Assembly (NCBI GenBank): GCA_016178135.1
Contig: JACOTW010000002.1
Location: forward strand, 13,043 to 77,042
Length of the DNA stretch: 64,000 nt
Source: Candidatus Saccharimonadota bacterium
GTDB taxonomy: Bacteria > Patescibacteriota > Saccharimonadia > Saccharimonadales > JACOTW01
Direction of reading: 5' to 3'
Shown: positions 1-64,000 of the stretch, piece after piece
How the letters are laid out: each line of letters begins with the position of its first letter
Position numbering within the stretch: the first letter of the stretch is position 1
Position numbers and translations under genes: made by a program
Notes under the pieces: model-generated
Databases searched by the model: none
Told to the model about the DNA's origin: nothing
The model's input: only the letters and a program-made list of their open reading frames with translations

Positions 1-137
1 GAACGAGTATTTTAGAACATCTTTTGTGGACAATCACATTGGGTGATTTTGTAAGCCTTTACCTGGCACTATTGAACGGTTTGAATCCAACACCAGTAGA
101 TTTGATAGAAAAACTAAAACTTGCCATGGATGAGTAA
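1..137 (+). CDS. C-terminal fragment of an upstream gene, possibly a SIS-type phosphoglucose/phosphomannose isomerase
   Basis: Frame 3 is open from the window edge to TAA at 135-137 (...LYLALLNGLNPTPVDLIEKLKLAMDE*). It overlaps the next start by 8 nt. The family call is from memory of the C-terminal consensus only. Confidence 0.35.
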   Translation, partial: TSILEHLLWTITLGDFVSLYLALLNGLNPTPVDLIEKLKLAMDE

Positions 138-876
138 GTCCAGCAAAGATATTACCAGGCTTGGAACGATATTATCTGTTTGGGCTCATCCAGACGACGA
201 GACTTTGAGTTGTGCCGGCATCATGATGGCCGCTATTGCTAATGATCAAAAAGTTATTTGCGTTACGGCAACAAGAGGTGAAGCTGGGGTTAGAGATGAA
301 TCGCGTTGGCCAGCAACAAACTTGGGCAAAATTCGTTCTAAAGAATTGGCGGCAGCACTCAAGATCATGGGCGTTACTGATCATCATTGGTTGGATTATC
401 CTGATGGAGGTTGCGACACGGCACAGGAGGAAAAAGCTGCTCAAAAAATCGCTCATTTAATCGAATACCATAATCCAGATACAATTTTAACGTTTGGACC
501 GGAGGGTTTGACCGGTCATTCAGATCACTGCACCGTTTCACGCTGGGTGGATCTGGCAGTACGATTAGTTGCTAATTCAAAAATTGGCGTATATCACGCT
601 ACAGAACTACGAGAAAGTTTTGAAGCAGGTCAGGAGATTTCTACAAAACATAACTTCTTCTTTAATATAGACAGGCCGCCAATTGTTGAAGCAGGAGAAT
701 GCGATATATTATTTAGACTACCAAAAGAGCTACTGGCAAAGAAGTACATGGCACTTCAGGCAATGCCATCACAGTATGAAGACATATTAAAGGAATCTGA
801 AAAAGATACCATGTACGGCATGATAGGAGCCGAAGCTTTTGTCAGGCACGTTAAATCGGTTGACTCTTTAATTTAA
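130..876 (+). CDS. PIG-L/LmbE family N-acetylglucosaminyl deacetylase
   Basis: The ORF is 121..876. It carries the AHPDDE motif near the N-terminus (ILSVWAHPDDETLSCAG) and a later HSDH motif. The ATG at 130 is preferred over the TTG at 121. Confidence 0.75.
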   Translation: MSKSSKDITRLGTILSVWAHPDDETLSCAGIMMAAIANDQKVICVTATRGEAGVRDESRWPATNLGKIRSKELAAALKIMGVTDHHWLDYPDGGCDTAQEEKAAQKIAHLIEYHNPDTILTFGPEGLTGHSDHCTVSRWVDLAVRLVANSKIGVYHATELRESFEAGQEISTKHNFFFNIDRPPIVEAGECDILFRLPKELLAKKYMALQAMPSQYEDILKESEKDTMYGMIGAEAFVRHVKSVDSLI

Positions 877-1390
877 GCCAATAGCCAATATAAGAAAAAA
901 ACAGATGTAGAGCAAAGTAGACGATAAAAACATAAATCACAAGCCCTATAGTTATATCAATCACAAATGCCACCGCTAATAATCCACCTATAATATAGTC
1001 TATTTGGTCAAACGGATACCAGCTTTTACCTGAATCAATTCCACGCCAACGCTTGAAAAAACTTTCCAGCGCGTCTCCGGCTAGAGCGCCAAAGCCCATA
1101 AGTGGCGCGATTAGCAACTCTGGCTGGCTAAGACCAAACTTCCAGGTAATGTGTTCAAACACCAAAGCCCTTAGAAGCCAACCAGTTATCAGTGCACTGA
1201 AAATCCCAAAAACTAGACCACGCCAGGTTTTGTTATCGCCAAGAATGCGTTTACCATGAAAACTAAAGCCAAAGTCCATTGGTGTACGCCACTTTTTTAG
1301 CAAGGGAATTTGAGTCGACAAAATAGGCATCATATTTGCCGCACCCGCTGGCAAGAAGAACCAGAAAGCTATCAACAAATTATCGATCAT
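851..1390 (-). CDS. CDP-archaeol synthase-like (CarS, DUF46 family) integral membrane cytidylyltransferase
   Basis: 179 aa and polytopic. The motifs GKRILGDNKTWRG, GALAGDALESFFKRW and DQIDY match the CarS signature blocks as I recall them from Archaeoglobus CarS. Confidence 0.65.
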   Translation of the reverse strand: MIDNLLIAFWFFLPAGAANMMPILSTQIPLLKKWRTPMDFGFSFHGKRILGDNKTWRGLVFGIFSALITGWLLRALVFEHITWKFGLSQPELLIAPLMGFGALAGDALESFFKRWRGIDSGKSWYPFDQIDYIIGGLLAVAFVIDITIGLVIYVFIVYFALHLFFSYIGYWLKLKSQPI

Positions 1391-2037
1391 GTTTTAAGCA
1401 ACCTTTTTCTAAGATGATGATATTTAGGGTAAAGAAGTGAGCGTAAATTGGGACGATTAGTAACGAGCGTACCAGACATAAACAGATCAAGTAAGGTATC
1501 ATGGGTTGGTATTTGCTTGACCACGGTATAGGTTTTACCAAGCCCCTGATAGCCATGAGCATCGCTACTGGCCGCACCAATAATATGATTTATGCGTGCC
1601 CAAGTAATTGCCTGCGTGCCACGATTTTGTAAAAATGCTCGTCCGTTACAGGTTTCAATAATGTCGACTTGATCAAGTATTTTTTCAATAGCTACCGGCA
1701 TCAAACCTTTTCGGATAGTTTCGAAAGGATGGGGTATGTAGACAATTCCGCCTTGTTTTTTGATTTGTTTGACTGTTTCTAGGGGTGATAAATTTGGCTC
1801 GACTAAATTATCCAGATAGAGCCCAATTATTTCACCGTCGGTGGTCATGATTTCTTCACCAATAATTATACGATTACCTAATTTTTTGTGCAGCTCAACG
1901 GCAAAATCTATGCGGTTATGATCTGTTACGGCTATCACGTCCAGTAATCCTGTGGCTAGGGCGTGGGCGTATTGCTCGACTTTTATGCCACCATCAGGCG
2001 AGGCGGATGAATGCGTGTGTAGATCAATCTTGTACAT
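1387..2037 (-). CDS. PHP-domain metal-dependent phosphoesterase
   Basis: N-terminal IDLHTHSSASPDG, VTDHN and a C-terminal SDAH are PHP histidine motifs. It overlaps both neighbouring genes (4 nt and 14 nt). Confidence 0.75.
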   Translation of the reverse strand: MYKIDLHTHSSASPDGGIKVEQYAHALATGLLDVIAVTDHNRIDFAVELHKKLGNRIIIGEEIMTTDGEIIGLYLDNLVEPNLSPLETVKQIKKQGGIVYIPHPFETIRKGLMPVAIEKILDQVDIIETCNGRAFLQNRGTQAITWARINHIIGAASSDAHGYQGLGKTYTVVKQIPTHDTLLDLFMSGTLVTNRPNLRSLLYPKYHHLRKRLLKT

Positions 2038-2701
2038 TTTTTAGCTTCTTGGTTATATGCATGAATCGCTGCAAGACTGTTATCGATCCAAACACAACTA
2101 TTATGTACAGAATTGTTGGTAATTTACCAGATACCAAGCCAATTATGATCAGTACTATTCTGGTATCAAAACCAAGCAGACCGCTTCTAAAAGTCTTATT
2201 AACTTTGTGATCTTTACTGGATTCACCCAAAGCGATTTTGCGTGAATCCAGTTTATGGTGGCTAAAGTTAGCTAATACAGCCTCTCCCCAGGCATTCAAA
2301 TAACTGGTGAGTATAGAAATACCCAGAGCCACGATCAAAATAACTATAGTTGTTTTGCTAGCTCCGGAATCTATCAGAAATATAGCCATACCACAGTACA
2401 GCATAATTTCTTTTATGCGATCAGTTGCCGAATCCAAAAACATACCAAGAGCCGAAGTTTTATTTTGCGACCTAGCAAGTTCGCCATCCAACGTGTCAAA
2501 TAACCCAAAAATTGCTAAAAATAGCGCCGCCCACAACGGATGCCGCATGGCAATCAACCAAGCAATCGGAATATGCATCAATAATCCAAAAATCGTAACA
2601 GCATTTGGTGAAAGCCTGTTTTTGGTAATTCTACTAAGCACGACAGCAACACGTTGCATATATTGACGAACAAGATTCCTGATAATATCTAATAGCTTCA
2701 C
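2024..2701 (-). CDS. CDP-alcohol phosphatidyltransferase family protein
   Basis: Carries the D-G-x2-A-R...G...D...D motif (FDTLDGELARSQNKTSALGMFLDSATDR) in a polytopic membrane protein. Confidence 0.8.
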   Translation of the reverse strand: MKLLDIIRNLVRQYMQRVAVVLSRITKNRLSPNAVTIFGLLMHIPIAWLIAMRHPLWAALFLAIFGLFDTLDGELARSQNKTSALGMFLDSATDRIKEIMLYCGMAIFLIDSGASKTTIVILIVALGISILTSYLNAWGEAVLANFSHHKLDSRKIALGESSKDHKVNKTFRSGLLGFDTRIVLIIIGLVSGKLPTILYIIVVFGSITVLQRFMHITKKLKNVQD

Positions 2702-2749
2702 TGGTTAACATTATACAAGATTAACTCGTCTCTGTTATTATAATCTAAG

Positions 2750-4435
2750 ATGAAACAAGAACTTGAATATGTGGTTTCTAAGGTTTGTATGGAATTGTTC
2801 AATGTTGATGTATCTGTGGAATTGACTCGACCAGATGAACAATTTGGTGATTATGCGACGAGCGTTGCTTTACAGCTCGGCCAGCAATTGAATAAAAATC
2901 CGCGCGAAATTGCTGAAAAAATAGCTAGCAAATTAAAACATAAAAAAATTGCTGGCACAGAAGTTGCAGGTCCGGGTTTTATCAATATTAAAATTCAAAG
3001 CAACTTGCTTGCAATGTGGTTATTTGAAGAGACAAAGTTAAGAGTATTCGGTAGAAGCGATTTAGGTCAGGGAAGGAAAGTTGTTTGCGAGTTCCCAAGT
3101 CCCAATATGGCTAAACCAGTTAGTGTTGGGCATCTCCGAGCTGCCGTTCAGGGGTGGACTATATATAAATTAATGACGCATCTTGGCTATGAAGTTGTTA
3201 CTGACAATCATATCGGTGATTATGGCACACCATTTGGGAAGTGGGTTGTTGGTTTTTTGTACTTTAGCTCTGATGAGAAACTCGCCAAAGATGGTATATA
3301 TGAACTCGCTCGTATTTATATAGAAATAACTGCCGCACTTAAGACAGAAAAAGAACAGGGTGATGATAAGCTTGCCGGAGAGGTTCAGGGGTGGCTTAAG
3401 AAGCTGGAAGCAAAGGACGTAGACGCGGTTGAGTATAGCAATCGTTTCAATAAAATATCGCTCGATCATTTACATAAAGTTATGGGGCGTCTGCGAATTT
3501 CTACTGACCATGAGCTTGGGGAAGCATTCTACGTACCGCGTGGTCAGGCATTAACTGATGAATTACTCAAAAAAGGTATAGCAAAAGAAAGCGATGGCGC
3601 CTTGGTTGTGCCACTTGATGATGCAGGAATTGATACTCCAATTATGCTAAGAAAAGCCAACGGGACAGCATTATATGCGACGACCGACCTAGCAACTATC
3701 GAATATCGGCAACAGCAATGGAACCCGGAAAAAGTTTTTATCCATACTGGTCAAGAGCAAACTTTTTACTTCCGTCAGCTAAAGGCACTTGCTAAAAAAG
3801 TTGGGTACAAAGATGTCATTGAGCACCTCTGGCATGGTCTGATTGACCAAAAGGACGAAGACGGTACACGTCAAAAAATGAGTTCTAGAAAAGGCGTGGT
3901 TTTGCTTGAAGAGCTACTTGACGTTGCCGAGAAAAAAGCTCGTAAACAGATGAAAGACGGTAACGAGGAAGATATCAAAGCCGTTGCGTTGGGTGCCATT
4001 AAGTTTGCTGATTTTACTGCTGATCGCAAGAAAGGCATGCTATTTGATTGGGAAAGTATGTTCAGTGTTCAGGGCTTTTCAGGACCGGCAGTGCAATATG
4101 CGGTAGTGCGTATAAAAAGTGTTCTCGCAAAAGCTACCGATTCAAAACCTAATGATATTTCAGATTACGATTGGCAGGCCGAACATGCACTTCTTTTGCT
4201 TGCGACTGATTTCCCCCAGCTCTTGGTAGAACTTGGTAAAAACTACGAAATGCATAAATTAGCCACCTACTTATATGGTCTAGCTCGGGAACTTAATCGA
4301 TATTACGAAGAGACTCAAATTCTGATCACCAAAGAACCAATCCGTGGGTATCGGCTCTGGTTCATAACGGTTATAAGAGACATATTAGTTGATGGCTTGG
4401 ATATATTAGGTATTCCAACTCCGGAGCGAATGTAA
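2750..4435 (+). CDS. argS: arginine--tRNA ligase
   Basis: 561 aa with the class I layout: the PSPNMAKPVSVGHLR HIGH-like region and a C-terminal DALR anticodon-binding end (...IPTPERM). Confidence 0.9.
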   Translation: MKQELEYVVSKVCMELFNVDVSVELTRPDEQFGDYATSVALQLGQQLNKNPREIAEKIASKLKHKKIAGTEVAGPGFINIKIQSNLLAMWLFEETKLRVFGRSDLGQGRKVVCEFPSPNMAKPVSVGHLRAAVQGWTIYKLMTHLGYEVVTDNHIGDYGTPFGKWVVGFLYFSSDEKLAKDGIYELARIYIEITAALKTEKEQGDDKLAGEVQGWLKKLEAKDVDAVEYSNRFNKISLDHLHKVMGRLRISTDHELGEAFYVPRGQALTDELLKKGIAKESDGALVVPLDDAGIDTPIMLRKANGTALYATTDLATIEYRQQQWNPEKVFIHTGQEQTFYFRQLKALAKKVGYKDVIEHLWHGLIDQKDEDGTRQKMSSRKGVVLLEELLDVAEKKARKQMKDGNEEDIKAVALGAIKFADFTADRKKGMLFDWESMFSVQGFSGPAVQYAVVRIKSVLAKATDSKPNDISDYDWQAEHALLLLATDFPQLLVELGKNYEMHKLATYLYGLARELNRYYEETQILITKEPIRGYRLWFITVIRDILVDGLDILGIPTPERM

Positions 4436-5064
4436 TGATTATTGTCTTTGATTTTGATGGCACCCTGGCTAATACTCGTGAATTAACTTTGTCTATTTAT
4501 AACGAAATAGCATCGGAACATGGCTTCAAGCGAATAACCACCAAGGATTATATTAGGCTCCGAAAACAAAGTTACTTATCGGTGTTAAGGTGGACGGGGA
4601 TACATCTATGGCAAATTCCCAAACTTATAAGTGAAGGTCATAAACTTTTTGCCAAACGTGGTTCGGAAATTAGGCTTTTCCCAGGTTGCCAAGAAGTTTT
4701 ATATGCTTTGAATGCGGCTGGACATGACTTGTACGTGCTTAGTTCGAACACACCAAGAACTATCAAAAAAGTTACCCGCGCACAGGGGCTGGAATTTATT
4801 CATGTTTTGCCGTCGGCTAATTTGTTTAGCAAGGCCGCCAAACTTAAAAATTTAAAGAAAAAATACCCCAACGAAAACATGGTGATGATAGGCGACGAGC
4901 TTCGCGATATCCAAGCTGCCAAACGTGCCGGAATAAAGGTTTTCGCTGTTACCTGGGGTTTTCAACCTAAAGAAATGTTAAAATCCGCTAATCCTGATAT
5001 TCTGATATCCAAGCCGTCCGAAATATTAGCGGCAGTTGAAAAACTATCTAATTCACTAACGTAA
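4435..5064 (+). CDS. HAD-superfamily hydrolase (phosphoglycolate phosphatase-like)
   Basis: Motif I is IVFDFDGTLANT, and a late GDELRDIQAAKRAG motif is present. The start overlaps the argS stop (ATGA). Confidence 0.8.
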   Translation: MIIVFDFDGTLANTRELTLSIYNEIASEHGFKRITTKDYIRLRKQSYLSVLRWTGIHLWQIPKLISEGHKLFAKRGSEIRLFPGCQEVLYALNAAGHDLYVLSSNTPRTIKKVTRAQGLEFIHVLPSANLFSKAAKLKNLKKKYPNENMVMIGDELRDIQAAKRAGIKVFAVTWGFQPKEMLKSANPDILISKPSEILAAVEKLSNSLT

Positions 5065-5086
5065 GGATGCGGAAAGAGAGAAATAC

Positions 5087-5494
5087 ATGCCAACCAATAA
5101 AACTAAATCCAAAGGTAAGATAATTACTAAAAGAGAGGTTGTAGTAAGCCTGCCGGTAGTTCATTCACCAAAATGGCTGGAAGGCTTTGTTGCTTTCATT
5201 CGTGAGCAGGGGGTGGTTGGACTGGCTGTTGGTTTAGTACTCGGCGTGGCCGCCAAAAGTGTTGTAGATTCACTCGTGAATAATATTTTTAATCCAATCG
5301 TCGGACTGATTGGTGGTGGCGGGGAGTTGGGTAATCGTTATGTGTGCCTAAAAGAGGTTGCTGGTCAGTGTACTAACAAACTGGGCTACGGATCGGTTGT
5401 TAATAGTATTGTTAGTTTTTTGGTGGTGGCCGCAATGGTTTACTTTTTGATTAAGGGACTTAAACTAGACAAGATCGACAAAAAGAAAACTTAA
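5087..5494 (+). CDS. mscL: large-conductance mechanosensitive channel
   Basis: FIREQGVVGLAVGLVLGVAAKSVVDSLVNNIFNPIVG matches the MscL TM1 consensus. A second TM segment and a basic tail are present. Confidence 0.85.
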   Translation: MPTNKTKSKGKIITKREVVVSLPVVHSPKWLEGFVAFIREQGVVGLAVGLVLGVAAKSVVDSLVNNIFNPIVGLIGGGGELGNRYVCLKEVAGQCTNKLGYGSVVNSIVSFLVVAAMVYFLIKGLKLDKIDKKKT

Positions 5495-5522
5495 ATAATT
5501 AATTTAAATTTGTCTAGAATAG

Positions 5523-6461
5523 CTATAGCCCCCGCAAAACAAATTCGTGGGTTTTTGAAGCAATGATCTTTGAGCCAAAAACTGACTTTTCCGAGAGAGA
5601 CATATCCTTAGATACGTTGAACGAGGAAAGGCGGTTTTGGGCCAAAGAGGGTGACTCGAAAAGTCGGGAATTTGTTTTGCGGGGACTATATAACTGTAAC
5701 CCAAAAAACTCCTCAAGTGTTTCAAGGTTGTTTCTATATATTTCGCGTGATAGCTCTGTTCCGACATAACGGAGATGCCATGGTTCATAAGAATAACCAG
5801 TAATTTGCTGCTTATTTTTGGTATAACGGATGATAAAACCGTATTCGTAGGCATTGGCTGTCAGCCATTTGCCTTCCGGTAGGTCCCCAAAACATGATTC
5901 TAATTGACATTTCCTATCCGAACGACCAAGGTCAACCGCTAGACCAGTTTGATGTTCGCTGTGTCCAGGTTGCGCACTATAAGTATCGGCCTTAATCTGA
6001 CCATCTTGCTTAACATAGCCATTATATACTGAAGATTGAGTCGTGTAGCTACGATATCCGCTGACCAACATGAGCGAATATCCTGATTGTTTGGCTCCTA
6101 CAACAAGCTTGGAAAGTGCGTCGTTCATAACGTTGCTGATATGCATGTTTTCGCTGTTGGTAACTTCGCTTAGTAGTATGTTTGGAGTAACAAGATTGGT
6201 TGGTATGTAGGTTCTAGGTAGTGGACGTTGTTTGTTGACGACTACCCAAGGGCTTGCCGGATCAGTCGTAGAATATTTTGCTTTATCAATAACAGGAACG
6301 GCTGATTGAACTTCTGGGTTATTGGCTTTTACTATGGTTTGGGTAGGTGACTTAGGGGCATTGTCGTGTAGCACTAACCAGTAAAAGCTGATTCCAAATA
6401 ATAAGATTGCCAGAACGATAATGACTAGTTTTTTATTCAGGAAAAAATTTCTTCTAAGCAT
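5523..6461 (-). CDS. VanY/M15B D-alanyl-D-alanine carboxypeptidase with an element-derived C-terminal extension
   Basis: SGYRSY...SEHQTGLAVDL...EPWHLRYVG are the zinc-peptidase motifs, and an N-terminal TM anchor is present. The last ~55 codons (5526-5690) are read out of a type A palindromic element. Confidence 0.8.
   Translation of the reverse strand: MLRRNFFLNKKLVIIVLAILLFGISFYWLVLHDNAPKSPTQTIVKANNPEVQSAVPVIDKAKYSTTDPASPWVVVNKQRPLPRTYIPTNLVTPNILLSEVTNSENMHISNVMNDALSKLVVGAKQSGYSLMLVSGYRSYTTQSSVYNGYVKQDGQIKADTYSAQPGHSEHQTGLAVDLGRSDRKCQLESCFGDLPEGKWLTANAYEYGFIIRYTKNKQQITGYSYEPWHLRYVGTELSREIYRNNLETLEEFFGLQLYSPRKTNSRLFESPSLAQNRLSSFNVSKDMSLSEKSVFGSKIIASKTHEFVLRGL
5524..5690. repeat. Type A palindromic element, copy 1 (termini TATAGCCCCCGCAAAACAAATTC / GAATTTGTTTTGCGGGGACTATA)
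   Basis: Terminal inverted repeats of about 23 bp. A second full copy lies at 44905-45071 and a solo right end at 63238-63262. Confidence 0.85.
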
Positions 6462-6495
6462 TTACAATAATCATACTACGGATTTTATCTCTGCA

Positions 6496-6668
6496 CGATT
6501 GATATATAGGACTTACGTACTTTCTCACCACACCAGACTTAACCTGTGTGGTTACAAACGGCCCATGTTCTCTCGGTGTAGCTATGGCTACCCCTCCAGA
6601 ACCTGAACCGTTTTCGCTCACCCAGCTACACTCTGGCATTGGTAAGAAAGTGCGTAAGTCCTATATAC
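6496..6668. repeat. Long hairpin element, variant with GGACTTACG termini
   Basis: TATATAGGACTTACGTACTTTCTCACC at 6496 pairs with GGTAAGAAAGTGCGTAAGTCCTATATA ending at 6667. It abuts the next type B copy. Confidence 0.6.
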
Positions 6669-6821
6669 TGAACCGATCGCAAAATCCCTCATCCCCATAA
6701 TGAATCAGCTCGAGCAAAAGCGGTTTTCTATGAAGAAGATGTATCCAGTAGAGAGGAAAAACTGTTTGTGGCCACGGTTAGTCGGTCTGGGGATGAGGGA
6801 TTTTGCGATCGGTCCAGTATA
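6666..6821 (+). repeat. Type B palindromic element, copy 1
   Basis: Runs TACTGAACCGATCGCAAAATCC...GGATTTTGCGATCGGTCCAGTAT. The internal sequence is shared with the copies at 52132, 53235 and 56671. It ends 10 nt before the orn ATG. Confidence 0.85.
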
Positions 6822-6831
6822 CTAACGGGTA

Positions 6832-7395
6832 ATGGACAAAAATCTAATTCCCAGTAAATTGCTCTGGGTTGACCTGGAAATGACCGGTCTTGATCCCACC
6901 AAGGATCTATTGCTGGAAGTAGCGGCTGAAATAACTGACTTTAATTTCAAAACTCTTGGCTCTTACGAGGCTCATATCAAGCAGCCTCGCGATAAGGTAG
7001 TGGCGCGCATGCAAGCTAATGTTTGGTGGCGTGATTATCCAGAAAACCGAGATACTTTTTTGGCTAAGTTAGACGAATCAAAATCGTTAGTAGAGGTTGA
7101 AAACGAATTAATAGGGTTAGTAAAAGAGCACTTTGGCGACGAGCCGGCAGTTTTGGCGGGTAATTCTATTCATAATGACCGAAACTTTTTAAAACATTGG
7201 ATGCCAAGTCTGGATTTGAAATTGCACTACCGAATGCTGGATGTTAGCGCCTGGAAAATATTGATGCAAGGTAAATACGGTGTGATCTTTGAAAAGAATT
7301 CTACTCATCGCGCTTTCGATGACATCCAGGCCTCCATAGCCGAGCTACAATATTATCTAGAATTCTTCGGACACGTACAGGGTATTGACAAATAG
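6832..7395 (+). CDS. orn: oligoribonuclease
   Basis: LLWVDLEMTGLDP is the DEDDh exo I motif, with the later HNDRNFL and HRAFDD motifs. 187 aa. Confidence 0.85.
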   Translation: MDKNLIPSKLLWVDLEMTGLDPTKDLLLEVAAEITDFNFKTLGSYEAHIKQPRDKVVARMQANVWWRDYPENRDTFLAKLDESKSLVEVENELIGLVKEHFGDEPAVLAGNSIHNDRNFLKHWMPSLDLKLHYRMLDVSAWKILMQGKYGVIFEKNSTHRAFDDIQASIAELQYYLEFFGHVQGIDK

Positions 7396-7420
7396 TATAT
7401 ATGTTGTAACATACTATATT

Positions 7421-7849
7421 ATGGAAGATATAGGTTCTCCTGAAAAATATAATAGAGTAGTGTTGACGCCGTATGAGACGTATATATTATGTGAAGCTTT
7501 AGAATATTCACCGAATTTTTATTTAGAATACCCAGACTACGAGTCTTATTTAGAGCAATTGCAAGAACTAGTCGAGTGCGGTAATAGTATAGATGTAAAT
7601 TTTAGTGGTGATGTGTCTGATGAGACAATAGGTTTTTTTGCATTAGCTCTAGAAAAATACCAATCAGCAGTGCAGGATTGTTACGATGAATCTATCGAAT
7701 ACCCTATTACTTTTCGAAAATGGTTACAGAGATTCGTTGAAAGGCGAACTATGACTAGAAGGTTGCCAGTTGTTAAAGGCTTGAAAGAATTGTTTATACG
7801 GGAACAAACAAAGCTTATGCTGGAAAGCATAGATCAACAAAATACCTAA
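7421..7849 (+). CDS. hypothetical protein (acidic)
   Basis: The ORF is 7385..7849. The ATG at 7421 is preferred because 7385-7390 reads TTGACA, like a -35 box. No family recognised. Confidence 0.45.
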   Translation: MEDIGSPEKYNRVVLTPYETYILCEALEYSPNFYLEYPDYESYLEQLQELVECGNSIDVNFSGDVSDETIGFFALALEKYQSAVQDCYDESIEYPITFRKWLQRFVERRTMTRRLPVVKGLKELFIREQTKLMLESIDQQNT

Positions 7850-8163
7850 TGAAGCATAAAATAGTTGAAAAATATGTGCTAAGTATGCCAAATGCTGGAC
7901 TGGATTATCCGTTTGGTGAAGGCGTAGCGGTTTATAAAGTCAAAGATAAAATGTTTGCCTTGATTGATGAAAATAAAATTCCTGTAAGAATTAGCTTAAA
8001 GTGCAATCCAGAGCTGGCAATAATCTTGCGCGATAAATACGAAACGGTACTGGCGGGCTATCATTTGAACAAAAAACACTGGAATACTATAATTTTAACA
8101 GGGCAACTGCCATGGGAAGAGGTTCAGGGGCTTATACGCCATAGTTACGACTTGGTATCATAG
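7849..8163 (+). CDS. MmcQ/YjbR family DNA-binding protein
   Basis: 104 aa. YPFGEGVAVYKVKDKMFAL...HLNKKHWNTI is typical of the YjbR fold family. Confidence 0.7.
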   Translation: MKHKIVEKYVLSMPNAGLDYPFGEGVAVYKVKDKMFALIDENKIPVRISLKCNPELAIILRDKYETVLAGYHLNKKHWNTIILTGQLPWEEVQGLIRHSYDLVS

Positions 8164-8185
8164 GATTTTCGCACTTTTGCGTTGA

Positions 8186-8788
8186 TTATAGCTGATCTGT
8201 TGCTGGCGGGAACAGAATCTTGGCTTGACTGTAGGCCTCGCTAATTGACTGTCTGGCTTTTTTGTTTGACGTTGTGTTAAGGGCTTTTTTGAGTGTCTTT
8301 TGATAATTAGCAATACCGGATTGAAGGGTTTTAAGGAATACGACATCAAATTGATTATTCTGATCAGCAGCCGTCAGTATTTTGTCGGTTTCGGCATTTT
8401 TACTAGCTGCTAGCTCTTTGGCATTAAGGCTATAGCCTTGATTTTTGATCATTTTCAGGAAAGGTTGCTGTTCGGCCATTAAGGTCATTTTGGTAGTTAT
8501 TGCCAGATTGAGTGCATCGCTACCACGAGCTTTTGTCAGGGCGATATCCGATATACGAATAAGCTCGGATTGTTGCTTGGCGGCTTTAACCAGATCATCA
8601 GTATTGCCACCACTCCCGCCAAAAATAAAAGAAAAAACAGTTATCAGTATGATGACAAGCAATATGCCACCGACGCCCACCATTAAAATACGTTGTTTTT
8701 TAGAGTTGCCAATACCTGGAAGCAGGCCTTTTTTTGGTAATTTCTGTGGGTTTGTAATGAAGTCGTATTGGTTTGGGGGCATAAGCAT
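8186..8788 (-). CDS. hypothetical single-pass membrane protein
   Basis: The start is taken at MLMPPNQYDF... (ATG complement at 8786-8788). A TM segment (ILMVGVGGILLVIILITVFSFIFGG) follows. The longer track ORF (to 9184) runs through a type B element and antisense into dnaG. Confidence 0.55.
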   Translation of the reverse strand: MLMPPNQYDFITNPQKLPKKGLLPGIGNSKKQRILMVGVGGILLVIILITVFSFIFGGSGGNTDDLVKAAKQQSELIRISDIALTKARGSDALNLAITTKMTLMAEQQPFLKMIKNQGYSLNAKELAASKNAETDKILTAADQNNQFDVVFLKTLQSGIANYQKTLKKALNTTSNKKARQSISEAYSQAKILFPPATDQL

Positions 8789-8802
8789 TATAATAAAGGT
8801 TC

Positions 8803-8915
8803 TACTGCACTTACGCAAAATCCCCTCATCCCCAGGCCGAATTCTATCGGCTACAAACTGTTTTCGCTCGAGCTGATTCGCTCTGAGAACGAGGGGTTTT
8901 GCGATAGGTCCAGTA
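8803..8915 (-). repeat. Type B palindromic element, copy 2 (short, centre deleted)
   Basis: Runs TACTGCACTTACGCAAAATCCCCTCATCCCCA...GGGGTTTTGCGATAGGTCCAGTA. Its right end supplies TATAAT 8 nt before the dnaG ATG. Confidence 0.8.
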
Positions 8916-8927
8916 TAATAGTCAAGT

Positions 8928-10694
8928 ATGGATGCTGTTGAGGAGATTAAGTCGCGTCTAAGTATTGAGGACGTTGTTGGTGAATATGTACAGTTAAAAC
9001 GGGCTGGGCGTAATTTTAAGGGCTTAAGTCCTTTTTCGAACGAAAAGACTGCTAGTTTTATGGTGAGTCCAGAAAAGCAAATCTGGCATGATTTTTCGTC
9101 TGCCAAAGGCGGAAATATGTTTAGTTTTGTGATGGAAATGGAAGGGCTAGACTTCAAGGAAACGCTGGAGTTGTTAGCCCGCAAAGCGGGTGTGGATCTA
9201 AGCCAGTATCAAAACAATCGGACGAGCAGTAATATAAAAGTAAAAGAACGTTTGTATGAAGCGTTGGAACTTGCCGCTAAATTTTATCAAATACACTTTA
9301 GTAAAAATAAAACAGCTCTTGACTATGTGCTTAAAAAACGAGCTTTTAGTAAAGACACGGCTTTATTATTCAGGCTTGGTTATGCTCCGGCGGACGGTAG
9401 TGCATTAACGGACTTTTTAAAGAAAAAAGGTTTTAGCGATAAAGAACTTCAGCAAGCTGGTCTTGCGGTTCGAGGTTATGATGCTATTCGTGATATGTTT
9501 CGAGGGCGATTGATGATTCCACTCCAAGATCCTCAAGGACGAATTATAGGTTTTACTGCTCGTATTTTGAATGATGAGCCAAACGCTCCTAAATATATCA
9601 ATACACCCCAAACGCTGCTGTATGATAAAGGACGCCACGTCTACGGTCTGCATTTGGCCAAAGAAGCTATCCGGACTCATAAATACAGTGTTGTGGTGGA
9701 GGGTAATTTGGATGTTATTGCCAGCCATCAAGCTAAAGTAACTCAAGTTGTAGCAACGGCTGGAACGGCCGTAACACAGATGCATTTAAAGGCACTTAGT
9801 CGTTTTTCTAGTGATATTAGGCTGGCATTTGACCAGGATTCGGCAGGTCAAGCCGCGGCCGAAAGGGCTATCCCTATTGCTAGTAAGGTTGGCGCGTCCT
9901 TAAGTATTATTGATATTCCATCTGGTAAGGATCCAGATGAGCTTATCAAAAAAGATCCGAAACTATGGGAGGCTGCCATTGACAAGCGACAATATGCCCT
10001 TGATTGGTTGATTGATCGTTATGTGGGTCAGCTTGATCTGAAAAGTGCCACCGGTAAACGGCAATTCAGCGACATTTTAATAGATGTCGTGAAACAACTG
10101 GATGATAGTGTCGAACAAGACCATTATTTACGGCGCATCGCAGGTACAATAGATGTTAGCATTGAGGTTATTCGTAGTAAATTCAAGCAGAACAAAACTG
10201 CTCCCAGAATGCTAAAAAGACATAAGGTAATCCCGAAAAGTGTCGATGAACGCCAGCTGGAGGCTATCAAGGCGCAGAACCAGATATTATCCATAGTATT
10301 GAAATATCCTAACCTTAGATCATATTTGGAGCGGCTTAATGCCGATATGCTGATAGAAGATGATGCCAAGAGTCTTTTTGTATTTCTACAGAAACATCCC
10401 GAATTTGCCGGAAACCCAATTACCGTCAAGCAGTTGGAGCCGATAGCTGATTATGTTAAAATGTTAATATTACAATATGAGGCATTCTATCAGGGCGTCG
10501 AGGCGGCGGAACTTTCTTACGAAACCGCTCACTTGCAGCAACGACTGATTGAATTGTATGTAAAGAGCAAAAAACTGATATTGAGCGAAGAATTACGCGA
10601 TACTAATGAAGTTCGCACCCAAACATTATTAAAAGAAGTAAAAGAACTAGATCAATTACTTAAACGCGCAGGAGACAGCCATGCCCAGCAATAA
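8928..10694 (+). CDS. dnaG: DNA primase
   Basis: The N-terminal zinc-ribbon region reads [39 protein letters not shown] core ([11 protein letters not shown]...DQDSAGQAA) is present. 588 aa. Confidence 0.9.
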
Positions 10695-11817
10695 GAAAGT
10701 AAAACCGACCCAAAACACAGTTGACCCAGCTTTAGAAATAGCTAAAAAAGAGTTGATAGAAAAGGCCAAGAAAGATGGTCGGATTGACCAGCATGATATT
10801 TTTGCTGTCATACCAGACCTACCTGCCAATAGCGATATCCTAGATGCTATTTATGTCGAACTGGCTGATGCCGATATAGAATTAGTAAGCACCAACGAAC
10901 CTCCTGCTAAAGAACTTGGCGACGCATGGGTAGCCGAAGAGAGCGAGGAAGAAATTGTCCTTAATGATCAAGTCTATTTAGACGATATTGCTGATGATTC
11001 GGTACGTTTGTATTTGCGTGAAATTGGTAAAATTCCGTTGTTGACCGCTGAAGAAGAACTGGCTTTGGCTAAGCGTGTCGTAGCCGGAGATAAAAAAGCT
11101 AAAGCCCAGATGGCCGAAGCCAATATGCGTTTGGTAGTTTCTATTGCCAAGCGGTATGTGGGTCGCGGGCTTGATTTGCTTGATCTTGTTCAGGAAGGTA
11201 ACACGGGTCTTTTACGTGCAGTTGAAAAGTTCGATCCAGATAAGGGCTTTAAATTTTCAACCTATGCGACTTGGTGGATTCGTCAGGCTATTACTCGTGC
11301 GATCGCTGACCAAGCTCGAACTATTCGTATTCCTGTACACATGGTAGAGACGATTAATAAATTGTTACGCACTCAACGTCGTTTGACCCAAGAGCTTAAT
11401 CGTGAGCCATCCAATGAAGAAATTGCTGAAGCTATGGAAATTGAAGTTGAAAAAGTCGAACACATAATGAAGATCAAGCAAGATATTTCCAGTCTGGATG
11501 CTAGCGTTCGTGATGATGAAGAAGATTCAGTACTCGGCGACTTTATAGAAGATGAGGATACTGTTTCACCAGAAGAATCAGCCACCGGACAATTATTAAA
11601 AGAACATGTTAATGACATGCTTGGGGCGTTAACTGAACGGGAACAAAAAATTCTTCGACTGCGTTTTGGGCTAGAAGATGGCAAAAGCCACACACTGGAA
11701 GAGGTAGGGCAGGAATTTAGTGTTACGCGTGAACGTATACGTCAAATAGAGGCTAAAGCTCTCACTAAACTTCGCAAACACAAAGATGCCAAAAAACTGC
11801 ACGAATATATAAAATAA
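10681..11817 (+). CDS. rpoD: RNA polymerase primary sigma factor (sigma-70 family)
   Basis: Region 2 reads [41 protein letters not shown]. Region 4 reads [24 protein letters not shown]. Confidence 0.92.
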
Positions 11818-11906
11818 TTTGCATAACAGATAGGAGTATGATAGTATTCCATGTAACGCTATCAATCTCTTCATATATTTTAAGTAATAAACCTAAAAGG
11901 AGCTAC

Positions 11907-12173
11907 ATGATTACAGCGGATAAGAAGCAGAAAATTATTGCTGACTTACAGAAAGACAAAAAAGACACTGGCTCAAGCGTGGTACAGGTTGGTATTTTGA
12001 CGGAAAGAATCAAAGAACTGACTGAACACCTCAAGGTCAACAAGAAGGATTTTATGACGCGTCGGGGGCTATTGCAGTCTGTTGGTAAACGCAAGCGTCA
12101 CTTAAAATATATTGCTGAAAAAGATAGCAAAACCTATTTAGAATTGATCAAGAAACTTGGCATCCGAAAGTAG
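11907..12173 (+). CDS. rpsO: 30S ribosomal protein S15
   Basis: 89 aa. GSSVVQVGILTERIKELTEHLKVNKKDFMTRRGLL is present, and an AAAAGGAG Shine-Dalgarno sits 6 nt upstream of the ATG at 11907. Confidence 0.9.
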   Translation: MITADKKQKIIADLQKDKKDTGSSVVQVGILTERIKELTEHLKVNKKDFMTRRGLLQSVGKRKRHLKYIAEKDSKTYLELIKKLGIRK

Positions 12174-12199
12174 AACCTTAATTTTAAGCATCAATTATC

Positions 12200-12259
12200 A
12201 TGTAGCAGAGATGTAACATGTGTCATGTAGCCAAAACAGCTACTTGTTACATGCTACAT
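12200..12259 (+). promoter_or_regulatory. Imperfect long hairpin in the rpsO-pnp intergenic region (candidate rpsO terminator or pnp leader processing hairpin)
   Basis: ATGTAGCA..TGTAACA...TGTTACA TGCTACAT arms with an inner GTAGC/GCTAC stem. The position matches the RNase III-processed pnp leader known from E. coli. Confidence 0.35.
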
Positions 12260-12380
12260 CTATGCAGCACTATACATGTGGCATTGGCGTAAGGATTATT
12301 AATAAACCGTGGGTGATGGAGCACAGCTTTCCCGAAAGTATTGGGATGGTTGAACCCTGTCACCTCAAGAAAGGACAGTA

Positions 12381-14525
12381 ATGTCAACAATAAACCCGTT
12401 CGGTAAAGAAATTATAAAAGTAGAAACAGATTTTTGCGGACGCAAATTATCGCTAGAAGTAGGCCGCGTGGGCTTTCGTTCAACCGCTTCGGTTATTGCT
12501 CGTTACGGTGAGACCGTCGTACTGGGAACAGCTATGGTTAATAATCAGCCGGCATCTGGTTTTGATTACTTTCCGTTATCTATTGACTATGAAGAGCGAT
12601 TTTATGCGGCTGGTAAGATTAGTGGTAGCCGTTTTGTTAAGCGTGAAGGTCGTCCTAGCGATGATGCGATCTTGATAGGTCGATTGATTGACCGACCCAT
12701 TCGTCCACTATGGCCAAAAGGCTACAAATATGAAGCCCAGGGAGTGGCAACCGTTTTGAGTATGGATCCAGAATTTCGTCCGGATATGATTGCTATGATT
12801 GCTATGAGTGCTGCTTTTATGCTGACGGGTGCGCCGTTTGATGGGCCGATTGCTGGTGTTCGTGTTGGTCTAGTGGATGGTAAGCCAAAGGCCTTTGCTA
12901 CTCCAGATGAACTTAATAATGGCGATCTAGATCTTGTTGTTGCCGGAACTAAAGAAGCTATTATGATGGTTGAGGCGGGAGCGAATGAAGTTACCGAGGA
13001 TCAAGTCGCCGAATCTCTAGAATTTGCCCACAAAGCTATTCAGCCGGCCATTGCCTTACAGCAAGAGCTTATTAAAAAAGTTGGTGTTACACCCCAGGAA
13101 TATGAGCTTTTAATGCCCGATGAGGATGTTCAAAAGCGCGTGGATACCTGGGTTGCTGGAAAATTAGGCACTGGTTTGAGGTCTCCATATCCAGAACGTA
13201 ATGATCTTGTCAAAAAAGTTCGCGAGGACATGTATGCACATTTTGAAAACGAGCTTGGTGAAAACTTCAAAGAATTAAAAACAGAATATGATGATGCCTT
13301 TACTATGGCGCTTCATAAAGATGTGCGCGAAGGAATCGTGCGGGAACAAGTTCGTCCAGATGGCAGGGCTTTGACTGAAATTCGTCCGCTTTCCAGTGAA
13401 GTTGGTATTTTGCCTCGAGCGCACGGGTCAAGTTTGTTCACCAGAGGCATGACCCAAGGTATGAATATTGTTACTCTAGCACCGCTTAGCTATGCTCAAA
13501 TGTTGGATACGATGGAGCACAATAGCAGCGAAAAGCGTTTCATGCATCACTACAATGCCCCTGGATATACGGTTGGAGAGATTAAACGTTTAGGATCGCC
13601 GGGTCGCCGTGAAATAGGCCACAGTGCTTTAGCGGAACGTGCCCTTCTGCCGGTTATTCCGGATGAAGTAACTTTTCCTTATGCTATTCGTTCAGTAACT
13701 GAAATCATGAGTCAGAACGGCAGTACTTCTATGGCTGCGACTTGTTCCAGCTGTTTGGCGCTCATGGATGCTGGCGTTCCACTCAAGAGTCCGGTTAGTG
13801 GAATCGCTATGGGTTTGATGTTGGATGGCGATAACGCTTATATTATGAGTGATATTGCCGATGCCGAGGATTTTGCCGGCGATATGGACTTCAAGGTTAC
13901 GGGTACTACTAAAGGCATAACGGCCCTACAAATGGATATGAAAGTCCACGGATTGGGGGCAGATATTCTTAAGCAAGCCTTGATGCAGAGTAAAGATGGG
14001 CGGGCTCAAATCTTGAAACACATGCTAACTATATTGCCTGAACCGCGCAAAGAAATGAGTCCTTATGCGCCACGAGTTGAATCTATCAAGATAAATCCGG
14101 ATAAAATTCGCGAAATTATTGGTAAGGGCGGTGAAACGATTCAGAAGATCACAGCCGAAACGGGTACAGAAATTGACATTAAAGATGACGGTATTGTCAT
14201 GATAGCCAGCCCCGATAAAGCCAAAATTGACGCGGCAATCCAGTGGATCAAAACTATTACTGAAGATCCAGAGATTGGTCAGATTTACACTGATCGGCCG
14301 GTAGTAAGTGTTATGGATTTTGGTGTGTTTGTGCAGATTATGCCAGGTAAAGATGGCTTGGTGCACGTTAGCGAAATGTCCGAGGAGCGTGTTGAGCGCC
14401 CTAGTGATGTAGTCAAAGAAGGTGATAGAGTTACCGTTAAACTTATAGCCATAGATGATCGCGGACGACTGCAATTGAGCATGAAAGCAGCAGCCCGGGA
14501 ATTAAAAGATTCAACCAAGGAGTAA
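12381..14525 (+). CDS. pnp: polyribonucleotide nucleotidyltransferase (PNPase)
   Basis: 714 aa with two RNase PH domains, a KH domain (IREIIGKGGETIQKI) and a C-terminal S1 domain (FGVFVQIMPGKDGLVHVSE). Confidence 0.93.
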   Translation: MSTINPFGKEIIKVETDFCGRKLSLEVGRVGFRSTASVIARYGETVVLGTAMVNNQPASGFDYFPLSIDYEERFYAAGKISGSRFVKREGRPSDDAILIGRLIDRPIRPLWPKGYKYEAQGVATVLSMDPEFRPDMIAMIAMSAAFMLTGAPFDGPIAGVRVGLVDGKPKAFATPDELNNGDLDLVVAGTKEAIMMVEAGANEVTEDQVAESLEFAHKAIQPAIALQQELIKKVGVTPQEYELLMPDEDVQKRVDTWVAGKLGTGLRSPYPERNDLVKKVREDMYAHFENELGENFKELKTEYDDAFTMALHKDVREGIVREQVRPDGRALTEIRPLSSEVGILPRAHGSSLFTRGMTQGMNIVTLAPLSYAQMLDTMEHNSSEKRFMHHYNAPGYTVGEIKRLGSPGRREIGHSALAERALLPVIPDEVTFPYAIRSVTEIMSQNGSTSMAATCSSCLALMDAGVPLKSPVSGIAMGLMLDGDNAYIMSDIADAEDFAGDMDFKVTGTTKGITALQMDMKVHGLGADILKQALMQSKDGRAQILKHMLTILPEPRKEMSPYAPRVESIKINPDKIREIIGKGGETIQKITAETGTEIDIKDDGIVMIASPDKAKIDAAIQWIKTITEDPEIGQIYTDRPVVSVMDFGVFVQIMPGKDGLVHVSEMSEERVERPSDVVKEGDRVTVKLIAIDDRGRLQLSMKAAARELKDSTKE

Positions 14526-14530
14526 AAACA

Positions 14531-14740
14531 TTGAAACAAGCCAAGGATTTTCTTAGCTGGAAGCTAACTCGAACGGGGTTGCTGATAAGTGGCACTATTG
14601 AGTTAATTTTAGCTTATATATTTGGGTCTCGGGCGCTTGATACTGGTAGCTACTGGCACTATCTTGGCGCGCTAGTGTTCTTTATAGGGACTATTAAATC
14701 ATACGTTCAAGCATTGAAAATAACTCATGGCAAAAACTAA
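14531..14740 (+). CDS. hypothetical small two-TM membrane protein
   Basis: 69 aa with a TTG start 5 nt after the pnp stop and an AAGGAG upstream. It overlaps the next gene by 14 nt. Confidence 0.4.
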   Translation: MKQAKDFLSWKLTRTGLLISGTIELILAYIFGSRALDTGSYWHYLGALVFFIGTIKSYVQALKITHGKN

Positions 14741-15293
14741 CCAACAACAATTAGACGAGATCGAGGCAAGAATCATTAAAGATGAGGTCTGCATAGACTT
14801 GGCCAGACAAGCTACGCAACTTGTTTTTGGTAACGGCAACCCAAACGCCAGTATTGTATTTGTAGGTGAAGCACCAGGTAAGAACGAGGATCTGAAAGGC
14901 GTACCATTTGTGGGGGCAGCCGGTAAGTTCCTAGACGAAATGCTAACCATGATAAATATGAAGAGAACAGATGTATATATTACCAATATAGTCAAATATC
15001 GCCCACCCAATAATCGCGATCCTTTACCAGAGGAGAAAACAGCCTTTTTGCCTTATTTACAGTCCCAGCTGGACGTAATTCAACCGAAGATTGTCGCCAC
15101 TCTAGGACGACACAGCATGAATTGCTTCCTGCCGGATCTACAAATATCTGCGGTACATGGCCAGCCCAAACGTTATCAGGGAAGGGTATTTTTACCGCTG
15201 TTTCACCCAGCCGCAGCCCTATATAATGGCAACATGAAACAGATAATTATAGATGATTTTGTTAAGATTCCAACAATATTAGAAAAAATTTAA
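14727..15293 (+). CDS. uracil-DNA glycosylase, family 4
   Basis: IVFVGEAPGKNEDLKGVPFVGAAGKFLD is the family 4 motif A, and HPAAALYN is motif B. Confidence 0.85.
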   Translation: MAKTNQQQLDEIEARIIKDEVCIDLARQATQLVFGNGNPNASIVFVGEAPGKNEDLKGVPFVGAAGKFLDEMLTMINMKRTDVYITNIVKYRPPNNRDPLPEEKTAFLPYLQSQLDVIQPKIVATLGRHSMNCFLPDLQISAVHGQPKRYQGRVFLPLFHPAAALYNGNMKQIIIDDFVKIPTILEKI

Positions 15294-15321
15294 TTCTTGA
15301 AATTTCAATAGAAAGGAAATT

Positions 15322-17340
15322 ATGAATCCAAAAAAGAACACACAAGACAAGTCCCACAATAATATTAAGCAAGTTTCTGGGCCGGTGCGTTCCACAAGTC
15401 GTGGCGCGGCCATTCGCGCTCAAAAACGCTCTCAAGATGATGCGCATCGTATTGCCAGCGAGCACAAAGATGCTGAAACCAATCAGCTAACCAAACGCGC
15501 CAATATAGTGGTAGAGGATTTTGATAAACTCCGAATCTCATTTTTGGGTGGTCTCTTTGACGTTGGCGAAAAAAATATGGCAGTTATCGAATATAAAAAT
15601 GATGCTATTATCCTGGATTGCGGTAATAATTTGGGTGTTGATTTGCCAGGGATAAATTATGCCATAGCTGATCCTTCGTACCTGGCATCGATCAAACATA
15701 AGATTAAAGGCTACATTATTACTCATGGTCATTTGGATCATATCGGTGGACTTAAACATATCGTTCCGCGCTACCCCGCGCCAATATATGGCTCGCGCTA
15801 CACTATTGGTATTGTAGGGCGTACGTTTGAGGAAGAGCTGCCTGGTAGTGACGGTTCGTTTGAGCTCAAAACCGTAATTATGAATATAGATAATCATGAA
15901 CGCTTGAAGATAGGTGATTTTATAGTGGAGCTTGTACGTGTTACTCATTCTATTCCTGATGCTAGTACGGCGGTAATTGAAACACCAGTTGGACGAATTG
16001 TGGCGACTGGCGATTTTAGACTTGACCCTGAACCACTTGATGATAAGCCTAGCGATACGGCGCGCCTGAAACAGCTTGGCGATCAAGGTGTTTTGGTTTT
16101 GTTAAGCGATAGTAGCTACGCGGACGTAGAAGGGCGTACTCCCACCGAACACACCTTGCAGCAGAGTTTTCACGACGTAATCGCTCAATCCCAAGGACGG
16201 ATTTTCGTGGCGTCTTTCTCCAGTAATATGAATCGTATTCAAATGGTCATCAATGCTGCGGTAAACGCCGGACGTAAAGTAGCTCTAGACGGTCGCAGTA
16301 TGATGGGTTACGCCGAAGTTGCCGTTCGGCAAGGTATTTTGAAAGTTCCCAAAGGGATGATTATGGCTATGCGGGATGCCACTGGTATTCCTGACGACAA
16401 GTTACTAGTTATGTGTACGGGTGGCCAAGGCGAGCCTAATGCCGCCTTGCAACGTATGAGCGAGGGTGATCATAAATATATAAAACTCAAGCCTGGCGAT
16501 ACCGTGGTGGTGAGTTCGTCGCCGATTCCTGGCAATGAAGTTCGCTATGATATGATTGGCAATAATTTGGCAAAATTAGGTGTGCATCTATTTCGTCATC
16601 CAACTCATGAGCTAGACGGTTGCGGGCCATTGCATGTATCTGGTCATGGACGCAGGGATGAACTGCGTGAAATGTTGCATTTGGTACGACCCAAGTTTTT
16701 CATTCCGGTTCATGCTGGCACCTTACGTCGCAGATATCACGGTGAGTTGGCTATTCAAGAAGGCTGGAAACGAGGTAATGTATTGTTGCCTGAAAATGGC
16801 GATAGCCTACTGTTTACGGATAATACTTGTGAAAATGCTGGGCAAATTCCGCACGGAAGTCTGTTGGTAGACCAAACTGGAGCTGTAGTAAATAACGTAG
16901 TCATCAAAGATCGAGTTATGCTATCCCAAGAAGGCTTAGTCGCCGTAGTGCTTACGGTTGATAAAAAGAACGGTAATTTGTTAACCAGCCCAGATATCAT
17001 TAGCCGAGGTTTCATATATATGCGTGATAATGAAGACATTATGAACGGCTTGCGTCAAGAATTGCGTCGTGCTTCTTCGCAACGGTTTAAGCGTATTGAT
17101 CTGGATCGTTTCAAGCAAGAGATCAAAGAACATGTAACTCACTATCTGTTCGATCAAACTGGTCGCAGTCCAATAGTTATTCCGGTGGTAAATATTATTG
17201 GCGGTAAGGGTGAGCCGAAATCGGCCACCAGTAATGGTACCGTCGTCAGTAAAACGTCCGAAGAAATAGCAACAGAACAGCAAAAGCGTTTCCAGGAATT
17301 ACGAGAACGTCTGTTGTCACAAGACGTCCGCACAGACTAG
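15322..17340 (+). CDS. rnj: ribonuclease J
   Basis: The metallo-beta-lactamase HGHLDHIGG motif, a beta-CASP region and a C-terminal domain are present. 672 aa with a basic N-terminal extension. Confidence 0.88.
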   Translation: MNPKKNTQDKSHNNIKQVSGPVRSTSRGAAIRAQKRSQDDAHRIASEHKDAETNQLTKRANIVVEDFDKLRISFLGGLFDVGEKNMAVIEYKNDAIILDCGNNLGVDLPGINYAIADPSYLASIKHKIKGYIITHGHLDHIGGLKHIVPRYPAPIYGSRYTIGIVGRTFEEELPGSDGSFELKTVIMNIDNHERLKIGDFIVELVRVTHSIPDASTAVIETPVGRIVATGDFRLDPEPLDDKPSDTARLKQLGDQGVLVLLSDSSYADVEGRTPTEHTLQQSFHDVIAQSQGRIFVASFSSNMNRIQMVINAAVNAGRKVALDGRSMMGYAEVAVRQGILKVPKGMIMAMRDATGIPDDKLLVMCTGGQGEPNAALQRMSEGDHKYIKLKPGDTVVVSSSPIPGNEVRYDMIGNNLAKLGVHLFRHPTHELDGCGPLHVSGHGRRDELREMLHLVRPKFFIPVHAGTLRRRYHGELAIQEGWKRGNVLLPENGDSLLFTDNTCENAGQIPHGSLLVDQTGAVVNNVVIKDRVMLSQEGLVAVVLTVDKKNGNLLTSPDIISRGFIYMRDNEDIMNGLRQELRRASSQRFKRIDLDRFKQEIKEHVTHYLFDQTGRSPIVIPVVNIIGGKGEPKSATSNGTVVSKTSEEIATEQQKRFQELRERLLSQDVRTD

Positions 17341-17506
17341 ACTTTTCCTGTAAGCTTGACTGCTCCCAAGTTGCATATGCCGATTTCGTAACACCGTCAT
17401 ATCCAGTTAACCCCACATACAAATCAAATGGCAGTGTAAAATTAGCGGATGGCAGTATGGTGTTGCTCCCGAACGACTTTAGACTCCTCTCCAGCCATGA
17501 ATTTGT

Positions 17507-17540
17507 TCTATAGAGGACAGTCCACTATAGTCCTCTAGAA
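17507..17540. terminator. Hairpin between convergent rnj and glycosyltransferase genes
   Basis: TAGAGGAC-11 nt-GTCCTCTA is an 8-bp stem. It shares the CTATAGAGGAC motif with 18247 and 18895. Confidence 0.3.
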
Positions 17541-18200
17541 TCCCATCTCTATTCGTGCGTATGTCAAGTAGGATGCGCTATAGGTTTTTGCATATTCCGA
17601 AAGTGCTTTGTGCAAGCTATCGCTTTTTTCACGCTTGCCCACGTGCGATACTCCTTCAAGTGCAACCCTGGCAATCGTGCGATGCAGGCCATGCTTGCGT
17701 ACTCGAGCGTTCAAAGCTGCTTCAATATTCCAACCATGCTTATCCTTTTCACTTAAAAAATCCCATACTTCTGTTCTGATAGCTCGTTGCCCACTCAAAG
17801 CACCCCATCTATCCAAAACCACCTTCTTAACAACTGTCTTACGCAGCCCGAGATAGCCAATGCTCATCCATGAACCGTACTCAAGTGGCTCAAGAAGCTG
17901 ATTTATATGACCTGGGTCAATGCCAAGTAAATCAGCGTCTAAAAAAACAGCACTGTTACAACCAACACCTCGCGCATATTGCATGCCAGTGTCCAGCGCT
18001 TCTCCCTTGCCACGGTTCGTAGTATGAGTAAGCACTTTTATGCCATCCTGAGAGGCCAACAAATCAGCAGTACCATCTGTCGAGCCGTCATCCACAACAA
18101 TCACCTCGCCAACGCCCACCGCCCCACAGGCGGCCTCAATAACTGGGAGGACACGCTCACCTTCGTTAAAGTCTGGGATAATTACCGCCACTTTCATCAC
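17535..18200 (-). CDS. family 2 glycosyltransferase
   Basis: VAVIIPDFNEGERV...VIVVDDGSTDGT...FLDADL is the GT-A DxD layout. Confidence 0.75.
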   Translation of the reverse strand: MMKVAVIIPDFNEGERVLPVIEAACGAVGVGEVIVVDDGSTDGTADLLASQDGIKVLTHTTNRGKGEALDTGMQYARGVGCNSAVFLDADLLGIDPGHINQLLEPLEYGSWMSIGYLGLRKTVVKKVVLDRWGALSGQRAIRTEVWDFLSEKDKHGWNIEAALNARVRKHGLHRTIARVALEGVSHVGKREKSDSLHKALSEYAKTYSASYLTYARIEMGF

Positions 18201-18326
18201 ACAATTCTATCAGTTATCACATACATATTCAGCTACCAGCCATCAGCCTATAGAGGACGGACTGCTAGGACCACAAGAAAACTGCGCTGAAACCCACACG
18301 CCAGTCACTATTTATGCCACCGTGTA

Positions 18327-18746
18327 CTAGTTATATTTTTCTTGCATTGCTGCGTGGGATTTTTTGATGATTTTTTCTAAAACAACCAGATTGACATCAG
18401 CCAGCTTATTAATATACAGACAGCTTACGCTTGTTTTATGTTTGCCTAAAGTCTTTAGTAAATCGCTATAATCCGCAAACCCAGGCATGATATAAATCGT
18501 CAAGTTTTGTTTGCGTGGAGAAAAGCCTGTCAGCGGCCAATCGCCTTCTTGTTTGCTTCTTTCGGATTTGTAATGGTACTGTCCGAACCCAATTATGCTG
18601 GTACCCCACATCTTGGGCTTTTCCCCTGTGATTTTTGAGAACATCGCCAGCAAAGTAAAACTGTCAGTTCTTTTTACTTCATCTGGCACTTTGTTTATAA
18701 AATCTTCTACGCTAGCGTCATTGGCAAGTGTTTTGAGCGTGCTCAT
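18327..18746 (-). CDS. DUF1801 (YdhG-like) domain protein
   Basis: VEDFINKVPDEVKRTDSFTLLAMFSKITGEKPKMWGTSIIGFGQYHYK resembles the DUF1801 family. The ATG at 18746 is preferred over the TTG at 18764. Confidence 0.6.
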   Translation of the reverse strand: MSTLKTLANDASVEDFINKVPDEVKRTDSFTLLAMFSKITGEKPKMWGTSIIGFGQYHYKSERSKQEGDWPLTGFSPRKQNLTIYIMPGFADYSDLLKTLGKHKTSVSCLYINKLADVNLVVLEKIIKKSHAAMQEKYN

Positions 18747-19015
18747 AATTATGTATTCTAGCAAACTCTATCTGGAATTAAACTTTTCCTGAGTGCATCC
18801 ACATCAAATTTACTTCTTTCAGAATAGTTCGAATCCCTTCTGCCCACAAATCGTTTCAAAATGCCCAAACCGCATTCTTAGCCATATAAAAACACCTATA
18901 GAGGACGGACTCCTAGAATATACTGGACTTATTGCTTCTGGGGTGGAAGATAGGCAGACTATTTCGATCAATTTTGATGGTAAAAATCACAGAACAGGGG
19001 TAGAATAGTCGTAAT

Positions 19016-19660
19016 ATGGTGAAGATTCACAAATTAGATAAGCAGGATCGCCCTAGAGAAAAATTAATTTCAAACGGTGAAAAAAATTTATCTGATATTG
19101 AGTTACTTCAAATAATCATCGGTAGTGGCGTGCAGGGTGCGGACGTTACTAAAATATCCAGGCAGATAAAAAAGTTATTGGATTTCACTAGTTATAAACC
19201 TACTCTTTCACAATTGTCTGAAATCAAGGGCGTTAGCGACGCCACTGCAACTAAGTTGGTTGCACTTTTTGAGCTTGCAGGCCGCAATAATATTACTGAT
19301 ATTACTGTCAGGACTCCCGAGGATATAGTCGCTCAGGTTCCAGAGCTAAGAACGGCTAAACAAGAACATTTGGTTGTACTCACTCTGGACGGCGCAAATA
19401 GACTTATTGAGAAGCGGATAATTAGTATTGGAACACTTAATTCAAGCTTAGTTCACCCGCGCGAAGTTTTTGCTGACGCGATAACAGACCGTGCGGCAAG
19501 CATTATAGTAATACACAATCATCCAAGCGGAACATTAGAACCCAGCGATGCCGACACTGAAATTACCAAAAGACTGCAACAATCAGGTAAATTACTAGGA
19601 ATAAACCTACTAGATCATATTGTTATAACTAAAAATGATTATACATCGATATTGCAATAA
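19016..19660 (+). CDS. radC: RadC-like JAB/MPN domain protein
   Basis: The C-terminal JAMM motif reads IIVIHNHPSGTLEPSDADTEITKRL, and an N-terminal helix-hairpin-helix-like region (LSDIELLQIIIGSG) is present. Confidence 0.85.
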   Translation: MVKIHKLDKQDRPREKLISNGEKNLSDIELLQIIIGSGVQGADVTKISRQIKKLLDFTSYKPTLSQLSEIKGVSDATATKLVALFELAGRNNITDITVRTPEDIVAQVPELRTAKQEHLVVLTLDGANRLIEKRIISIGTLNSSLVHPREVFADAITDRAASIIVIHNHPSGTLEPSDADTEITKRLQQSGKLLGINLLDHIVITKNDYTSILQ

Positions 19661-19686
19661 TTGTAGTACAAGTTTACAATTATTGT

Positions 19687-20433
19687 ATGGACAAAGGGAC
19701 AGGGCCAAAACCAAGAATAAATCTTTTCGGTTATCTGGATGAGACAGGTCTTCTTCATTCCCCAGCAACAGATAAAGTTTTTGGACTCGGCCTGACTATT
19801 TGTCATAATCCCAAAAAACTCCATCGTGATATTATAAACTTTCGTAACAGGCGAAAATACTATAAAGAATTCAAATCGACCGATATCCGCACACAGAACC
19901 TACCTATATACAAAGAGCTTCTTGATATTTTCTTTGATTCCCATAGTGTCAGCTTTTCGGGTCTTCTTTTCGATAAAAAACAGTTAGATCTAAACAAGTA
20001 TTTCAAAGGCGACTACGAGCGGGCATATGGTGTTTATGTAGCAAAACTTATATCGGATGCTTTGGAGGCTGAATCTAGCAAAGGCAGCAATTATATTGTT
20101 GTGCTTGCGGACGATGTTTCAACGAGCAAAGACGATCATTTCGAAAAGGTAGTTAAAGAAAAAGTAAAGATGCGACTTAGGCGTAACGCAGTGTTTGGGG
20201 TGGCAAGACTTGAGTCACATGCCATAACAGAGATTCAGATGACTGATGTGTTGCTTGGTATAGTCGCGTATTCTTTTAAAGTAAAGTTTGGCATGGTAAA
20301 GGGTAAAGGTGCAAAACTAGAGATGGTTAAATATATGCAAAAGAAGTTGGGAGTGTCCAAACTCTCACAAACGCAGAAAATAAAAAAGCGCGGTGGACTG
20401 CGCTTTTTCATCGAGGAATTTCATGCAAAATAA
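19687..20433 (+). CDS. DUF3800 domain protein
   Basis: N-terminal FGYLDETGLL followed by a ...VVLADDVS... layout is typical of DUF3800. The family call is from memory. Confidence 0.55.
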   Translation: MDKGTGPKPRINLFGYLDETGLLHSPATDKVFGLGLTICHNPKKLHRDIINFRNRRKYYKEFKSTDIRTQNLPIYKELLDIFFDSHSVSFSGLLFDKKQLDLNKYFKGDYERAYGVYVAKLISDALEAESSKGSNYIVVLADDVSTSKDDHFEKVVKEKVKMRLRRNAVFGVARLESHAITEIQMTDVLLGIVAYSFKVKFGMVKGKGAKLEMVKYMQKKLGVSKLSQTQKIKKRGGLRFFIEEFHAK

Positions 20434-20698
20434 TAAATACAAAATAAAAATAGATGGCGCTTTGGGTACAATGGTCATCGAAGACCAACCCACGCATTCC
20501 ATCTACAAGTCAAATTTTAACATATGTAAATACTTTCTGTCAATATTTTTTACAACACTTACTAAAGTTGCAAAAGCACTCGATAAAAAAATATAGCAAA
20601 AAAGAACAAAGAGGTTACGTTAAGTAATTAGTAGCAGTAGAAGCCCGTGTGCACACAAAACTATTGCAAAATCTAACAAACTCGTATATTATCGTAGT

Positions 20699-21268
20699 AT
20701 GAGCAAAACAATAAAGCTTGGTGAAGTGGCAGAAATCCAGAGTGGTTATAGCTTTCGTGGCGCTGTTGGCGATGACGGTGCTGGCACTATGGTTGTCCAA
20801 GCACGGGATATAAGTGCCCTTATAATCGGTGTTGATCACTTACCCCGGTTACAACAGGACTTCCCTAAGACAAAGTTGCTTCAAAAAGGTGACTTGCTTT
20901 TGACCTCACGTGGTTCTTTTCGAGCTGGCGTTGCTCGCTTTGACGCTCCTGCCGTGGCTTCATCGTCTTTATTTACGTTGCACCTACGAAACAAAACATA
21001 CCTGCCGGAGTTTGTAGCGCTATTCCTAAATTCTGGCCAAGCTCAGAGTTATATGACGCAGAATGCAAAAGGTGCAACGATTCAAAGCTTGAGCATTAGT
21101 GACCTAGCTGAACTGTCGCTACCGGTCGTTCCGATCGAACGGCAGAAGTTGCTAGTTGGCCTTCAGCAGAATGTCGAGACGCAGACAGCGCTACTGCGGT
21201 CAAAGCTAGATGTCGTGAATGAAATTTATATCGGTGCAATCAGTAAAAGTCTAAAAGGAGTCGCATAA
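20699..21268 (+). CDS. hsdS: type I restriction-modification specificity subunit, half-size (single target recognition domain)
   Basis: 189 aa. IKLGEVAEIQSGYSFRG opens the TRD, and a C-terminal coiled conserved region (IERQKLLVGLQQNVETQTALLRSKL) follows. The stop overlaps the hsdM start. Confidence 0.8.
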   Translation: MSKTIKLGEVAEIQSGYSFRGAVGDDGAGTMVVQARDISALIIGVDHLPRLQQDFPKTKLLQKGDLLLTSRGSFRAGVARFDAPAVASSSLFTLHLRNKTYLPEFVALFLNSGQAQSYMTQNAKGATIQSLSISDLAELSLPVVPIERQKLLVGLQQNVETQTALLRSKLDVVNEIYIGAISKSLKGVA

Positions 21269-22779
21269 TGGTAGCCAAGAAATACAGCCAAACAGAACTT
21301 AACAATATTTTATGGGATGCTGCCGACTCTAGCCGCACCAGCGTGGATGCGGGTATATATAAGGACTACGCACTTACGATGTTGTTCTTTAAGTACCTTA
21401 GTGATAAATCCCAAAAGCAACATGCCGAATACGCCGAGCGCTACGGTGCAGATGAAGACCGCATCGCGTCAAAGATGAAGCAAGATCGCTTCTATCTACC
21501 GCCTGACACCGATTTTGATTACATTTACGCTAAAAAGGAAGAAGACAACATCGGGGAAGAGCTCAATAAGGTCCTGCATCGCATAGAAGAAACCAATAAA
21601 GCCAAGCTAGAAGGCGTCTTCAGTGTAGACTTCAACTCCGAGTCTATTCTGGGCAAACAAGCACAGCGCAACAAGATGCTCCGTCACCTAATCGACGACT
21701 TTTATAAAATTGACCTCAGTGACGCCGACGAAGATATTATCGGTAATTCCTACATGTATCTTATTGAACGATTCGGTGCTGACGCCGGTAAAAAGGCTGG
21801 TGAGTTCTTTACCGTAAAGTCGGTTGCAAAGCTAGTTGCCATGCTTGCACAGCCAAAGCCCGGCGATCGTATAGCTGACCCAGCGATGGGCAGTGGTGGT
21901 CTTCTCTTGTTGGCTGGCGAAGAAGTTGAAAAACAAGGCTCCAACAACTACGCGCTGTATGGTCAGGAGTCAACCGGCAGTACTTTCCAGTTAGCCCGCA
22001 TGAATATGTTCCTTCATGGCAAAGACTCGGCCTATCTGGAATGGGGCGATACACTCAATAACCCTCAACTGGTAGAAAACGACAAACTGATGAAGTTTGA
22101 TGTTTGTGTCGCTAATCCACCATTTTCTCTCAAGAAATGGGGTGCCGAAAATGCCGATAGCGATAAATATAACCGCTTCTGGCGTGGTGTACCGCCAAAG
22201 GATAAGGGTGACTATGCCTTTATTACCCACATGGTTGAAACTGCCAAGCCAAAAAATGGCCGTGTGTCAGTTATTGTGCCGCACGGCGTACTGTTCCGCA
22301 GTGGTGCTGAGGGTAAAATCCGCGAAGCACTACTCAGAGAAAATATTGTAGACGCAGTCATTGGTTTACCGGCTGGCCTATTCCAAACTACCGGTATTCC
22401 TGTGGCAATTCTAATACTCGACCGTTCCCGCGAAGAGGGTGGCAAGAACGCCAACAAGCAAGACGTGTTATTTATCGAAGCGTCGAAAGAATTCAAACCT
22501 GGCAAAGCCCAGAATACGCTGACCCAGGAAAACATCGACAAAATCTATGACACCTACGTTCAGCGTAAAGACGTAGACAAATTTGCCCACGTTGCCAGCT
22601 TAGACGAAATTATTGAAAACGATTTCAACCTTAATATCACGCGGTACGTTGACACTTTCGTAGAAGAGGCAGAAATAGATATTGCGGCTAACCTAGCGGA
22701 ACTAGAAAAGCTTAACCCAGAACTTCAAAAACTTGAGGCCCAGATGAATGATTATCTAAGGCAGCTAGGGATCAATTAA
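21268..22779 (+). CDS. hsdM: type I restriction-modification DNA methyltransferase (N6-adenine)
   Basis: An HsdM N-terminal domain, the AdoMet motif DPAMGSGGLL and the catalytic VANPPFSLKKW are present. Confidence 0.92.
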   Translation: MVAKKYSQTELNNILWDAADSSRTSVDAGIYKDYALTMLFFKYLSDKSQKQHAEYAERYGADEDRIASKMKQDRFYLPPDTDFDYIYAKKEEDNIGEELNKVLHRIEETNKAKLEGVFSVDFNSESILGKQAQRNKMLRHLIDDFYKIDLSDADEDIIGNSYMYLIERFGADAGKKAGEFFTVKSVAKLVAMLAQPKPGDRIADPAMGSGGLLLLAGEEVEKQGSNNYALYGQESTGSTFQLARMNMFLHGKDSAYLEWGDTLNNPQLVENDKLMKFDVCVANPPFSLKKWGAENADSDKYNRFWRGVPPKDKGDYAFITHMVETAKPKNGRVSVIVPHGVLFRSGAEGKIREALLRENIVDAVIGLPAGLFQTTGIPVAILILDRSREEGGKNANKQDVLFIEASKEFKPGKAQNTLTQENIDKIYDTYVQRKDVDKFAHVASLDEIIENDFNLNITRYVDTFVEEAEIDIAANLAELEKLNPELQKLEAQMNDYLRQLGIN

Positions 22780-22780
22780 G

Positions 22781-23839
22781 ATGCCACAGCTAGCAACTCG
22801 ATCTACCTCAAGCGAGACGATGGACGTTGACCCTATTGTTTTAAGGGAAACTACGACTACCAGGTTGATATTTTGCCCTAGTTGGGTTAGCACTTCGGAT
22901 AACCCACTAAGGGGTGGTTTTGTCTTCCAGAGGAAAAGTCGAAGTACCACTTGGGAAAATTTTGAGTCTATTTCACTTGCAAATATGCACATGAACGAAG
23001 AGTACAAGTTGAATCTAGGCGGTGATGAAGTTAGCATGCTGTTAAATTCACTGGACGATATTAACAAACTGCTTATCGAGCACGGCCATTCATATGGTCA
23101 GCGAGTTTTTGAACTTAAAGAGAATAATGCTGGTGGAATCTTCGTACAAATAGGTCAGATAGAAAATCGACAATGGATTGTTGATGAGCTTAAAAAACTG
23201 GAAGCAAACAATTTCGAAAACTTGGGAACTGCTCTAGGCCGTGCGCGTATAGAATTAGCGATTGAAGAGATAGAAAGCAACATGTCTAACGACAGTGAGT
23301 CTTTTTGGCAGGCATTTTTCTCACGCAATACGTGGGTATTACAACAGGTATTTGCTTACCCAGTTTTTTACCTTAACGGAGAAACATATCTAGGTGGTAA
23401 AAATTCAAGCGGCAGAAATGGAGCTGGCGGTACGGCTACAGACTTTCTGTTGAAGCATGGATCAACCGGTAGCTTTGCCGTTATAGAAATTAAAACGCCT
23501 ATGAGTGATCTCATCGGCACCGAGTATAGAGGCACTGATGCAGGGCTTGAAAACCAAATATTTAGTATGCACAAAGAACTGTCGGGTGGAATTGTGCAAA
23601 TGGAGAATCAAATACGTATTGCAGTAGAGGAGTTTGGTGGGCCGCTTACGCGGGATTACCCTGGCTTGAATTACCTTAATCCCTGTGGTGTTTTAATTAT
23701 CGGTAAATATGATGGTCTATCCGATGAGCAAAAGCGCTCCTTCTTCTTATTCAGAAAATCTCTAGGCAAAAATCTTGTTTATACCTATGACGAACTACTT
23801 GAGAAAATCAAGTTACTAAGAGGTGTCTATGAATCATAG
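22781..23839 (+). CDS. Shedu-like DUF4263 PD-(D/E)xK nuclease domain protein embedded in the hsd operon
   Basis: The C-terminal half reads ESFWQAFFSRNTWVLQQVF...ATDFLLKHGSTGSFAVIEIKTP...GVLIIGKYDGLSDEQKRSFFLFRKSLGKNLVYTYDELL, which matches the DUF4263/SduA pattern as I recall it. It starts 2 nt after the hsdM stop and overlaps hsdS by 17 nt. Confidence 0.6.
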   Translation: MPQLATRSTSSETMDVDPIVLRETTTTRLIFCPSWVSTSDNPLRGGFVFQRKSRSTTWENFESISLANMHMNEEYKLNLGGDEVSMLLNSLDDINKLLIEHGHSYGQRVFELKENNAGGIFVQIGQIENRQWIVDELKKLEANNFENLGTALGRARIELAIEEIESNMSNDSESFWQAFFSRNTWVLQQVFAYPVFYLNGETYLGGKNSSGRNGAGGTATDFLLKHGSTGSFAVIEIKTPMSDLIGTEYRGTDAGLENQIFSMHKELSGGIVQMENQIRIAVEEFGGPLTRDYPGLNYLNPCGVLIIGKYDGLSDEQKRSFFLFRKSLGKNLVYTYDELLEKIKLLRGVYES

Positions 23840-25088
23840 TCAAATACCCGATGGTTGGCATGTCAAGAAACTTAAACAGACTGGTGAGGCAATAATCGGT
23901 CTAACGTATTCCCCGAAGGATGTGGTTGACTCTGGTGGAATCGAAGTCTTACGATCGTCTAATGTTCAACACGGTAGGATTGTACTGGATGATCTAGTAA
24001 GGGTTAATGCAAAAATTCCCGAAAAGATTATTCTTCAAGATGGAGATATTCTAGTATGCGCTAGAAACGGTAGCCGTAGACTAATTGGTAAAAATGCTCG
24101 AATTAATAGACACAATATAGGCAAAACATTTGGTGCTTTTATGTGTGTGTATCGATCAGACAATCCGAACTATATGTATTGGGTATTCCAAACTGAGTCT
24201 TTTAGAAAACAGATTGCACGCGACTTAGGCCCAACGATTAATCAAGTAACGACCGGCAATCTTAATTCGTTTAAGTTTGCATTTCCGAGTGAAGACGAAC
24301 AAGCGAGAATTGTCACGGTTTTAGAAGTTTGGGATGAGTATGTTGAAAAATTAGACAAAAAAATTGAACTCAAAAAGAATATTAAAAAAGGTTTAATGCA
24401 GGATTTACTAACTGGCGAGATTCAAATTCCTGGTTTTAATGGAGAGTGGCAAGAAGTCAAATTGGGCGAAAATGGTGAAACGTACGCAGGCCTGTCGGGT
24501 AAAACAAAAGAAGATTTTGGCCAAGGCAAGCCGTATATTACCTACATGAATATATACTCAAATCCAACAGTTGACCAAAACAACTACGAACTTGTTAAAT
24601 TAGACCATGAAGAATCTCAAAATAAAGTCAAATACGGCGACATTCTATTCACGACCTCTTCTGAAACGCCTGAAGAAGTAGGTATTGCTTCTGTTTATCT
24701 AGGAAATGACAGCGAGCTTTATCTAAACAGCTTCTGTTTTGGGTTTAGATTGAAACAACCGGCTAAGCTTTCTCCAAAATTTGCTCGCCATTATTTCAGA
24801 GGTCAGCAGTTTAGGAAAACAATGACACGCATAGCTCAAGGTGCAAGTCGCTATAATCTTTCGAAAAGATACTTCATGGAGACAAAGATCAGGATACCTG
24901 TAGACATTGCGGAGCAAGAGCGCATTGCCGAACTATTAGACAACATAAGTTTTGATATAAAGCTACTGCACGATAAAAGACAACTTGTCCTTAATCAGAA
25001 AAAGTATTTGGTTAATAATCTTATAAGGGGTGATCTACGAACACCGGAAGACTTACGGATATCTATAAAGGAGATGCAGCATGCTTGA
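23823..25088 (+). CDS. hsdS: type I restriction-modification specificity subunit, full-length (two target recognition domains)
   Basis: 421 aa with two TRDs separated by a central conserved helix (EDEQARIVTVLEVWDEYVEKLDKKIELKK). The C-terminal repeat reads IAEQERIAELLDNISFDIKLL. Confidence 0.88.
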   Translation: MSMNHSQIPDGWHVKKLKQTGEAIIGLTYSPKDVVDSGGIEVLRSSNVQHGRIVLDDLVRVNAKIPEKIILQDGDILVCARNGSRRLIGKNARINRHNIGKTFGAFMCVYRSDNPNYMYWVFQTESFRKQIARDLGPTINQVTTGNLNSFKFAFPSEDEQARIVTVLEVWDEYVEKLDKKIELKKNIKKGLMQDLLTGEIQIPGFNGEWQEVKLGENGETYAGLSGKTKEDFGQGKPYITYMNIYSNPTVDQNNYELVKLDHEESQNKVKYGDILFTTSSETPEEVGIASVYLGNDSELYLNSFCFGFRLKQPAKLSPKFARHYFRGQQFRKTMTRIAQGASRYNLSKRYFMETKIRIPVDIAEQERIAELLDNISFDIKLLHDKRQLVLNQKKYLVNNLIRGDLRTPEDLRISIKEMQHA

Positions 25089-28000
25089 GAATGTTAACTT
25101 TGATGAGGCCAGACAGTCGCAACTTACATTTGTTGAGATGCTTATAAATATGGGTTATGCGTATTTGCCGACAGCGGAGCTTATGCGTCAGCGTAGTGGT
25201 GACACTTCGTACTATCTACTAAAAGAAGTTGCTGCAGAATCTTTGATGCGAATCAATGATTACGAGCACCACGGCCAGACGTACAAGTTTACGGAGAAGG
25301 ACGTTGCCGAGACCATTGATGAGCTAGAAAGCCTCCAGCACGAAGGGTTGATAGATACATCCAAAGCCGTTTACAACACCATAATGCCGCTCAAAGGTGG
25401 TAAAACAATCCGTGTTTTCCATGATGGTAAATATGAGTCTAAAAGTTTCCGTTTTATCGACTTTGAACACCCAGAGAATAACCAATTTCATGTAGCTGTG
25501 GAAGTTGAAATCAGCGCCAAGAGCGGTACCCGCCGTCCTGATATCGTTTGTTACATTAACGGTATTCCGTTTGTCGTGATTGAAAATAAGAAATCGAGTA
25601 CCAATGTATCCGATGCCATAAACCAAATGATTCGCAACCAGGGTCCCGACTATAGCCCTAAGTTTTTTATCTATCCACAACTATTGATAGCTACTAACGG
25701 TAAAGACTTACGCTACGGAACTACCGGAACTCCAGCTGAGTTCTACGTTAACTGGCGGGAAAAAGACCACAGCGCCGAAGAAGTTGACGAAAAAGTACGT
25801 AATCTTATCTCCACCAAAATTGATGATGAACAATACACTCAGTTACTGCAAGATCTAAATGGAAATACTCATGGTCACACTCAGCGCCTTGACCGCAAGC
25901 CAACCGAGCAAGACCGTTCCATAATTGCTCTACTCGATAAAAAACGACTGCTAGATATTACTAAGAATTACATCCTATACGATGGCGTTCAAAAAAAAGT
26001 TATGCGCTACCAGCAATTTTTTGCAATCAACCGTGCATTGAAACGTATTGAAGAGAAAGAACCAACCAGCCACGGTGAACGTCGTAAGGGCGGTATCATC
26101 TGGCATACGCAGGGCTCCGGCAAGTCATTGACGATGGTAATGTTCGTTCGCGCTCTAATTGAAGACCCCCGCATAATAAACCCACGCATATTAATTGTTA
26201 CCGACCGTAAAGACTTGGATAGGCAAATTCTTGGGACTTTCCAAAACGCCGGACTCAAGAAAAAAGTGAAGCAAGCCCGCAGTGGTGAGCACTTGCTTGA
26301 ACTCATAAAGTCTAAAGACACAAGCGTTGTCACGACATTAATCCATAAGTTCCAGTCGGCGTCCCGCCGTCGGGCAGACTTTATAGACAACGACCAAAAC
26401 ATTTTTGTACTTATTGACGAGGCGCACCGCTCGCAGCAGGGTGATGCCAATATAGAGATGAATCGTACTATCCCGAACGCCTGCTACATTGCCTTCACTG
26501 GCACCCCACTTCTTAAACGTGAGCAATCACAAAACAAGTTCGGTAGCTTCATTGATAAATACACAATTGATGATGCTCTCGAAGACAATATAGTTCTGCC
26601 ACTCATTTACGAAGGTCGCTACGTAGACCTGCATCAGGATAAAAAAGAGATTGATCGCCAAGCAGACCGTGTCATGGAAGATATGCCTGAATATATTCGA
26701 AAGAAGTTACAAGAATCGGTACAAAAAAGTATCATACAAGATAGTCCAAAACGTATTAATGAAATTGCATATGATATAGAAAAACATTATATTAGTCGCT
26801 TCCAAGGGTATGGACTGAAGGCGCAGATAGTGGCACCGTCCAAATTCTCAGCCATGCTGTTCCAAAAATACTTTAATGATAGTGGCAAGATAAATACAGC
26901 CCTTGTTATATCTGACGAAAATGGCATCATTGACGACAAAGACGAGCACAAAAAAGAAGTCGAAGGCTACCTAAAAGATATTAAGGATAAATACCAAAGC
27001 CTACTTAGCTACGAAAAGGAAGTCATCGATAGCTTCAAGTACAACGACGAAGGTGTAGAAATCCTGATTGTTGTCGACAAACTCCTCACGGGCTTCGATG
27101 CACCGCGTAATACGGTACTTTACCTCGCCAAAGAGCTGAGAGACCATAACTTGCTCCAGGCAATCGCTCGTGTTAACCGCCTGTATGACAACCCAGCTTT
27201 ACCAAAAACAGCGGGTTTCATTATCGACTATTCTGAAAATGCCCAGAACATCCATACTGCTATGCAGCTGTTTGGTAATTACGACGAGACTGACGTTAAA
27301 GGTGCGCTGATTGATGTCAACGAAAAGATACAAGACCTTGAAACCAGCTACGGTGCCTTACACGACATATTCAACGGTATTCAAAGCGACGACGAAGCCT
27401 ACCTACAGCACCTTAACGATGATCCAACTCGCAAAGAATTCTATGCCGCACTTAATAAGTTCGTGCAGGAATTTAGCGAGTGTATGGTATTGCAAGACTT
27501 TGCTCATGAGTTTGAAGACCTTGATATTTATCGTCTAGAACTAAAGAAGTTCATGGAACTTCGAAAAACTGCCACTTTGATGCACGAAGAGCGGGTTGAT
27601 TTTTCGAAGTACAAGAATGCGCTAGTGAAAATAATGGACGACAACATAAAAGCAGACGAAGCTGAGTTATTGACCGAAGAAATTAACATTACTGACAAGG
27701 AATTGTTTGATAAGGCAATTGAAGAAATTGGCTCCGACAAATCCAAGGCCGAAGCTATTGCCGCACAAACCAAACGAACAATTACCGAGAAGTTTAACAC
27801 TGACCCCGAATTTTACGGCAAGTTTTCGAAGAAGATTAGCGAAATCCTTGACGCTATGCGAGCAAAGAAGCTTGCCGACATTGAAGCTCTAAAACAACTT
27901 AAGCTCATAACAGATGAGGTATTAAATAAAAAGGACGATACGTTGCCTTCGGTAGTCGCTGAAACGCCCGGGGTTGATATTCTATATCGCAACCTCCGCG

Positions 28001-28254
28001 CTCATCTTGATTTGGAAGAAATTACTTATATAAAAACCGTACTTGATATATACCAAGTACTAAGCAAAAATGCTCGAGTAGATTGGTGGAAGAATCACGA
28101 AATGAAACGAATCATGCGGAGCAGTATTGACGATTACCTATACGATGAAGTGAAAGTGAAGCTTGGCGTCAACCTTACTGTCGATCAAATTGATTCAATT
28201 GTAGATGACGTCATGAAACTGGCAGAAAATAACTACGAGATATTTGTTAAATGA
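25081..28254 (+). CDS. hsdR: type I restriction enzyme R subunit (helicase-nuclease)
   Basis: The nuclease motif reads RRPDIVCYINGIPFVVIENK. SF2 motifs HTQGSGKS and IDEAHRSQ are present. 1057 aa. Confidence 0.92.
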   Translation: MLENVNFDEARQSQLTFVEMLINMGYAYLPTAELMRQRSGDTSYYLLKEVAAESLMRINDYEHHGQTYKFTEKDVAETIDELESLQHEGLIDTSKAVYNTIMPLKGGKTIRVFHDGKYESKSFRFIDFEHPENNQFHVAVEVEISAKSGTRRPDIVCYINGIPFVVIENKKSSTNVSDAINQMIRNQGPDYSPKFFIYPQLLIATNGKDLRYGTTGTPAEFYVNWREKDHSAEEVDEKVRNLISTKIDDEQYTQLLQDLNGNTHGHTQRLDRKPTEQDRSIIALLDKKRLLDITKNYILYDGVQKKVMRYQQFFAINRALKRIEEKEPTSHGERRKGGIIWHTQGSGKSLTMVMFVRALIEDPRIINPRILIVTDRKDLDRQILGTFQNAGLKKKVKQARSGEHLLELIKSKDTSVVTTLIHKFQSASRRRADFIDNDQNIFVLIDEAHRSQQGDANIEMNRTIPNACYIAFTGTPLLKREQSQNKFGSFIDKYTIDDALEDNIVLPLIYEGRYVDLHQDKKEIDRQADRVMEDMPEYIRKKLQESVQKSIIQDSPKRINEIAYDIEKHYISRFQGYGLKAQIVAPSKFSAMLFQKYFNDSGKINTALVISDENGIIDDKDEHKKEVEGYLKDIKDKYQSLLSYEKEVIDSFKYNDEGVEILIVVDKLLTGFDAPRNTVLYLAKELRDHNLLQAIARVNRLYDNPALPKTAGFIIDYSENAQNIHTAMQLFGNYDETDVKGALIDVNEKIQDLETSYGALHDIFNGIQSDDEAYLQHLNDDPTRKEFYAALNKFVQEFSECMVLQDFAHEFEDLDIYRLELKKFMELRKTATLMHEERVDFSKYKNALVKIMDDNIKADEAELLTEEINITDKELFDKAIEEIGSDKSKAEAIAAQTKRTITEKFNTDPEFYGKFSKKISEILDAMRAKKLADIEALKQLKLITDEVLNKKDDTLPSVVAETPGVDILYRNLRAHLDLEEITYIKTVLDIYQVLSKNARVDWWKNHEMKRIMRSSIDDYLYDEVKVKLGVNLTVDQIDSIVDDVMKLAENNYEIFVK

Positions 28255-28955
28255 CCACCCGAACCTTTGAATATGGCACACATAGTTACATTTATGGGTT
28301 AGTTCGTCAGGACAGAAAAACTTTGAGCCTCACGGTTGAACCTTGTCTAGATATTATCCTGAAAGTTCCGGAAGATGTCGACAATGAGCGAATTGAAAAG
28401 TTTCTGCGTAAGAAATGGATGTGGCTCAATAAACAGCTGACCTTTTTCGAGAAATATCGCAAGAAGTATTACCAGAAAGAATATGTCTCGGGCGAGAGTT
28501 TTTATTACCTAGGCCGGCAATACAAATTGATCGTAGTTAATGGCGATAAAAACTCGGTTGCGCTGAGTAAGGGCAAGCTTACAATTACGACGGGTAAAAA
28601 TACTTCTGACGGTAAATATAACCGGACATTGCTCGAGCGATGGTATAAGCAACGTAGACACGCTGTATTTACTGAACGTTACGCTGAAGTCCTGACACAT
28701 TTTGATTACAAATTCACTCCGGAGTTAACCGTACGCGTAATGGCACGACGCTGGGGTAGCTATATCAAGGGCGAGCGCATCATATTGAATCCGCTACTAA
28801 TTCAGGCTCCCAAAGAAGCCATAGACTACGTAATTACCCACGAACTTTGCCACATGAAGTATAAAAACCACGACCCGCGGTTCTTTCAGCTTATGGATAC
28901 TAAATATACAGGTTGGCGCAAGACTAAGGAAAAGCTGGAGCTACTAGTCGCATGA
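28251..28955 (+). CDS. YgjP-like (DUF45/M48-related) zinc metallohydrolase
   Basis: Carries HELCHM(x)...H near the C-terminus. ATGA overlap with hsdR. This family is commonly linked to type I R-M loci. Confidence 0.75.
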   Translation: MTTRTFEYGTHSYIYGLVRQDRKTLSLTVEPCLDIILKVPEDVDNERIEKFLRKKWMWLNKQLTFFEKYRKKYYQKEYVSGESFYYLGRQYKLIVVNGDKNSVALSKGKLTITTGKNTSDGKYNRTLLERWYKQRRHAVFTERYAEVLTHFDYKFTPELTVRVMARRWGSYIKGERIILNPLLIQAPKEAIDYVITHELCHMKYKNHDPRFFQLMDTKYTGWRKTKEKLELLVA

Positions 28956-28982
28956 TTGAATGTAAAAACAGGGAGAAAACTA

Positions 28983-29216
28983 ATGAGTGAATGTATTTGT
29001 TCTGTCTGCGGGCACGACGAATCAAAATGTAGTCCCGACGAAACGTATCGTCGGGCAAAAGAACTGATCGGGTTTAAGAAAAAGGCATCTGCCGCACTAT
29101 TACAGCGCGACCTTAAAATAAGCTACGCTAAATCCGCAGATATATTGGATGAACTAGAGGCGGAAGGCCTGGTTGGTCCGGCCGATGACGCACAGCCTAG
29201 ACAAGTTTTACTATAG
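28983..29216 (+). CDS. stand-alone FtsK-gamma-like winged-helix protein with an N-terminal Cys cluster
   Basis: ASAALLQRDLKISYAKSADILDELEAEGLVGPADDAQPRQVLL parallels the gamma domain of the adjacent FtsK ([43 protein letters not shown]). The N-terminus is CICSVCGHDESKC. A GGGAG sequence lies upstream of the ATG at 28983. Confidence 0.65.
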   Translation: MSECICSVCGHDESKCSPDETYRRAKELIGFKKKASAALLQRDLKISYAKSADILDELEAEGLVGPADDAQPRQVLL

Positions 29217-29381
29217 TGCAAAGTTCTACAGAAAAATTAATGGAGACCTCGCACTCAAGAATATAATCGCTGATAAAATTTTTGAAGAAATGTACGCACA
29301 AAAACACCAATAAGAAAGGATGTAAATGAGCAGAAACCGTTTGTGATGGTTTTTGGCATACGTTATTCCTTCCGGGTTCCG

Positions 29382-29410
29382 TTGACAAGTGTTGTAAAAT
29401 TGGCTATAAT
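29382..29410 (+). promoter_or_regulatory. Consensus sigma-70-type promoter upstream of ftsK
   Basis: TTGACA at 29382-29387, a 17-nt spacer, then TATAAT at 29405-29410. Confidence 0.55.
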
Positions 29411-29490
29411 AGGGCTTACGTACTTTTTCGTGGCAATAGACTGGACCTGCCGCACCCGTTATCTACGAAAAAATGTGTAAATCCTATATA
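29409..29490 (+). repeat. Short hairpin element with GGCTTACG-type termini in the ftsK 5' leader
   Basis: AGGGCTTACGTACTTTTTCGT pairs with ACGAAAAAATGTGTAAATCCT, and most mismatches are G-U compatible on the + strand. The termini resemble the type B ends. Confidence 0.45.
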
Positions 29491-29502
29491 ATAAGATCAG
29501 CA

Positions 29503-31707
29503 ATGGCTAAAAAGAAAAAACAATCACGTAAAAAATCTCAACCCCAGGCAAGCGAACGTTCTGCCTTTTGGCCGTTAGCTGGTTCAATACTCATGTTCGT
29601 ATTTGCCATGTTTTTGTTATTGGGCGCGTTCGGTACGGGTGGTAAATTGCCAAAAGAACTTTACCACGGCGCTTATTGGACTTTAGGCTGGGCGGCCCTA
29701 TTTACTCCGGTTGCTTTGATATTTTTCGGTGTCCATAAATTTACCAGTGAAGATCGACAAATTCCACTCGACAAATTTATTAGTATGTTGGGTTTTTTGG
29801 CCTTAACTTCGGCATGGTTGCATGTTGGGTTTGTTCAAAAAGATAATTTTAATGGTGAGTTTGTGAATGGGCACGGTGGTGAGGTGGGGGGAGTTATTGG
29901 CAATGCCGCGCTTAATGCTCTTGATAAAATGCCGGCCAGTATTTTATTTTTTGTCTTGGCTTTACTGGCTTTTTTTCTGACCTTTAGTATTTCGCCCAAA
30001 ATAATTCTTAAATTGAATGGTGTGTTCAAGCGATCAGATGAAGATACTGATCTGGCAACTTTAAAAACTAATGTCAGAGAACACGAATTTGAGCTTAATG
30101 AAGGAGTACCAGTCGAGCATCATACGGATCGTGCAGATCGTGATTCCACTCGTCTCACTACTTTAAAAAATACTGCCCAAAAACTGGCGCCAGCCCAGAA
30201 CCATGAAGCCCTAACAACGGCCAGTGATCCAGATTGGCAATTCCCTAGTATTAATTTATTGAATCAGAAACAAGACAAGGCTAATGCCGGGGATGTTGAA
30301 GGCAATGCCGAAGCCATTAAAGAAACCTTCGATAATTTTAACATTGTAGTTGATATGGAGGGGGCAAACATTGGTCCACGAGTAACGCAGTACACTCTGA
30401 AGCCACCAACAGGCGTAAAATTAACAAAAATAACTGCACTTGAAAATAATCTGTCGCTTGATTTAGCCGCGCATTCTATTCGTATAGAAGCGCCCATCCC
30501 TGGTAAACGGCTCGTTGGAATAGAGGTTCCGAACATTAAGCCGGCTATGGTGCGGATTAGTAGCTTGTTATTATCACGAGAATGGCAAGAAATGAGCAGT
30601 CCACTTGGATTCGTGATAGGTAAAGATATTGCTGGCGTTCCGATAGTTGCCGATCTTGCCAAGATGCCACATTTATTGGTAGCTGGTCAGACTGGCTCTG
30701 GTAAGTCGGTTATGATCAACACTATTTTGACCAGTTTGCTGTATAGAAACAGCCCTAGCGATCTTAAGCTCATTTTAGTGGACCCAAAACAAGTAGAACT
30801 TAAACCCTACGATGACATACCACATCTTTTAACTCCTGTAATTACGGAGCCTGAAAAATGTATTAGTGCCCTTAAGTGGACTGTTGCCGAAATGGAGCGT
30901 CGCTATCGTGCTCTTAGCGAAGTACATCGTCGCAATATCGTGGAATATAATAATCTTAAAAAAGAAGAAGGGATGCCCTATATTGTTTTGGTGATTGATG
31001 AGTTGGCCGATCTAATGATGATGGCAGCCAGAGATGTTGAGGCACTGATTGTACGCATTGCCCAAAAAGCTCGTGCCGTAGGCATTCATTTGGTGTTGGC
31101 TACTCAACGTCCATCAGTCGATGTTATTACTGGCTTGATTAAGGCCAACGTACCGGCTCGGATTGCTTTTACTACCGTTAGTCAGGTTGATTCACGGACT
31201 ATTATTGATGGTATTGGAGCTGAAAAACTACTAGGACAGGGCGATATGCTTCTGACAACCGCCGATATGCCTAAGCCAAAACGCGTTCAAGGAGCATTTA
31301 TTGACGATCATGAAACTCTCAAAGTTACTGATTTTATTAGGATGCAGCGTCCAGCACAATATGATGACGAAGTTGTTAGTCAGCCAGTTCAACTAAATGG
31401 ACGAGGTGGGGTTGTTGCTGACTACGGAGCAAATGATGCGAATGATGATATGTGGCAGGATGCGGTACGAGTAGTTATTGAAGGCCACAAGGCAAGTACT
31501 AGTTTGCTGCAGCGTCGTTTGCGGGTTGGTTATGCCAGAGCTGCCCGACTTATTGAAACCATGGAAGAGCAGGGCATTGTTGGGCCAGCTGATGGCGCTC
31601 GATCAAGAGAAGTGTTGGTGAGCTCCATGGATGAAGTGTTTGGCGGCACATCAGCAGTCGAACCTGACATGTATGACGAGAATTTTCCAGACGACCAAGT
31701 CAAATAA
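29503..31707 (+). CDS. ftsK: DNA translocase FtsK/SpoIIIE
   Basis: N-terminal TM segments, Walker A GQTGSGKS, Walker B VLVIDELADL and a C-terminal gamma domain are present. The ATG at 29503 (MAKKKKQSRKK) is preferred. Confidence 0.92.
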   Translation: MAKKKKQSRKKSQPQASERSAFWPLAGSILMFVFAMFLLLGAFGTGGKLPKELYHGAYWTLGWAALFTPVALIFFGVHKFTSEDRQIPLDKFISMLGFLALTSAWLHVGFVQKDNFNGEFVNGHGGEVGGVIGNAALNALDKMPASILFFVLALLAFFLTFSISPKIILKLNGVFKRSDEDTDLATLKTNVREHEFELNEGVPVEHHTDRADRDSTRLTTLKNTAQKLAPAQNHEALTTASDPDWQFPSINLLNQKQDKANAGDVEGNAEAIKETFDNFNIVVDMEGANIGPRVTQYTLKPPTGVKLTKITALENNLSLDLAAHSIRIEAPIPGKRLVGIEVPNIKPAMVRISSLLLSREWQEMSSPLGFVIGKDIAGVPIVADLAKMPHLLVAGQTGSGKSVMINTILTSLLYRNSPSDLKLILVDPKQVELKPYDDIPHLLTPVITEPEKCISALKWTVAEMERRYRALSEVHRRNIVEYNNLKKEEGMPYIVLVIDELADLMMMAARDVEALIVRIAQKARAVGIHLVLATQRPSVDVITGLIKANVPARIAFTTVSQVDSRTIIDGIGAEKLLGQGDMLLTTADMPKPKRVQGAFIDDHETLKVTDFIRMQRPAQYDDEVVSQPVQLNGRGGVVADYGANDANDDMWQDAVRVVIEGHKASTSLLQRRLRVGYARAARLIETMEEQGIVGPADGARSREVLVSSMDEVFGGTSAVEPDMYDENFPDDQVK

Positions 31708-31877
31708 TCCACAGAAAATACAGGGGTAGGCTGAATAGATGCTTGCATATATCAACCATATTATTTAGTATTGGCTTAAAACAAACATGGGAACGAGGGC
31801 CCGTATGGTCTACAGACAAAGATGACCAGGGCTCTCTTCTATGGAAATACTCTTATGTGGAAATTGGACGTATTGGA

Positions 31878-31906
31878 TTGACTAACAGATATAGATAGGT
31901 TAGAAT
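31878..31906 (+). promoter_or_regulatory. Candidate promoter of the rpsF operon
   Basis: TTGACT, a 17-nt spacer, then TAGAAT. Confidence 0.45.
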
Positions 31907-31924
31907 AAGCAAGTTATTAACTCT

Positions 31925-31951
31925 GCCTACAACCATAATGTGTGTGTAGGC
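31925..31951 (+). promoter_or_regulatory. Hairpin in the rpsF 5' leader (candidate S6:S18 autoregulatory leader)
   Basis: GCCTACA-13 nt-TGTAGGC sits directly upstream of the AAGGAG Shine-Dalgarno and the TTG start. Structured rpsF leaders that bind S6:S18 are known in bacteria. Confidence 0.3.
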
Positions 31952-31971
31952 TTTAACCAAAGGAGACTCTA

Positions 31972-32361
31972 TTGAACCAGTATGAAATTGCTGTATTGTA
32001 TCATCCTGATCTAGAAATTGATCTGGATAAAGCAACACATAAAATAGAAAAAATCATCAAAGACAATGATGGCAAGATTACTCATGTAGATAATTGGGGC
32101 AAGCGTAAGCTAGCTTATAAAATTAAAAATCAAGAACACGCCGTCTATGTTTTTTATACGATAGAAATAGCTGGTGCGAACGTCAAAAAAGTTGAAACGA
32201 TTCTAAATATTACTGATGAAGTGATTCGTTTTTTGATAGTGCGTCCAGACCTGAAAGCAATTGCCAAGGCAGAAGCTGCCAAGGTTGAAAAAGCCAAAAA
32301 AGCAGCCGAGCGCGGTGATCGTGATGACAATGACGAAGACGACGAGAAGGACGAAGAATAA
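31972..32361 (+). CDS. rpsF: 30S ribosomal protein S6
   Basis: YEIAVLYHPDLE...NWGKRKLAYKI is present, along with an acidic C-terminal tail. TTG start with an AAGGAG Shine-Dalgarno. Confidence 0.88.
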   Translation: MNQYEIAVLYHPDLEIDLDKATHKIEKIIKDNDGKITHVDNWGKRKLAYKIKNQEHAVYVFYTIEIAGANVKKVETILNITDEVIRFLIVRPDLKAIAKAEAAKVEKAKKAAERGDRDDNDEDDEKDEE

Positions 32362-32364
32362 ATC

Positions 32365-32646
32365 ATGCCACCCAAACTAGATGCAGATTTTGCTAGAAGT
32401 GTTGAGCTTTCAATAAACCCGTTAACACGCCATCATCAGGTGGATAAATTACTGCATGATCCTGAAATTGTAGGCAACGATATAAATTTTTTATTCAATC
32501 CAGATAGTCTGGTAACCACTAATCCAGAGACTGTAGTCGCATTGGACAGGAGTGTACTATTGTACCCCTGGCTTGGGAGGAATGCCTTGAAGCAGGCTGC
32601 ACTATGGATTCAATATTTAACATCGGAAGGATTAATTCATGGCTAA
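32365..32646 (+). CDS. hypothetical protein between rpsF and rpsR
   Basis: 93 aa. It starts 3 nt after the rpsF stop and overlaps the rpsR start by 8 nt. No family recognised. Confidence 0.35.
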   Translation: MPPKLDADFARSVELSINPLTRHHQVDKLLHDPEIVGNDINFLFNPDSLVTTNPETVVALDRSVLLYPWLGRNALKQAALWIQYLTSEGLIHG

Positions 32647-32842
32647 AATTTTTAAGAACAGAACGGACGTAGCCTTTTTTGACTACAAAGATTTTAAGAC
32701 CCTGCAGCGTTACGTAAATGGGTTTGGGCAAATTGAGAGTCGCAAGAAAACTGGCCTCAAAGAGCACGAACAGCGTCGTTTGGCAATTGCTATCAAGCGT
32801 GCCCGTCACATCGCTTTGTTGCCGTTCGTAGTATCCAATTAG
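32639..32842 (+). CDS. rpsR: 30S ribosomal protein S18
   Basis: FFDYKDFKTLQRYVNGFGQIESRKKTGLKEHEQRRLAIAIKRARHIALLPF is present. Confidence 0.9.
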   Translation: MAKIFKNRTDVAFFDYKDFKTLQRYVNGFGQIESRKKTGLKEHEQRRLAIAIKRARHIALLPFVVSN

Positions 32843-32930
32843 AGTTGTAACTTGACAGTAGTCAGGTTGTGGGGGTACGGTAAGAGTACAATTTAATGGC
32901 ACATAGTCTGCCAACAAGGAGGAATGCCAT

Positions 32931-33404
32931 ATGGCACGTAGTTTTAATCAAGTAATCTTAATGGGTAACCTGACTAGAGATCCAGAGCTTAGACAAACGC
33001 CAGGCGGTCAGAATGTCTGTAGTTTTAGCTTGGCACTCAATCGTAGTTATAAAGGTGCTGATGGTAATTGGCAAGAAGTTACTGACTTTATTGATATTGT
33101 TGCCTGGGGGCCACTCGGAGAACGAGTTGCTCAATACCTAACCAAAGGTAGCCAAGCGCTTGTTAATGGACGGCTACAATATCGTAGTTGGGAACAAGAC
33201 GGTCAGAAGCGTAGCAAAGTTGAAGTTAATGCTCAAGATGTGACTTTTTTGGGTGGAGGCGGTAAGTCGCAGGACTCATTTCCGGATAGTTCTTCTGTCG
33301 GAACAGTTTCGGCAACCAAATCAAACAAAACTACCAAAAAAGATGATATTATCATCGAAGACATAGGTGACGAGCCTATCAACCTAGACGACATCCCTTT
33401 TTAA
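32931..33404 (+). CDS. ssb: single-stranded DNA-binding protein
   Basis: The OB fold begins FNQVILMGNLTRDPELRQTPGG. A Gly-rich linker and an acidic tip ending DDIPF follow. Confidence 0.92.
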   Translation: MARSFNQVILMGNLTRDPELRQTPGGQNVCSFSLALNRSYKGADGNWQEVTDFIDIVAWGPLGERVAQYLTKGSQALVNGRLQYRSWEQDGQKRSKVEVNAQDVTFLGGGGKSQDSFPDSSSVGTVSATKSNKTTKKDDIIIEDIGDEPINLDDIPF

Positions 33405-33433
33405 CAAATTATCGACTGCACTAATCAAAATCC

Positions 33434-33506
33434 GACACGAATTTCGGACTTAGCCATTGATGTCAGGTGTCATCTGGGGCGATGGAAAAGTCCGAAATTC
33501 GTGTCT
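33434..33506. repeat. Perfect 18-bp inverted repeat with a 36-nt spacer between ssb and efp
   Basis: GACACGAATTTCGGACTT at 33434-33451 is the exact reverse complement of AAGTCCGAAATTCGTGTC at 33488-33505. Each arm can also self-fold (TCCGA/TCGGA). Confidence 0.7.
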
Positions 33507-33544
33507 GTTAAAAACAAGCAAAGAATAAGGAGAAAGTAGATTAT

Positions 33545-34108
33545 ATGGCATTTGGACCAACTGATCTTAAAAAAGGGCAGGTGTTTCAGTTGGATAATAT
33601 TCCGTATCGAGTGGTTGAGTACGGTCAAAAGGTGATGGGTCGTGGGGGCTCAATTGTAAACGTCAAAATAAAGAGTCTACTGAATGGTAAAGTTCTGGAT
33701 AAAACTTTCAAGGGAAATGAATCCATTGAACCCGCTGATGTAACTAATAAAAATGTGCAATATCTCTACAGCGATGCCAATTCATTTTTCTTTATGGATG
33801 AACAAACTTACGAGCAATTTGAACTACCAGTTACTGATATGTTAGATCAAACAGGTTACCTGAAAGAAGGTGATCGTGTTTTGGTTCAGCTGTTTAATGA
33901 TAGGGTTATAAATATTGAATTACCCAAAAATGTTCCCCTCAAGGTAACTTATGCTGAAACCGCGGTCAAAGGCGACACAAGCTCAGCAATAACAAAAGAC
34001 GCGACCGTAGAGACGGGCATTATTGTCAAAGTACCTGCGTTTGTAAAAGTTGGCGATATTATTTCGGTTGATACCGCGACTGGGACGTACCGTGAGCGTG
34101 TCAAATAA
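33545..34108 (+). CDS. efp: elongation factor P
   Basis: 187 aa. DLKKGQVFQLDNIPYRVVEY...GRGGSIVNVKIKSLLNGK is present, with an AAGGAG Shine-Dalgarno upstream. Confidence 0.9.
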   Translation: MAFGPTDLKKGQVFQLDNIPYRVVEYGQKVMGRGGSIVNVKIKSLLNGKVLDKTFKGNESIEPADVTNKNVQYLYSDANSFFFMDEQTYEQFELPVTDMLDQTGYLKEGDRVLVQLFNDRVINIELPKNVPLKVTYAETAVKGDTSSAITKDATVETGIIVKVPAFVKVGDIISVDTATGTYRERVK

Positions 34109-34988
34109 GTATCGCCTAGACAAAGAATTACTGCGTCGAGGATTAGTTGTATCTAGGTCGCAAGCTGAGGATATTATTCGCAGGGGTTTTGTAAGCGTAG
34201 CTGGTATAAGCGTTACCAAACCCGGCTTGTTGGTATCAGAAAATGTACAAATCGTCATAAAATCACGTGTTAGTTTTGTATCACGAGCGGGCGAAAAACT
34301 TCATTCAGTCTTAGATATCCTTCAACTGGATTTGTCGGACAAAGTTGTGTTGGATGTCGGTTCGTCAACTGGCGGTTTTACCGAACTGGCTTTACGCATG
34401 GGGGCAAAAAAAGTTATTGCGGTAGATGTTGGAACCAATCAAATGCATCCCAGCTTGCGTAATGATCCCCGAATTGAACTTCACGAAAAAACCGACATCC
34501 GCAATTATGTGAAAGGATCGACCACTCACATAGACGTTGTTCTGATTGATGTTAGTTTTATATCATTGCGTCAAATATTACCGTACTGCGCTACACTGAT
34601 TGATCGCAATTCGGTGATCGTGGCTATGGCAAAACCGCAGTTTGAGGCTAGACTGGACTTACCCAAAGCTCCCCCATCCCCAGACCAACTAATCTCAAGC
34701 GGTAGCGGTCTGCCTTCTATCAATGTAGCTAAGGCTACCTCTCCTTCAGTCAAACCACTATCAACTCGAGCTGATTTGCCCTGGGAACGGGCGATTTTGC
34801 GTAAGTCCAGTAGAGACATAGTTAAACACAAGGGAGTAATAAAGAACGATAAAATGCGTAGGGAGATACTAAAACACCTTGAAGATAGCATACAAAATTT
34901 GTTCATTATTATCGACAAGGCTGATTCTGGAGTTGCCGGCGCTCGCGGCAATAGGGAGCGCTTTTATTTGTTACGAAAAGCCGGGTAG
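34098..34988 (+). CDS. tlyA: TlyA-like S4-domain rRNA 2'-O-methyltransferase carrying an in-frame type B element
   Basis: The S4 domain reads RLDKELLRRGLVVSRSQAEDIIRRGFVSV. The FtsJ-like AdoMet motif is VLDVGSSTGGFTE, followed by KPQFEA. The GTG start overlaps the efp stop. About 54 codons (34652-34812) are element-derived. Confidence 0.8.
   Translation: MSNKYRLDKELLRRGLVVSRSQAEDIIRRGFVSVAGISVTKPGLLVSENVQIVIKSRVSFVSRAGEKLHSVLDILQLDLSDKVVLDVGSSTGGFTELALRMGAKKVIAVDVGTNQMHPSLRNDPRIELHEKTDIRNYVKGSTTHIDVVLIDVSFISLRQILPYCATLIDRNSVIVAMAKPQFEARLDLPKAPPSPDQLISSGSGLPSINVAKATSPSVKPLSTRADLPWERAILRKSSRDIVKHKGVIKNDKMRREILKHLEDSIQNLFIIIDKADSGVAGARGNRERFYLLRKAG
34652..34812 (-). repeat. Type B palindromic element, copy 3 (inside tlyA, in frame)
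   Basis: Runs ACTGGACTTACCCAAAGCTCCCCCATCCCCAGACC...GGGCGATTTTGCGTAAGTCCAGTA. It translates as LDLPKAPPSPDQ...WERAILRKSS without a stop. Confidence 0.9.
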
Positions 34989-35029
34989 AGATTCGACGAC
35001 TAAGTGCGAAACTCGTGTAGAATACAACT

Positions 35030-35689
35030 ATGTATTTTAGAAACAGAGCCGAAGCCGGTCGTTTACTCGCTAAGAAGTTGATTAAATATAAAGGACAGCC
35101 AGTAACTATAATGGCCTTGAGCCCGGGGGCTGTTATCGTTGGCGCCCAAATCGCCATGCATCTTCACGCTTCTATGGCGATGCTTCTAACAGAAGGGGTT
35201 TATTTACCAGGTGAGTTTGATGCTCTTGCTGGTCTTTCATCAGAAGGAACCTATACATATAACAATATGCTCACAGCGGGTCAGATAGAGGAAATGGTCG
35301 GTGAGTATAATCAATATATTGAACAGCAGAGAATTGAAAAGAGGCATCGCTTAAACTTATTGCTCGGGAGAAATGGTGAAATTAATCGTGATACATTACG
35401 ACGACACGCTGTTGTTGTGGTATCCGATGGTTTGCCGAATGGCTTTTCTATTGATGTAGCATCGGACTTTTTAGACACTATTGCTATCGGCAAGCTTATT
35501 ATTGCCTGTCCAATTGCTAGTGTTCCCTCGGTTGATAGGATGCATTTATTGGCTGATGAAATATGTTGTTTATCGGTCATTGATAATTATATCGAAACGA
35601 ATCATTATTATGACGAAAACACTATTCCAGATATTTCTGGAGCGTTAAAAGTTATGAATAATATTGTACAGAATTGGCACAAGAGTTAG
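35030..35689 (+). CDS. phosphoribosyltransferase-family protein
   Basis: The N-terminal FRNRAEAGRLLAKKL and the VVVVSDGLPNG motif resemble the putative-PRTase family. Confidence 0.6.
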   Translation: MYFRNRAEAGRLLAKKLIKYKGQPVTIMALSPGAVIVGAQIAMHLHASMAMLLTEGVYLPGEFDALAGLSSEGTYTYNNMLTAGQIEEMVGEYNQYIEQQRIEKRHRLNLLLGRNGEINRDTLRRHAVVVVSDGLPNGFSIDVASDFLDTIAIGKLIIACPIASVPSVDRMHLLADEICCLSVIDNYIETNHYYDENTIPDISGALKVMNNIVQNWHKS

Positions 35690-35704
35690 CGCATCAATAA
35701 CCTG

Positions 35705-36370
35705 TTAGGCAAGGACTTTTTTAAGACCCTTTATATCTTGGAGTTTGATTAAATGTTGACTGTTACTGATAAGCCCTCTACGCTCTAAAATCGCTAATTC
35801 TCGGCCAGTTGTTTCCCGAGTAGCATTTATAGAACTGGCAATATCTTGATGGCGAAGCGGAACGTTTATGATTATGCCACTATCAGTTTTTTCACCAAAT
35901 CGTTGAGACATGGTGAGCAGAAAAGATACTAGTCGCTCTCGTACCGAACGATATGCTAGGTTAATAATGCGTTCGGAATGGATTCTATACATCTCCATGG
36001 TCATATCGAGTAATGGAGATAGGGGAGTGCCAGGTTTCTGGATATAGGACATGAATTCATCACGGCCAATACGCCACACTATACAGTCGCTTAGAGTTTG
36101 ATAGATTACATGTCGTTCTTGACCTGTAACGGCCCAGATCAGCGGAAAAATCTCATGCTCTTTGCGAATGATCAGAAGATTTTCTTCGCCATATTTAGAA
36201 ATATTATAAGCCTTTACCAGGCCTGTCTCTATATAGAAAACACTCTGCGGATGTTCTCCTGGCCGAATGATAAACTCGCCTTTTTTATAGGTTAGTTTTG
36301 TTCCTTTATGGAATAAATCCACCAAAACTTTAGTCTGTTCTTCAGTGGCCAACATAAACCAATTATGCAT
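35705..36370 (-). CDS. Crp/Fnr family transcriptional regulator
   Basis: A cNMP-binding beta-roll (KKGEFIIRPGEHPQSVFYIETGLVKAY) is present. The C-terminal HTH reads RHQDIASSINATRETTGRELAILERRGLI. Confidence 0.82.
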   Translation of the reverse strand: MHNWFMLATEEQTKVLVDLFHKGTKLTYKKGEFIIRPGEHPQSVFYIETGLVKAYNISKYGEENLLIIRKEHEIFPLIWAVTGQERHVIYQTLSDCIVWRIGRDEFMSYIQKPGTPLSPLLDMTMEMYRIHSERIINLAYRSVRERLVSFLLTMSQRFGEKTDSGIIINVPLRHQDIASSINATRETTGRELAILERRGLISNSQHLIKLQDIKGLKKVLA

Positions 36371-36487
36371 TGCTTACGGCAAAATACCAAACATGCGTGA
36401 TAAAAATCGCATTGGCGACGTGAGGCAATTAACATACATGAAACTGAAAAAGACGTAAGCTATAAGTACTAAAAGGAGGTGCATTTG

Positions 36488-37090
36488 ATGGTAACTCTAC
36501 AAGAAATTGAGGAGCAGCTAAAACAAATAGGGGCATCTTTTAGGTATTGGGGTAGAGCAGAGGTACTGGAGTTACGTCATGTGCTTGTTCCGGATGAACA
36601 GATTAAGGCTTGCATGAATGGCAGATGGGAAGGTGGATTTGCTATGCTCTGCGCGACTGATCGGCGAATTTTACTTATAGATAAAAAACCAATGTATCTA
36701 ACTATAGAAGATGTACGATATGATATGGTTTCAGAAGTGGACTACAGTTATCGTCTGCTGGTTTCTACCACTAGAATATGTACGCCCAATCAAGTCTTGG
36801 TATTTATGGGCTGGAATCATAGCAAATCACGCACGCTGACCAATTATGTGCAACAGCGGGTTATGGAGGTGCGTCAACAGCATCTGTTCCAGCAAAACTT
36901 ACAAACAATTCAGCCATTGCAATCTGTTCCGGCAATCCCATCACGACAAGTGGCTACTGACGGCGGTGTTAATTTTGCGACTTTTCCAACTCCCACAACA
37001 GTCCAGCTACCATATTTTCAGCCGATGAACCCATATACTCAGAGTACCCTTATGACACGTCGTCGTTTCGCCGGAAAATTTAAACGTTAA
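36488..37090 (+). CDS. hypothetical protein with a bacterial PH-like (YokE-type) N-terminal domain
   Basis: VPDEQIKACMNGRWEGGFAMLCATDRRILLIDKKP is present, followed by a Q/P-rich tail. An AAAGGAGG Shine-Dalgarno precedes the ATG at 36488. Confidence 0.5.
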   Translation: MVTLQEIEEQLKQIGASFRYWGRAEVLELRHVLVPDEQIKACMNGRWEGGFAMLCATDRRILLIDKKPMYLTIEDVRYDMVSEVDYSYRLLVSTTRICTPNQVLVFMGWNHSKSRTLTNYVQQRVMEVRQQHLFQQNLQTIQPLQSVPAIPSRQVATDGGVNFATFPTPTTVQLPYFQPMNPYTQSTLMTRRRFAGKFKR

Positions 37091-38159
37091 AGCGGAATTC
37101 TACTATATCACCCGGGCGCATAACATATGTTTTGCCTTCAGTGCGCATTTTGCCAGCCGCCTTGGCAGCCTGCTCTGAGCCAGCCGCCATTAGATCATCG
37201 TAATCAATCACTTGGGCAGCTATAAAGCCTTTTTCAAAATCCCCATGTATAACACCAGCCGCTTGGGGGGCGGTGTCACCCTTGTGAATTGTCCAGGCCC
37301 GGACTTCTTTTTCGCCAGCAGTTAGGTAGCTTTGTAGCCCAAGCATATCGTAAGCTGCATGAATAACCTGGTCTAGCCCCGATGTCGCTTGCCCATAGCT
37401 AGCTAACATTTCTGCCCGGTCTGGCTCGTCCAAACTCCTTAATTCGTCTTCTAACTTAGCGCAAACAAATAACGCTGTGGCAGGCTTGACCATTTGACTC
37501 AATTTTTCTTTAAATTCAGTATCGCCAAGCTTGTCGTCGTCGATATTAAATAGATATAGAATTGGTTTGGCTGTCATAAGCTGGAGGTCTGCCAACTGAG
37601 CATTTAGTGTCGAGTATTCAGCACTCTCAAAAATTGCTTTACCAGAATCTAATAAATCCTTAGCTATTATTAGTGCGTCTAATTGTGGCTTAAGTTTAGG
37701 GTCACTTTTGGCTAATTTTTCTGTCTTGGGTAGGCGGTTTGTAACCGTTTGCAAATCAGCTAGTATGAGTTCAGTTTTAATGACAGATATATCGTGTTCG
37801 GGGTCACGAGAACTATCGCTGCGCAAAACCCCACCTTGGTCAAAGGCTCGAACAACCTGAAGTATGGCGCTACAGGTGCGGATGTGTGCTAAAAACTGGT
37901 TGCCTAGGCCCTCTCCCTTGCTTGCGCCGGCTACAAGGCCAGCAATATCTATAAACTTAACATTTGCTGGCAACACCTTTTGGCTATTGTAAAGTTCGGC
38001 TAGGTTTTGCAGGCGTTCATCCGGTACGGCCACCGTACCTGTGTTGGGCTCAATAGTGGCAAAAGGGTAGTTAGCCGCCAAAATCTCATTATCGGTCAGT
38101 GCGTTAAACAGTGTTGACTTACCGACATTCGGCAACCCAACAATACCAATGCTTAGCAT
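37080..38159 (-). CDS. ychF: redox-regulated ATPase YchF
   Basis: GIVGLPNVGKSTLFNALT is the P-loop, and a C-terminal TGS-like domain (RAWTIHKGDTAPQAAGVIHGDFEKGFI) is present. Confidence 0.92.
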   Translation of the reverse strand: MLSIGIVGLPNVGKSTLFNALTDNEILAANYPFATIEPNTGTVAVPDERLQNLAELYNSQKVLPANVKFIDIAGLVAGASKGEGLGNQFLAHIRTCSAILQVVRAFDQGGVLRSDSSRDPEHDISVIKTELILADLQTVTNRLPKTEKLAKSDPKLKPQLDALIIAKDLLDSGKAIFESAEYSTLNAQLADLQLMTAKPILYLFNIDDDKLGDTEFKEKLSQMVKPATALFVCAKLEDELRSLDEPDRAEMLASYGQATSGLDQVIHAAYDMLGLQSYLTAGEKEVRAWTIHKGDTAPQAAGVIHGDFEKGFIAAQVIDYDDLMAAGSEQAAKAAGKMRTEGKTYVMRPGDIVEFRFNV

Positions 38160-38203
38160 TTAACCCCATCTTTCTTTTCCATATGTTAATTCTAACAGTA
38201 ATA

Positions 38204-38366
38204 TACTGGACTTACGCAAAACTCCCCCATCCCCAGACCAACTAATCCCAAGCGGTAGCGGTCTGTCTTCTCTCGATGTAGCTAAGGCTACCTCTCCTTC
38301 AGTCAAACCACTCCCAACTCGAGCTGATTTAGCCTGGGAACGGGCAATTTTGCGACAGGTCCAGTA
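38204..38366 (-). repeat. Type B palindromic element, copy 4
   Basis: Runs TACTGGACTTACGCAAAACTCCCCCATCCCCAGACC...GGGCAATTTTGCGACAGGTCCAGTA. Confidence 0.9.
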
Positions 38367-38385
38367 GCAGTTACTAGGGGCTGGG

Positions 38386-38414
38386 TTGCGGATATTAGGG
38401 AATTATGCTATAAT
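38386..38414 (+). promoter_or_regulatory. Candidate extended -10 promoter
   Basis: TTGCGG, a 17-nt spacer, then TGcTATAAT. The ATG at 38424 is 9 nt downstream, so the leader would be very short or absent. Confidence 0.4.
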
Positions 38415-38423
38415 TTGGCTATT

Positions 38424-39446
38424 ATGGATCATCCAGATTTATCCCCAGATTACATTACCGACAGACTTCATGAAACTGGAGTTGTAGATGTAGATGTTAC
38501 ACCGTTCATATCAGAGCAGCATGACGAGCCTAGTAACTTGCCAAACCCAGAGATTATTGATACCGAAACACCAGCAACGCCAAAGAATGACGGCATGTCC
38601 CGCCGTGGTTTTTTAAGGCTTGCTGGTATTGCCGCTACGACATTGTTGGCGGGTAGTTCGGGTAATAATATTTATAGCGGTACTAACGAACACCCCAGCC
38701 TGATCAGTGAACAACATCACAAACTACCTAACACCGAAGTCATAAAATCAGTCGCGGAAACAATGCCAAAACCCCCCGAATTTTCCGAACTTAGTCTTAG
38801 AATAAATAGTCCGGAAACTCCAGACGGGGCATTTATGGGAGCAATGACAGTCAGATATGCCGATAACCCAGATCGTAGCCTGCAATCTGAAGAAGGCTTA
38901 ATTGATAAATACTGGCAATCAAAAGGTTTACCACGACCAGCCGTCAATAACCCATCAGTGCACCGTTTAAGGGTAGGAGGATCTATCACCAGCGAAAATG
39001 TCAAGGCGTTTGACCCGCTATTGGATGAAGCCGCGGTTGTCCACAAAGGTACGGATAGCGGGTTGATTTTGATAGCCCAACACAATATCACACAAGTTAA
39101 AGGGCCTGTTGAGCTCGATGGTGCTATTTACGACCACTTGCAGATGGGTATTAATGAATACGTTATGCCTGGCGATACATTAGAAATAGTTTTGTCGAAT
39201 CAACAACAGCCAGGTTTTTTGGATGTGTTTAGGTTTGTTGCCACTGGCTCCAGGGTTGTAGCTTATCCTGAAGATTTAGAAACAGTGTATGAATACAATC
39301 CAGAAGAGGGCAAAGAACAAGCAGGGGATTTAGCTGTTCTGAAAACCTATATTTGTTGGCCGCCAGGGCAGAAAAGGTACAGATTGGTTGTTGAATGGGA
39401 GCCTCAAAATACCGCGATTGTGCACGGAACAGTTAATCCGGTATAA
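38424..39446 (+). CDS. secreted sortase-like protein (tentative) with a twin-arginine-like signal
   Basis: An internal MSRRGFLRLAGIAATTLLAGS gives an alternative start at 38595. LIAQHN...GDTLEIVL...LKTYICWPPGQKRYRLVVEW resembles the sortase H...GD...(L)xTC...R pattern. Confidence 0.4.
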   Translation: MDHPDLSPDYITDRLHETGVVDVDVTPFISEQHDEPSNLPNPEIIDTETPATPKNDGMSRRGFLRLAGIAATTLLAGSSGNNIYSGTNEHPSLISEQHHKLPNTEVIKSVAETMPKPPEFSELSLRINSPETPDGAFMGAMTVRYADNPDRSLQSEEGLIDKYWQSKGLPRPAVNNPSVHRLRVGGSITSENVKAFDPLLDEAAVVHKGTDSGLILIAQHNITQVKGPVELDGAIYDHLQMGINEYVMPGDTLEIVLSNQQQPGFLDVFRFVATGSRVVAYPEDLETVYEYNPEEGKEQAGDLAVLKTYICWPPGQKRYRLVVEWEPQNTAIVHGTVNPV

Positions 39447-39472
39447 TTTTTGAGCAGTTATGGGGTGGGTTA

Positions 39473-39501
39473 TTGACAATAATCCTAATATGATGTACAA
39501 T
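39473..39501 (+). promoter_or_regulatory. Near-consensus sigma-70 promoter with a leader of about 200 nt
   Basis: TTGACA at 39473-39478, a 17-nt spacer, then TACAAT at 39496-39501. The first plausible start codon downstream is at 39710. Confidence 0.5.
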
Positions 39502-39709
39502 ATATCATAGTCGACAGTTATTTGAGGAGGAGCTGGCAGTTTTTGCCGCGCCGGAACTTGTGCTGTTGACGTACATTGACATGTCAGACTGGAATATATA
39601 GCGATTTTGGGGTCGCCTAGTGTGTTTGAAACTTGTTTGAAGTATCGAACATAACAGGCGGCCCTAAATGGGGAAGCTGGCGGTAACGCCACAAGACAGA
39701 AAGGTAACA

Positions 39710-40291
39710 ATGAAAAAAATTATTGTTATCGCAATCTTGTTGATGGCATTACTTGCCATCAACTCAACTCTTCCCTCCGCTTCTGCGGAAGGAAGCCAAA
39801 GCAGCGTTACCCTTTCGGGGGCAACGCTTTGTGGTGAGGCCGTGACGATGTCCGTCATGGCTTCTGGATTGGAGCCCAGTGTGGGCTTCAGTTTGGAAGA
39901 CCTCGACGACCAATGGGCGTCTTGGGGTATAGGAGGAGTCGGTTTTGACACCGACTCAGAAGGGGGTTTCACCGGTTCGGTGAAGCTTGTAGACGTTGGC
40001 GGGATCGTCCCAACACCAACACGGTTGGTGTTGTCAGTTTTTACCGACGATCCAGATGCTAACGATCCGTGGGTGTCGGAAGACATTACAGTTAGCGTTG
40101 CTAACTGTAATGCGCCACCGACCACACAGCCACCAACAACGGAGCCACCGACCACACAGCCACCAACAACGGAGCCACCGACCACACAGCCACCAACAAC
40201 GGAGCCACCGACCACACAGCCACCAACAACGGAGCCACCGACCATCAAGAAATCATCGAAGCCAAAAACGGCCTTGATGACGACCTTGTGA
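39710..40291 (+). CDS. secreted repeat protein (signal peptide plus PTTQPPTTE repeats)
   Basis: The signal peptide is MKKIIVIAILLMALLAINSTLPSASAEG. C-terminal (PPTTQPPTTE)x4 repeats and a basic tail follow. The gene is visibly more GC-rich than its surroundings. Confidence 0.65.
   Translation: MKKIIVIAILLMALLAINSTLPSASAEGSQSSVTLSGATLCGEAVTMSVMASGLEPSVGFSLEDLDDQWASWGIGGVGFDTDSEGGFTGSVKLVDVGGIVPTPTRLVLSVFTDDPDANDPWVSEDITVSVANCNAPPTTQPPTTEPPTTQPPTTEPPTTQPPTTEPPTTQPPTTEPPTIKKSSKPKTALMTTL
40114..40244 (+). repeat. Perfect 30-bp tandem repeat, about 4.4 copies
   Basis: The unit GCCACCGACCACACAGCCACCAACAACGGA is repeated head-to-tail without a mismatch inside the CDS. Confidence 0.95.
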
Positions 40292-40487
40292 GGTTCGGGG
40301 GAGAGAGCACATACGCGCTCTTATCATGATGGCTTGCCATCGTGTATGTTCTCATTACGAGACACTCCCCCCGACTTCACCCCCCCCGCGACAATTGCCT
40401 ACCGGCAATACCCCCAGTCTGACATGTCGCAATCCCCCTTATTTTTTTTGCTTGTGTTTTAAAAGTGTCATATAATGAATAGTGATT

Positions 40488-41075
40488 ATGTTTAGCATGA
40501 ATAAGCTCAAATCAATATTCCGTGGCACTTTAACAGTTACTCATAGAGTCTTTAAAAAGCATTGGTTTAAAAACAAGCGCAATATAGTCATATTGGTGGC
40601 TATAGTTGGGCTGGTGGGTTTTTTGGGCTGGTGGTATTTTTCAAAACCCCAGACCGCGTATAGTCCAGTACCTAAATCACCGCTAGAAAAATACACTAGC
40701 GTTACACCGGTTCAAAAAGCCGACACGCTGGCATTTTATGGCGATTACCAGGGTAGCCAGAAGTTGCTGGATGATGAAATTGCCAAAACCAAGGACGATG
40801 CCAGTAAAAGCAAATTATATAACGCCAAATGCCTGATAGCCTTTAATCATAAACATTACGATGACTCTCTGACTTTTGCCCAGGCTGCAGAAAAACTGGC
40901 CCCAAGTCGCATTACGGCGTTGTATATAGCCAAGAGTAGCGAGGCTCTACATAACAAAAAACTGGCTCTGGAGTATTATAAAAAAGTGATTGAACGTACT
41001 CCGCAACAAATGAAAGACCTAGATGAAACCATCAACGTCGATAATGAAGCCAAGATAAAAGAGTTAAGCAAATGA
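40488..41075 (+). CDS. membrane-anchored TPR-like protein
   Basis: One TM segment (IVILVAIVGLVGFLGWWYF) is followed by helical repeats (AKCLIAFNHKHYDDSLTFAQAAEKLAP...ALEYYKKVIE). TATAAT at 40471-40476 lies just upstream. Confidence 0.5.
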   Translation: MFSMNKLKSIFRGTLTVTHRVFKKHWFKNKRNIVILVAIVGLVGFLGWWYFSKPQTAYSPVPKSPLEKYTSVTPVQKADTLAFYGDYQGSQKLLDDEIAKTKDDASKSKLYNAKCLIAFNHKHYDDSLTFAQAAEKLAPSRITALYIAKSSEALHNKKLALEYYKKVIERTPQQMKDLDETINVDNEAKIKELSK

Positions 41076-43660
41076 GCCAGGAGAAATCGTTACATGCCCT
41101 ATCATCTGGCTCAAAAGCGGGTAATTTTGCCATGAAGCGAAGATTCTGGATGAGTTCTAAAAAATTTGTATTGCTGGGTATAGCGGGGTTTATTAGTCTG
41201 GCGGTTGTCGGCTTGTTGATGCCAGTCAAGGTACAAGCTGATCCGTTTGGGATACCTTGGGGGACTGGTTATTTTACTGGCGCCGGACCAATGTCTGGTG
41301 GTTTGGGCTCGGTTATAGCCGGGGGCATCGCCAGTACTACGGACAAAGCTACCTTTATTCAAAATATTAAAGACGAACTGGGCAATCCTTCTTCTGCTCC
41401 GAAACGAACTGGCGCGGCCTTTATTATTCAGACAATGCGCGGCGCCCCTAGTGGTGTACCCAATCCGCCAAGCGCCGCAGAGATAGCCGATTGGGAAGCG
41501 CGAGTCAATAGTGCAGCCATAACACTAAGCGTTGAGGACTTCTATTTTGATTACAATTCCGGCTACATGAAAGGTGTTGCCGACGACGACGCTTTCTATC
41601 AATCATCAGATACGAGAGTATCCATAGTTTTTCGGCATAACGGCACGGTGGTGTATGCCATAAAGATAGATTGTGGCAATGTTGTCGGGGATCTTCCTGG
41701 TCTGCCACCAATTGATGTGGGTGGCGGCGGCGGCGGTGGCGGCGGTGGCGGTGGTGGCGGCACACAGCTACCCGTCGGCTTTTTAGATGTTGCCAATTGC
41801 AGCACCATAGAGGGCTGGGCTCAAGACCCGGATGATCTGACGGTCAGCATACAGGTACACATTTATATTGGTGGTCCGGCTGGCACGGCGGGTATTACGC
41901 CCTATGCCGCTAATGCTAATATATATCGTGCAGACGTTGGAAATCATGGCTTTGTCTTTACTACACCACCTGGTGTATCTGGGGACGTCTACGTTTACGG
42001 CATCGATATACAAGGCGTGGGTAACCCTGTGCTTACAAATTCCCCAATCAATATAGGTGTTTGCCCTGCACGGGGCCCTACGCCGATAGTTACGACAAAC
42101 TCAACATCGGCGTTTTGTAATGCTGCTACGGGTTTTGGGGTAGCGAATGTTAGCTGGCCGGCCGGTACTTTGACCGGAAGCCTAGGTATTTATATTGACG
42201 TTTCCACCGATCCTGGCTTCGGTAGTTTCTATAAACACGGTCCGCTTTCCGGTACAACTGATGTTATCCCCAACGGCTATGTAGATAGTGTTTCTGGCGC
42301 GCCTATGCCGTCTTTGCCAGGGGGGGTTACCTATTTTGTTCGGCTTTTCAGCGATGCTTATAGCCCGGTTCATTCTAATTTGACTTCATTTGTCGCTCCG
42401 GTTTGTCCGCCCTCCACCCCGACAGCTAGTGCTTCCTGTATCGGTAGCGCTTCCGGCGCTGCTATTACATGGTCCGGTAGCCCCGATGCTATTGGTCCTA
42501 GCGGAGCAGTCGGCTTTTATGTGGATCTGTCTACGGATTCAGCCTTCGGCAGTTTTTATACCAAGTGGGCCGGTAATGTTAACTCTACGCAAGGGCCAAG
42601 TGGATTTGTTTTGAATGGATCAGGGACGCCCATGCCTTCTATGGTGGCTGGTACTTGGTATACTCGTGTTAATAATGGTCAGTTTTCCAGCGTAACATCC
42701 TTTACGACATTGGATTGTCGTGCTCCTTATATAAGAGCTTATGGTGGTGATGTCAGAGCTGGCGATAGTTTTCCTGATAGTAGTGGCGTATGTAGCCCTG
42801 TGGCCAGTGCCGACATAAAAGCATTCAATGACTCGGCAAATAATTATGCCGGATCTGGTAGTCAGTCTGCCGTATTTGCTACTGGCAGTATCACGGAATT
42901 TGTATCATCCGCCATGAGTTTGAGTACATCTATAGCACAGGTACCCAAAGGGCTAACCTTTGCTAACAGTTCTGGGATATATGGTGGTAATTTTGGCAGC
43001 AATGAATGTTTGCCAGACTTTTTTGCCAATGCCCAAAAAGTTCCTTCTCCCACTAGTGGCCCTAGAACTATTGATATTGGTTTAATAGAGGGCGCTTCTC
43101 CTGCTGGTCCCAAAGAGGGTAAATTTTATGTAAAGGGACCAGGTTTAACAACCGTCATCGGTCAATCCGGCCCTATATTTAACAGAACCAGAATAACAGT
43201 TTACGCAGATGGTGACGTAGTTATAAGAGATAAGAACATTATATATTCCGGCGGGTATAATGCGCCAAGAGATATACCGGCTATATATGTTATCGCGAAA
43301 GGCAATATCTATATCGATAAATCAATAACCCAGCTGGATGGTGTGTATGTGTCACAAATGGGAACAATCTATACTTGCTCAAACGGACCTGCCATACCAG
43401 GAGATCCCTGGCTGGTGGCTAATTGTAATTCAAAACTTGTCGTAAACGGATCTTTGATGGCACCAAACATTAAATTTTTACGACTGGCGAACAACTTGAG
43501 TAATGCCAGCCATGGCGAGGACGCTTATTCCAATAATGCCGCCGAAACATTTAACTTTACTCCTGAATTTTGGATAACGCATTTTCCGGTATGGGGCAGT
43601 AATTCGGGTGGTTCTTCGGGGTCATACGACATGATCACTAATCTGCCACCAGTTTTATAG
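41072..43660 (+). CDS. large secreted/surface protein with a poly-glycine linker
   Basis: 862 aa with an N-terminal TM/signal (FVLLGIAGFISLAVVGLLMPV) and a G13 run encoded by a GGN repeat at about 41718-41760. Two similar domains repeat the pattern (G/S)xxIxWxG..xxG...G(I/F)Y(I/V)D(V/L)STD(P/S)(G/A)FGSFY. No family recognised. Confidence 0.6.
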   Translation: MSQEKSLHALSSGSKAGNFAMKRRFWMSSKKFVLLGIAGFISLAVVGLLMPVKVQADPFGIPWGTGYFTGAGPMSGGLGSVIAGGIASTTDKATFIQNIKDELGNPSSAPKRTGAAFIIQTMRGAPSGVPNPPSAAEIADWEARVNSAAITLSVEDFYFDYNSGYMKGVADDDAFYQSSDTRVSIVFRHNGTVVYAIKIDCGNVVGDLPGLPPIDVGGGGGGGGGGGGGGTQLPVGFLDVANCSTIEGWAQDPDDLTVSIQVHIYIGGPAGTAGITPYAANANIYRADVGNHGFVFTTPPGVSGDVYVYGIDIQGVGNPVLTNSPINIGVCPARGPTPIVTTNSTSAFCNAATGFGVANVSWPAGTLTGSLGIYIDVSTDPGFGSFYKHGPLSGTTDVIPNGYVDSVSGAPMPSLPGGVTYFVRLFSDAYSPVHSNLTSFVAPVCPPSTPTASASCIGSASGAAITWSGSPDAIGPSGAVGFYVDLSTDSAFGSFYTKWAGNVNSTQGPSGFVLNGSGTPMPSMVAGTWYTRVNNGQFSSVTSFTTLDCRAPYIRAYGGDVRAGDSFPDSSGVCSPVASADIKAFNDSANNYAGSGSQSAVFATGSITEFVSSAMSLSTSIAQVPKGLTFANSSGIYGGNFGSNECLPDFFANAQKVPSPTSGPRTIDIGLIEGASPAGPKEGKFYVKGPGLTTVIGQSGPIFNRTRITVYADGDVVIRDKNIIYSGGYNAPRDIPAIYVIAKGNIYIDKSITQLDGVYVSQMGTIYTCSNGPAIPGDPWLVANCNSKLVVNGSLMAPNIKFLRLANNLSNASHGEDAYSNNAAETFNFTPEFWITHFPVWGSNSGGSSGSYDMITNLPPVL

Positions 43661-43672
43661 ACAAAAAGGGTA

Positions 43673-43703
43673 TTGTCATAAATGGTAATGGTTATGCTAT
43701 AAT
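43673..43703 (+). promoter_or_regulatory. Candidate extended -10 promoter of the pil operon
   Basis: TTGTCA, a 19-nt spacer, then TGcTATAAT at 43695-43703. Confidence 0.35.
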
Positions 43704-43816
43704 TTGTCTAAGTAGTAGTCTGGCCAAATGGCAGATTTACTCATACGAAGAATGGATTACATAAACTATGAAAATTACCAAAAAGAACAAAAGAACAGCA
43801 AAGGTGTTTTAGCGGA

Positions 43817-44857
43817 ATGAGTATATTGAGTGGGGTATCTGAATTTTTCGGTCTAGATATGGGGACTACAGCTATTCGCTTGGTAGAACTTAGGGGTAGC
43901 GGGCCAGTTAAAGCTCTAGCTAAATACGCCTATGTGCCCGTTGACAGCAAGCTTGCTTTGAGCGATTCCAAGGCCGATCAATTACGCCTAGTGAAAATTA
44001 TTAATGATCTTATCACCGAAGCACGGGTATTGACCAAAAATGTGGCCGTTGGTATTCCGTCGCAACGAGTGTTTACTACGGTTGTAGATATTGAGCGCTT
44101 GTCGCCTGCCGAGCTGGCTAAAAGTCTGAAATACCAAGCCGACGCCTTGATTCCGACGCCATTGTCAGAATCTAAGCTTGACTGGTCACTACTAGGGGAT
44201 TCACCTAAGGATAAAACAAAGATGGAAGTCCTGCTCTCTAGTGTTACTAATGAATTTGTAGAAAATCGTCTGGATTTGCTGGAATCGATTGGTCTCAATG
44301 TTATTGCGTTCGAGCCGGATAATTTGGCACTTAGCCGCGCATTGATCGCTCCAGACGCAGTTATGCCACAAATGGTGCTTGATATTGGTAGCAAGAGCAC
44401 CGATCTGGTTATTGTTATGAATGGAGCGCCAAGATTGACTAGATCTATTCCGACAGGGTCAGAAGCTATCATTAAAGCCGCAGTACAGAACCTGAATATT
44501 GACGAAAAACAGGCCGGAGAATTTGTTTTTAAATTCGGTCTTTCTAAGGACAAATTAGAAGGGCAAATTGCCCAGGCTATCTTAAGTACGGTTGATTTGC
44601 TAGTGTTAGAAATCGATAAATCCATAAAGTTCTTCCAGGCGCGCTATCCGGAAACCAAGGTTGATCGCATTATCGTAACTGGTGGTGCTTCGGCTTTACC
44701 GGAGTTTCCATTGTATATTGCTAATAAGTTTGGCATAAGCGTTGAGATTGGTAATGCTTGGCGTAACATATCTTTTGCTGCTGATCGTCAGAACGAACTA
44801 CTGGCCGTTTCCAGCCATTTTGGTGTGGCGGCGGGGTTAGCGGAGAGGCAAGAATGA
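43817..44857 (+). CDS. pilM: type IV pilus assembly protein PilM (actin-like ATPase fold)
   Basis: The N-terminus is FGLDMGTTAIRLVEL. 346 aa, followed by pilN and pilO. Confidence 0.85.
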   Translation: MSILSGVSEFFGLDMGTTAIRLVELRGSGPVKALAKYAYVPVDSKLALSDSKADQLRLVKIINDLITEARVLTKNVAVGIPSQRVFTTVVDIERLSPAELAKSLKYQADALIPTPLSESKLDWSLLGDSPKDKTKMEVLLSSVTNEFVENRLDLLESIGLNVIAFEPDNLALSRALIAPDAVMPQMVLDIGSKSTDLVIVMNGAPRLTRSIPTGSEAIIKAAVQNLNIDEKQAGEFVFKFGLSKDKLEGQIAQAILSTVDLLVLEIDKSIKFFQARYPETKVDRIIVTGGASALPEFPLYIANKFGISVEIGNAWRNISFAADRQNELLAVSSHFGVAAGLAERQE

Positions 44858-44904
44858 AAAAACGCATAACGACAAAATCTAAATACGCCCAAATGACCGC
44901 TATG

Positions 44905-45071
44905 TATAGCCCCCGCAAAACAAATTCGGGGGTTTTGGAGCCGATGATCTTCGAGTCAAAAATTGGCTTTTCCGAGGGAAGCATATCATTAGATAAGGTG
45001 AGTGAGGAAAGACAGCTTTTGACCGGAGAGGGCGGTTCAAAAAGCCGTGAATTTGTTTTGCGGGGGCTATA
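44905..45071. repeat. Type A palindromic element, copy 2
   Basis: Runs TATAGCCCCCGCAAAACAAATTCGGG...CGTGAATTTGTTTTGCGGGGGCTATA and aligns along its full length with 5524-5690. Confidence 0.9.
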
Positions 45072-45085
45072 TTATGCTGGTACTG

Positions 45086-45247
45086 TACTGGACTTACGCA
45101 AAGCTCCCCCATCCCCAGACCAATTCATCTTGGCTGGTAGCGGTCTGTCTTCTCTCGATGTAGCTAAGGCTACCTCTCCTTCAGATAAAACAGTTTTCGC
45201 TCGAGATAATTCACTCTGGGAACGGACGATTTTGCATAAGTCCAGTG
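45086..45247 (-). repeat. Type B palindromic element, copy 5 (mosaic of subfamilies)
   Basis: Runs TACTGGACTTACGCAAAGCTCCCCCATCCCCAGACC...GGACGATTTTGCATAAGTCCAGTG. It lies 14 bp from the type A copy. Confidence 0.9.
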
Positions 45248-45272
45248 TACTACTGTCATCAGAGGTTATGTC

Positions 45273-45986
45273 ATGATTCAGTTTAACCTCTTACCTGACG
45301 TAAAGCTTGATTATATTAAAGCTAAGCGAATCAAACGCTTTGTAATATTGATTTCTATTACTATTGCCGGAGCACTTCTGGCAATTATGGTATTGCTGTT
45401 TTTGGCTGTCAACGTCTTTCAGAAAGGTCACCTGGATGACTTGAACGTTGATATCAAAAAGTATAGTACAGAACTAAAGAGTACGCAGGATCTAAGCAAA
45501 ATATTAACTATTCAAAATCAACTTAATAAATTGAATAAACACGATAATACGCCTGGACTACATGATAAAAAACCGGTTGCCTCCCGCTTATTTCCGTATT
45601 TGTCGCAGATGCTTCCTGATAAGCTTAGCATTGCAAACCTTGATGTTGACTTTGAAGTACAAACCATGTCTTTCACCGGTGGTGCTGACAGCTTGAGTAC
45701 TATTAATAAATTTGTTGATACCCTTAAGTTTACAACCTACAAAATTGACAAGGAGCCCAATGAGATAAAAGCTTTCTCAAGCGTAGTGTTAACTAATTTT
45801 GGGCGTGATGACGCTGCTGCCACCTATCAGATAGATCTTAAATTCGACCTTCTTATCTTTGATTCATCGAAAGAAATAAGTATCCTGGTACCTAAAATCA
45901 TCACTACTCGTTCTGAAACCGAAAAGCCAGTTGATCTATTTCAGTCGACAGGTAGCGAACAAATTAATAAACAGGTTAACGAGTAA
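45273..45986 (+). CDS. pilN: type IV pilus assembly protein PilN-like
   Basis: IQFNLLPDVK at the N-terminus and a single TM segment are present. Its position after pilM supports the call. Confidence 0.75.
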   Translation: MIQFNLLPDVKLDYIKAKRIKRFVILISITIAGALLAIMVLLFLAVNVFQKGHLDDLNVDIKKYSTELKSTQDLSKILTIQNQLNKLNKHDNTPGLHDKKPVASRLFPYLSQMLPDKLSIANLDVDFEVQTMSFTGGADSLSTINKFVDTLKFTTYKIDKEPNEIKAFSSVVLTNFGRDDAAATYQIDLKFDLLIFDSSKEISILVPKIITTRSETEKPVDLFQSTGSEQINKQVNE

Positions 45987-45989
45987 ATT

Positions 45990-46664
45990 ATGGTTAAACT
46001 TGCTTTTTCTACAAAAAGACTTCAGATCGATAAGGCAAACTCGGCGGTTGTTATAGCAACGGCTGTTGCCGTATTCATTGCTGTGTTTTCGTTGTTCGCA
46101 TCGAAGGCATTGCTTAGTAAACGTTCCTACCAGGGGCGCGTTATAGACGGTAAAGAAAAAGCAGTCAAGCAGTTAAAAGATAATTTAGTTGCTCGTGATG
46201 GCTTGGTGAGTGCCTATAAGCAGTTTGTTGAAGCGCCAACCAACATACTGGGAGGTAACCCTAACGGCACAGGCGAAAAAGATGGCGATAATGCCCGCCT
46301 GATTCTAGATGCCTTGCCAAGTAAGTATGACTATCCAGCTCTAGCCAGTAGTTTAGAAAAAATACTGACTGATAAAAGCTTTGTGTTTAAATCTATTACG
46401 GGTAGCGATGATGAAATTGTTCAACAAAAAAACCCCAGTAGTCCTGAACCTGAAGTAGTTGATATGCCGTTTGAGATAACTGTTGGCAGTACATATAATG
46501 CCGCACCTAGCTTGATATTACTTTTTGAGAACTCCATACGGCCATTTCAGATTCAAAAACTTTCTCTTAGTGGCACCAACGCTGATTTAGCAACCGTTAT
46601 TAAGGCCAAGACTTTCTATCTTCCTGAAAAAAATCTAAACATAGGGACAAAGGTAGTTAAATGA
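45990..46664 (+). CDS. pilO: type IV pilus assembly protein PilO-like
   Basis: A single N-terminal TM segment and a coiled region are present. Position in the pilMNO series supports the call, and there is an ATGA overlap with the next ORF. Confidence 0.6.
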   Translation: MVKLAFSTKRLQIDKANSAVVIATAVAVFIAVFSLFASKALLSKRSYQGRVIDGKEKAVKQLKDNLVARDGLVSAYKQFVEAPTNILGGNPNGTGEKDGDNARLILDALPSKYDYPALASSLEKILTDKSFVFKSITGSDDEIVQQKNPSSPEPEVVDMPFEITVGSTYNAAPSLILLFENSIRPFQIQKLSLSGTNADLATVIKAKTFYLPEKNLNIGTKVVK

Positions 46665-46918
46665 AACAAAAAGACATTATTGTAATCATTGTCGTTACTT
46701 TTATTAGTGTGGTTATTTCTCTGTTATTGTCCACTAAGCTGTTTGATCCGCCTAAAAATCGTACGACGGAAGTCGAGGTTGTTCAGTCAATAACTTCTGA
46801 CTTCTTAACTCCTGACAAAAAATACTTCAATGATAAATCTTTGAACCCAACCAAACTAATCCAAATCGGTGATAGCTCCAACTCACAACCATTTAATAAT
46901 AATCAGACACAGCAGTAG
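46661..46918 (+). CDS. small single-TM pilus-cluster protein
   Basis: 85 aa, with the TM segment IIVIIVVTFISVVISLLLS. It appears translationally coupled to pilO. Confidence 0.45.
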   Translation: MKQKDIIVIIVVTFISVVISLLLSTKLFDPPKNRTTEVEVVQSITSDFLTPDKKYFNDKSLNPTKLIQIGDSSNSQPFNNNQTQQ

Positions 46919-46932
46919 ATTGAAGCGGCGAT

Positions 46933-48741
46933 ATGAGCATCTTATCGGCTGCTATCCAGAAACAGGTTGAAGAAAAGCTTATTAATGACGGTTTGATTAC
47001 CAAGGCCAAATTTAATGACCTTAAAGCCAAAGCGGATGCTGATCATGTACCCGTACTGGGCCTCCTGATTAAGGATGGACAAGTATCTAACGAAGTGCTG
47101 ACTAAAACAGTATCACACATTACCAAAGTACCTTACGTGAATCTGTCTAATGCCAAGATTGACCAAAATATTCTGCAACTTTTGCCACAAGCTCTAGCCG
47201 AGCGTTATATGTCCGTGCCACTCGGGGAAATGCATAATCGTTTAGTGGTAGCCATGCTGGATGCCGGTAATGTTCAGGCTGTGGATTTTCTGTCCAATAA
47301 GATTGGTCGTCCGCTCAAGGTTTATGCTGCCAGCGAAGAAGGCATCAGAAATGTTATAAAACAATATAACTTTTCACTAGACAAGGGAATACCAGGCTCC
47401 TTGACTAAACAGGCAGATACCGAAGCGCAAGCTCTGGAATTAGAAAAATCTAATCTTAAGCCGACTGATAAAACCCAAAATATTAAAGATATTGTTCAGG
47501 ATTCTCCGATTAGTAAGGCTTTGACGACTATTCTTGAGTATTCTGCCAATAACCGAGCTAGTGATATTCATATTGAACCGCTGGAAAAAGAATTGAGAAT
47601 TCGTTGCCGTATCGATGGAGTGCTGCGTGAAATTATGAAGTTACCCAAAAGCACTGAACCGGCTTTGATATCTCGCATCAAGATTCTATCTAATTTAAAA
47701 ATTGACGAACACCGCATTCCTCAAGATGGTACTTTTACCGTTCAGGTGGGAGAAAAGAGCATTGATCTGCGTATAGCGATTTCTCCGGTAGTGTGGGGTG
47801 AGCAGGTAGTTATAAGATTGCTTGATAAGTCTGGGACCAGTCTCAAGCTCGAGGATATGGGATATGCTGGACGAGCATTACATACTATCCGTAAAGGGTT
47901 AAAAGAGTCTAATGGTTTGATTTTGACTTCTGGGCCGACTGGTTCCGGCAAATCTACCTCTATGTACGCGCTTATTCAGGAGATAAAAAACGACAGCATT
48001 AATATTGTTACGCTGGAAGATCCGGTTGAGTATAAGGTAGATGGGGTTAATCAGATACAGGTTAACAGCGATGTTGGTCTGACATTTGCCGCGGGTTTGC
48101 GCTCTATACTGCGTCAAGACCCTAATGTTGTCATGGTCGGGGAAATTCGTGATAAAGAAACTGCTACTCTGGCTGTCCAAGCGGCCCTTACTGGGCACTT
48201 GGTGTTTTCAACCCTGCATACCAATTCAGCTGCTGGTATTTTGCCACGTTTGCTGGATATGGGCATTGAGCCATTCTTGATTGCTAGCACAGTCCATACG
48301 GTTATTGGTCAGCGTTTAGTCCGGCGTATTGCCGGAGAAGACAAAGAAACTCGCCAATCTGACAAGCCGGAAACAGAAGCCATTCGCCAAACAGTCGATC
48401 ATATATTACCGGAAAAATCAGGAGACGTTAAGGCGGTGGCCATAGATCTTGGCTACGAGGACTTGCCGTTGAGGGGGCAAAACGCTTATACTTTATATCA
48501 GGGCAAAGATAGTCCCGATACGCCCGGCGGTTATAAGGGAAGAATGGGGCTGTATGAGGTCTTTGAGATAACGGACACGATTCAAGATCTGATTCTCAAA
48601 CGATCTACCAGTAGTGAGATCCAAAAAGCCGCCCAAGCCCAGGGTATGGTAACTATGCGGGAAGATGGATACCTCAAGGCTCTTGTCGGTCAAACGACAA
48701 TTGCCGAAGTTAATCGGGTGGCTTCTGTCGATAGCGCGTAA
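46933..48741 (+). CDS. pilB: type IV pilus assembly ATPase PilB (GspE family)
   Basis: An N-terminal T2SE_N-type domain is present. Walker A is GPTGSGKST, with an Asp box, Walker B (VVMVGEIRD) and a His box (TGHLVFSTLHTN). Confidence 0.9.
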   Translation: MSILSAAIQKQVEEKLINDGLITKAKFNDLKAKADADHVPVLGLLIKDGQVSNEVLTKTVSHITKVPYVNLSNAKIDQNILQLLPQALAERYMSVPLGEMHNRLVVAMLDAGNVQAVDFLSNKIGRPLKVYAASEEGIRNVIKQYNFSLDKGIPGSLTKQADTEAQALELEKSNLKPTDKTQNIKDIVQDSPISKALTTILEYSANNRASDIHIEPLEKELRIRCRIDGVLREIMKLPKSTEPALISRIKILSNLKIDEHRIPQDGTFTVQVGEKSIDLRIAISPVVWGEQVVIRLLDKSGTSLKLEDMGYAGRALHTIRKGLKESNGLILTSGPTGSGKSTSMYALIQEIKNDSINIVTLEDPVEYKVDGVNQIQVNSDVGLTFAAGLRSILRQDPNVVMVGEIRDKETATLAVQAALTGHLVFSTLHTNSAAGILPRLLDMGIEPFLIASTVHTVIGQRLVRRIAGEDKETRQSDKPETEAIRQTVDHILPEKSGDVKAVAIDLGYEDLPLRGQNAYTLYQGKDSPDTPGGYKGRMGLYEVFEITDTIQDLILKRSTSSEIQKAAQAQGMVTMREDGYLKALVGQTTIAEVNRVASVDSA

Positions 48742-48764
48742 AACTAATAAGGATGGGAAATTAT

Positions 48765-49832
48765 ATGCAGGGACAACCAAGAATCGAAGTACTACTGGAA
48801 GAAGTCATCAAGCGTAAGGCTTCTGATTTGCACTTGCAAGTTGGATTGCCGCCTATGTTGCGCGTTGATGGGGCTTTAATAGCGGTAACTGGATCAGATG
48901 TATTAGATGAAGAAGGGGTTGAATTATTAATTTTTGCCGTACTGGATGAAGACCAGAAACAGATTCTATTGAAAGATAAAGAGTTTGATTTTAGTTTTGC
49001 TTTTGGTGATCTTGGTCGTTTTCGAGTAAACGCCTTCCATGAACGCGGCAATCTTGCGGCCGCCTTGCGCCTTATTCCGAATGAAATTTTAACTATCGAA
49101 CAACTTGGGCTACCACCAGTTGTCAATAAGTTTGCTGATTATCCGCGTGGCTTGGTGCTGATTACTGGGCCGACCGGTTCCGGCAAATCTACCACACTGG
49201 CCGCCTTAATACACAAGATTAATACAGAGCGAGCCGCGCATATTATCACCATTGAAGACCCAATTGAGTTTACCCATAAATATAGTAAATCCGTGATCGT
49301 ACAAAGAGAAGTGCACTATGATACCTATTCTTTTTCTGCCGCTTTGAGGAGTAGTTTGCGCGAAGATCCGGATGTTGTGATGATTGGTGAAATGCGCGAT
49401 CTAGAAACTATAGCCGCGGCTATTACGATTGCCGAAACTGGACATCTGGTCTTTGCCACTTTGCACACCAACTCTGCCGCTCAAAGCATTGACCGTATGA
49501 TTGACGTTTTTCCACCACATCAACAGCCCCAGATTCGTGCCCAATTGTCTAATATTCTGATGGTTATCTGTTCACAGCGTCTAGTGCCAGCCATAGGTGG
49601 TGGTCGATTAGCGGCTGCCGAAATTCTTATTGCTACTCCGGCTGTGCGTAATATTATTCGAGAAGGCAAGAGCCATCAACTTGAGGCAGTGATCCAAACC
49701 GGCGCGGAACACGGCATGCAATCCATGGACAAGACGCTGGCCAACATGATTCATAATGGTAGCATTAGTTATGAAGAAGCTCGCATGGTTGCTGTAGACT
49801 TAAAAGAACTTGATCGTTTAATGAGGGGCTAA
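48765..49832 (+). CDS. pilT: twitching motility ATPase PilT
   Basis: ASDLHLQVGLPPMLRVDG, GPTGSGKSTT and ETGHLVFATLHTNSA are present. About 355 aa. Confidence 0.9.
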   Translation: MQGQPRIEVLLEEVIKRKASDLHLQVGLPPMLRVDGALIAVTGSDVLDEEGVELLIFAVLDEDQKQILLKDKEFDFSFAFGDLGRFRVNAFHERGNLAAALRLIPNEILTIEQLGLPPVVNKFADYPRGLVLITGPTGSGKSTTLAALIHKINTERAAHIITIEDPIEFTHKYSKSVIVQREVHYDTYSFSAALRSSLREDPDVVMIGEMRDLETIAAAITIAETGHLVFATLHTNSAAQSIDRMIDVFPPHQQPQIRAQLSNILMVICSQRLVPAIGGGRLAAAEILIATPAVRNIIREGKSHQLEAVIQTGAEHGMQSMDKTLANMIHNGSISYEEARMVAVDLKELDRLMRG

Positions 49833-49842
49833 AAAATGAGTA

Positions 49843-50040
49843 TACTGGACTTACGCAAAATCACCCGTTCCCAGGCTAAACTGGACTTACGCAAAATCGT
49901 CCGTTCCCAGAGTGAATTATTTCGAGCGAAAACTGTTTTATCTGAAGGAGAGGTAGCCTTAGCTACATCGAAAGAAGGCAGACCGCTACCAGCCGAGATG
50001 AATTGGTCTTGGGATGGGGGAGCTTTGCGTAAGTCCAGTA
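49843..50040 (+). repeat. Type B palindromic element, copy 6 (duplicated left terminus, mosaic)
   Basis: TACTGGACTTACGCAAAATCACCCGTTCCCAGGCTAAAC is followed at once by a second TGGACTTACGCAAAATCGTCCGTTCCCAG..., and the copy ends ...GAGCTTTGCGTAAGTCCAGTA. Confidence 0.9.
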
Positions 50041-50086
50041 TACAATTAGTACAATCCATGATTAGCCGGCATATTGGAGCTTCGGT

Positions 50087-51307
50087 ATGTTGACCTACAA
50101 ATATATCGCTAAAGATATGACTAGTGGCCAGAAGATCAAGGCCCAGGTTCAGGCTGATAGTGAGCAAGAAGCAGCTAAATTGATTCATGCTCAAGGCTTT
50201 ACTCCACTCAATATTACTTTGGAGGGTGCTGGTGTTGGGAGCATATTTAAGCGTTTTGGTAATCATGTAAAAACCAAAGACAAGGTTTTGTTTTCGCGTC
50301 AATTATCTACGCTTATCAATGCTGGATTGCCAATAATTCAAAGTTTGCGCAGTGTTTTAAGCCAAACACAGAGTAAGCCATTAAAAGCAGTAATTAATCA
50401 AGTAATAACTGATGTAGAAGGCGGTTCGGCGCTTTCCGTGTCTTTAGGGCGGCATCCGGCTGTTTTTAACGATGTTTTCACTAGTCTGATTGCTGCCGGC
50501 GAGGTTTCTGGTACGCTGGATGCCGCGTTGGATCGGCTTGCTATTCAGCAAGAAAAAGACGCTGAAGTAATCAGTAAAGTTCGTGGCGCCATGATTTATC
50601 CAATCATTGTCGTTATTGTTATGATGGGCGTTGTTGGTTTTATGGTTGTTACGGTCTTGCCGCAAGTGGAGATTTTATATGACGGCTTACCGGGCTCTAA
50701 ATTGCCGTTTGTTACGGTGGCTCTCTTGGCGCTGTCGCATTTTGTCATAAAATTTTGGTGGCTTGTTCTCGTGTCGTTGGTTGTATTCGTACTTTTCACG
50801 ACGCGCTGGGCCAGGACATTGGCGGGTAAGCGAGTATTTGATAAGCTCAAAATGAAAAGCTGGCCAATCGGCCCATTGTTCATGAAACTTTATATGGCGC
50901 GTTTTGCCCGAACCGGCACTACACTGGTATCCAGTGGCGTACCACTGATACAAATGCTGGAAATAACATCTGACGCTATAGACAACGTTCATATTGCAGA
51001 ATCAATCAAGGCGGCCATAGAAAAGGTCAAGGGCGGTAAAGCGCTATCGACTGCTCTTGAAAATGATCCTAACTTTTTAGAACTGGTACCGAATATGTTA
51101 AAAATTGGTGAACAATCAGGTTCTATAGAGCAAATGCTAGCCAAAACAGCCGACTATTACGAAAAAGAGGTAGACAACCAAATCAAAGCCATATCAACCA
51201 TTATCGAACCAGTCATGATGGTATTGATAGGTGGTATGGCGTTTATCATTGTAGCGGCCGTATTGTTGCCAATTTATGGCCTGGCTGGCCAAAATATCAT
51301 CAAATAG
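50087..51307 (+). CDS. pilC: type IV pilus platform protein PilC (GspF family)
   Basis: 406 aa with two GspF repeats (FSRQLSTLINAGLPIIQSL / FARTGTTLVSSGVPLIQML) and three TM regions. Confidence 0.9.
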   Translation: MLTYKYIAKDMTSGQKIKAQVQADSEQEAAKLIHAQGFTPLNITLEGAGVGSIFKRFGNHVKTKDKVLFSRQLSTLINAGLPIIQSLRSVLSQTQSKPLKAVINQVITDVEGGSALSVSLGRHPAVFNDVFTSLIAAGEVSGTLDAALDRLAIQQEKDAEVISKVRGAMIYPIIVVIVMMGVVGFMVVTVLPQVEILYDGLPGSKLPFVTVALLALSHFVIKFWWLVLVSLVVFVLFTTRWARTLAGKRVFDKLKMKSWPIGPLFMKLYMARFARTGTTLVSSGVPLIQMLEITSDAIDNVHIAESIKAAIEKVKGGKALSTALENDPNFLELVPNMLKIGEQSGSIEQMLAKTADYYEKEVDNQIKAISTIIEPVMMVLIGGMAFIIVAAVLLPIYGLAGQNIIK

Positions 51308-51490
51308 ACCTCTTTTGTAATCATCAGCTCACTTCTGAAACTCGCGATATTTTTTAACTACCCGGAGAGTTATTCACAGGTTCTTAGGTGTTTTAGCTAT
51401 AAAGTTAGAAAAATGCTTGTGCTTTTTGAAAAAAGTTCGTAAAATTAGGCTAGTAATATTAATAATCATATTCTAAGGGGGCATTTGTTT

Positions 51491-51955
51491 ATGTATACAA
51501 AACTAAAACAACGAGAAGAAGGCTTTTCTATCATAGAAGTCTTGATAGTACTGGCTATTGCTGGACTTATCATGTTGATTGTGTTCTTGGCCGTTCCGGC
51601 CCTGCAACGTAACAGTCGAAACACTCAAAGGCGTAGTCAGGTAGCCGGTTATCTGGGCGCGACTACCGAGTTCATGTCAAACAACAATGGCGCATTGCCA
51701 ACTACGGTTGCTCATGCAACAACCATTAATGGTCTTGCTGCTGACAGTATCATGACAGAGCCTACCGTCGCTCCAGCTGTTGGTGCTCAAGCTGGCGTTA
51801 TCTCTAACAATGGTCCATTTCAACTGGTTACTGCCGCAAAGTGCGATACAGCAACTATAGGTAACACTATAGCTGGTCCAGCCAGAGCTGTTGCTCTTCG
51901 CTTCGCAACCGAAAACTCCACTGGTGGTAACGTACCACAGTGCCAAGAAGGTTAA
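51491..51955 (+). CDS. pilA: type IV pilin (major pilin candidate)
   Basis: The prepilin leader and cleavage/methylation motif is KQREEG|FSIIEVLIVLAIAGLIMLIVF, with Glu at +5. A strong terminator follows. Confidence 0.85.
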   Translation: MYTKLKQREEGFSIIEVLIVLAIAGLIMLIVFLAVPALQRNSRNTQRRSQVAGYLGATTEFMSNNNGALPTTVAHATTINGLAADSIMTEPTVAPAVGAQAGVISNNGPFQLVTAAKCDTATIGNTIAGPARAVALRFATENSTGGNVPQCQEG

Positions 51956-51977
51956 ATCTTAGCCCGCGATAATATAA

Positions 51978-52010
51978 ATAGCGACTCCGAAAGGAGTCGC
52001 TATTTATTAT
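51978..52010 (+). terminator. Rho-independent terminator after pilA
   Basis: ATAGCGACTCC-GAAA-GGAGTCGCTAT is followed by TTATTATT. Confidence 0.8.
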
Positions 52011-52052
52011 TGCCTAAACCGTACATATAAATATATGTTAATATAACTTCTA

Positions 52053-53042
52053 ATGATTAACGGTATAATTATAGTTTTTGTTGGATTGGTTTTGGGTAGT
52101 TTTGTCAACGCGTTGGTTTGGCGGCTACATCTACTGGCCTTACGCAAAGCTCCCTCATCCCCAGACCGACTAACCTCGGCTACAAACAGTTTTTCCTCTC
52201 TCGATGTACCTTCAGGTACCTCTCCTTCGGATAAAACTGTTTTCGCTCGAGCTGATTCGCTCTGGGAACGAGGGATTTTGCGTAAATCCAGCCTACAATC
52301 CACCAAACATCCAAAAAAACCTGATAATAAAAAATATTCGATTGTTAGTGGGCGTAGCATGTGTCCAGATTGCCGACACCAGTTGGCCTGGTATGATTTG
52401 ATCCCAGTCATTAGTTGGCTAGGTCTTCGGGGGCGCTGTCGCTATTGCCATAGACCAATAAGTTGGCAGTATCCATTAGTGGAAATACTAACTGCTGTAA
52501 CTTTTATCACATCGTATGTTTATTGGCCTTACTCTTGGTCTGCTATTGGTATTACGTTATTTATTGTTTGGATCGTGTCGCTTATCAGTTTCATGGCGCT
52601 TGCCGTCTATGATTTGCGTTGGTTTATTTTGCCGGATAAAATTGTATTTCCTTTAGTCGGACTTGCGGCCATCCAGATCATCATGCGGACTGTATTATAT
52701 GGCGAAATAAGTCCTATACTAGGTGGTCTAATAGGTGTTGTTACGCTTGCTGGTTTATTTTATGCACTGTTCCAATTCTCAAAAGGACAGTGGATTGGTG
52801 GAGGAGATGTAAAGCTGGCAGTAGCTCTAGGTATGTTGGCAGGCGGAGCGGCCGAGAGCGTGTTACTGCTATTTTTAGCATCGTTAATTGGTACTTTGGT
52901 GAGTTTACCACTTCTGTTAAGTAAGAAACTAAAAAAGAATAGCCGGATTCCATTCGGCCCCTTACTTCTTATGGCTACCTTTATCGTCTATATTTTTGGG
53001 TCTGACATCATTAATTGGCTTAAGCTGTATTATTTTTATTAG
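52053..53042 (+). CDS. pilD: prepilin peptidase (A24 family) carrying an in-frame type B element
   Basis: LGSFVNALVWRL...CPDCRHQLAWYDLIPVISWL...CRYC forms a zinc-finger-like region. GGGDVKL is an active-site Asp motif. About 53 codons (52132-52291) are element-derived. Confidence 0.85.
   Translation: MINGIIIVFVGLVLGSFVNALVWRLHLLALRKAPSSPDRLTSATNSFSSLDVPSGTSPSDKTVFARADSLWERGILRKSSLQSTKHPKKPDNKKYSIVSGRSMCPDCRHQLAWYDLIPVISWLGLRGRCRYCHRPISWQYPLVEILTAVTFITSYVYWPYSWSAIGITLFIVWIVSLISFMALAVYDLRWFILPDKIVFPLVGLAAIQIIMRTVLYGEISPILGGLIGVVTLAGLFYALFQFSKGQWIGGGDVKLAVALGMLAGGAAESVLLLFLASLIGTLVSLPLLLSKKLKKNSRIPFGPLLLMATFIVYIFGSDIINWLKLYYFY
52132..52291 (-). repeat. Type B palindromic element, copy 7 (inside pilD, in frame)
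   Basis: Runs TACTGGCCTTACGCAAAGCTCCCTCATCCCCAGACC...GAGGGATTTTGCGTAAATCCAG. It translates as LLALRKAPSSPDRL...WERGILRKSS. Confidence 0.9.
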
Positions 53043-53047
53043 ATAGA

Positions 53048-53140
53048 ATTTTCGCACTTTTTCATCACCCCAGATCATACTTGAACGGCCATAAACATTA
53101 CTCAAAATTTGGTCATTTTGTTTTGGGATGGCTATACATA
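53048..53140 (+). repeat. Family C repeat, immediately 3' of the pilD stop
   Basis: Runs TTTTCGCACTTTTTCATCACCCCAGATCATACTTGAACGGCCATAAAC...TTTGGTCATTTTGTTTTGGGATGGCTATACA. Related copies lie at 8165, 60471 and 61651. Confidence 0.7.
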
Positions 53141-53179
53141 GTCCTTATGTTATAATTCGAGTGGACATGGATATCTATT

Positions 53180-54289
53180 ATGGACAGTCATAAACAGCCA
53201 CAAGCATCCCATAGATCTTATAGTCAGGGCAGTTTACTCGACTCACCCAAAATCGCCCGTTCCCGGAGTGAATTATCTCGAGCGAAAACTGTTTTATCTG
53301 AAAGAGGGGTACCTGAAGGTACATCGAGAGAGGAAAAACTGTTTGTAGCCGAGGTTAGTCGATCTGGCGATGGAGGAGTTTTGGGTAAGTCGAGTATAGG
53401 CTATACGATTGTTGAAGTTATGATTTTTCTGGCTATTTCCAGTGCCATACTTGTTAGTGCTTTATTGTTGGTAGGTGGGCAACAACAAAAAACGCAGTTC
53501 ACCCAATCTTTAAGAGATATTGATTCTCATATTCGTGACGTAATGAATGACGTGTCAGCTGGTATTTATAGTAATACTGGCAATTTTCAGTGCCTGGCAG
53601 ATAATGCCGGCAGTGCTCCAGTTATATCGGCTGGTGCCGATAAACAAGGAGCAAATGTCAGCTGTATTTACATCGGTAAGGTTTTACAGTTTGGACCGGC
53701 TTCCAGTCCAGAGGATTTCAATGTGTTTAGTGTTGCCGGCCGTCAATTTCGAGGCGCGCCAATTGCCTCAAAGTTAGTTTCAGATATAACAGAGTCTAAG
53801 CCAGTGCCAATAGCGCCGAATATCGCTCATCTTGCCATGATTGGTCCAGGATTAGATGCTACAGATTACAATAAACTCGATTACGGACTTACTATAAAAG
53901 ACAATAGTGATGGGGCTCATCCGGGCTTAAGTTATGATAATGGTAGTGGCCCGCAGGCCATAGGGGCATTTGGCTTTTTTTCTAACTTTGTTACTTATCC
54001 TGACGGTAGTGCAAGTCCTGAATCAGGTCGACAGTTTACCGATATTTGGGTGATCCCTGCCAGTGCTTATGGCGATGATGCGCGAAATGTTGCCGACGAC
54101 ATCATTGATATTGGTGGTTTAAGCAGTTCAGCTGCTACCTCGTTTAAAAATCCGGCTAAAGGTATTACTTTATGTTTTTTGAGTAGCGGAACAGATCAAT
54201 ATGGCAAAATAACTATCGGTGATAATAATCAAAGACTTGCTACTACGTTGTCAGTAGGTTACAGAGGAGATGGGAGTATTTGTACATGA
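53180..54289 (+). CDS. pilin-like protein (prepilin-type N-terminal domain) with an element-derived leader
   Basis: The mature N-terminus would be G|YTIVEVMIFLAISSAILV. The 72 codons before it are mostly type B element. An alternative TTG start at 53381 is preceded by GGAGGA and would give the leader MGKSSIG. Confidence 0.7.
   Translation: MDSHKQPQASHRSYSQGSLLDSPKIARSRSELSRAKTVLSERGVPEGTSREEKLFVAEVSRSGDGGVLGKSSIGYTIVEVMIFLAISSAILVSALLLVGGQQQKTQFTQSLRDIDSHIRDVMNDVSAGIYSNTGNFQCLADNAGSAPVISAGADKQGANVSCIYIGKVLQFGPASSPEDFNVFSVAGRQFRGAPIASKLVSDITESKPVPIAPNIAHLAMIGPGLDATDYNKLDYGLTIKDNSDGAHPGLSYDNGSGPQAIGAFGFFSNFVTYPDGSASPESGRQFTDIWVIPASAYGDDARNVADDIIDIGGLSSSAATSFKNPAKGITLCFLSSGTDQYGKITIGDNNQRLATTLSVGYRGDGSICT
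53235..53396 (+). repeat. Type B palindromic element, copy 8 (in the 5' part of the pilin-like gene)
   Basis: Runs TACTCGACTCACCCAAAATCGCCCGTTCCCGGAGTG...GATGGAGGAGTTTTGGGTAAGTCGAGTA. Confidence 0.9.
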
Positions 54290-54813
54290 AACTAGCGATG
54301 CGCGGAGATACGATTGTTGAGGTATTGATTGCAATCACTATTATAGGCATTGTTTTAAGTGGTGCTTATGTGGCGGTTAATAGCAGTCTAAATGCCTCAC
54401 AGGACTCTCTAGAAAGAAGTTCGGGTACAAAACTTGCCGAAAGCCAGTTAGAACGCCTAAAAAGCGTATCTGACGACGAGATAACCGCTGCGATCTTTGA
54501 TACTAGCAAGCACCGAGTATTTTGTATGGATACCTCAAACACAAGACAGGACTTTACTACCAAGGCTGTCGGTGATGCTATGCCACCTCCTGACTCTGAT
54601 ATTTTAAGCTCTCCTCCAGGAGGTGATTATCCAGCCAGTTGTATTATAGATAATGCTAACGATGAATATAATGCCGGAAGTCGAGGTATTCAATATTATG
54701 TATCCATTGAACGCGATGAAACTGATCACCACAAATGGATCGCTCGAGCACGTTGGCAGGGTACGGGTATTAAGGGTGTGCAAGAAGCTTCTGTAGCTTA
54801 TAGGGTGTATTGA
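54280..54813 (+). CDS. minor pilin-like protein
   Basis: Leader MYMKLAMRG|DTIVEVLIAITIIGIVLSG with Glu at +5. It overlaps the upstream gene by 10 nt. Confidence 0.7.
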   Translation: MYMKLAMRGDTIVEVLIAITIIGIVLSGAYVAVNSSLNASQDSLERSSGTKLAESQLERLKSVSDDEITAAIFDTSKHRVFCMDTSNTRQDFTTKAVGDAMPPPDSDILSSPPGGDYPASCIIDNANDEYNAGSRGIQYYVSIERDETDHHKWIARARWQGTGIKGVQEASVAYRVY

Positions 54814-54814
54814 T

Positions 54815-55444
54815 ATGAAAAACAAACAAACTGGATTCACGATTATTGAACTACTAATAGCAACACTTGTATTTTCTGTAATATTACTTTTGGCCACAAG
54901 CGGGCTTTTACAGATTGGTCGTTTGTATAATAAGGGAGTTATTAATAGTAGAACCCAAGAAGTGGCCAGAACAATTATGGAAGACATATCCCAGTCCATT
55001 CAGTTTAATGGCGGTAACGTAACTCCTGCTATTATGTCCAGTGGCGTAGCTCCGAATACCTCTACGGGTTTTTGCATTGGCCAACGCCGTTACAGTATGA
55101 TATTAGGCAAGGAGATGGCCGATACTTCTACGAGTCATGGTTTGGTCGCGGACACTATTACTAGTTCATGTACCACAAGTGTAGCCGCTCTGGATCTTTC
55201 ACAGACAAGTCCACCAGGAGCCAATAACCCAAGAGAGTTTCTGGCGCCATTTATGCGTATTGCTTACCTCGATGTTACCTCGTATGGTAATAATCTGTAT
55301 AGAATTAGTCTTAGGCTTGCATATGGTGACGACGATTTGTTAACTAGCTTAACTGGATACACTGCTCAATGTAAAGATGAGGATGGTACTCAATTCTGCT
55401 CAACGGCGGAATTGAGTACAATTATTCAGAAACGTGTAAAATAA
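54815..55444 (+). CDS. minor pilin-like protein
   Basis: MKNKQTG|FTIIELLIATLVFSVILLLA is a canonical prepilin cleavage/methylation motif. Confidence 0.8.
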   Translation: MKNKQTGFTIIELLIATLVFSVILLLATSGLLQIGRLYNKGVINSRTQEVARTIMEDISQSIQFNGGNVTPAIMSSGVAPNTSTGFCIGQRRYSMILGKEMADTSTSHGLVADTITSSCTTSVAALDLSQTSPPGANNPREFLAPFMRIAYLDVTSYGNNLYRISLRLAYGDDDLLTSLTGYTAQCKDEDGTQFCSTAELSTIIQKRVK

Positions 55445-55463
55445 AGGAAGTAGCACTAGCATT

Positions 55464-56666
55464 ATGAAAAAAATCATTACACTGGACTTACGCAAAATCG
55501 CCCGTTCCCAGGCTAAATCAGCTCGAGTTGGGAGTGGTTTAGCTGAAGGAGAGGTAGCCATAGCTACATCGAGAGAAGACAGACTGCTACCAGCCGAGAT
55601 GAATTGGTCTGGGAATGGGGGAGCTTTGCGTAAGTCCAGTACACTCAAAAAAAACCAGTCTGGTCTAGTTTCTATAATAGTAACCTTGATAATCATGTTG
55701 GTTATGAGCTTAATTGTTATTGGCTTTGCTAAGCTGGTACGGCGTGATCAACGCCAAACGCTTGATAAGCAACTTAATGCCCAGGCGTTTTATGCTGCCG
55801 AAGCAGGCATTAATGACGCTAGGCAAGATATTAGGGTCGCCCTTAATGCTGGAACACCAATTCCAGAGAAATCTACCTGTGCCCCAAACAGTAGTCCGCC
55901 TTTTGATAAGTCAAATATAGTTGATAGCGCACGTAACATTTCTTATACCTGTCTTCTTGTCGATCCGACGCCTGAAAGTCTGGAATACAGCAATATTGAC
56001 ACCAGCACCTCGACAGTTGTGCCGGTAACACTTAAAGATACGACCGACCACATTACGTCAATAACTGTAAGCTGGCAAGCTAAAGATGGAAATACGAATT
56101 TTGCTTGTCCGGGTAGCGGTGTTTATCCGGCTCTGCCCGCGTCTTCTCTATGGGGATGTGGTATAGGTATTATGCGACTAGATCTTGTCCCGACTGATGG
56201 ACATAAGACAAGGGCTGATTATACGAATACGACTTTCAGTAGATTCCTGTATCCTTTACCGGGGTCGCCAGGAGTTAATTCTGTTGGATATGTAGGTAGT
56301 CAAGGTGATTTTGTGCCAGTACAGTGCAGTGCTACGGCTGTACCAAAATACTGTACGTTAACCATAACGGGTTTAAGCACCACCAATTTATATATCCGTC
56401 TGAAGTCAATATATATTGCTTCAAACGCTACGATTACTTGTACGACTGCCTCGGGTGCGGCATGTGAAATGGGCGGGACGCAGATATTGGTTGATTCTAC
56501 AGGGAAAGCCAATGACGTTTTACGTCGTATACAGGTGAGGGTTCCTGATGTAATATCAGGTATATTGCCGGAAGGAGCGCTTGATACCAGTAGCAATATC
56601 TGTAAACGTTACGTTATTGTTAATAACTCTTCTTTGAGCGATCCTGATTCATGCGGTACCAATTAA
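55464..56666 (+). CDS. PilX-like pilus-associated protein with a type B element in frame after codon 6
   Basis: MKKIIT + [LDLRK...LRKSS] + TLKKNQSGLVSIIVTLIIMLVMSLIVIGF. A basic leader followed by QSG and a hydrophobic helix is the PilX-type pseudopilin pattern. Confidence 0.65.
   Translation: MKKIITLDLRKIARSQAKSARVGSGLAEGEVAIATSREDRLLPAEMNWSGNGGALRKSSTLKKNQSGLVSIIVTLIIMLVMSLIVIGFAKLVRRDQRQTLDKQLNAQAFYAAEAGINDARQDIRVALNAGTPIPEKSTCAPNSSPPFDKSNIVDSARNISYTCLLVDPTPESLEYSNIDTSTSTVVPVTLKDTTDHITSITVSWQAKDGNTNFACPGSGVYPALPASSLWGCGIGIMRLDLVPTDGHKTRADYTNTTFSRFLYPLPGSPGVNSVGYVGSQGDFVPVQCSATAVPKYCTLTITGLSTTNLYIRLKSIYIASNATITCTTASGAACEMGGTQILVDSTGKANDVLRRIQVRVPDVISGILPEGALDTSSNICKRYVIVNNSSLSDPDSCGTN
55481..55641 (+). 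repeat. Type B palindromic element, copy 9 (in the PilX-like gene, in frame)
   Basis: Runs ACTGGACTTACGCAAAATCGCCCGTTCCCAGGCTAAATCAGCTCGAG...GGGGGAGCTTTGCGTAAGTCCAGTA. Confidence 0.9.
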
Positions 56667-56670
56667 TCTT

Positions 56671-56831
56671 TACTGGACTTACGCAAAATCCCTTGTTCCC
56701 AGGGTGAATCAGCTCGAGCGAAAACAGTTTTGTCTGAAGGAGAGGTACCCAGGAGGTACATCGAGAGAAGAAAAACTGTTTGTAGCCGAGGTTAGTCGGT
56801 CTGGGAACGAGGGATTTTGCGTAAGTCCAGT
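56671..56831 (+). repeat. Type B palindromic element, copy 10
   Basis: Runs TACTGGACTTACGCAAAATCCCTTGTTCCCAGGGTGAATCAGCTCGAGCG...GAGGGATTTTGCGTAAGTCCAGT. Confidence 0.9.
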
Positions 56832-56854
56832 TTAGGAATTAGTTTATAAGACTT

Positions 56855-59038
56855 CTAGGACTTACGTGAATGAAATTTCTCATGTATAGCTTTTAAGTGT
56901 GGATCGGTAACATGAGTGTATATTTGGGTTGTAGATATATTACTATGACCAAGCATTGCCTGAACTGACCTCAAATCTGCACCGTTCATTAATAAATCTG
57001 TTGCAAATGAATTATGTGAGACGAAGCCATCTGCAATTAAATTTTCGGTTTCTTCTACTGTGAAGTCGTATACAGTTATATCTGTTTTGATTCTATCGGT
57101 CTTATGAACTTTGAGCCATTTTATCTGGTTATTACTACTCGCTAGTCTACGGAGTAGGTTCATTCTGGGGTCTAATATACCAGCACGTTTGAATCGCACA
57201 TAAAAACGCATTGCTGTTTCTTTGGTCGGGAGGACTTGGCCGCTTAAGTATCTAGAGTGGTCCTTTAGTGTTCTTTGATCTTTACGGCGAGTATACAGAC
57301 TTTTACCGGATTCTTTGACTAGTTTGTTTAGGTTAACTAGCATTTCAGTAATTGGTAGTTTTTCACCTACAAAATCCGGACTGATGTTTATCTTTTTGAG
57401 CGTAGGAATTTTGGTGACAAATTTTTGCTGATCTGGCTGGTATAGTATCTGAAGATTGTAGATTGTGAAGGGTTGTTTGACCGTATCTGCAGATTTATGG
57501 GGTAAACGAACCATACGGTTACGTGTATAGAAATGGGCATCAATTCCAAGTCTAAGTAATAACATCTGGATGTCTTTTATAAATTCTTTGTTGGCGCTGA
57601 AGAATTTGGCGTCGCCCTCGTTGCCGTCTGCGTCGTAGAGACCGGCCAAGAAATGGGCAACGGCACTTTCTGATGACCTGAATAATTTGTCTGGTACACG
57701 TAGGCCATGGGTTGTGGTTGCGAGCCCTAGTTTCTTTAGTAGTTTTACAAGAGGCATATGGTAGCAAGTGACATTAAAACTGTTGGAATTAGATGCTGGC
57801 TTGATTTCGACTTTTTTGTTGAATAATTTTTCTATTAAGTCAACGTAGAGGCTCAAGAAAACTTTGTTTTTGTCGTGTAGTATTACGCCGTGCCGACGTT
57901 CGCTGACAGTTCCGTCACCACATATGTAGCCAATAAGTCGCCACATGTCGTTCGACAAATACTGTTTGCTTTGTTGGGATATTTTCTTGACCCCCATAAC
58001 GTAATCACCAGATTTTAGGTCACTTGCTTGGATTTGAGCAAATCCGTCTTTGTCTAGAGTAAATAAACGGTGTTCTGGGGTACACACAAGCTCGTAACCA
58101 CCGGCAGTTAGCTGAATCATTTCTGTAGATTTGTGGGTGCTTGAATGACTAATGGCTTGCGATGTCTGTGTACCTTTATTGAGATGGAGCGACTTTACGC
58201 TGTGTTTGGTTGAATTATAAAGATATTCTGCACTTACTATTCTACGGGGAAGGCTGATTCTAGTATTTGGGTGTAGACAATGGCGGAGCGTGTGGGGGGA
58301 TACGTGTTTGGTGATGCCAGCAAGGACTGCGTAGCGGGCGACTAATCTTTGTACGCTGCGGGCGGTAAGGCGGTAATAATTGCCGCTGACAGTTGATTTT
58401 TTGCTGCCGCTGTATCTGATAAATAGGGGTAGGGAATTGTCTTGGCGTTTGTCCATATATTGTGTAATCCACCAAGCCGATGTATCGCTAATGAATATTG
58501 GGCGGTCTTTTTGGCCTTTGCCCCGAACCATAAACTCGCGTCGTTTGAGATTGATATGATCCTTGTCTAGCCCTACAAGCTCCGAGACGCGCAGTCCCGA
58601 AGAAAATAATAGTTCTAAAATAGCCCGATCTCTTAGTCCTGGTAAGTTATCAATATTTGGTTGAGAAAATAATCGTTCAAGTTCCTCGGGTGCTAAAAAG
58701 GTAACTTGTTTTCTGACAGTTCGAGCCAGTTCAATCTTGTCAGCAGAGATAGCTGGGATATTGCGTTTGGCGCAATACTTCAAGAAGCCTCTTAGCGCTA
58801 TGAGGTGATAATTCTGGGTATTTTTTTGTAATTCATCACTTGTATTTGTGCCCAGTCGATTCAGCCACAATCTCCATTTCCGTATCATTTCCGTATCAAT
58901 ACCAGATATTTTAATATCACCGGTGAAATCTATTAAGCGCGTTAGGTAGTGGTCATAGTTACGGATAGTTTTTTGTGATCTATTTTGTTCGATTTCTAGG
59001 TATTCCAGGAAATCAGTTTTGGCTTTAGAAAATAACAT
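56855..59038 (-). CDS. XerC/XerD-family tyrosine recombinase interrupted by an intein
   Basis: The exteins total 304 aa. The N-terminal SAM-like domain reads [33 protein letters not shown]-type box I ([19 protein letters not shown]) and HVSPHTLRH are present. After the 423-aa insert come [34 protein letters not shown], which include the catalytic Tyr. Confidence 0.88.
57011..58279 (-). mobile_element. Class 1 intein with a LAGLIDADG homing endonuclease (423 aa) inside the recombinase
   Basis: It begins with Cys (CLHPNTRI, block A). Block B is TPEH, and the LAGLIDADG motifs are [11 protein letters not shown] and [11 protein letters not shown]. Blocks F/G are [21 protein letters not shown], followed by the +1 Ser. 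Codon checks: TGT at 58279-58277, AAT at 57013-57011, TCA at 57010-57008. Confidence 0.88.
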
Positions 59039-59122
59039 AACCTTATTGTACGATATATTTCCACTTGACCAGTATGTATGACCCTCCGGACCGTTCCATG
59101 CAACAGAGATAATAATCGTGTA

Positions 59123-59235
59123 TACTGGACCTGTCGCAAAATCGTCCGTTCCCAGGACGAATCAGCCCGAACGGAAACTGTTTGTAGTCGAGATTATTTA
59201 GTCCGGGATACAGGAGAGCTTTGCGTGAGTCCAGC
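59123..59235 (+). repeat. Type B palindromic element, copy 11 (short)
   Basis: Runs TACTGGACCTGTCGCAAAATCGTCCGTTCCCAGG...GAGAGCTTTGCGTGAGTCCAGCA. It lies in the divergent xer/ndk intergenic region. Confidence 0.8.
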
Positions 59236-59272
59236 ATAGATACATCAAAATTAACAATAAATAAGGACATCA

Positions 59273-59785
59273 ATGGAACGAACATTAATTATTCTAAAGC
59301 CTGATGCGGTAAAGCGCGGTATTGTCGGCGAAGTTTTAACTAGATTTGAACGTGTTGGTCTAAAAGTTGTGGGCTGTAAAATGCTCCAGCCGGACTACAA
59401 TCATTACCACCATCATTACGAAAAAATTGGCCAGATGATTACCAGGCGTGGCGAAGAAATATTTGAAGTAACTCTGGAAATGATGAAAGAAGGTCCGGTA
59501 ATAGCACTTGTTTTGGAAGGTATAGAGGCGGTTTCTTTGGTGCGTAAAATGGTGGGTGAGACTGAACCAAAATCAGCAGCTCCGGGTACGATCAGGGGTG
59601 ATTATTCTCATATTAGCTTTAATTATGCCGACAAGGAAAAAATTGCTATCCCAAATATTATTCATGCCTCTGGCGACCCTAAAGAAGCTAAACAGGAAAT
59701 AGGCCATTGGTTTAGTGACAGCGAGTTGTTTGAGTATAATACCACCCATGAGACTTACACTCAGGCTCACCCCCGCAAGCAATAG
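59273..59785 (+). CDS. ndk: nucleoside-diphosphate kinase
   Basis: MERTLIILKPDAVKRGIVGEVLTRFERVGLKVVGCKM is present, with the active-site region NIIHASG. Confidence 0.88.
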   Translation: MERTLIILKPDAVKRGIVGEVLTRFERVGLKVVGCKMLQPDYNHYHHHYEKIGQMITRRGEEIFEVTLEMMKEGPVIALVLEGIEAVSLVRKMVGETEPKSAAPGTIRGDYSHISFNYADKEKIAIPNIIHASGDPKEAKQEIGHWFSDSELFEYNTTHETYTQAHPRKQ

Positions 59786-59814
59786 AATAGAGCCAATGCC
59801 GGCTGGCTCACTAG

Positions 59815-59889
59815 GTCCCCGTAGTTCAATGGATAGAATAACTCCGTCCTAAGGAGCAGATCTGCGTTCGAGTCGCGGCGGGGATACCA
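59815..59889 (+). tRNA. tRNA-Arg (anticodon CCT)
   Basis: A manual cloverleaf fits: acceptor GTCCCCG/CGGGGAT, anticodon loop GTCCTAA, T-loop TTCGAGT, and an encoded CCA. 75 nt. Confidence 0.8.
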
Positions 59890-59926
59890 AATATTAAGTG
59901 CAATTAGTGTAAAATAGTTAATCAGG

Positions 59927-60460
59927 ATGTCAGATAAATACTTTGAAGATCAGATGGATGATGAAGAGGTTATGTTTGTGTTCCGCAAACATCCTATTGT
60001 TATGCGTAAGGGGTTGGTATTTGGTATGCTTGGGATTTTGCTCGGCACGTTACCTGGCTACATAAAGCCAGAATATAGCTATTTTTTTGGAGGTCTCGCC
60101 GCAGGTTTTATTCTTGGAGTTGTGGTCTTCTTTCCATCTTGGATGGCTTGGTATTTCAGTGTCTTTATAGTTACAGATCAGCGTTTTATTCAGATCACCC
60201 AAAAAGGATTATTTCACAGAAGCGTTGTAGATATAGGACTGAATCAAATACAAATGGTTAATTATGAGATAGCCGGTATGCAGGAAACTATGCTGGGATT
60301 TGGTACAATAATGATGCAAACATATTTGGGGGATCTTGTTATTCACGATGTTCATCATCCGGCTAAAATCCAGAAAAAACTACTTGGTATTCTACGCCAA
60401 GAAGGCATAATTGCTACCGCTATACCAGCCCAACAAAATCAGGTATCCAATGAATCTTGA
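59927..60460 (+). CDS. membrane protein with a bacterial PH (bPH_2/YdbT-like) domain
   Basis: DEEVMFVFRKHPIVMRKG is followed by two TM helices and then FIVTDQRFIQIT. Confidence 0.6.
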   Translation: MSDKYFEDQMDDEEVMFVFRKHPIVMRKGLVFGMLGILLGTLPGYIKPEYSYFFGGLAAGFILGVVVFFPSWMAWYFSVFIVTDQRFIQITQKGLFHRSVVDIGLNQIQMVNYEIAGMQETMLGFGTIMMQTYLGDLVIHDVHHPAKIQKKLLGILRQEGIIATAIPAQQNQVSNES

Positions 60461-60470
60461 ACTAATCAGG

Positions 60471-60565
60471 AGTTTCGCACTTTGCCATTTCCCCAGCTCA
60501 TACCTGAATGGCTACAAACTCCCACTCCTCCATCAATATAACTACTTTGGGATGGATTTGACGAA
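60471..60565 (+). repeat. Family C repeat, 3' of the PH-domain gene stop
   Basis: Runs GTTTCGCACTTTGCCATTTCCCCAGCTCATACCTGAATGGCTACAAACT...TTTGGGATGG. Confidence 0.7.
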
Positions 60566-60580
60566 TATGGGCTTAAAAAC

Positions 60581-61645
60581 ATGAAGCATAAACTAAGCCA
60601 TATTGTTCGACGAAAAAAAGTACAGTCGGCAGTTAAGTCTGACGCGTCTCAGCAAGAGTTAGCACCACGTATTACTAATGAAACGATAGCTACTCATCGC
60701 GAAGAAGTTATAGGTAGCGCTAGAAAATATATATACAGAGGGCGTCATACAAAGCATCAAATTGTAGTTATATCTACAACATTATTCATCACTACTTTGG
60801 TTTTGTTATTTAGTTATTGTACTCTTGCGCTTTATAGATTTCAGTCGTCGTCTGCTTTTCTGTATCATGTTACTCAAGTTTTTCCATTTCCAATCGCTCG
60901 TGCTGGATCGAACTTCGTGGCCTATGAAAATTATTTATTTGAGCTTAGGCACTACACGCATTACTATGAGGTTCAGCAGAAACTAGACTTTAACAATGAA
61001 TCGGGCAAGCAACAGCTTGCCGAATTTAGGAAACGTGCCCTGGATAAGGTTATTAATGACGCTTATGTAAAACAACTTGCCTCAAAATATAAAGTAAGTG
61101 TTAGCAACAAAGAGATTAATTATCAGATTGATATTGTACGAGATCAGAATAGGTTAGGTAGTAGCGATAAGGTTTTTGAAGACGTTTTGAAAGATTATTG
61201 GGGGTGGTCTGTAGACGATTTCAAGAGGAGCCTACGCCAACAACTTCTAGCTCAAAAAGTTGTAGCCGTGCTGGATACTACTACTCGAACAAAAGCCGAA
61301 ACAGCTCTAAATGAATTAAAATCAGGGGTAGATTTTGTGGCAGTCGCCAAGAAGTATTCCGACGATGAAGCGACCAAAGCTAATGGTGGTGATTTGGGCT
61401 TTTTGATAGATAAGACTAACCACGATTTACCGGCACAGACCACCGGTGCGCTGTTTAAATTACAACCCGGACAGTATTCAGATATAGTCAATATTGGCTA
61501 TGCGCTTGTGATTGTTAAAAATAATGAGTTTAGTGGCGATAAGGTTCGAGGTTCGCATATTTTGTTCACTTTCAAGGATATTAACTCCTACATCAACGAT
61601 CTCAAAGACAAACAAAAAGCCCGTACCTACATATCGGTCAATTAA
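60581..61645 (+). CDS. membrane-anchored PpiC-type peptidyl-prolyl isomerase (PrsA/SurA-like)
   Basis: An N-terminal TM segment is present. The parvulin domain reads FVAVAKKYSDDEATKANGGDLGFL...GYALVIVKN. Confidence 0.75.
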   Translation: MKHKLSHIVRRKKVQSAVKSDASQQELAPRITNETIATHREEVIGSARKYIYRGRHTKHQIVVISTTLFITTLVLLFSYCTLALYRFQSSSAFLYHVTQVFPFPIARAGSNFVAYENYLFELRHYTHYYEVQQKLDFNNESGKQQLAEFRKRALDKVINDAYVKQLASKYKVSVSNKEINYQIDIVRDQNRLGSSDKVFEDVLKDYWGWSVDDFKRSLRQQLLAQKVVAVLDTTTRTKAETALNELKSGVDFVAVAKKYSDDEATKANGGDLGFLIDKTNHDLPAQTTGALFKLQPGQYSDIVNIGYALVIVKNNEFSGDKVRGSHILFTFKDINSYINDLKDKQKARTYISVN

Positions 61646-61650
61646 TCACG

Positions 61651-61705
61651 CATTTCGCCCTTTGTCGTTGCCCCAGCTCACACCTGAACGACTACAAACT
61701 TCTAC
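61651..61705 (+). repeat. Family C repeat (partial), 3' of the PPIase stop
   Basis: CATTTCGCCCTTTGTCGTTGCCCCAGCTCACACCTGAACGACTACAAACT is followed by the 13-nt palindrome TACTGGACCAGTA. Confidence 0.65.
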
Positions 61706-61724
61706 TGGACCAGTAGTTCAGTAT

Positions 61725-61886
61725 AAACTCGACTTACGCAAAATCGTCCATTCTCAGACCAACTAACCTCGGCTGATAGCGGTCTGCCTTCTTTCGATGC
61801 AGCTAAGGCTACCTCTCCTTCAGTCAAACCACTATAAACTCGAGCTGATTTGCCCTGGGAACGGGCGATTTTGCATAAGTCCAGTG
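61725..61886 (-). repeat. Type B palindromic element, copy 12
   Basis: Runs AAACTCGACTTACGCAAAATCGTCCATTCTCAGACC...GGGCGATTTTGCATAAGTCCAGTG. Confidence 0.9.
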
Positions 61887-61959
61887 TAGACCCGGCGATT
61901 AACATTTTTGCCTTTGGCAAATCTGCATCGCCTATTCAAATCGCTGGAACCAACCAATG

Positions 61960-61990
61960 AAAACACCCCAGACCAGCTGGGGCATTTTCA
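61960..61990. terminator. Bidirectional-looking terminator hairpin
   Basis: CCCCAG-ACCAG-CTGGGG is flanked by an A-run upstream and CATTTTC downstream. It lies just 3' of the minus-strand ORF that ends at 62027. Confidence 0.55.
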
Positions 61991-62026
61991 TTGGCGGGGC
62001 CATAACCTTTGGGGTGTGGAACTATT

Positions 62027-62440
62027 TTATTGAGTCGGAGGAAGTGTTTCAGGATTTTTAGCCTTTGCTGCCAGCTCTGCCGCTTCGTTGACCACAGCTC
62101 CCGCCAATCTTGTATATCCTGTTTCAAATCTCTGATCAAGAGGCAGTAAACCCGCGTTTCGTACAGCAGTTAGCCCAAGCTCATAGTGTTCTTTATATTT
62201 ATTAGGGTCGCCTGGTAAGAGGTTTCCATCTGCATCATATTCGTGAGGTAGGGTCTCGGTTACCTTAAATGCGGCGCGAACACCACGAAAGTCCATTGAA
62301 TCAGTGTCAAGCCCACTGGGAGCAATATGCCGGTTGTGGTGGGGCTTACGCCATCTACGCGCACCATCTTCAAAAAACCTTCGAGCATCGTTAGGGTTAA
62401 TCACGTCAGGCATTTTCTGTTCTGATTCTGGGGAACTCAT
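62027..62440 (-). CDS. hypothetical protein
   Basis: The start is taken at MSSPESEQKMPDV (ATG complement at 62438-62440). No family recognised. The ORF is visibly more GC-rich than its neighbours. Confidence 0.4.
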   Translation of the reverse strand: MSSPESEQKMPDVINPNDARRFFEDGARRWRKPHHNRHIAPSGLDTDSMDFRGVRAAFKVTETLPHEYDADGNLLPGDPNKYKEHYELGLTAVRNAGLLPLDQRFETGYTRLAGAVVNEAAELAAKAKNPETLPPTQ

Positions 62441-62610
62441 ACAATCATTTTGACATAGATAGCATAGTTTGTCAATGCTCAGGGGGGTGGGCTCGACCGG
62501 TTTCGCCTTGATCGTAGCACAAAGTGCGCTGCTTAGTCGACTCCAACTTCCTTTGGTCGTTCTAAGGCAAGCTGTGGGGTACGCCACTGGCATATCCATT
62601 CGATTATACC

Positions 62611-62643
62611 AATAGAAAAAGTCCCAGACTTTGGCCTGGGACT
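62611..62643 (-). terminator. Rho-independent terminator downstream of tRNA-Asp (minus strand)
   Basis: On the minus strand, AGTCCCAG-GCCAAAGT-CTGGGACT is followed by TTTTTCTATT. Confidence 0.6.
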
Positions 62644-62650
62644 CTTTCTA

Positions 62651-62686
62651 TGGCGGGCTCGATCGGATTAGCGGACTTCGTCCTTT
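62651..62686 (-). other. Degenerate duplicate of the 3' end of tRNA-Asp
   Basis: TGGCGGGCTCGATCGGATTA matches TGGCGGGCTCGACCGGATTT (the tRNA-Asp 3' end at 62829) at 18 of 20 positions, with weaker similarity for about 15 nt more. The two copies are 178 bp apart as direct repeats. Confidence 0.6.
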
Positions 62687-62828
62687 TCCGCTCAACCATG
62701 CTCTAAGCAAGCTTTTGTGCGTGGTTTCGCTCCACGACCCGGCGCCCTACGGGCTATGCCGGTTCAACTCGCAAGTCAAAGACTTGCCCAAAGTAAAAGC
62801 CCAGCCCCGAAGGACTGGACTCTTACTT

Positions 62829-62904
62829 TGGCGGGCTCGACCGGATTTGAACCGGCGATCTCCTCCGTGACAGGGAGGCGTGATAACCACTTCACTACGA
62901 GCCC
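62829..62904 (-). tRNA. tRNA-Asp (anticodon GTC)
   Basis: The reverse complement is GGGCTCGTAGTGAAGTGGTTATCACGCCTCCCTGTCACGGAGGAGATCGCCGGTTCAAATCCGGTCGAGCCCGCCA. A cloverleaf fits, with anticodon loop CTGTCAC and an encoded CCA. Confidence 0.88.
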
Positions 62905-63008
62905 ATAAGTAGCGTTAGTTATAACCAGATGATATTATCAAGAACAGAGGTAAAACGCAACATATATGTATGATTATCTGGTATAATTTGTCGGAATGAA
63001 CAGGTTTT

Positions 63009-63085
63009 GCCACCTTAGCTCAGTTGGCTAGAGCACCACTTTCGTAAAGTGGGGGTCCGGGGTTCGAATCCCCGAGGTGGCTCCA
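63009..63085 (+). tRNA. tRNA-Thr (anticodon CGT)
   Basis: GCCACCTTAGCTCAGTTGGCTAGAGCACCACTTTCGTAAAGTGGGGGTCCGGGGTTCGAATCCCCGAGGTGGCTCCA has anticodon loop TTCGTAA and acceptor GCCACCT/AGGTGGC. Confidence 0.88.
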
Positions 63086-63117
63086 TTTTTGGCGTGAAGC
63101 TATGCAGGGCAGGGCAG

Positions 63118-63192
63118 GCGGGTGTCGTATAACGGCTAATATGTAACCTTCCCAAGGTTGAGACGAGGGTTCGACTCCCTCCACCCGCACCA
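63118..63192 (+). tRNA. tRNA-Gly (anticodon CCC)
   Basis: GCGGGTGTCGTATAACGGCTAATATGTAACCTTCCCAAGGTTGAGACGAGGGTTCGACTCCCTCCACCCGCACCA has anticodon loop TTCCCAA and acceptor GCGGGTG/CACCCGC. Confidence 0.85.
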
Positions 63193-63237
63193 TTGTGATC
63201 CCAGGATCCCAGGGGGTGCCCCTGGAATGAAATTTTG

Positions 63238-63262
63238 GTCATTTTGTTTTGCGGGGACTATA
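63238..63262. repeat. Solo right terminus shared by the type A and family C elements
   Basis: GGTCATTTTGTTTTGCGGGGACTATATA matches the right ends at 5668-5690 and 53112-53139. Confidence 0.6.
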
Positions 63263-63342
63263 TATGGCCACCTCCCTTTCAGAGAAAACTGTTTTCATTC
63301 TGAAGTAACCAAAAGCCTCCGGCAAAGTGCTAAATTCATGTA

Positions 63343-63506
63343 TACTGGACCTGTCGCAAAATCGCCCGTTCCCAGGCTAAATCAGCTCGAGTTGGGAGTG
63401 GTTTGGCTGAAGGAGAGGTAGCCGTAGCTACATCGAGAGAAGACAGACCGCTACCAGCCGAGATGAATTGGTCTGGGGATGGGGGAGCTTTGCGACAGGT
63501 CCAGTA
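63343..63506 (+). repeat. Type B palindromic element, copy 13
   Basis: Runs TACTGGACCTGTCGCAAAATCGCCCGTTCCCAGGCTAAATCAGCTCGAG...GGGGGAGCTTTGCGACAGGTCCAGTA. Confidence 0.9.
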
Positions 63507-63522
63507 TAATTGGAGTGATCTT

Positions 63523-63879
63523 ATGCCTATTGCTAAAAACTATTTTCACGATCGTCTAGTATTACTATTGCTTAGTGTCAATATATTCCTAACGCTTCTA
63601 GGTGCACTTTTGATTGTTCTTAGATTTAGTGGTAATAATAGTGAAAGCCACATTGTACAATATCGCTCCCACCTTGGACTTGATGCATTTACAAAGGGTG
63701 GATCTGCTCCAATTTTTAGTTTTATATTGTTTTCTGTCTTGATCATGGTATTTCATACTGTGCTTGGCATGCGGATTTATCATCTAAGACGGCAGTTTTC
63801 TGTTACCGTGCTTGGAACTGGCACGCTTTTGTTGATTATCGCAATCATAGTTAGTAATGCTCTCTTGGTATATCGTTAA
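63523..63879 (+). CDS. hypothetical polytopic membrane protein
   Basis: The ATG at 63523 follows a GGAG sequence just after the element. Three predicted TM helices are present. The track ORF start at 63403 lies inside the element. Confidence 0.5.
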   Translation: MPIAKNYFHDRLVLLLLSVNIFLTLLGALLIVLRFSGNNSESHIVQYRSHLGLDAFTKGGSAPIFSFILFSVLIMVFHTVLGMRIYHLRRQFSVTVLGTGTLLLIIAIIVSNALLVYR

Positions 63880-63892
63880 TCATGCCTAATCG

Positions 63893-64000
63893 ATTGGACT
63901 TACGCAAAATCGTCCGTTCCCAGGCTAAATCAGCTCGAGTTGGGAGTGGTTTGGCTACATCGAGAGAAGACAGACCGCTACCAGCCGAGATTAGTTGGTC
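63893..64000 (+). repeat. Type B palindromic element, copy 14 (centre deleted, truncated by the window edge)
   Basis: Runs ATTGGACTTACGCAAAATCGTCCGTTCCCAGGCTAAATCAGCTCGAGTTGGGAGTGGTTTGGCTACATCGAGAGAAGACAGACCGC... Confidence 0.85.

What the first reader, a model, noticed from the sequence alone, without database searches (positions are those of the whole stretch)
22781..23839. Shedu-like DUF4263 nuclease gene inserted between hsdM and hsdS of a type I R-M operon
The 352-aa ORF starts 2 nt after the hsdM stop and overlaps the downstream hsdS by 17 nt. It is therefore co-transcribed, and probably translationally coupled, with the R-M genes.

- Its C-terminal half (ESFWQAFFSRNTWVLQQVF...TDFLLKHGSTGSFAVIEIKTP...VLIIGKYDGLS...VYTYDELL) fits the DUF4263 PD-(D/E)xK nuclease domain of the Shedu defence protein SduA.
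- Its N-terminal ~170 aa match nothing I recognise.
- The position is analogous to the PrrC anticodon nuclease embedded in the EcoprrI hsd locus, where the R-M complex keeps a latent nuclease silent until a phage anti-restriction factor releases it.

A Shedu-type effector wired into a type I R-M complex would be a composite defence architecture worth testing.
Basis: partly seen in the sequence, partly recalled or inferred. Interest (0 to 1): 0.7.

Follow-up and report, generated by a model that had tools for sequence, protein, structure and literature searches.

The report
Shedu nuclease inside type I R-M
A complete, intact Shedu anti-phage nuclease gene sits between the methylase and specificity genes of a type I restriction operon in a Saccharibacteria genome, but it is one interchangeable allele of a cargo slot, and Shedu inside restriction loci has already been published, so the finding is real but ordinary.

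Summary
ORF 22781-23839 (+, 352 aa) is a real gene. It starts one base after the hsdM stop and overlaps hsdS by 11 nt (ATG 23829, the likelier start) or 17 nt (GTG 23823).

It is a full Type 1A Shedu of the Bacillus cereus kind:
- Both Pfam domains hit: SduA_N and SduA_C/DUF4263.
- PDB 8ti8 matches at E 1.5e-44.
- Every B. cereus residue shown by mutation to matter, and every named active-site motif residue, is present.

The PrrC-like reading is not supported. Sister operons (HsdM 91-97% identical) keep the frame half-hsdS, hsdM, X, hsdS, hsdR, ygjP, but X differs: a TIR pair (PDC-M50) or unknown 439-aa or 322-aa proteins. DNA homology stops at the hsdM stop (22779). It resumes 6 nt after the sduA stop in one sister and at the hsdR start in the others. 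Relatives also occur outside R-M, and B. cereus Shedu works alone.

This Shedu clade is nevertheless strongly enriched next to type I hsd genes: 15 of 20 loci against 1 of 41 for distant relatives, across at least four HsdM families.

Gu et al. already reported 602 Shedu genes within R-M loci, so this is a new member of a known kind.

The parts
20633..20698 (+). Conserved leader of the R-M module. DNA homology to sister operons begins here. It contains a promoter-like site at 20664-20692 (TTGCAA-17-TATTAT).
   Evidence: blastn to L092, L094 and L095 starts at 20633-20635. The promoter-like match is, where the number of matches in the region did not exceed chance.
20699..21268 (+). Half-size hsdS (189 aa, a single target-recognition domain). 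Its stop overlaps the hsdM start by 1 nt.
   Evidence: Pfam Methylase_S E 2.8e-12. PADLOC Specificity_I. A 187-221 aa half-hsdS precedes hsdM in the family-A operons recovered through SduA and in all sister operons.
21268..22779 (+). hsdM, the type I N6-adenine methyltransferase (503 aa). Its last codons (L-G-I-N-stop) carry an AGGGA Shine-Dalgarno-like element about 10 nt before the cargo ATG.
   Evidence: Pfam N6_Mtase E 4e-98 and HsdM_N E 2.7e-23. An identical protein is named type I R-M subunit M of Candidatus Saccharibacteria at NCBI.
22781..23839 (+). sduA, a Type 1A Shedu nuclease (352 aa). N-terminal SduA_N domain at residues 8-102 (22802-23086), helical linker, PD-(D/E)xK nuclease domain at residues 171-340 (23291-23800).
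   Evidence: Pfam hits, PADLOC, PDB 8ti8 E 1.5e-44. AF2 model pLDDT 77.9. Foldseek top hits are B. cereus Shedu 8ti9/8ti8, E 5.6e-12, target TM 0.84. Residues R28, E173, K207, R212, D221, E236, K238, Q273 and Y293 are present.
22780..23844 (+). The cargo block, with no DNA homology to the sister operon L094. It equals sduA plus 1 nt upstream and 5 nt downstream. Against the other sisters the non-homologous block is 22780-25080 (sduA plus hsdS).
   Evidence: blastn of the window against L092, L094, L095 and L096.
23829..25088 (+). hsdS, the full-length specificity subunit with two target-recognition domains (419 aa from ATG 23829, 421 aa from GTG 23823). Its start lies inside the last codons of sduA.
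   Evidence: Pfam Methylase_S, two stretches, E 2.5e-22. Start analysis.
25081..28254 (+). hsdR, the restriction/translocase subunit (1057 aa). It overlaps hsdS by 8 nt.
   Evidence: Pfam HSDR_N, SWI2_SNF2, ResIII and T1R_D3-like.
28251..28955 (+). YgjP-like zinc metallopeptidase (234 aa). It overlaps hsdR by 4 nt and is the last gene of the conserved module.
   Evidence: Pfam YgjP-like E 2.5e-51. Homology to sister operons ends at 28934-28955. It is present after hsdR in the loci whose hsdR was recovered complete, except L039.

Best explanation
The gene encodes an autonomous Type 1A Shedu nuclease of the B. cereus kind. It occupies an interchangeable cargo slot between hsdM and hsdS of a mobile type I R-M module in a Candidatus Saccharibacteria genome.

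Shown here:
- The module (about 20633-28955) has a fixed frame: half-hsdS, hsdM, slot, hsdS, hsdR, ygjP.
- The slot is expressed from the operon. The conserved last codons of hsdM provide a Shine-Dalgarno-like element, and the cargo ATG follows the hsdM stop within 0-9 nt.
- The cargo's 3' end contains the hsdS start codon.
- Sister operons carry other defence-type cargo in the same slot.

Inferred from the B. cereus homologue:
- SduA forms a tetramer in which motif II Asp (here D221) is held away from the active site.
- The Whirly-like N-terminal domain (conserved R28) senses an infection-linked nucleic-acid feature, possibly single-stranded or end structures of injected phage DNA.
- This permits octamer formation and double-strand cleavage of phage DNA, without killing the host.

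Co-location gives co-expression and co-transfer with R-M and a second, mechanistically different layer of DNA-level defence. It does not require physical control of Shedu by the Hsd proteins.
For: Identity:
- Pfam SduA_N and SduA_C are both well above their cut-offs. PADLOC SduA hits at E 1.7e-70.
- PDB 8ti8 (B. cereus Shedu) aligns over both domains at E 1.5e-44. Foldseek gives 8ti9_C at E 5.6e-12 with target TM 0.84.
- The predicted N-terminal beta-strands followed by a long helix fit the beta-beta-beta-beta-alpha sPC4/Whirly description.
- The named or mutated B. cereus residues map as follows: R29 to R28, E204 to E173, K238 to K207, K241 to R212, D249 to D221, E264 to E236, K266 to K238, Q295 to Q273, Y315 to Y293. 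The first eight positions are conserved in all 36 aligned relatives (seven invariant; E236 is Asp in 3 of 36). Y293 varies: Tyr in 19, Phe in 12.

Cargo slot:
- Operons with HsdM 91-97% identical to the window's keep the same frame. The slot holds a ThsB-like TIR plus a 139-aa partner (PADLOC PDC-M50B/A) in L092, L093 and L095, a 439-aa unknown in L094, and a 322-aa unknown in L096.
- DNA homology (76-84%) ends at 22779 in three sisters and within 5 nt of it in L096. It resumes at 25081, or at 23845 in L094.
- Other Shedu-bearing operons carry extra cargo in the slot: RhuM, Bro-N, Mrr_cat, NYN.

Autonomy:
- Five of 21 non-redundant close relatives are not next to type I hsd genes.
- B. cereus Shedu alone protects B. 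subtilis, non-abortively. It is inactive until its N-terminal and linker domains are removed.

Operon:
- Gene spacings are -1, +1, -11 (or -17), -8 and -4 nt.
Against: - The clade's association with type I R-M is much stronger than the family average: 15 of 20 here against 602 of 5,499 (about 11%, all R-M types) in Gu et al. It spans at least four HsdM families only 23-40% identical to each other. That could reflect a specific functional dependence rather than mere co-location.
- No experiment on this protein exists.
- The signal sensed by Type 1A N-terminal domains is unknown even for B. cereus Shedu.
- Detection of hsd genes around distant relatives used profiles built from the loci in hand, so very divergent R-M genes, and type II/III systems, could have been missed.
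Confidence: 0.78

Rival explanations
1. Functional synergy without physical control. The clade is selected to sit in type I R-M operons because its sensor responds to what restriction produces, or to what escapes it. Type I cleavage of unmodified phage DNA creates free ends and, after resection, single strands. A Whirly-like N-terminal domain could bind these, so Shedu would finish off restricted DNA. That role may be especially useful in reduced genomes if RecBCD/AddAB are absent. Alternatively, Shedu covers phages that lack the R-M target sites.
For: - Enrichment is strong: 15 of 20 against 1 of 41, Fisher p = 3e-9.
- The same SduA clade (50-70% identical) is found in R-M operons whose HsdM are only 23-40% identical, implying repeated capture.
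- Loeff et al. note the overlap between Shedu and RecBCD in targeting DNA ends, with RecBCD acting on the products of restriction.
Against: - The slot accepts unrelated cargo (TIR pair, RhuM, Bro-N, unknowns), so enrichment may simply reflect a recombination hot spot shared by cassettes circulating among these small genomes.
- About a quarter of the clade is R-M-free.
- Most R-M-linked loci belong to one HsdM family, so the number of independent events is small, about four.
- Whether the host lacks RecBCD/AddAB cannot be judged from 64 kb.
Confidence: 0.2
2. PrrC-like guard. SduA is held latent by binding the Hsd complex and is released when a phage anti-restriction protein (Ocr- or Stp-like) disables the R-M enzyme.
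For: - The gene is embedded in an hsd operon, with tight coupling that would favour co-assembly.
- A precedent exists in PrrC/EcoprrI.
Against: - The cargo is interchangeable in near-identical operons.
- Clade members occur without R-M, whereas prrC is always R-M-linked.
- The homologous B. cereus enzyme carries its own auto-inhibition (sequestered motif II loop, inhibitory N-terminal and linker domains) and defends alone.
- R-M-embedded and R-M-free members are equally similar to the window protein (57-62%), so no separate embedded subfamily is apparent.
- There is no ABC-ATPase relay domain like that of PrrC.
Confidence: 0.06
3. Inert passenger. The gene is a decaying or non-functional hitchhiker kept only because it supplies the hsdS start region.
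For: The hsdS start codon lies inside the sduA 3' end, so clean loss of sduA would need a precise deletion.
Against: - The ORF is an intact, full-length 352 aa.
- Eight of the nine mapped catalytic and regulatory positions are conserved in all 36 relatives (E236 is Asp in three); only Y293 varies.
- The AF2 model is confident in both domains.
- Relatives in other loci are also full length.
Confidence: 0.03

Closest known systems
Bacillus cereus B4264 Shedu (SduA), Type 1A; PDB 8ti8/8ti9 (Gu et al., bioRxiv 10.1101/2023.08.10.552793; Mol Cell 2025)
   Same: - Same three-part architecture: SduA_N sPC4/Whirly-like domain, helical linker, DUF4263 PD-(D/E)xK nuclease.
- The sequence match spans both domains (E 1.5e-44).
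- Motifs I-IV, the motif II loop lysine positions, the octamer-interface Tyr and the N-terminal-domain Arg are all present.
   Different: - Only about 30% identical (29-32% in the Foldseek alignments), and 30 residues shorter.
- K241 is Arg here.
- Host is a Saccharibacteria (CPR) bacterium rather than a Firmicute.
- It is expressed from inside a type I R-M operon. The B. cereus gene was tested as a single-gene system in B. subtilis.
Shedu genes within restriction-modification loci (Gu et al.: 602 of 5,499 Shedu genes, types I-IV; 87 in BREX)
   Same: The same phenomenon: a Shedu gene encoded inside an R-M system, read by those authors as possible complementation of R-M.
   Different: That survey gives counts and example figures only. 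Added here:
- The exact cassette boundaries.
- The sister-operon alleles of the slot.
- The clade-specific enrichment, about 75% against about 11%.
- The junction design: Shine-Dalgarno-like element in the hsdM 3' end, downstream start codon in the conserved Tyr-Glu codons.
Escherichia coli SduA (PDB 8ps4; Loeff et al., DNA end sensing)
   Same: DUF4263 nuclease core, and an N-terminal domain that gates activity.
   Different: - A different N-terminal domain.
- Foldseek alignment is poor (14% identity, rmsd 18.7).
- The end-clamp and nicking mechanism cannot simply be transferred.
PrrC anticodon nuclease in the EcoprrI (type Ic) hsd locus
   Same: A latent nuclease gene embedded in a type I hsd operon.
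   Different: - PrrC is an ABC-ATPase plus a tRNA anticodon nuclease.
- It is always R-M-linked, is silenced by physical association with EcoprrI, and is triggered by the T4 Stp peptide.
- SduA here is a DNA nuclease with its own sensor domain, has R-M-free relatives, and sits in a slot that holds other cargo in sister operons.
Defence genes embedded in type I R-M, BREX, DISARM and Hma ('guilt by embedding', Payne et al. bioRxiv 10.1101/2024.01.29.577857); TgvAB in the Vibrio cholerae VPI-2 type I R-M
   Same: - The general architecture: an independent defence gene nested between genes of a multi-gene system.
- The sister-operon cargo PDC-M50 and the neighbouring DUF3800 (PDC-M04A) are candidates from that very study.
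   Different: Shedu is not named in that paper's main text or in its held supplements. The present locus adds a Saccharibacteria example with defined allelic cargo exchange.

Membership tests
Shedu (SduA) defence nuclease | DUF4263 / SduA_C domain above the curated threshold | tested here: met
   PF14082 at 68.5 bits against a 27-bit cut-off, residues 171-340. PADLOC SduA at E 1.7e-70.
Shedu (SduA) defence nuclease | PD-(D/E)xK motifs I-IV (B. cereus E204, D249, E264/K266, Q295) | tested here: met
   E173, D221, E236/K238 and Q273 align to these residues in 8ti8. They are invariant in 36 relatives, except that E236 is Asp in 3 of 36.
Shedu (SduA) defence nuclease | Fold of the nuclease domain matches solved Shedu structures | tested here: met
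   AF2 model (pLDDT 77.9) against the PDB: 8ti9_C at E 5.6e-12, target TM 0.84, rmsd 2.8. All eight hits with E <= 0.001 are Shedu chains.
Shedu Type 1A (B. cereus-like, sPC4/Whirly N-terminal domain) | N-terminal SduA_N domain with the conserved Arg (B. cereus R29) | tested here: met
   PF21407 at 59.7 bits against a 27-bit cut-off, residues 8-102. It aligns to residues 12-112 of the 8ti8 chain. R28 is invariant in 36 sequences. The model shows consecutive beta-strands followed by a long helix.
Shedu Type 1A | Homotetramer that activates by octamer formation, and non-abortive anti-phage activity | not testable with these tools
   Only single-chain prediction is available. The octamer-interface Tyr (Y315) has a counterpart, Y293, which is Tyr or Phe in 31 of 36 relatives.
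Type I restriction-modification operon | hsdM, hsdS and hsdR all present, on the same strand and contiguous | tested here: met
   N6_Mtase plus HsdM_N; Methylase_S (two stretches); HSDR_N, SWI2_SNF2, ResIII and T1R_D3-like. Junctions are -1 to +1, -11, -8 and -4 nt.
Embedded defence cargo (sense of Payne et al.) | Gene nested between core genes of a multi-gene defence system, and the slot content varies between related systems | tested here: met
   Sister operons with HsdM 91-97% identical hold PDC-M50 or unknown genes in the same slot. DNA homology breaks at the hsdM stop (within 5 nt in L096) and resumes just past the sduA stop (L094) or at the hsdR start.
PrrC-like R-M-guarded latent nuclease | Obligate genetic linkage to an R-M locus | tested here: not met
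   Five of 21 non-redundant close relatives, and 40 of 41 more distant ones, have no type I hsd gene within 3 kb. prrC is 'always linked'.
PrrC-like R-M-guarded latent nuclease | ABC-ATPase regulatory N-domain plus anticodon nuclease C-domain | tested here: not met
   Only the SduA_N and SduA_C domains are found.
PrrC-like R-M-guarded latent nuclease | Physical association with Hsd proteins and activation by an anti-restriction factor | not testable with these tools
   This needs pull-downs and phage or inhibitor assays. No complex prediction tool was available.

The most novel reading that the evidence does not exclude
This particular Shedu clade (at least 46% identical to the window protein) has become a dedicated partner of type I R-M enzymes. 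Its Whirly-like sensor would read DNA ends or single strands generated by HsdR cleavage and translocation, or the stalled or inhibited state of the enzyme. The conserved translational coupling (hsdM, then sduA, then hsdS) would set its dosage relative to the R-M complex. Shedu would then act as the degradative arm of restriction in reduced genomes that may lack RecBCD/AddAB.
Probability: 0.12. Interest if true: 0.6.

Novelty: new member of a known kind. Interest (0 to 1): 0.25.

Why it matters
As it stands, the locus is a clean, well-bounded example of two published ideas: Shedu genes nested in R-M loci, and guilt by embedding. It is seen here in a Candidatus Saccharibacteria (CPR) genome.

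Its practical value is threefold:
- It gives a defined allelic series. The same R-M frame carries Shedu, a TIR pair, or unknown 439-aa and 322-aa proteins. That series could be used to test whether embedded cargo acts independently of, or synergistically with, type I restriction.
- It flags two unannotated proteins as defence candidates.
- It shows how the slot is built for expression: a Shine-Dalgarno-like element in the hsdM 3' end, and the start codon of the next gene inside the cargo's last codons.

If the clade-specific enrichment reflected real mechanistic coupling, it would identify a signal for Type 1A Shedu activation, which is still unknown.

Tried and rejected
- A genome-contig scan with the single protein found no relative. 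It was repeated with an alignment, which returned 24 loci.
- I first read PDB 8ti8 as the E. coli SduA. The Foldseek descriptions showed it is B. cereus Shedu, and that E. coli SduA (8ps4) is only a weak match. The mechanism was re-anchored on Gu et al.
- The idea that SduA forms a recurrent pair with a ~286-aa Mrr-like downstream gene was rejected. The L005 Mrr_cat protein and the L006 protein are unrelated. L006 and L031 are simply close relatives of each other, 91% identical in that protein.
- The promoter and terminator scan was uninformative, with counts equal to shuffled expectation. Co-transcription is inferred from gene spacing only.
- No compositional anomaly marks the island.
- The Payne et al. 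main text and held supplements do not mention Shedu. The prior report of Shedu in R-M loci is Gu et al..
- PADLOC and Pfam gave nothing for the 439-aa (L094) and 322-aa (L096) cargo, nor for the 895-aa and 379-aa neighbours of the stand-alone L001 sduA.
- The FtsK-gamma ORF after ygjP is not a duplicated ftsK fragment. It is 41% identical to the FtsK gamma domain.
Full report
**1. Observation**

The window holds a 352-codon ORF at 22781-23839 on the + strand, ATG to TAG.

The upstream ORF, 21268-22779, is a type I methyltransferase: Pfam N6_Mtase E 4e-98 and HsdM_N E 2.7e-23. Its TAA stop ends at 22779, and a single base separates it from the ATG.

The downstream ORF is a two-domain HsdS, with Pfam Methylase_S in two stretches. 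An in-frame ATG at 23829 has a GAGG 5 nt upstream. In most homologous loci the ATG in the same codons is where the downstream gene begins. An 11-nt overlap is therefore more likely.

The rest of the operon is:
- hsdR, 25081-28254, overlapping hsdS by 8 nt.
- A YgjP-like metallopeptidase, 28251-28955, overlapping hsdR by 4 nt.
- Upstream of hsdM, a half-size hsdS, 20699-21268, overlapping hsdM by 1 nt.

These spacings support one transcription unit. A consensus scan for promoters and terminators did not exceed chance and adds nothing.

**2. What the protein is**

Both Shedu Pfam domains hit well above their curated thresholds:
- SduA_N (PF21407), residues 8-102, 59.7 bits.
- SduA_C/DUF4263 (PF14082), residues 171-340, 68.5 bits.

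Other evidence agrees:
- PADLOC's best SduA model gives E 1.7e-70.
- Among solved structures, the protein aligns over both domains with Bacillus cereus Shedu, PDB 8ti8, at E 1.5e-44.
- An AlphaFold2 model built on 36 relatives (pLDDT 77.9) finds only Shedu chains at E <= 0.001 in the PDB. The best is the B. cereus nuclease octamer 8ti9_C (E 5.6e-12, target TM 0.84).
- E. coli SduA (8ps4), which has a different N-terminal domain, aligns poorly.

This is the sPC4/Whirly-like sensor domain plus helical linker that defines Type 1A Shedu, the largest class in Gu et al..

The nine residues that Gu et al. name or mutate in B. cereus Shedu all have counterparts:

| B. cereus residue | Role | Window residue |
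|---|---|---|
| R29 | N-terminal domain surface | R28 |
| E204 | motif I | E173 |
| K238 | motif II loop | K207 |
| K241 | motif II loop | R212 |
| D249 | motif II | D221 |
| E264 | motif III | E236 |
| K266 | motif III | K238 |
| Q295 | motif IV | Q273 |
| Y315 | octamer interface | Y293 |

The first eight positions are conserved across 36 relatives: seven are invariant and E236 is Asp in three. Y293 varies, with Tyr in 19 and Phe in 12. The gene looks fully functional.

**3. Context of relatives**

I collected 91 loci that carry relatives, through exact-protein look-ups, a species-representative genome collection and metagenome contigs. I annotated hsdM, hsdS, hsdR and ygjP with iterated profiles.

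After collapsing near-identical copies, the counts were:

| Group | Loci with a type I hsd gene within 3 kb, same strand |
|---|---|
| Close clade (46-62% identical to the window protein) | 16 of 21; 15 of 20 with at least 1.5 kb of flank on one side |
| More distant relatives (mostly actinobacterial or soil) | 1 of 41 |

Fisher's exact test gives p = 3e-9.

The usual layout is hsdM, then 0-2 extra genes, then sduA, then hsdS. The extra genes are RhuM, Bro-N, Mrr_cat or NYN proteins.

The hosting R-M operons fall into at least four HsdM families that are only 23-40% identical to one another. The SduA proteins in them remain 50-70% identical. For example, L003 and L007 have SduA 70% identical but HsdM only 39%. 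The association has therefore arisen more than once.

Five close relatives (L001, L006, L013, L031, L033) are not next to type I hsd genes. L006 and L031 are related to each other.

**4. The slot is interchangeable**

The window's HsdM has many relatives at 91-97% identity, whereas its SduA has none above 62% apart from identical copies.

Four such sister operons keep exactly the frame half-hsdS, hsdM, X, hsdS, hsdR, ygjP, but X differs:
- L092/L093 and L095: a ThsB-like TIR protein plus a 139-aa partner (PADLOC candidates PDC-M50B and PDC-M50A).
- L094: a 439-aa protein with no Pfam or PADLOC hit.
- L096: a 322-aa protein with no Pfam or PADLOC hit.

At the DNA level, homology between the window and these operons (76-84%) behaves as follows:
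- It starts about 65 nt before the half-hsdS in L092, L094 and L095, and at 21251, just before the hsdM start, in L096.
- It ends at 22779, the last base of the hsdM stop, in three sisters, and at 22784 in L096.
- It resumes at 25081, the hsdR start.
- With L094 it also resumes at 23845-24420, so the only non-homologous block there is 22780-23844. That block is sduA and nothing else.

Two features make the slot an expression site for any cargo:
- The conserved hsdM C-terminus (L-G-I-K/N-stop) supplies an AGGA/GGGA element about 10 nt upstream of the cargo ATG. The ATG follows the stop within 0-9 nt in all operons.
- In this Shedu clade the conserved C-terminal Tyr-Glu codons (TAT GAA) contain the ATG of the next gene, whether that is hsdS (three R-M families), an Mrr_cat gene (L005), or an unknown 286-aa gene in R-M-free loci.

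**5. Mechanism**

Shown: the identity, the intact catalytic and regulatory residues, the operon embedding, and the cargo character.

Inferred from the B. cereus enzyme:
- A tetramer whose motif II Asp is sequestered.
- Activation to an octamer that makes double-strand cuts.
- Non-abortive protection by a single gene.
- A sensor proposed, but not shown, to bind single-stranded or end structures of injected DNA.

The best-supported reading is an autonomous second-layer DNA nuclease that is co-expressed and co-transferred with a type I R-M system.

A PrrC-like model, in which the Hsd complex keeps the nuclease silent, is unlikely for four reasons:
- The cargo is interchangeable.
- Clade members occur without R-M.
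- The homologue carries its own auto-inhibition.
- prrC, unlike this gene, is always R-M-linked and is silenced by physical association with EcoprrI.

A looser synergy remains possible and would explain the clade-specific enrichment. In that reading Shedu acts on the ends or single strands that type I cleavage creates, or covers phages that escape restriction. Nothing here tests it.

**6. Comparison with the literature and novelty**

Gu et al. surveyed 5,499 Shedu genes with genomic context. They found 602 within R-M systems of types I-IV and 87 within BREX, and suggested that Shedu complements these systems.

Payne et al. showed that type I R-M, BREX, DISARM and Hma systems commonly hold embedded defence genes, and used this to nominate candidates. 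Those candidates include PDC-M50 and PDC-M04, both of which appear in or near these loci.

The composite architecture is therefore already described. This is a new member: a Saccharibacteria Type 1A Shedu, at most 62% identical to anything else found.

What this analysis adds is the exact cassette boundaries, the allelic series in sister operons, the junction design, and the unusually high R-M association of this clade.

**7. Verdict**

Interest is low to moderate.

Noticed in passing
L094:8522-9841 and L096:8514-9482: In sister operons (HsdM 96% and 91% identical to the window's), the hsdM-hsdS slot holds a 439-aa and a 322-aa protein. Neither has a Pfam or PADLOC hit. By guilt by embedding they are candidate new defence genes.
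   Followed up: partly
window 20699-21268: A half-size hsdS (189 aa, one target-recognition domain) overlaps the hsdM start by 1 nt. A 187-221 aa half-hsdS precedes hsdM in the family-A operons recovered and in all four sister operons, so these systems carry two specificity genes. Its role (alternative specificity, or a homodimeric S) is unexplored.
   Followed up: partly
window 19016-19660 and 19687-20433: A RadC-like JAB protein and a DUF3800 protein (PADLOC candidate PDC-M04A, E 3.4e-26) lie immediately upstream of the R-M module. A DUF3800/PDC-M04A homologue is itself embedded between hsdS and hsdR in L007. RadC also precedes the R-M operon in L003/L008.
   Followed up: partly
window 28956-29216: An 86-aa ORF (TTG start) directly after the ygjP stop encodes a stand-alone FtsK-gamma winged-helix domain. 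It is 41% identical to the gamma domain of the full FtsK at 29473-31707. It lies outside the block homologous to sister operons.
   Followed up: partly
window 29382-29410: A perfect sigma-70 consensus (TTGACA-17-TATAAT) lies about 60 nt upstream of ftsK.
   Followed up: no
window 28251-28955; also L003, L005, L007, L009-L011, L014, L040, L060, L092, L094-L096: A YgjP-like zinc metallopeptidase follows hsdR closely (overlapping it, or within about 20 nt) in several type I R-M families (HsdM down to about 38% identity). This suggests it is an integral but uncharacterised part of these operons.
   Followed up: partly
window 23826-23831 and the equivalent positions in L003-L042: The conserved C-terminal Tyr-Glu codons of this Shedu clade (TAT GAA) contain the ATG used by the downstream gene, whatever that gene is: hsdS in three R-M families, Mrr_cat in L005, an unknown 286-aa gene in L006/L031.
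   Followed up: yes
L011:5526-6986 and L005:5699-10655: Other R-M operons that carry this Shedu are multiply loaded. L011 (an archaeal MAG) has a PARIS AriA-like ABC ATPase between hsdS and hsdR. L005 holds RhuM, SduA, Mrr_cat and NYN genes within one hsd operon.
   Followed up: partly
L095:1033-5703 and L096:1-6225: In two sister genomes the same R-M module sits next to phage or mobile-element genes: a ParB-N6/N4 methyltransferase and a serine recombinase in both, and a terminase large subunit in L095. In the window it lies between housekeeping genes (RNase J, a glycosyltransferase, ftsK). The whole module therefore appears to be mobile.
   Followed up: no
L001:3100-6941: The stand-alone sduA of a Parcubacteria MAG is preceded by co-directional 895-aa and 379-aa proteins with no Pfam or PADLOC hit. 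They may be another defence system.
   Followed up: partly

Follow-up and report, generated by a model that had tools for sequence, protein, structure and literature searches.

In the 64-kb stretch of a Candidatus Saccharibacteria MAG analyzed here (the window), the gene for a TlyA-family rRNA 2'-O-methyltransferase is interrupted, with its reading frame kept, by one copy of a repeated, near-palindromic element of about 160 bp. The explanation that we favor, with a probability of roughly 0.85, is that a MITE inserted into tlyA, that it belongs to a family transparent to coding, and that it is likely read through to give a protein with the normal fold.

An in-frame insertion in tlyA

The host gene (34098..34988, + strand) encodes 296 aa including the insert, and its GTG start overlaps the efp stop. 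The product contains an N-terminal S4 domain and an FtsJ domain in Pfam, that is, the S4 plus FtsJ/RrmJ-type organization and the conserved catalytic motifs of the TlyA family, and is 100% identical to an NCBI protein (P0001) annotated as "TlyA family RNA methyltransferase" from a Candidatus Saccharibacteria bacterium, bearing out the original prediction of a repeated element in frame inside a TlyA-family gene. The ORF reads ...VAMAKPQFEA[RLDLPKAPPSPDQLISSGSGLPSINVAKATSPSVKPLSTRADLPWERAILRKSS]RDIVKHKGVIKND..., and the core of the element occupies 34653..34810 (+ strand; 158 bp, CTGGAC...GTCCAG), where the in-frame translation runs LDLPK...LRKSS. Two copies of TAGA, a target-site duplication, flank it at 34649..34652 and 34811..34814 (both + strand), and the bounds first proposed (34652-34812) fall within 1-2 bases of the core, with the TAGA copies beyond it. 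The AGA of the left copy is an Arg codon, and the right copy supplies a second Arg. The terminal inverted repeats of the tlyA copy lie at 34652..34668 (ACTGGACTTACCCAAAG; one mismatch to the family consensus) and 34795..34811 (TTTTGCGTAAGTCCAGT), both on the + strand. Together, the core and the duplicated 4-bp TAGA amount to a net gain of 162 bp, or 54 codons, placed after KPQFEA, and the ORF is open across all 54 of them, in agreement with the claim that the frame is kept. A terminator and promoter scan of tlyA gave no signal above shuffled expectation.

Comparison with homologues confirmed that KPQFE...KGV is normally unbroken, with a length of 15-16 residues in 114 of 119 homologues; in the window TlyA, its length is 69. 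Three other homologues carry a different insert of ~25 aa in the same loop and a fourth one of 8 aa, which argues that this loop tolerates insertions. The homologues were also checked for orthologues in which a segment of this length is native, and none was found. The closest relative, 81% identical when the insert is left out, has the empty site at the DNA level. When the insert was deleted in silico, the window TlyA aligned end to end with that of Mycobacterium tuberculosis; when it was left in, alignments ended at residue 183/184.

Transposon character and copies in the window

Judged by its sequence, the insert is a MITE, i.e., a non-autonomous terminal inverted repeat transposon. It has terminal inverted repeats (~17 bp; ACTGGACTTACGCAAAA) and a target duplication, is small and present in many copies, and lacks a transposase gene, as do the family copies in general, which are 158-163 bp in length. 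Among 52 non-redundant copies, the four flanking bases are the same on both sides in 29 and the central two in 35, while T is found at -3 in 49 and A at +3 in 49, corresponding to a TNNA target.

Searches of the window with blastn and nhmmer recovered 10 copies of full length, which measure 159-161 bp and are 71-91% identical, together with partial and diverged ones, and the 16-nt terminus occurs 21 times in the window at ≤2 mismatches, compared to 0.05 expected. At least four of the 10 full copies are in frame within annotated genes. The copy in the prepilin peptidase gene pilD (gene 52053..53042; copy 52133..52291, + strand) lies in frame between TM1 (...WRLH) and the Cys motif; the protein is 329 aa long compared to ~275 aa in homologues, with a clean 54-aa gap, and the 81 profile positions of Pfam A24_N_bact are spread over 147 residues. 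Copies are also present in frame at the 5' ends of a pilin-like gene (53180..54289; copy 53237..53395, - strand), upstream of the prepilin cleavage motif G/YTIVEVM, and of a PilX_N minor-pilin-like gene (55464..56666; copy 55481..55640, - strand), upstream of QSG/LVSII. Between the pilT-like and pilC genes, a full copy (49880-50039) and an adjoining solo terminus (49844-49880) together span 49844..50039 (- strand). Intergenic copies were found at 38205..38364 (+ strand; the closest to the tlyA copy, at 91% identity), 56672..56831 (- strand), 61727..61885 (+ strand; 159 bp) and, near a tRNA cluster, 63345..63505 (- strand). A copy with an internal deletion (63894..64000, - strand) reaches the window end, two diverged copies adjoin one another at 6509..6818 (6509-6661 on the + strand, 6668-6818 on the - strand), and short (~110 bp) relatives with the same termini lie at 8804..8914 and 59124..59234 (both + strand). 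The type IV pilin gene region holds six copies within 12 kb.

The copy at 45087..45246 (+ strand) stands beside an element of another type, designated type A (44905-45072), and the two make up most of ORF 44854..45276. The possibility that this ORF is a host gene with the insertion at its C-terminus was rejected, since the ORF consists almost wholly of the type A element plus a copy of the present one (type B); it is probably not a real gene.

Distribution beyond the window

A metagenome scan yielded 36 copies with perfect termini on 33 DNA stretches, and nhmmer located full elements in other Saccharibacteria and in one CPR2 genome. A genome-wide scan for the 16-mer returned 106 matches, mostly chance matches in unrelated phyla, with full elements only in Saccharibacteria and CPR2; in viral contigs, 26 single matches with no terminus pairs at the 16-mer level were judged to be chance. 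In the metagenomes, in-frame hosts include TilS and a 530-aa methyltransferase-domain protein, and N-terminal in-frame positions were seen in a response regulator, UDG, and PurK. A full HMMER scan of cluster representatives identified further in-frame host clusters for FemAB, TatC, PIG-L, and guanylate kinase, as well as for a HAD-domain protein that also has a sub-threshold methyltransferase match. When the profile of the insert peptide was used in a word-indexed search of proteins, the matches were mostly short ORFs on intergenic copies; the search missed TlyA itself and is therefore not exhaustive. The element is also the source of at least 18 "hypothetical proteins" with HY003_ locus tags, which we take to be those of this genome. 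In at least one assembly, the element falls at a contig end.

A terminal match to IS701-type insertion sequences

The outer 16-20 nt of the element are identical to those of IS701-family insertion sequences of the NF049921 subgroup (ACTGGACTTACGCAAA...). One such IS, 1.08 kb long and located in a Parachlamydiaceae MAG (L072, 3541-4616), has termini ACTGGACTTACGC[G/A]AAATTC and encodes a 328-aa transposase that matches NF049921, IS701 family, with 352 bits (cut-off 250); a related IS is present in Trichodesmium. The target duplication of IS701 members is given as 4-5 bp by Siguier 2015, as relayed in PMC8024623, and that of the element is 4 bp, so that the element shares with this family both its termini and the size of its duplication. 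It differs in that the IS are ~1.1-1.5 kb long with a transposase, whereas the element is 158 bp without a transposase gene, and in that the matching IS come from the Parachlamydiaceae MAG and, in related form, Trichodesmium, rather than from a CPR genome.

Within the window and the fetched CPR loci, no IS701-type transposase was detected, including by tblastn with the L072 transposase, and the trans-acting enzyme is therefore proposed on the basis of the chlamydial IS; we infer that the element was mobilized by an enzyme of this type. Solo terminus matches at three loci (L060, L018, L028) were examined as autonomous partners and rejected, as no transposase lies nearby, and long-range terminus pairs at two others (L055, L050) enclose ordinary genes and were attributed to chance.

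Coding compatibility of the family

Measured from ACTGG to CCAGT, element lengths cluster at 160 and 163 bp, equivalent to net inserts of 162 bp and, in a second subfamily, 165 bp. Both modal values are divisible by 3, and the net insert is a multiple of 3 in 38 of 51 copies. Each window copy has one stop-free frame per orientation, both in the same insertion phase, except that the copy at 61727..61885 has lost one. The termini read inward as CTG GAC TTA CGC AAA (LDLRK) and outward as TTG CGT AAG TCC AGT (LRKSS), and since the two termini are nearly identical, one of the three insertion phases is stop-free in either orientation. The clear mid-gene copies are all in this single open phase, and the NNA codon of the target, being duplicated, leaves the same residue on each side of an in-gene copy (R..R in TlyA, L..L in PilD, K..K and Q..Q elsewhere). 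Frames were open in 19 of 20 cases, compared to ~10.6 expected from equal numbers of randomly placed substitutions in a per-copy simulation that counts related copies as independent. A per-variant stop test on the consensus gave 9 stop-creating variants compared to ~7 expected, which is not significant, and these variants co-occur with neighboring changes.

The preservation of frame in tlyA is thus not luck, because a net length that is a multiple of 3 and a phase that is stop-free in either orientation are properties of the family. The "reverse orientation" first assigned to the tlyA copy has no real meaning, since a near-palindromic element of this kind is open in one frame each way.

Predicted fold and conservation of the insert-bearing TlyA

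In the AF2 model of the insert-bearing TlyA, pLDDT exceeds 90 except at residues ~181-245 (41-69), and the TlyA fold is kept, with the insert pushed out as a low-confidence loop. The best Foldseek matches of the model are TlyA structures, including 3hp7 and 7s0s_B. The extra surface loop of the original prediction is extruded in the model as envisaged, but it would emerge on the rRNA-binding face. The insert lies five residues past the catalytic Lys of KPQFE, and the duplicated Arg of the insertion site, encoded by the right TAGA copy, aligns with Lys189 of M. tuberculosis TlyA, a contact to the tip of 23S rRNA helix 69. Given this site, we regard it as equally plausible that the enzyme is altered or weakened and that the loop is neutral, and, from the alignment, a 54-residue excursion at the helix-69 contact could impair substrate binding.

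Across 119 aligned TlyA sequences, 41 columns are invariant (the window protein is included and so necessarily conforms), among them K, P, Q, and E of KPQFE. Of 103 highly conserved columns, 4 deviate in the window TlyA and none in its closest relative; two of the four deviations (F to L and W to S) are in the helix right after the insert. Ranked by deviations at conserved columns, the window protein is 29th of 119, with a median of 2, in a test of little power, and its deviations may fit either mild relaxation or compensation.

These observations bear on whether the insertion is real but has inactivated TlyA, leaving a pseudogene that is open only since the element is stop-free and little time has elapsed, an explanation that we consider possible at somewhat less than even odds. 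Other bacteria can do without TlyA, and its loss would therefore be tolerated; both the placement of the insert close to the catalytic Lys and at the helix-69 contact, and the four deviations compared to none in the closest relative, point in this direction. In addition, when the alignment was inspected by eye, roughly three substitutions appeared private to the tlyA copy, which would suggest a fairly recent insertion with little time for visible decay. However, the protein has the family residue at all 41 invariant columns, its deviation count is unremarkable, the inserts of other homologues occupy the same loop, and the effect of K189A in M. tuberculosis is only modest. Moreover, a guanylate kinase bearing a Rickettsia palindromic element (RPE) is translated and active (PMC2229807; PMC10969869). 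Of the functional gene and the recent pseudogene that were originally put forward, either may apply, the conserved residues being intact but the test having little power. Under the explanation that we favor, TlyA activity would be retained, possibly in altered form.

Probable retention of the insert in the product

The element forms a long hairpin whose pairing is kept by compensatory changes, with helix 1 of the family alignment 95.7% paired, and hairpin-dependent bypass elements exist in other systems. This could be taken to mean that the element is removed as an intron-like RNA, by hairpin bypass or in the manner of an intein, giving a mature TlyA without the 54 residues, which we regard as very unlikely. 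Removal would leave net lengths divisible by 3 and a stop-free phase unfavored, yet the mid-gene copies are all in the open phase. At gathering thresholds, Rfam detected only four tRNAs in the window, and no intron, ribozyme, or other RNA family on the element. Inteins have an N-terminal Cys/Ser/Thr nucleophile, a C-terminal His-Asn, and a splicing domain that exceeds ~130 aa. The insert, with its 54 aa, starts R-L-D and ends K-S-S, and has neither the nucleophile nor the His-Asn. Elsewhere in the window, Pfam detected a genuine intein in a Xer-type recombinase.

Least credible of all is a native TlyA loop particular to this lineage, or a repeat pasted in during assembly. Other TlyA homologues do have lineage-specific extra segments, and MAG assemblies can collapse or misjoin repeats, but the 160-bp sequence recurs at 10 or more further positions of the window as well as in other genomes, the TAGA duplication is perfect, removal of the insert gives back a loop of normal length, and the identical protein is recorded on two contigs, of 128 and 146 kb.

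Discussion

Under the MITE explanation, TAGA was most likely cut, with a stagger of 4 bases, by an IS701-family DDE transposase supplied in trans, and repair would then have copied TAGA to both sides of the 158-bp element. Given the stop-free phase and a length divisible by 3, insertions in the open phase would lengthen the protein rather than truncate it, and would thereby escape purifying selection where a loop, linker, or leader tolerates them. Translation of tlyA most likely continues through the insert without a break, and the product would combine the S4 and methyltransferase fold with a 54-residue, largely disordered excursion after KPQFE, on the helix-69-binding face.

In layout and behavior, although we do not class it among them, the element can be likened to the RPEs, which were reportedly described by Ogata et al. 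in Science in 2000 and Genome Res in 2002, and in Wolbachia in 2005. RPEs too are palindromic repeats of ~100-160 bp with terminal inverted repeats that are found between genes and also fused in frame in conserved genes, and in both systems the in-frame copies add ~35-55 residues; the conserved protein genes hosting the present element include those for TlyA and PilD, with TilS and others elsewhere. To our knowledge, no transposase has been assigned to RPEs. RPEs belong to Rickettsiales hosts, whereas the element resides in Candidatus Saccharibacteria, and members of its family were found in at least two lineages of the CPR (Saccharibacteria and CPR2). The element also has a 4-bp TNNA duplication and IS701-matching termini, whereas the target duplication of RPEs is listed as unknown (PMC2229807). 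The 107-bp form of Correia/NEMIS, ERIC/IRU (127 bp), and YPAL are likewise MITEs with open frames that occur inside genes, but these are mostly intergenic and use TA targets, in contrast with the TNNA target of the present element and the at least 4 of 10 full window copies that are in frame.

Our literature search, which is not proof of novelty, found no paper joining Saccharibacteria, Patescibacteria, or CPR with MITEs or in-frame palindromic repeats, and as far as we could find, an RPE-like in-frame element has apparently not been described in these bacteria. For annotation, the element carries a cost, both in spurious "hypothetical proteins" such as those with HY003_ tags and in the inflated or distorted annotation of real genes, including those for TlyA, PilD, and pilins. 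In-frame copies also map, in a natural setting, where enzymes such as TlyA may tolerate insertions; inactivation of TlyA leads to capreomycin resistance in M. tuberculosis. A broader proposal, which we put forward only as a speculation with long odds, is that protein-coding MITEs form a CPR-wide family, with identical termini but diverged interiors in Saccharibacteria and CPR2, and that it persists through exaptation rather than mere tolerance. The family would supply basic disordered loops to RNA-binding surfaces, such as that of TlyA at the helix-69 contact, and a Shine-Dalgarno sequence with TTG start and leader segments to type IV pilin genes; if true, it would drive innovation in proteins and operons generally across the very small genomes of episymbionts. 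Saccharibacteria are small-genome episymbionts of other bacteria, and Rickettsia are intracellular. The CPR case represents a second, independent example of the strategy, and once more the hosts have small genomes. Because its target duplications are clean and an IS701-type parent can be identified, it lends itself to studies of the ways in which reduced genomes tolerate, filter, or perhaps reuse mobile DNA inside essential genes.

In-frame insertion of the type B element in tlyA

The tlyA ORF (34098..34988, + strand) is preceded by rpsF, rpsR, ssb, and efp, a gene order common to relatives, and encodes a protein with S4 and FtsJ domains (Pfam) that is 100% identical to the NCBI protein 'TlyA family RNA methyltransferase'. 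A 93-aa ORF with no Pfam match (32365..32646, + strand) sits between rpsF and rpsR, which are adjacent in L108, a locus from a relative. The original prediction, that a type B element lies in frame inside this TlyA-like gene, was confirmed: a 158-bp core (34653-34810) is flanked by two TAGA target copies (34649-34652 and 34811-34814), for a net gain of 162 bp or 54 codons, and the host/insert junctions read ...AKPQFEA[R LDLPK...LRKSS]RDIVKHKGVIKND. Alignment of orthologues also bore out the claim that the KPQFE...KGV stretch is normally contiguous: counted from the KPQFE Lys to the KGV Val, it is 15-16 residues long in 114 of 119 homologues, compared to 69 in the window protein. The DNA of the closest relative (P0002, from MAG ERP113451_co1_98; 81% identity outside inserts) contains the empty site, CCGCAATTTGAAGCAGGG-GATCAGTACAAG, where the window has CCGCAGTTTGAGGC[TAGA-core-]TAGAGACATAGTTAAACACAAG. 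With the insert kept, phmmer alignments to solved TlyA structures end at residue 183/184; once the 54 residues are removed in silico, the alignment of window TlyA with M. tuberculosis TlyA (7s0s_B) runs the full length. P0002 itself has an in-frame tandem expansion in another loop (1914-2063 of its locus, L109; 7-bp unit GAGCAAN, 21-bp period, EQRxxSN x3), which adds 27 residues.

Copies, termini, and target duplication

Searches with blastn and an nhmmer profile identified ten full type B copies in the window, 159-161 bp in length and 71-91% identical to the tlyA copy. Further relatives detected by these methods comprise an internally deleted copy running to the window end, two adjacent diverged copies arranged back to back (6509-6818), two ~110-bp relatives with type B termini (8804-8914 and 59124-59234), and a solo terminus. 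Matches to the 16-nt terminus ACTGGACTTAYGCAAA with ≤2 mismatches number 21, versus 0.05 expected from shuffles. Inverted repeats of ~17 bp form the two ends, and the element in its entirety folds into an imperfect hairpin. In 23 copies drawn from six genomes, compensatory changes keep the stems at the terminus and the apex paired (93.5% of cells paired). Twelve pairs have changed on both sides, whereas shuffles gave 6.7±1.3 and slid controls 2-4; at one apical pair, 14 copies have G-C, 6 have U-A, 3 have C-G, and none is broken. When 52 non-redundant copies were pooled from the window, other genomes, and metagenomes, the flanks carried T at position -3 in 49/52 and A at position +3 in 49/52, with the central two bases the same on both sides in 35/52 and the full TNNA tetranucleotide in 29/52. 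This pattern is the signature of a cut-and-paste element with a 4-bp TNNA target duplication.

The window also holds a second repeat family, type A (168 bp, with a ~21-bp terminal inverted repeat, TAGCCCCCGCAAAACAAATTC), whose two copies (5524-5691 and 44905-45072) are 82% identical and also have open frames. The first forms the last ~56 codons of a VanY-like ORF (5523..6461, - strand), and its start coincides approximately with an NCBI contig end (~5524); the second adjoins a type B copy, together making up ORF 44854..45276. At 56855..59038 (- strand) is a 727-aa Xer-type tyrosine recombinase (Phage_integrase and SAM-like N-terminal domains) with an intein that carries a LAGLIDADG homing endonuclease domain.

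Putative IS701 parentage and distribution

One terminus-scan match was the end of a 1.08-kb insertion sequence (IS) in a Parachlamydiaceae MAG (locus L072), a host from another obligate symbiont lineage. Both ends of this IS read ACTGGACTTACGC[G/A]AAATTC, and the one ORF it contains, of 328 aa, scores 352 bits against NCBIfam NF049921 (IS701-family transposase; cut-off 250). Within L072 3541-4747 (CAWIRV010000017.1), a ~130-bp duplicate of one IS end (4616-4747) comes after the IS. Trichodesmium has a related transposase, 34% identical, with a GGACTTACGCAAA terminus. Because the type B termini match this IS with its IS701 transposase, and target duplications of 4-5 bp are reported for IS701 members (PMC8024623), the element is best described as an IS701-type MITE. 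Neither the window nor any CPR locus examined yielded an IS701-type transposase; we infer that type B is mobilized in trans.

Full copies are present in at least five other Saccharibacteria MAGs, and a CPR2 genome has full copies on four contigs, with identical termini and diverged interiors. A metagenome scan recovered 36 copies with perfect terminus pairs on 33 DNA stretches; on viral contigs, the terminus scan yielded single matches only and no terminus pairs, and no Rfam family matches the element. Among annotated 'hypothetical proteins', at least 18 (50-93 aa; HY003_ locus tags, presumed to be those of the window's genome) are ORFs called on copies.

A coding-compatible reading frame

The frame was originally noted as preserved in tlyA, and the net 162 bp agrees with this; preservation is a property of the type B family rather than an accident of this copy. 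Copies (ACTGG..CCAGT) are most often 160 bp (n = 22) or 163 bp (n = 15) long, giving net inserts of 162 and 165 bp with the duplication, and multiples of three account for 38 of 51 copies. Each window copy has exactly one stop-free frame in each orientation. Owing to the symmetry of the termini, one insertion phase (T|NNA|CTG GAC TTA CGC AAA ... TTG CGT AAG TCC AG-T|NNA) serves both open frames, 'APPSPDQ...' (the one TlyA uses) and 'IARSQ...GDGGALRKSS'. At the protein level, duplication of the target NNA codon leaves a repeated residue flanking the insert (R..R in TlyA, L..L in PilD, K..K and Q..Q elsewhere). Across the ten window copies, 19 of 20 orientation-frames are open, versus ~10.6 expected when the same substitution numbers are placed randomly on the consensus, a comparison that is indicative only because the copies are related. 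A cruder per-variant test of stop avoidance was uninformative.

Other in-frame hosts

In the PilD prepilin peptidase (52053..53042), a copy separates TM1 from the Cys motif; the protein is 329 aa long compared to ~275 aa in homologues, with a clean 54-aa alignment gap and 81 Pfam profile positions spread over 147 residues. Two pilin-like genes have in-frame copies upstream of prepilin cleavage motifs, where the element may form the leader, or supply an SD-like GGAGGA and an in-frame TTG start. The outer end of the 'IARSQ' orientation, GGAGGA/GGGGGA-NNN-TTG-CGT-AAG-TCC-AGT, lies just upstream of two prepilin cleavage sites (53380-53400 and 55620-55645) and, judging from its sequence, might donate a start codon and short basic leader there. 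The type IV pilus locus (pilM, pilB/T, pilC, pilin, pilD, minor pilins; 45000-57000) contains six of the ten full copies within ~12 kb, three of them in frame in pilD or pilin-like genes.

Outside the window, TilS has a mid-gene copy within the PP-loop domain, a 530-aa methyltransferase-domain protein has one between its two halves, and copies lie at the N- or C-terminus of a response regulator, UDG, PurK, and a cupin. The full 53-residue peptide appears in cluster representatives of FemAB, TatC, HAD-domain, PIG-L, and guanylate kinase proteins, the HAD-domain representative also having a sub-threshold methyltransferase match. At L077 5433-5622, a locus outside the window, a 190-bp variant with a 30-bp internal insertion forming a small hairpin keeps the frame open at the start of a PurK-like gene (5' end).

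Consequence for TlyA

In the AlphaFold2 model (119-sequence alignment), the S4 and methyltransferase domains have pLDDT >90 and the best structural matches are TlyA structures, while residues ~181-245 are predicted to be extruded with one short helix (pLDDT 41-69), consistent with the surface loop originally envisaged. A different, ~25-aa hairpin-encoded insert occupies the KPQFE loop in three other homologues and an 8-aa insert in a fourth, and the loop is therefore a recurrent permissive site. The hairpin-forming insert of P0011, P0023, and P0070, TlyA homologues from other Saccharibacteria, is ~75 bp (CTGAGCGGAGTCGAAG...CTTCGACAAGCTCAG; ~10530-10620 in L111, the P0011 locus) and encodes VYAERSRST...PSTSSGFR, with no repeat within the 20-kb locus.

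The 119 aligned sequences have 41 invariant columns, and window TlyA carries the family residue at every one of them. At highly conserved columns it deviates at 4 of 103 (rank 29 of 119), versus 0 in the closest relative, and two of these four deviations fall in the helix directly after the insert. The insertion point is functionally sensitive: the Arg from the duplicated AGA aligns with M. tuberculosis Lys189, a residue next to A2136 and U2141 in the tip of 23S helix 69, although K189A lowers M. tuberculosis TlyA activity only modestly (PMC9168844). We consider it somewhat more likely that TlyA with its insert is translated, folded, and probably still active, possibly as an altered enzyme (probability roughly 0.55), than that the insert-bearing tlyA is a disguised pseudogene, a reading we regard as plausible but doubtful. 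All clear mid-gene cases use the LDLRK...LRKSS phase, as predicted by translation through the insert; a single phase would not be expected if the insert were excised from the RNA or bypassed by the ribosome.

Comparison with known elements

The nearest known counterparts are the Rickettsia palindromic elements (RPEs), 105-146 bp palindromic repeats fused in frame in many conserved genes, with one RPE-bearing enzyme shown to be translated and active (PMC2229807; PMC10969869). The type B family works like RPEs but is not an RPE, differing in its host phylum, its explicit TNNA duplication, and its identifiable IS701-type parent. The literature searched contained no account of comparable elements in Saccharibacteria or elsewhere in the CPR, although one may exist. 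The type B family is moderately interesting as a second and independent system in which to study coding-compatible selfish DNA in reduced genomes, and its elements are a caution for the annotation of CPR genomes.

Follow-up and report, generated by a model that had tools for sequence, protein, structure and literature searches.

Excess folding potential bounded by a 15-nt inverted repeat at a strain-variable secreted-protein gene in Saccharibacteria

Bacterial 5' stabilisers such as the ermC and aprE leaders need a stem-loop at the very 5' end of the RNA. In the hbs mRNA of Bacillus subtilis a 14-bp interaction linking the 5' UTR with the 3' UTR limits attack by RNase Y and RNase J1 (PMC5737220), and the 514-nt RNAIII of Staphylococcus aureus encodes a peptide of 26 aa (reviewed in PMC12612679). 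Among surface antigens, the switching of MBA in Ureaplasma has been demonstrated to involve inversions between several loci together with a recombinase (PMC3047005), and the building of hairpins by template switching is likewise a documented mechanism (PMC8794818). Here, we report on a locus in a 64,000-nucleotide stretch of a Candidatus Saccharimonadota genome (GCA_016178135.1; the whole stretch is referred to as the window) that can be compared with each of these systems. Saccharibacteria are tiny episymbionts using the standard genetic code, and their surface and secreted proteins mediate the contact with the bacteria that are their hosts. To our knowledge, almost nothing is known about the control of mRNA lifetime in bacteria of the candidate phyla radiation (CPR), and selection for stability throughout a coding region has rarely been documented in cellular mRNAs.

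All of the anatomy that a first-pass annotation of the locus had listed was recovered (Table 1), including a near-perfect promoter about 210 nt before the ATG (208 nt by our count), 4.4 mismatch-free copies of a 30-bp unit encoding PPTTQPPTTE, C6 and C8 tracts in the 3' flank, and open frames on both strands. The 15-bp inverted repeats that it had seen bracketing the gene, with the promoter outside them, are real and exact; only the placement of the right arm was off by one nucleotide. These features are direct observations, as are the differences between strains and the excess folding energy, with its limits, described below.

Table 1. Features of the locus in window coordinates, with z-scores of folding energy against dinucleotide shuffles where segments were scored. 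L002 is the second strain (GCA_040960765.1).
Feature	Position	Strand	z	Basis or remark
End of upstream gene			+0.2	
Promoter region			-0.5	
Sigma-70-type promoter TTGACA-17-TACAAT	39473-39501	+		11/12 matches; TTGACA 39473-39478, 17-nt spacer, TACAAT 39496-39501; intergenic; 100% conserved in L002
5' hairpin	39508-39577	+	-2.75	
5'-terminal stem-loop	39510-39570	+		9-bp closing stem GUCGACAGU/GCUGUUGAC with inner hairpin; predicted fold
Whole 851 nt, arm-bounded		+	-11.5	
Left arm, 15-nt inverted repeat (5' UTR)	39578-39592	+		GACATGTCAGACTGG; contains 10-bp palindrome TGACATGTCA
Leader	39593-39709	+	-5.4	
Long leader hairpin (13 + 9 + 4 bp)	39606-39668	+		predicted fold
Antisense ORF, 194 aa	39664-40248	-		open frame; no Shine-Dalgarno, no signal peptide
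Shine-Dalgarno AAAGG (39700-39704) and ATG (39710)	39700-39730	+		read from sequence; predicted fold
Coding sequence, 193 aa	39710-40291	+		signal peptide, Shine-Dalgarno, same-species allele P0002
Coding region, non-repeat part		+	-9.8	
Predicted hairpin, 18 bp	39861-39899			
Predicted hairpin, 11 bp	39964-39988			
Allelic hypervariable patch	39976-40084	+		109 bp vs 106 bp in L002, about half identical, net in-frame indel
Predicted hairpin, 10 bp	40011-40033			
Perfect 13-bp hairpin, 3-nt loop	40084-40112	+		CATTACAGTTAGC GTT GCTAACTGTAATG; inside conserved island
30-bp tandem repeat (repeat array)	40114-40244	+	-0.3	period 30, 4.4 copies, 100% matches; unit is 10 codons
Tail and 3' UTR	40245-40413	+	-6.4	
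3' UTR branched structure	40288-40380	+		begins at stop codon; predicted fold
C6 tract	40367-40372			unchanged in L002
C8 tract	40380-40387	+		read directly; TC7 in L002
Two C5 runs	40411-40415, 40434-40438			
Right arm, 15-nt inverted repeat (3' UTR)	40414-40428	+		exact complement of left arm GACATGTCAGACTGG
After right arm	40429-40496		+0.3	
T8 run	40442-40449			follows right arm
Nearest downstream -10 box TATAAT	40471-40476			
Next gene			-1.0	

Around the locus the genes are arranged as follows: a Crp-family regulator (- strand), a bPH-domain protein, ychF (- strand), a 343-aa protein that bears a Tat-like signal, then the 193-aa gene, a membrane TPR protein, an 862-aa protein, and pilM with the full type IV pilus cluster, which places the 193-aa gene just upstream of the pilus operon. 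The (GGC)n tract encoding poly-Gly in the 862-aa neighbour has equal length in both strains. The combination of TPR protein, large protein and pil operon is conserved in more distant Saccharibacteria, and the interval between ychF and this group holds unrelated genes in distant, syntenic members (L003-L005 and L008), so that the 193-aa gene occupies a variable interval. A scan of the genome collection with the alignment of the TPR neighbour found four distant loci, none of them carrying the 193-aa gene, while the same scan with the 862-aa neighbour gave no match; a genome of intermediate distance, which could separate insertion from deletion of the gene, was not found among those searched. Among 5.8 billion protein clusters the sole match extending past the low-complexity linker was the 216-aa allele of GCA_040960765.1, and a full HMMER search with the N-terminal 136 aa against 1.84 billion representatives returned the protein itself only. 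The N-terminal domain found no match when metagenomes and viral sequences were scanned with it, and neither did DNA similarity searches of phages and plasmids. Judged by these searches, the 193-aa gene is a species-restricted orphan, with no homolog outside its own species.

The promoter lies directly 3' of the stop codon of the upstream gene (39446). Promoter-like sites with at least 11/12 matches occur five times in the whole window, and such a match is therefore not rare by itself; what counts is its position in a 263-bp gap and its direction toward the gene. Transcription is predicted to start at about 39507-39510, some 7 nt past the promoter, and the 5'-terminal stem-loop begins 0-3 nt from this predicted 5' end. 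The Shine-Dalgarno sequence and the ATG are partly inside a predicted A/U-rich hairpin of 11 bp (39703-39713 pairing with 39720-39730).

The encoded protein begins with a signal peptide of canonical type, MKKIIVIAILLMALLAINSTLPSASA (39710-39787), with KK, a hydrophobic core and an ASA/EG cleavage site as read from the translation. It continues with a predicted all-beta domain of about 109 aa carrying one Cys near each end (Cys41 and Cys133), for which an AlphaFold2 model built from two sequences is all-beta at low confidence (pLDDT 55.7), and it ends with the PPTTQPPTTE linker and a Lys-rich tail of 15 aa. The variable surface protein proposed at first pass holds in so far as the product is of a secreted or surface type, with a signal peptide and a Pro/Thr linker, and varies between strains; an anchor is lacking, as neither LPXTG nor a C-terminal transmembrane segment is present and the protein ends in ...PPTIKKSSKPKTALMTTL with no hydrophobic segment. 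The 3' flank does contain an LPTGN motif, but solely in a different frame. Read-through of the stop codon was considered and rejected, the 57 open codons past the TGA being attributed to C-rich composition. That the frame is coding is supported by the signal peptide, the Shine-Dalgarno sequence, the in-frame allelic indel and repeat differences confined to third codon positions, the last of which cannot tell the strands apart since the antisense frame shares its third codon positions with the sense frame. The antisense ORF is open in the second strain too and has no Pfam match. Most likely it arose as a side effect of composition (neither Tyr nor His occurs in the sense protein) and of palindromes, and antisense coding was rejected because start context, signal peptide and homolog are all missing.

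Comparison between strains revealed a marked and localized variability. Over 20.6 kb, two mismatched positions separate contig JACPYE010000003.1 (GCA_016196105.1) from the window, and ychF holds both of them. A Logan contig present in three runs matches with 100% identity over 38325-40143, including the left arm in unchanged orientation. The second strain, L002, is syntenic in a background of about 99% identity and shows zero differences over 38500-39975, a stretch covering two thirds of the gene together with its promoter, leader and left arm. There follows a hypervariable patch, not spotted in the first reading of the sequence, which lies within the beta domain just upstream of the repeat and across which the reading frame and the pattern of hydrophobic residues are preserved. 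A 34-bp island (40084-40117), 100% conserved, separates the patch from the repeat array, which holds 5.3 units in L002. Every unit of the L002 repeat carries the same five synonymous third-position differences, which indicates concerted evolution of the array. Only two SNPs are found 3' of the repeat, one falling in a bulge of the predicted 3' UTR structure and the other changing a G-C pair to G-U, and the right arm is identical. Variability of the protein at the strain level, including the number of repeats, is thereby demonstrated, and the length variation that had been suspected from the repeat does occur. A silent-cassette source of the pilS or vls type was rejected, as neither patch allele has a further copy in the 64-kb window or in L002. 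A diversity-generating retroelement was rejected likewise: no second patch copy was found in 64 + 20 kb, none of the annotated genes shows a reverse transcriptase domain, and what distinguishes the alleles is indels and changes of all base types rather than changes at adenine positions alone.

The leader, which the first-pass annotation had singled out for folding, is predicted to be strongly structured, and this predicted structure proved to extend far beyond it. Sliding windows of 150 nt across 36-44 kb gave z-scores of -3.2 to -7.7 at about 39550-40150 and 40250-40450 and of about 0 in the surroundings; folded singly, the leader and the 3' flank scored -4.75 and -5.0. Segments were scored by MFE against dinucleotide shuffles (Table 1) and, for the coding part, also against protein-preserving shuffles of synonymous codons. 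Since the flanking segments score near chance, the folding block begins where transcription is predicted to start and ends with the right arm. The synonymous shuffles gave a z of -8.4 for the coding part (MFE -189.5 against a mean of -137.2) and -8.7 for the L002 allele, with eight control gene segments ranging from +1.1 to -2.9, so that the amino-acid sequence does not account for the excess structure. Some 18 hairpins are predicted to follow one another across the leader, the coding region and the 3' UTR, several of them perfect stems with 3-nt loops; the C-rich, G-poor repeat array is the only unstructured part of the predicted transcript. The divergent patch reaches a z of about -4 in both alleles through different hairpins with partly different partners. 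Elsewhere in the window, and likewise in other Saccharibacteria loci (about 90 kb) and metagenome loci (395 kb), no comparable structured run was found (all comparison sequence about 550 kb), and an unrelated surface-protein gene at the equivalent position in a relative is unstructured.

The inverted repeat coincides with the limits of this block. In the ensemble model of the full transcript the arms pair with a probability of 0.99-1.0, and forbidding their pairing costs 20.6 kcal/mol. Taken alone, a 15-bp inverted repeat is only weakly significant, because 24% of first-order shuffles of the window hold a perfect one, 15 bp or longer, within 3 kb (mean 0.27). The possibility raised at first pass that the 15-mer is a common dispersed motif did not hold, as a search of the window with up to three mismatches found no further copy except one match at chance level. 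Nor do the arms belong with the abundant palindromic (MITE-like) repeat family of about 168 bp in the window: a profile search of 39400-40500 (nhmmer --max, E<=10) was negative, and a 12/13 resemblance to one terminal-repeat variant is at chance level. A canonical intrinsic terminator is absent after the right arm, the T8 run beginning at least 8 nt past the helix.

The reading that we favour, tentatively and with a confidence a little short of even, is that of a hyper-structured, long-lived and probably RNase-resistant mRNA for a secreted, strain-variable protein, in which the arms form the closing helix. As the structure spans the interval from the predicted start to the right arm, before the T8 run, the transcript is most simply seen as the selected object. 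The locus would be a single transcription unit encoding a species-restricted secreted protein, with selection keeping nearly all of its RNA paired. RNA synthesis would begin about 7 nt past the promoter and run straight into the 5'-terminal stem-loop; the left arm of 15 nt, which belongs to the 5' UTR, would pair with its complement in the 3' UTR and close an 851-nt domain of a transcript of about 920 nt, with the Pro/Thr repeat alone staying single-stranded. By analogy with hbs and the 5'-stem-loop stabilisers, the folded mRNA may be long-lived and nuclease-resistant in an organism carrying RNase J and PNPase, the genes for both of which are encoded in the window. We infer that the folding takes place in RNA, that one predicted transcript carries both arms and that the fold serves stability. 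The protein would diversify between strains by in-frame gain or loss of 30-bp units and by replacement of the 109-bp patch, the latter through recombination with a divergent allele or template-switch events at hairpins, while the C tracts, rather than acting as slippage switches, would pair with G-runs or form part of a C-rich 3' UTR. Several observations tell against this mRNA reading. The transcript ends are predictions, the frequency of 15-bp inverted repeats in shuffled windows is considerable, the helix is not part of a canonical terminator, and the arms, identical in both strains (two alleles of one species), allow no comparison of covariation. A bolder variant, which we regard as unlikely, is that of a self-closing, ornate RNA of about 0.9 kb, encoded in DNA and doubling as mRNA, with the fold itself under selection and possibly the first example of its kind; this could be a regulatory or scaffold RNA, or one made to survive outside the episymbiont cell, with the strain-variable protein and the C-rich single-stranded parts as its functional surfaces.

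A further objection to the mRNA reading is that both strands fold about equally (MFE -401 on the + and -399 on the - strand; mean window z -5.2 and -4.3) and that G-U pairs make up only 8% of all pairs, most being Watson-Crick, which would fit an origin as palindromes at the DNA level. Energies of this kind do not discriminate between RNA and single-stranded DNA. Template switching at quasi-palindromes during replication, or hairpins and cruciforms of single-stranded DNA, could have built the stems, the 15-bp repeat and the patch with no function of the RNA involved. The perfect stems with 3-nt loops are as expected from this mechanism, as are patch alleles that share one arm-like core with different partners. 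Such an origin would, on the other hand, leave unexplained why the block has its edges at the predicted transcription start and the right arm, and why similar blocks are absent from the other sequence compared. The long leader hairpin is moreover specific to the + strand, its stretch being more structured there (z -5.1 against -1.4), and the equally extreme z of both alleles points to maintenance rather than accident. DNA-level palindromes lacking any RNA function are thus, in our estimate, no likelier than the ornate RNA, yet template switching is a serious competitor of the mRNA reading or may have contributed to the locus, above all where differences cluster in the patch.

Somewhat more doubtful is the notion that the mRNA also acts as a regulator in the manner of RNAIII, with unpaired C-rich runs, namely C8, both C5 runs and the repeat array, seeding on G-rich ribosome-binding sites. 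The architecture of about 18 hairpins with a closing helix of the 5' and 3' ends is RNAIII-like, four C-runs lie within 75 nt of the 3' UTR, and both dual-function RNAs and 3' UTR regulators have been reviewed (PMC12612679, PMC7821165). Against such a dual function, the C6 tract and part of the C8 tract are paired in the model, the RNA is carried by one species only, and no Rfam match was found. Rfam 15 at gathering thresholds gave only tRNAs elsewhere in the window and nothing at the locus, so that the scan proposed at first pass for the leader produced no family match; at E<=10 the best E-value over 39300-40600 was 0.12, far below gathering scores.

The segment is GC-richer than its surroundings, as had been pointed out at first pass (53.1% between the arms and 42.8% in the whole window; GC3 of the gene 0.54 and 0.36-0.45 in neighbouring genes). 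This composition, the absence of the gene from every other genome searched and the different genes that relatives hold between ychF and the pilus operon would be consistent with imported DNA bounded by the arms, brought in by a mobile element, now defunct, that had these arms as its terminal inverted repeats. We consider such an import very unlikely: the GC content rises from about 39780 and not from the left arm, no transposase, target-site duplication or second copy was found anywhere, phage and plasmid matches are missing, and the arms are unrelated to the palindromic repeat family of the genome itself.

An on/off switch by inversion had been suggested at first pass, in which a recombinase would flip 39593-40413 between the arms and thereby couple or uncouple the gene from a fixed promoter. 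The perfect 15-bp arms with the promoter outside them, the palindromic core in each arm and the two open strands all invite this idea, and there is a precedent in the inversion-switched, repeat-containing surface antigen MBA of Ureaplasma (PMC3047005). Arms and orientation are, however, the same in the window, GCA_016196105.1, GCA_040960765.1 and, as far as it reaches, the Logan contig, a comparison of low power in that these are consensus assemblies, in which a rare subpopulation would not show. The search for an invertase nearby, also suggested, found none: in the Pfam annotation, which covered most of 5.5-61.6 kb and a few genes elsewhere in the window, the 64 kb show a single recombinase, an Xer-like gene carrying an intein (56855-59038), 16 kb away. 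The antisense ORF has neither a Shine-Dalgarno sequence nor a signal peptide, the flipped orientation puts no credible start site behind the promoter, and the coincidence of the arms with the edges of the extreme-folding block suggests a simpler role for them. Inversion is hence a very improbable explanation, and the least probable of all, close to negligible, is the suggestion that length changes of the C tracts lying between the gene and the next operon modulate that pilus operon, since tract lengths are identical in the assemblies (the sole difference, in C8, being a C>T substitution), the tracts lie outside any promoter spacer or coding region, with 84-104 nt between them and the one good -10 box downstream, and C6 is predicted to pair with a G-run at 40297-40303, just past the stop codon.

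Gene-flanking inverted repeats and homopolymers thus need not signal phase variation, and a tempting misreading of the locus is corrected. The 193-aa gene is a candidate for strain-specific interaction, because it lies upstream of the pilus operon and differs between near-identical strains. A cellular coding gene with about 52 kcal/mol of structure beyond the need of its protein, bounded exactly by a helix of the 5' and 3' UTRs, is rare. If the fold is real in vivo, it would offer a natural model for the overlay of coding and RNA-structure constraints and an insight into the control of mRNA lifetime in CPR bacteria.

Among described systems, hbs is like this locus in its pairing of UTRs (Braun, Durand and Condon 2017, PMC5737220), the predicted complementarity here being perfect over 15 nt and thus at least as long as the 14 nt in hbs. 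Unlike in hbs, the duplex, here predicted from sequence only, belongs to a species-specific gene for a secreted protein and encloses a coding region packed with hairpins (z -8 to -10), which has not been reported for hbs. RNAIII resembles the predicted fold in its many hairpins, closure by pairing of the ends, a secreted product and C-rich motifs, but the RNA described here would be about 920 nt long and encode 193 aa, and it has no sequence or Rfam relationship to RNAIII. Ureaplasma MBA (PMC3047005) shares the signal peptide, the C-terminal tandem repeat, a copy number varying between strains and inverted repeats at the locus; unlike MBA, the gene is found in one orientation, with no partner locus, nearby recombinase, or membrane or wall anchor. 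Template-switch hairpins (PMC8794818) are similar in their perfect stems with short loops and in clustered multi-nucleotide differences between close relatives, but that mechanism accounts for the origin of hairpins and not for a run of 850 nt that is restricted to one transcription unit and retained by both divergent alleles. There is thus a precedent for each component, whether secreted proteins with a variable number of repeats, pairing of the 5' and 3' UTRs or structured leaders; what stands out is their combination, together with the degree of coding-region structure, which both divergent alleles retain.

Downstream of the 193-aa repeat protein gene (39710-40291, plus strand), its reading frame remains open for 57 further codons past the TGA (40292-40462), and a different frame of the 3' flank (40326-40475) reads ...PPTSPPPRQLPTGN..., an LPXTG-like motif that is followed by no hydrophobic anchor. 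The C-rich composition probably accounts for both the open frame and the motif, although they could instead be what is left of a wall anchor that has been lost. The orphan protein encoded upstream (343 aa, 38415-39446, plus strand) had no Pfam match and carries a twin-arginine-like signal, SRRGFLRLAGIAATTLLAGS, preceded by about 60 N-terminal residues; either its start codon has been called too early or a cytoplasmic extension is present. In the pilus operon downstream, the 862-aa protein contains an uninterrupted stretch of 14 glycines encoded by a (GGC/GGT)n tract (41720-41761), which is equal in length in the window and in the syntenic locus of the second strain, GCA_040960765.1, with one synonymous change.

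A second, shorter block of strong folding potential, of about 350 nt and with z down to -8.9, was found in the same genome just past the 3' end of the window (2401-2750 of locus L007), where it separates tgt from a 546-aa gene. The matching contig JACPYE010000003.1 of GCA_016196105.1 ends at window position ~5525; positions 1-5524 lie outside it, so the window must derive from a different assembly of that organism. In the restriction-modification region the gene order is hsdM, Shedu (SduA) and the second hsdS; hsdR comes next, together with a gene for a YgjP-like peptidase. According to its Pfam domains, the Xer-like tyrosine recombinase encoded at 56855-59038 (minus strand, 727 aa) is split by an intein that contains a LAGLIDADG endonuclease.

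Dispersed across the window is a MITE-like palindromic element of ~168 bp with terminal inverted repeats, ACTGGACTTACGCAAAATC..., of which at least 14 copies, full and partial, occur in the 64 kb with pairwise identities of 68-93% (see table). The second strain carries an additional ~170 bp at window position 38286, indicating that insertions of the element are polymorphic between strains. Its 19-nt terminal sequence is present in 54 metagenome stretches, often several times per contig, and a profile of the family gave 92 matches in such stretches.

Copies of the ~168-bp palindromic element and other features of the window
Feature	Position	Strand	Remark
Element copy	34647-34816
Element copy	38199-38367
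Element copy	45082-45250
Element copy	49877-50044
Element copy	52128-52296
Element copy	53232-53401
Element copy	55477-55645
Element copy	56667-56836
Element copy	61721-61890
Element copy	63339-63510
Element, partial copy	near 6500-6823
Element, partial copy	near 8798-8919
Element, partial copy	near 59119-59240
Element, partial copy	near 63888-64000
TlyA-like S4 + FtsJ methyltransferase gene	34098-34988		conserved housekeeping gene
Type I restriction-modification system	20699-28254		two specificity genes
hsdS, half-size	20699-21268
hsdS, full	23823-25088
Shedu (SduA) defence gene	22781-23839		between hsdM and second hsdS
Perfect-consensus promoter TTGACA-17-TATAAT	29382-29410	+	~60 nt upstream of ftsK-like gene at 29473

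Some copies of the element overlap small called ORFs, such as the 85-aa 'gene' at 49836-50093, and one (34647-34816) lies in frame within the TlyA-like gene, contributing about 55 extra amino acids that are missing from the homologue on a contig from related Saccharibacteria (locus L005, 2176-2904). In this respect, the copy within the TlyA-like gene resembles the in-frame palindromic elements of Rickettsia.
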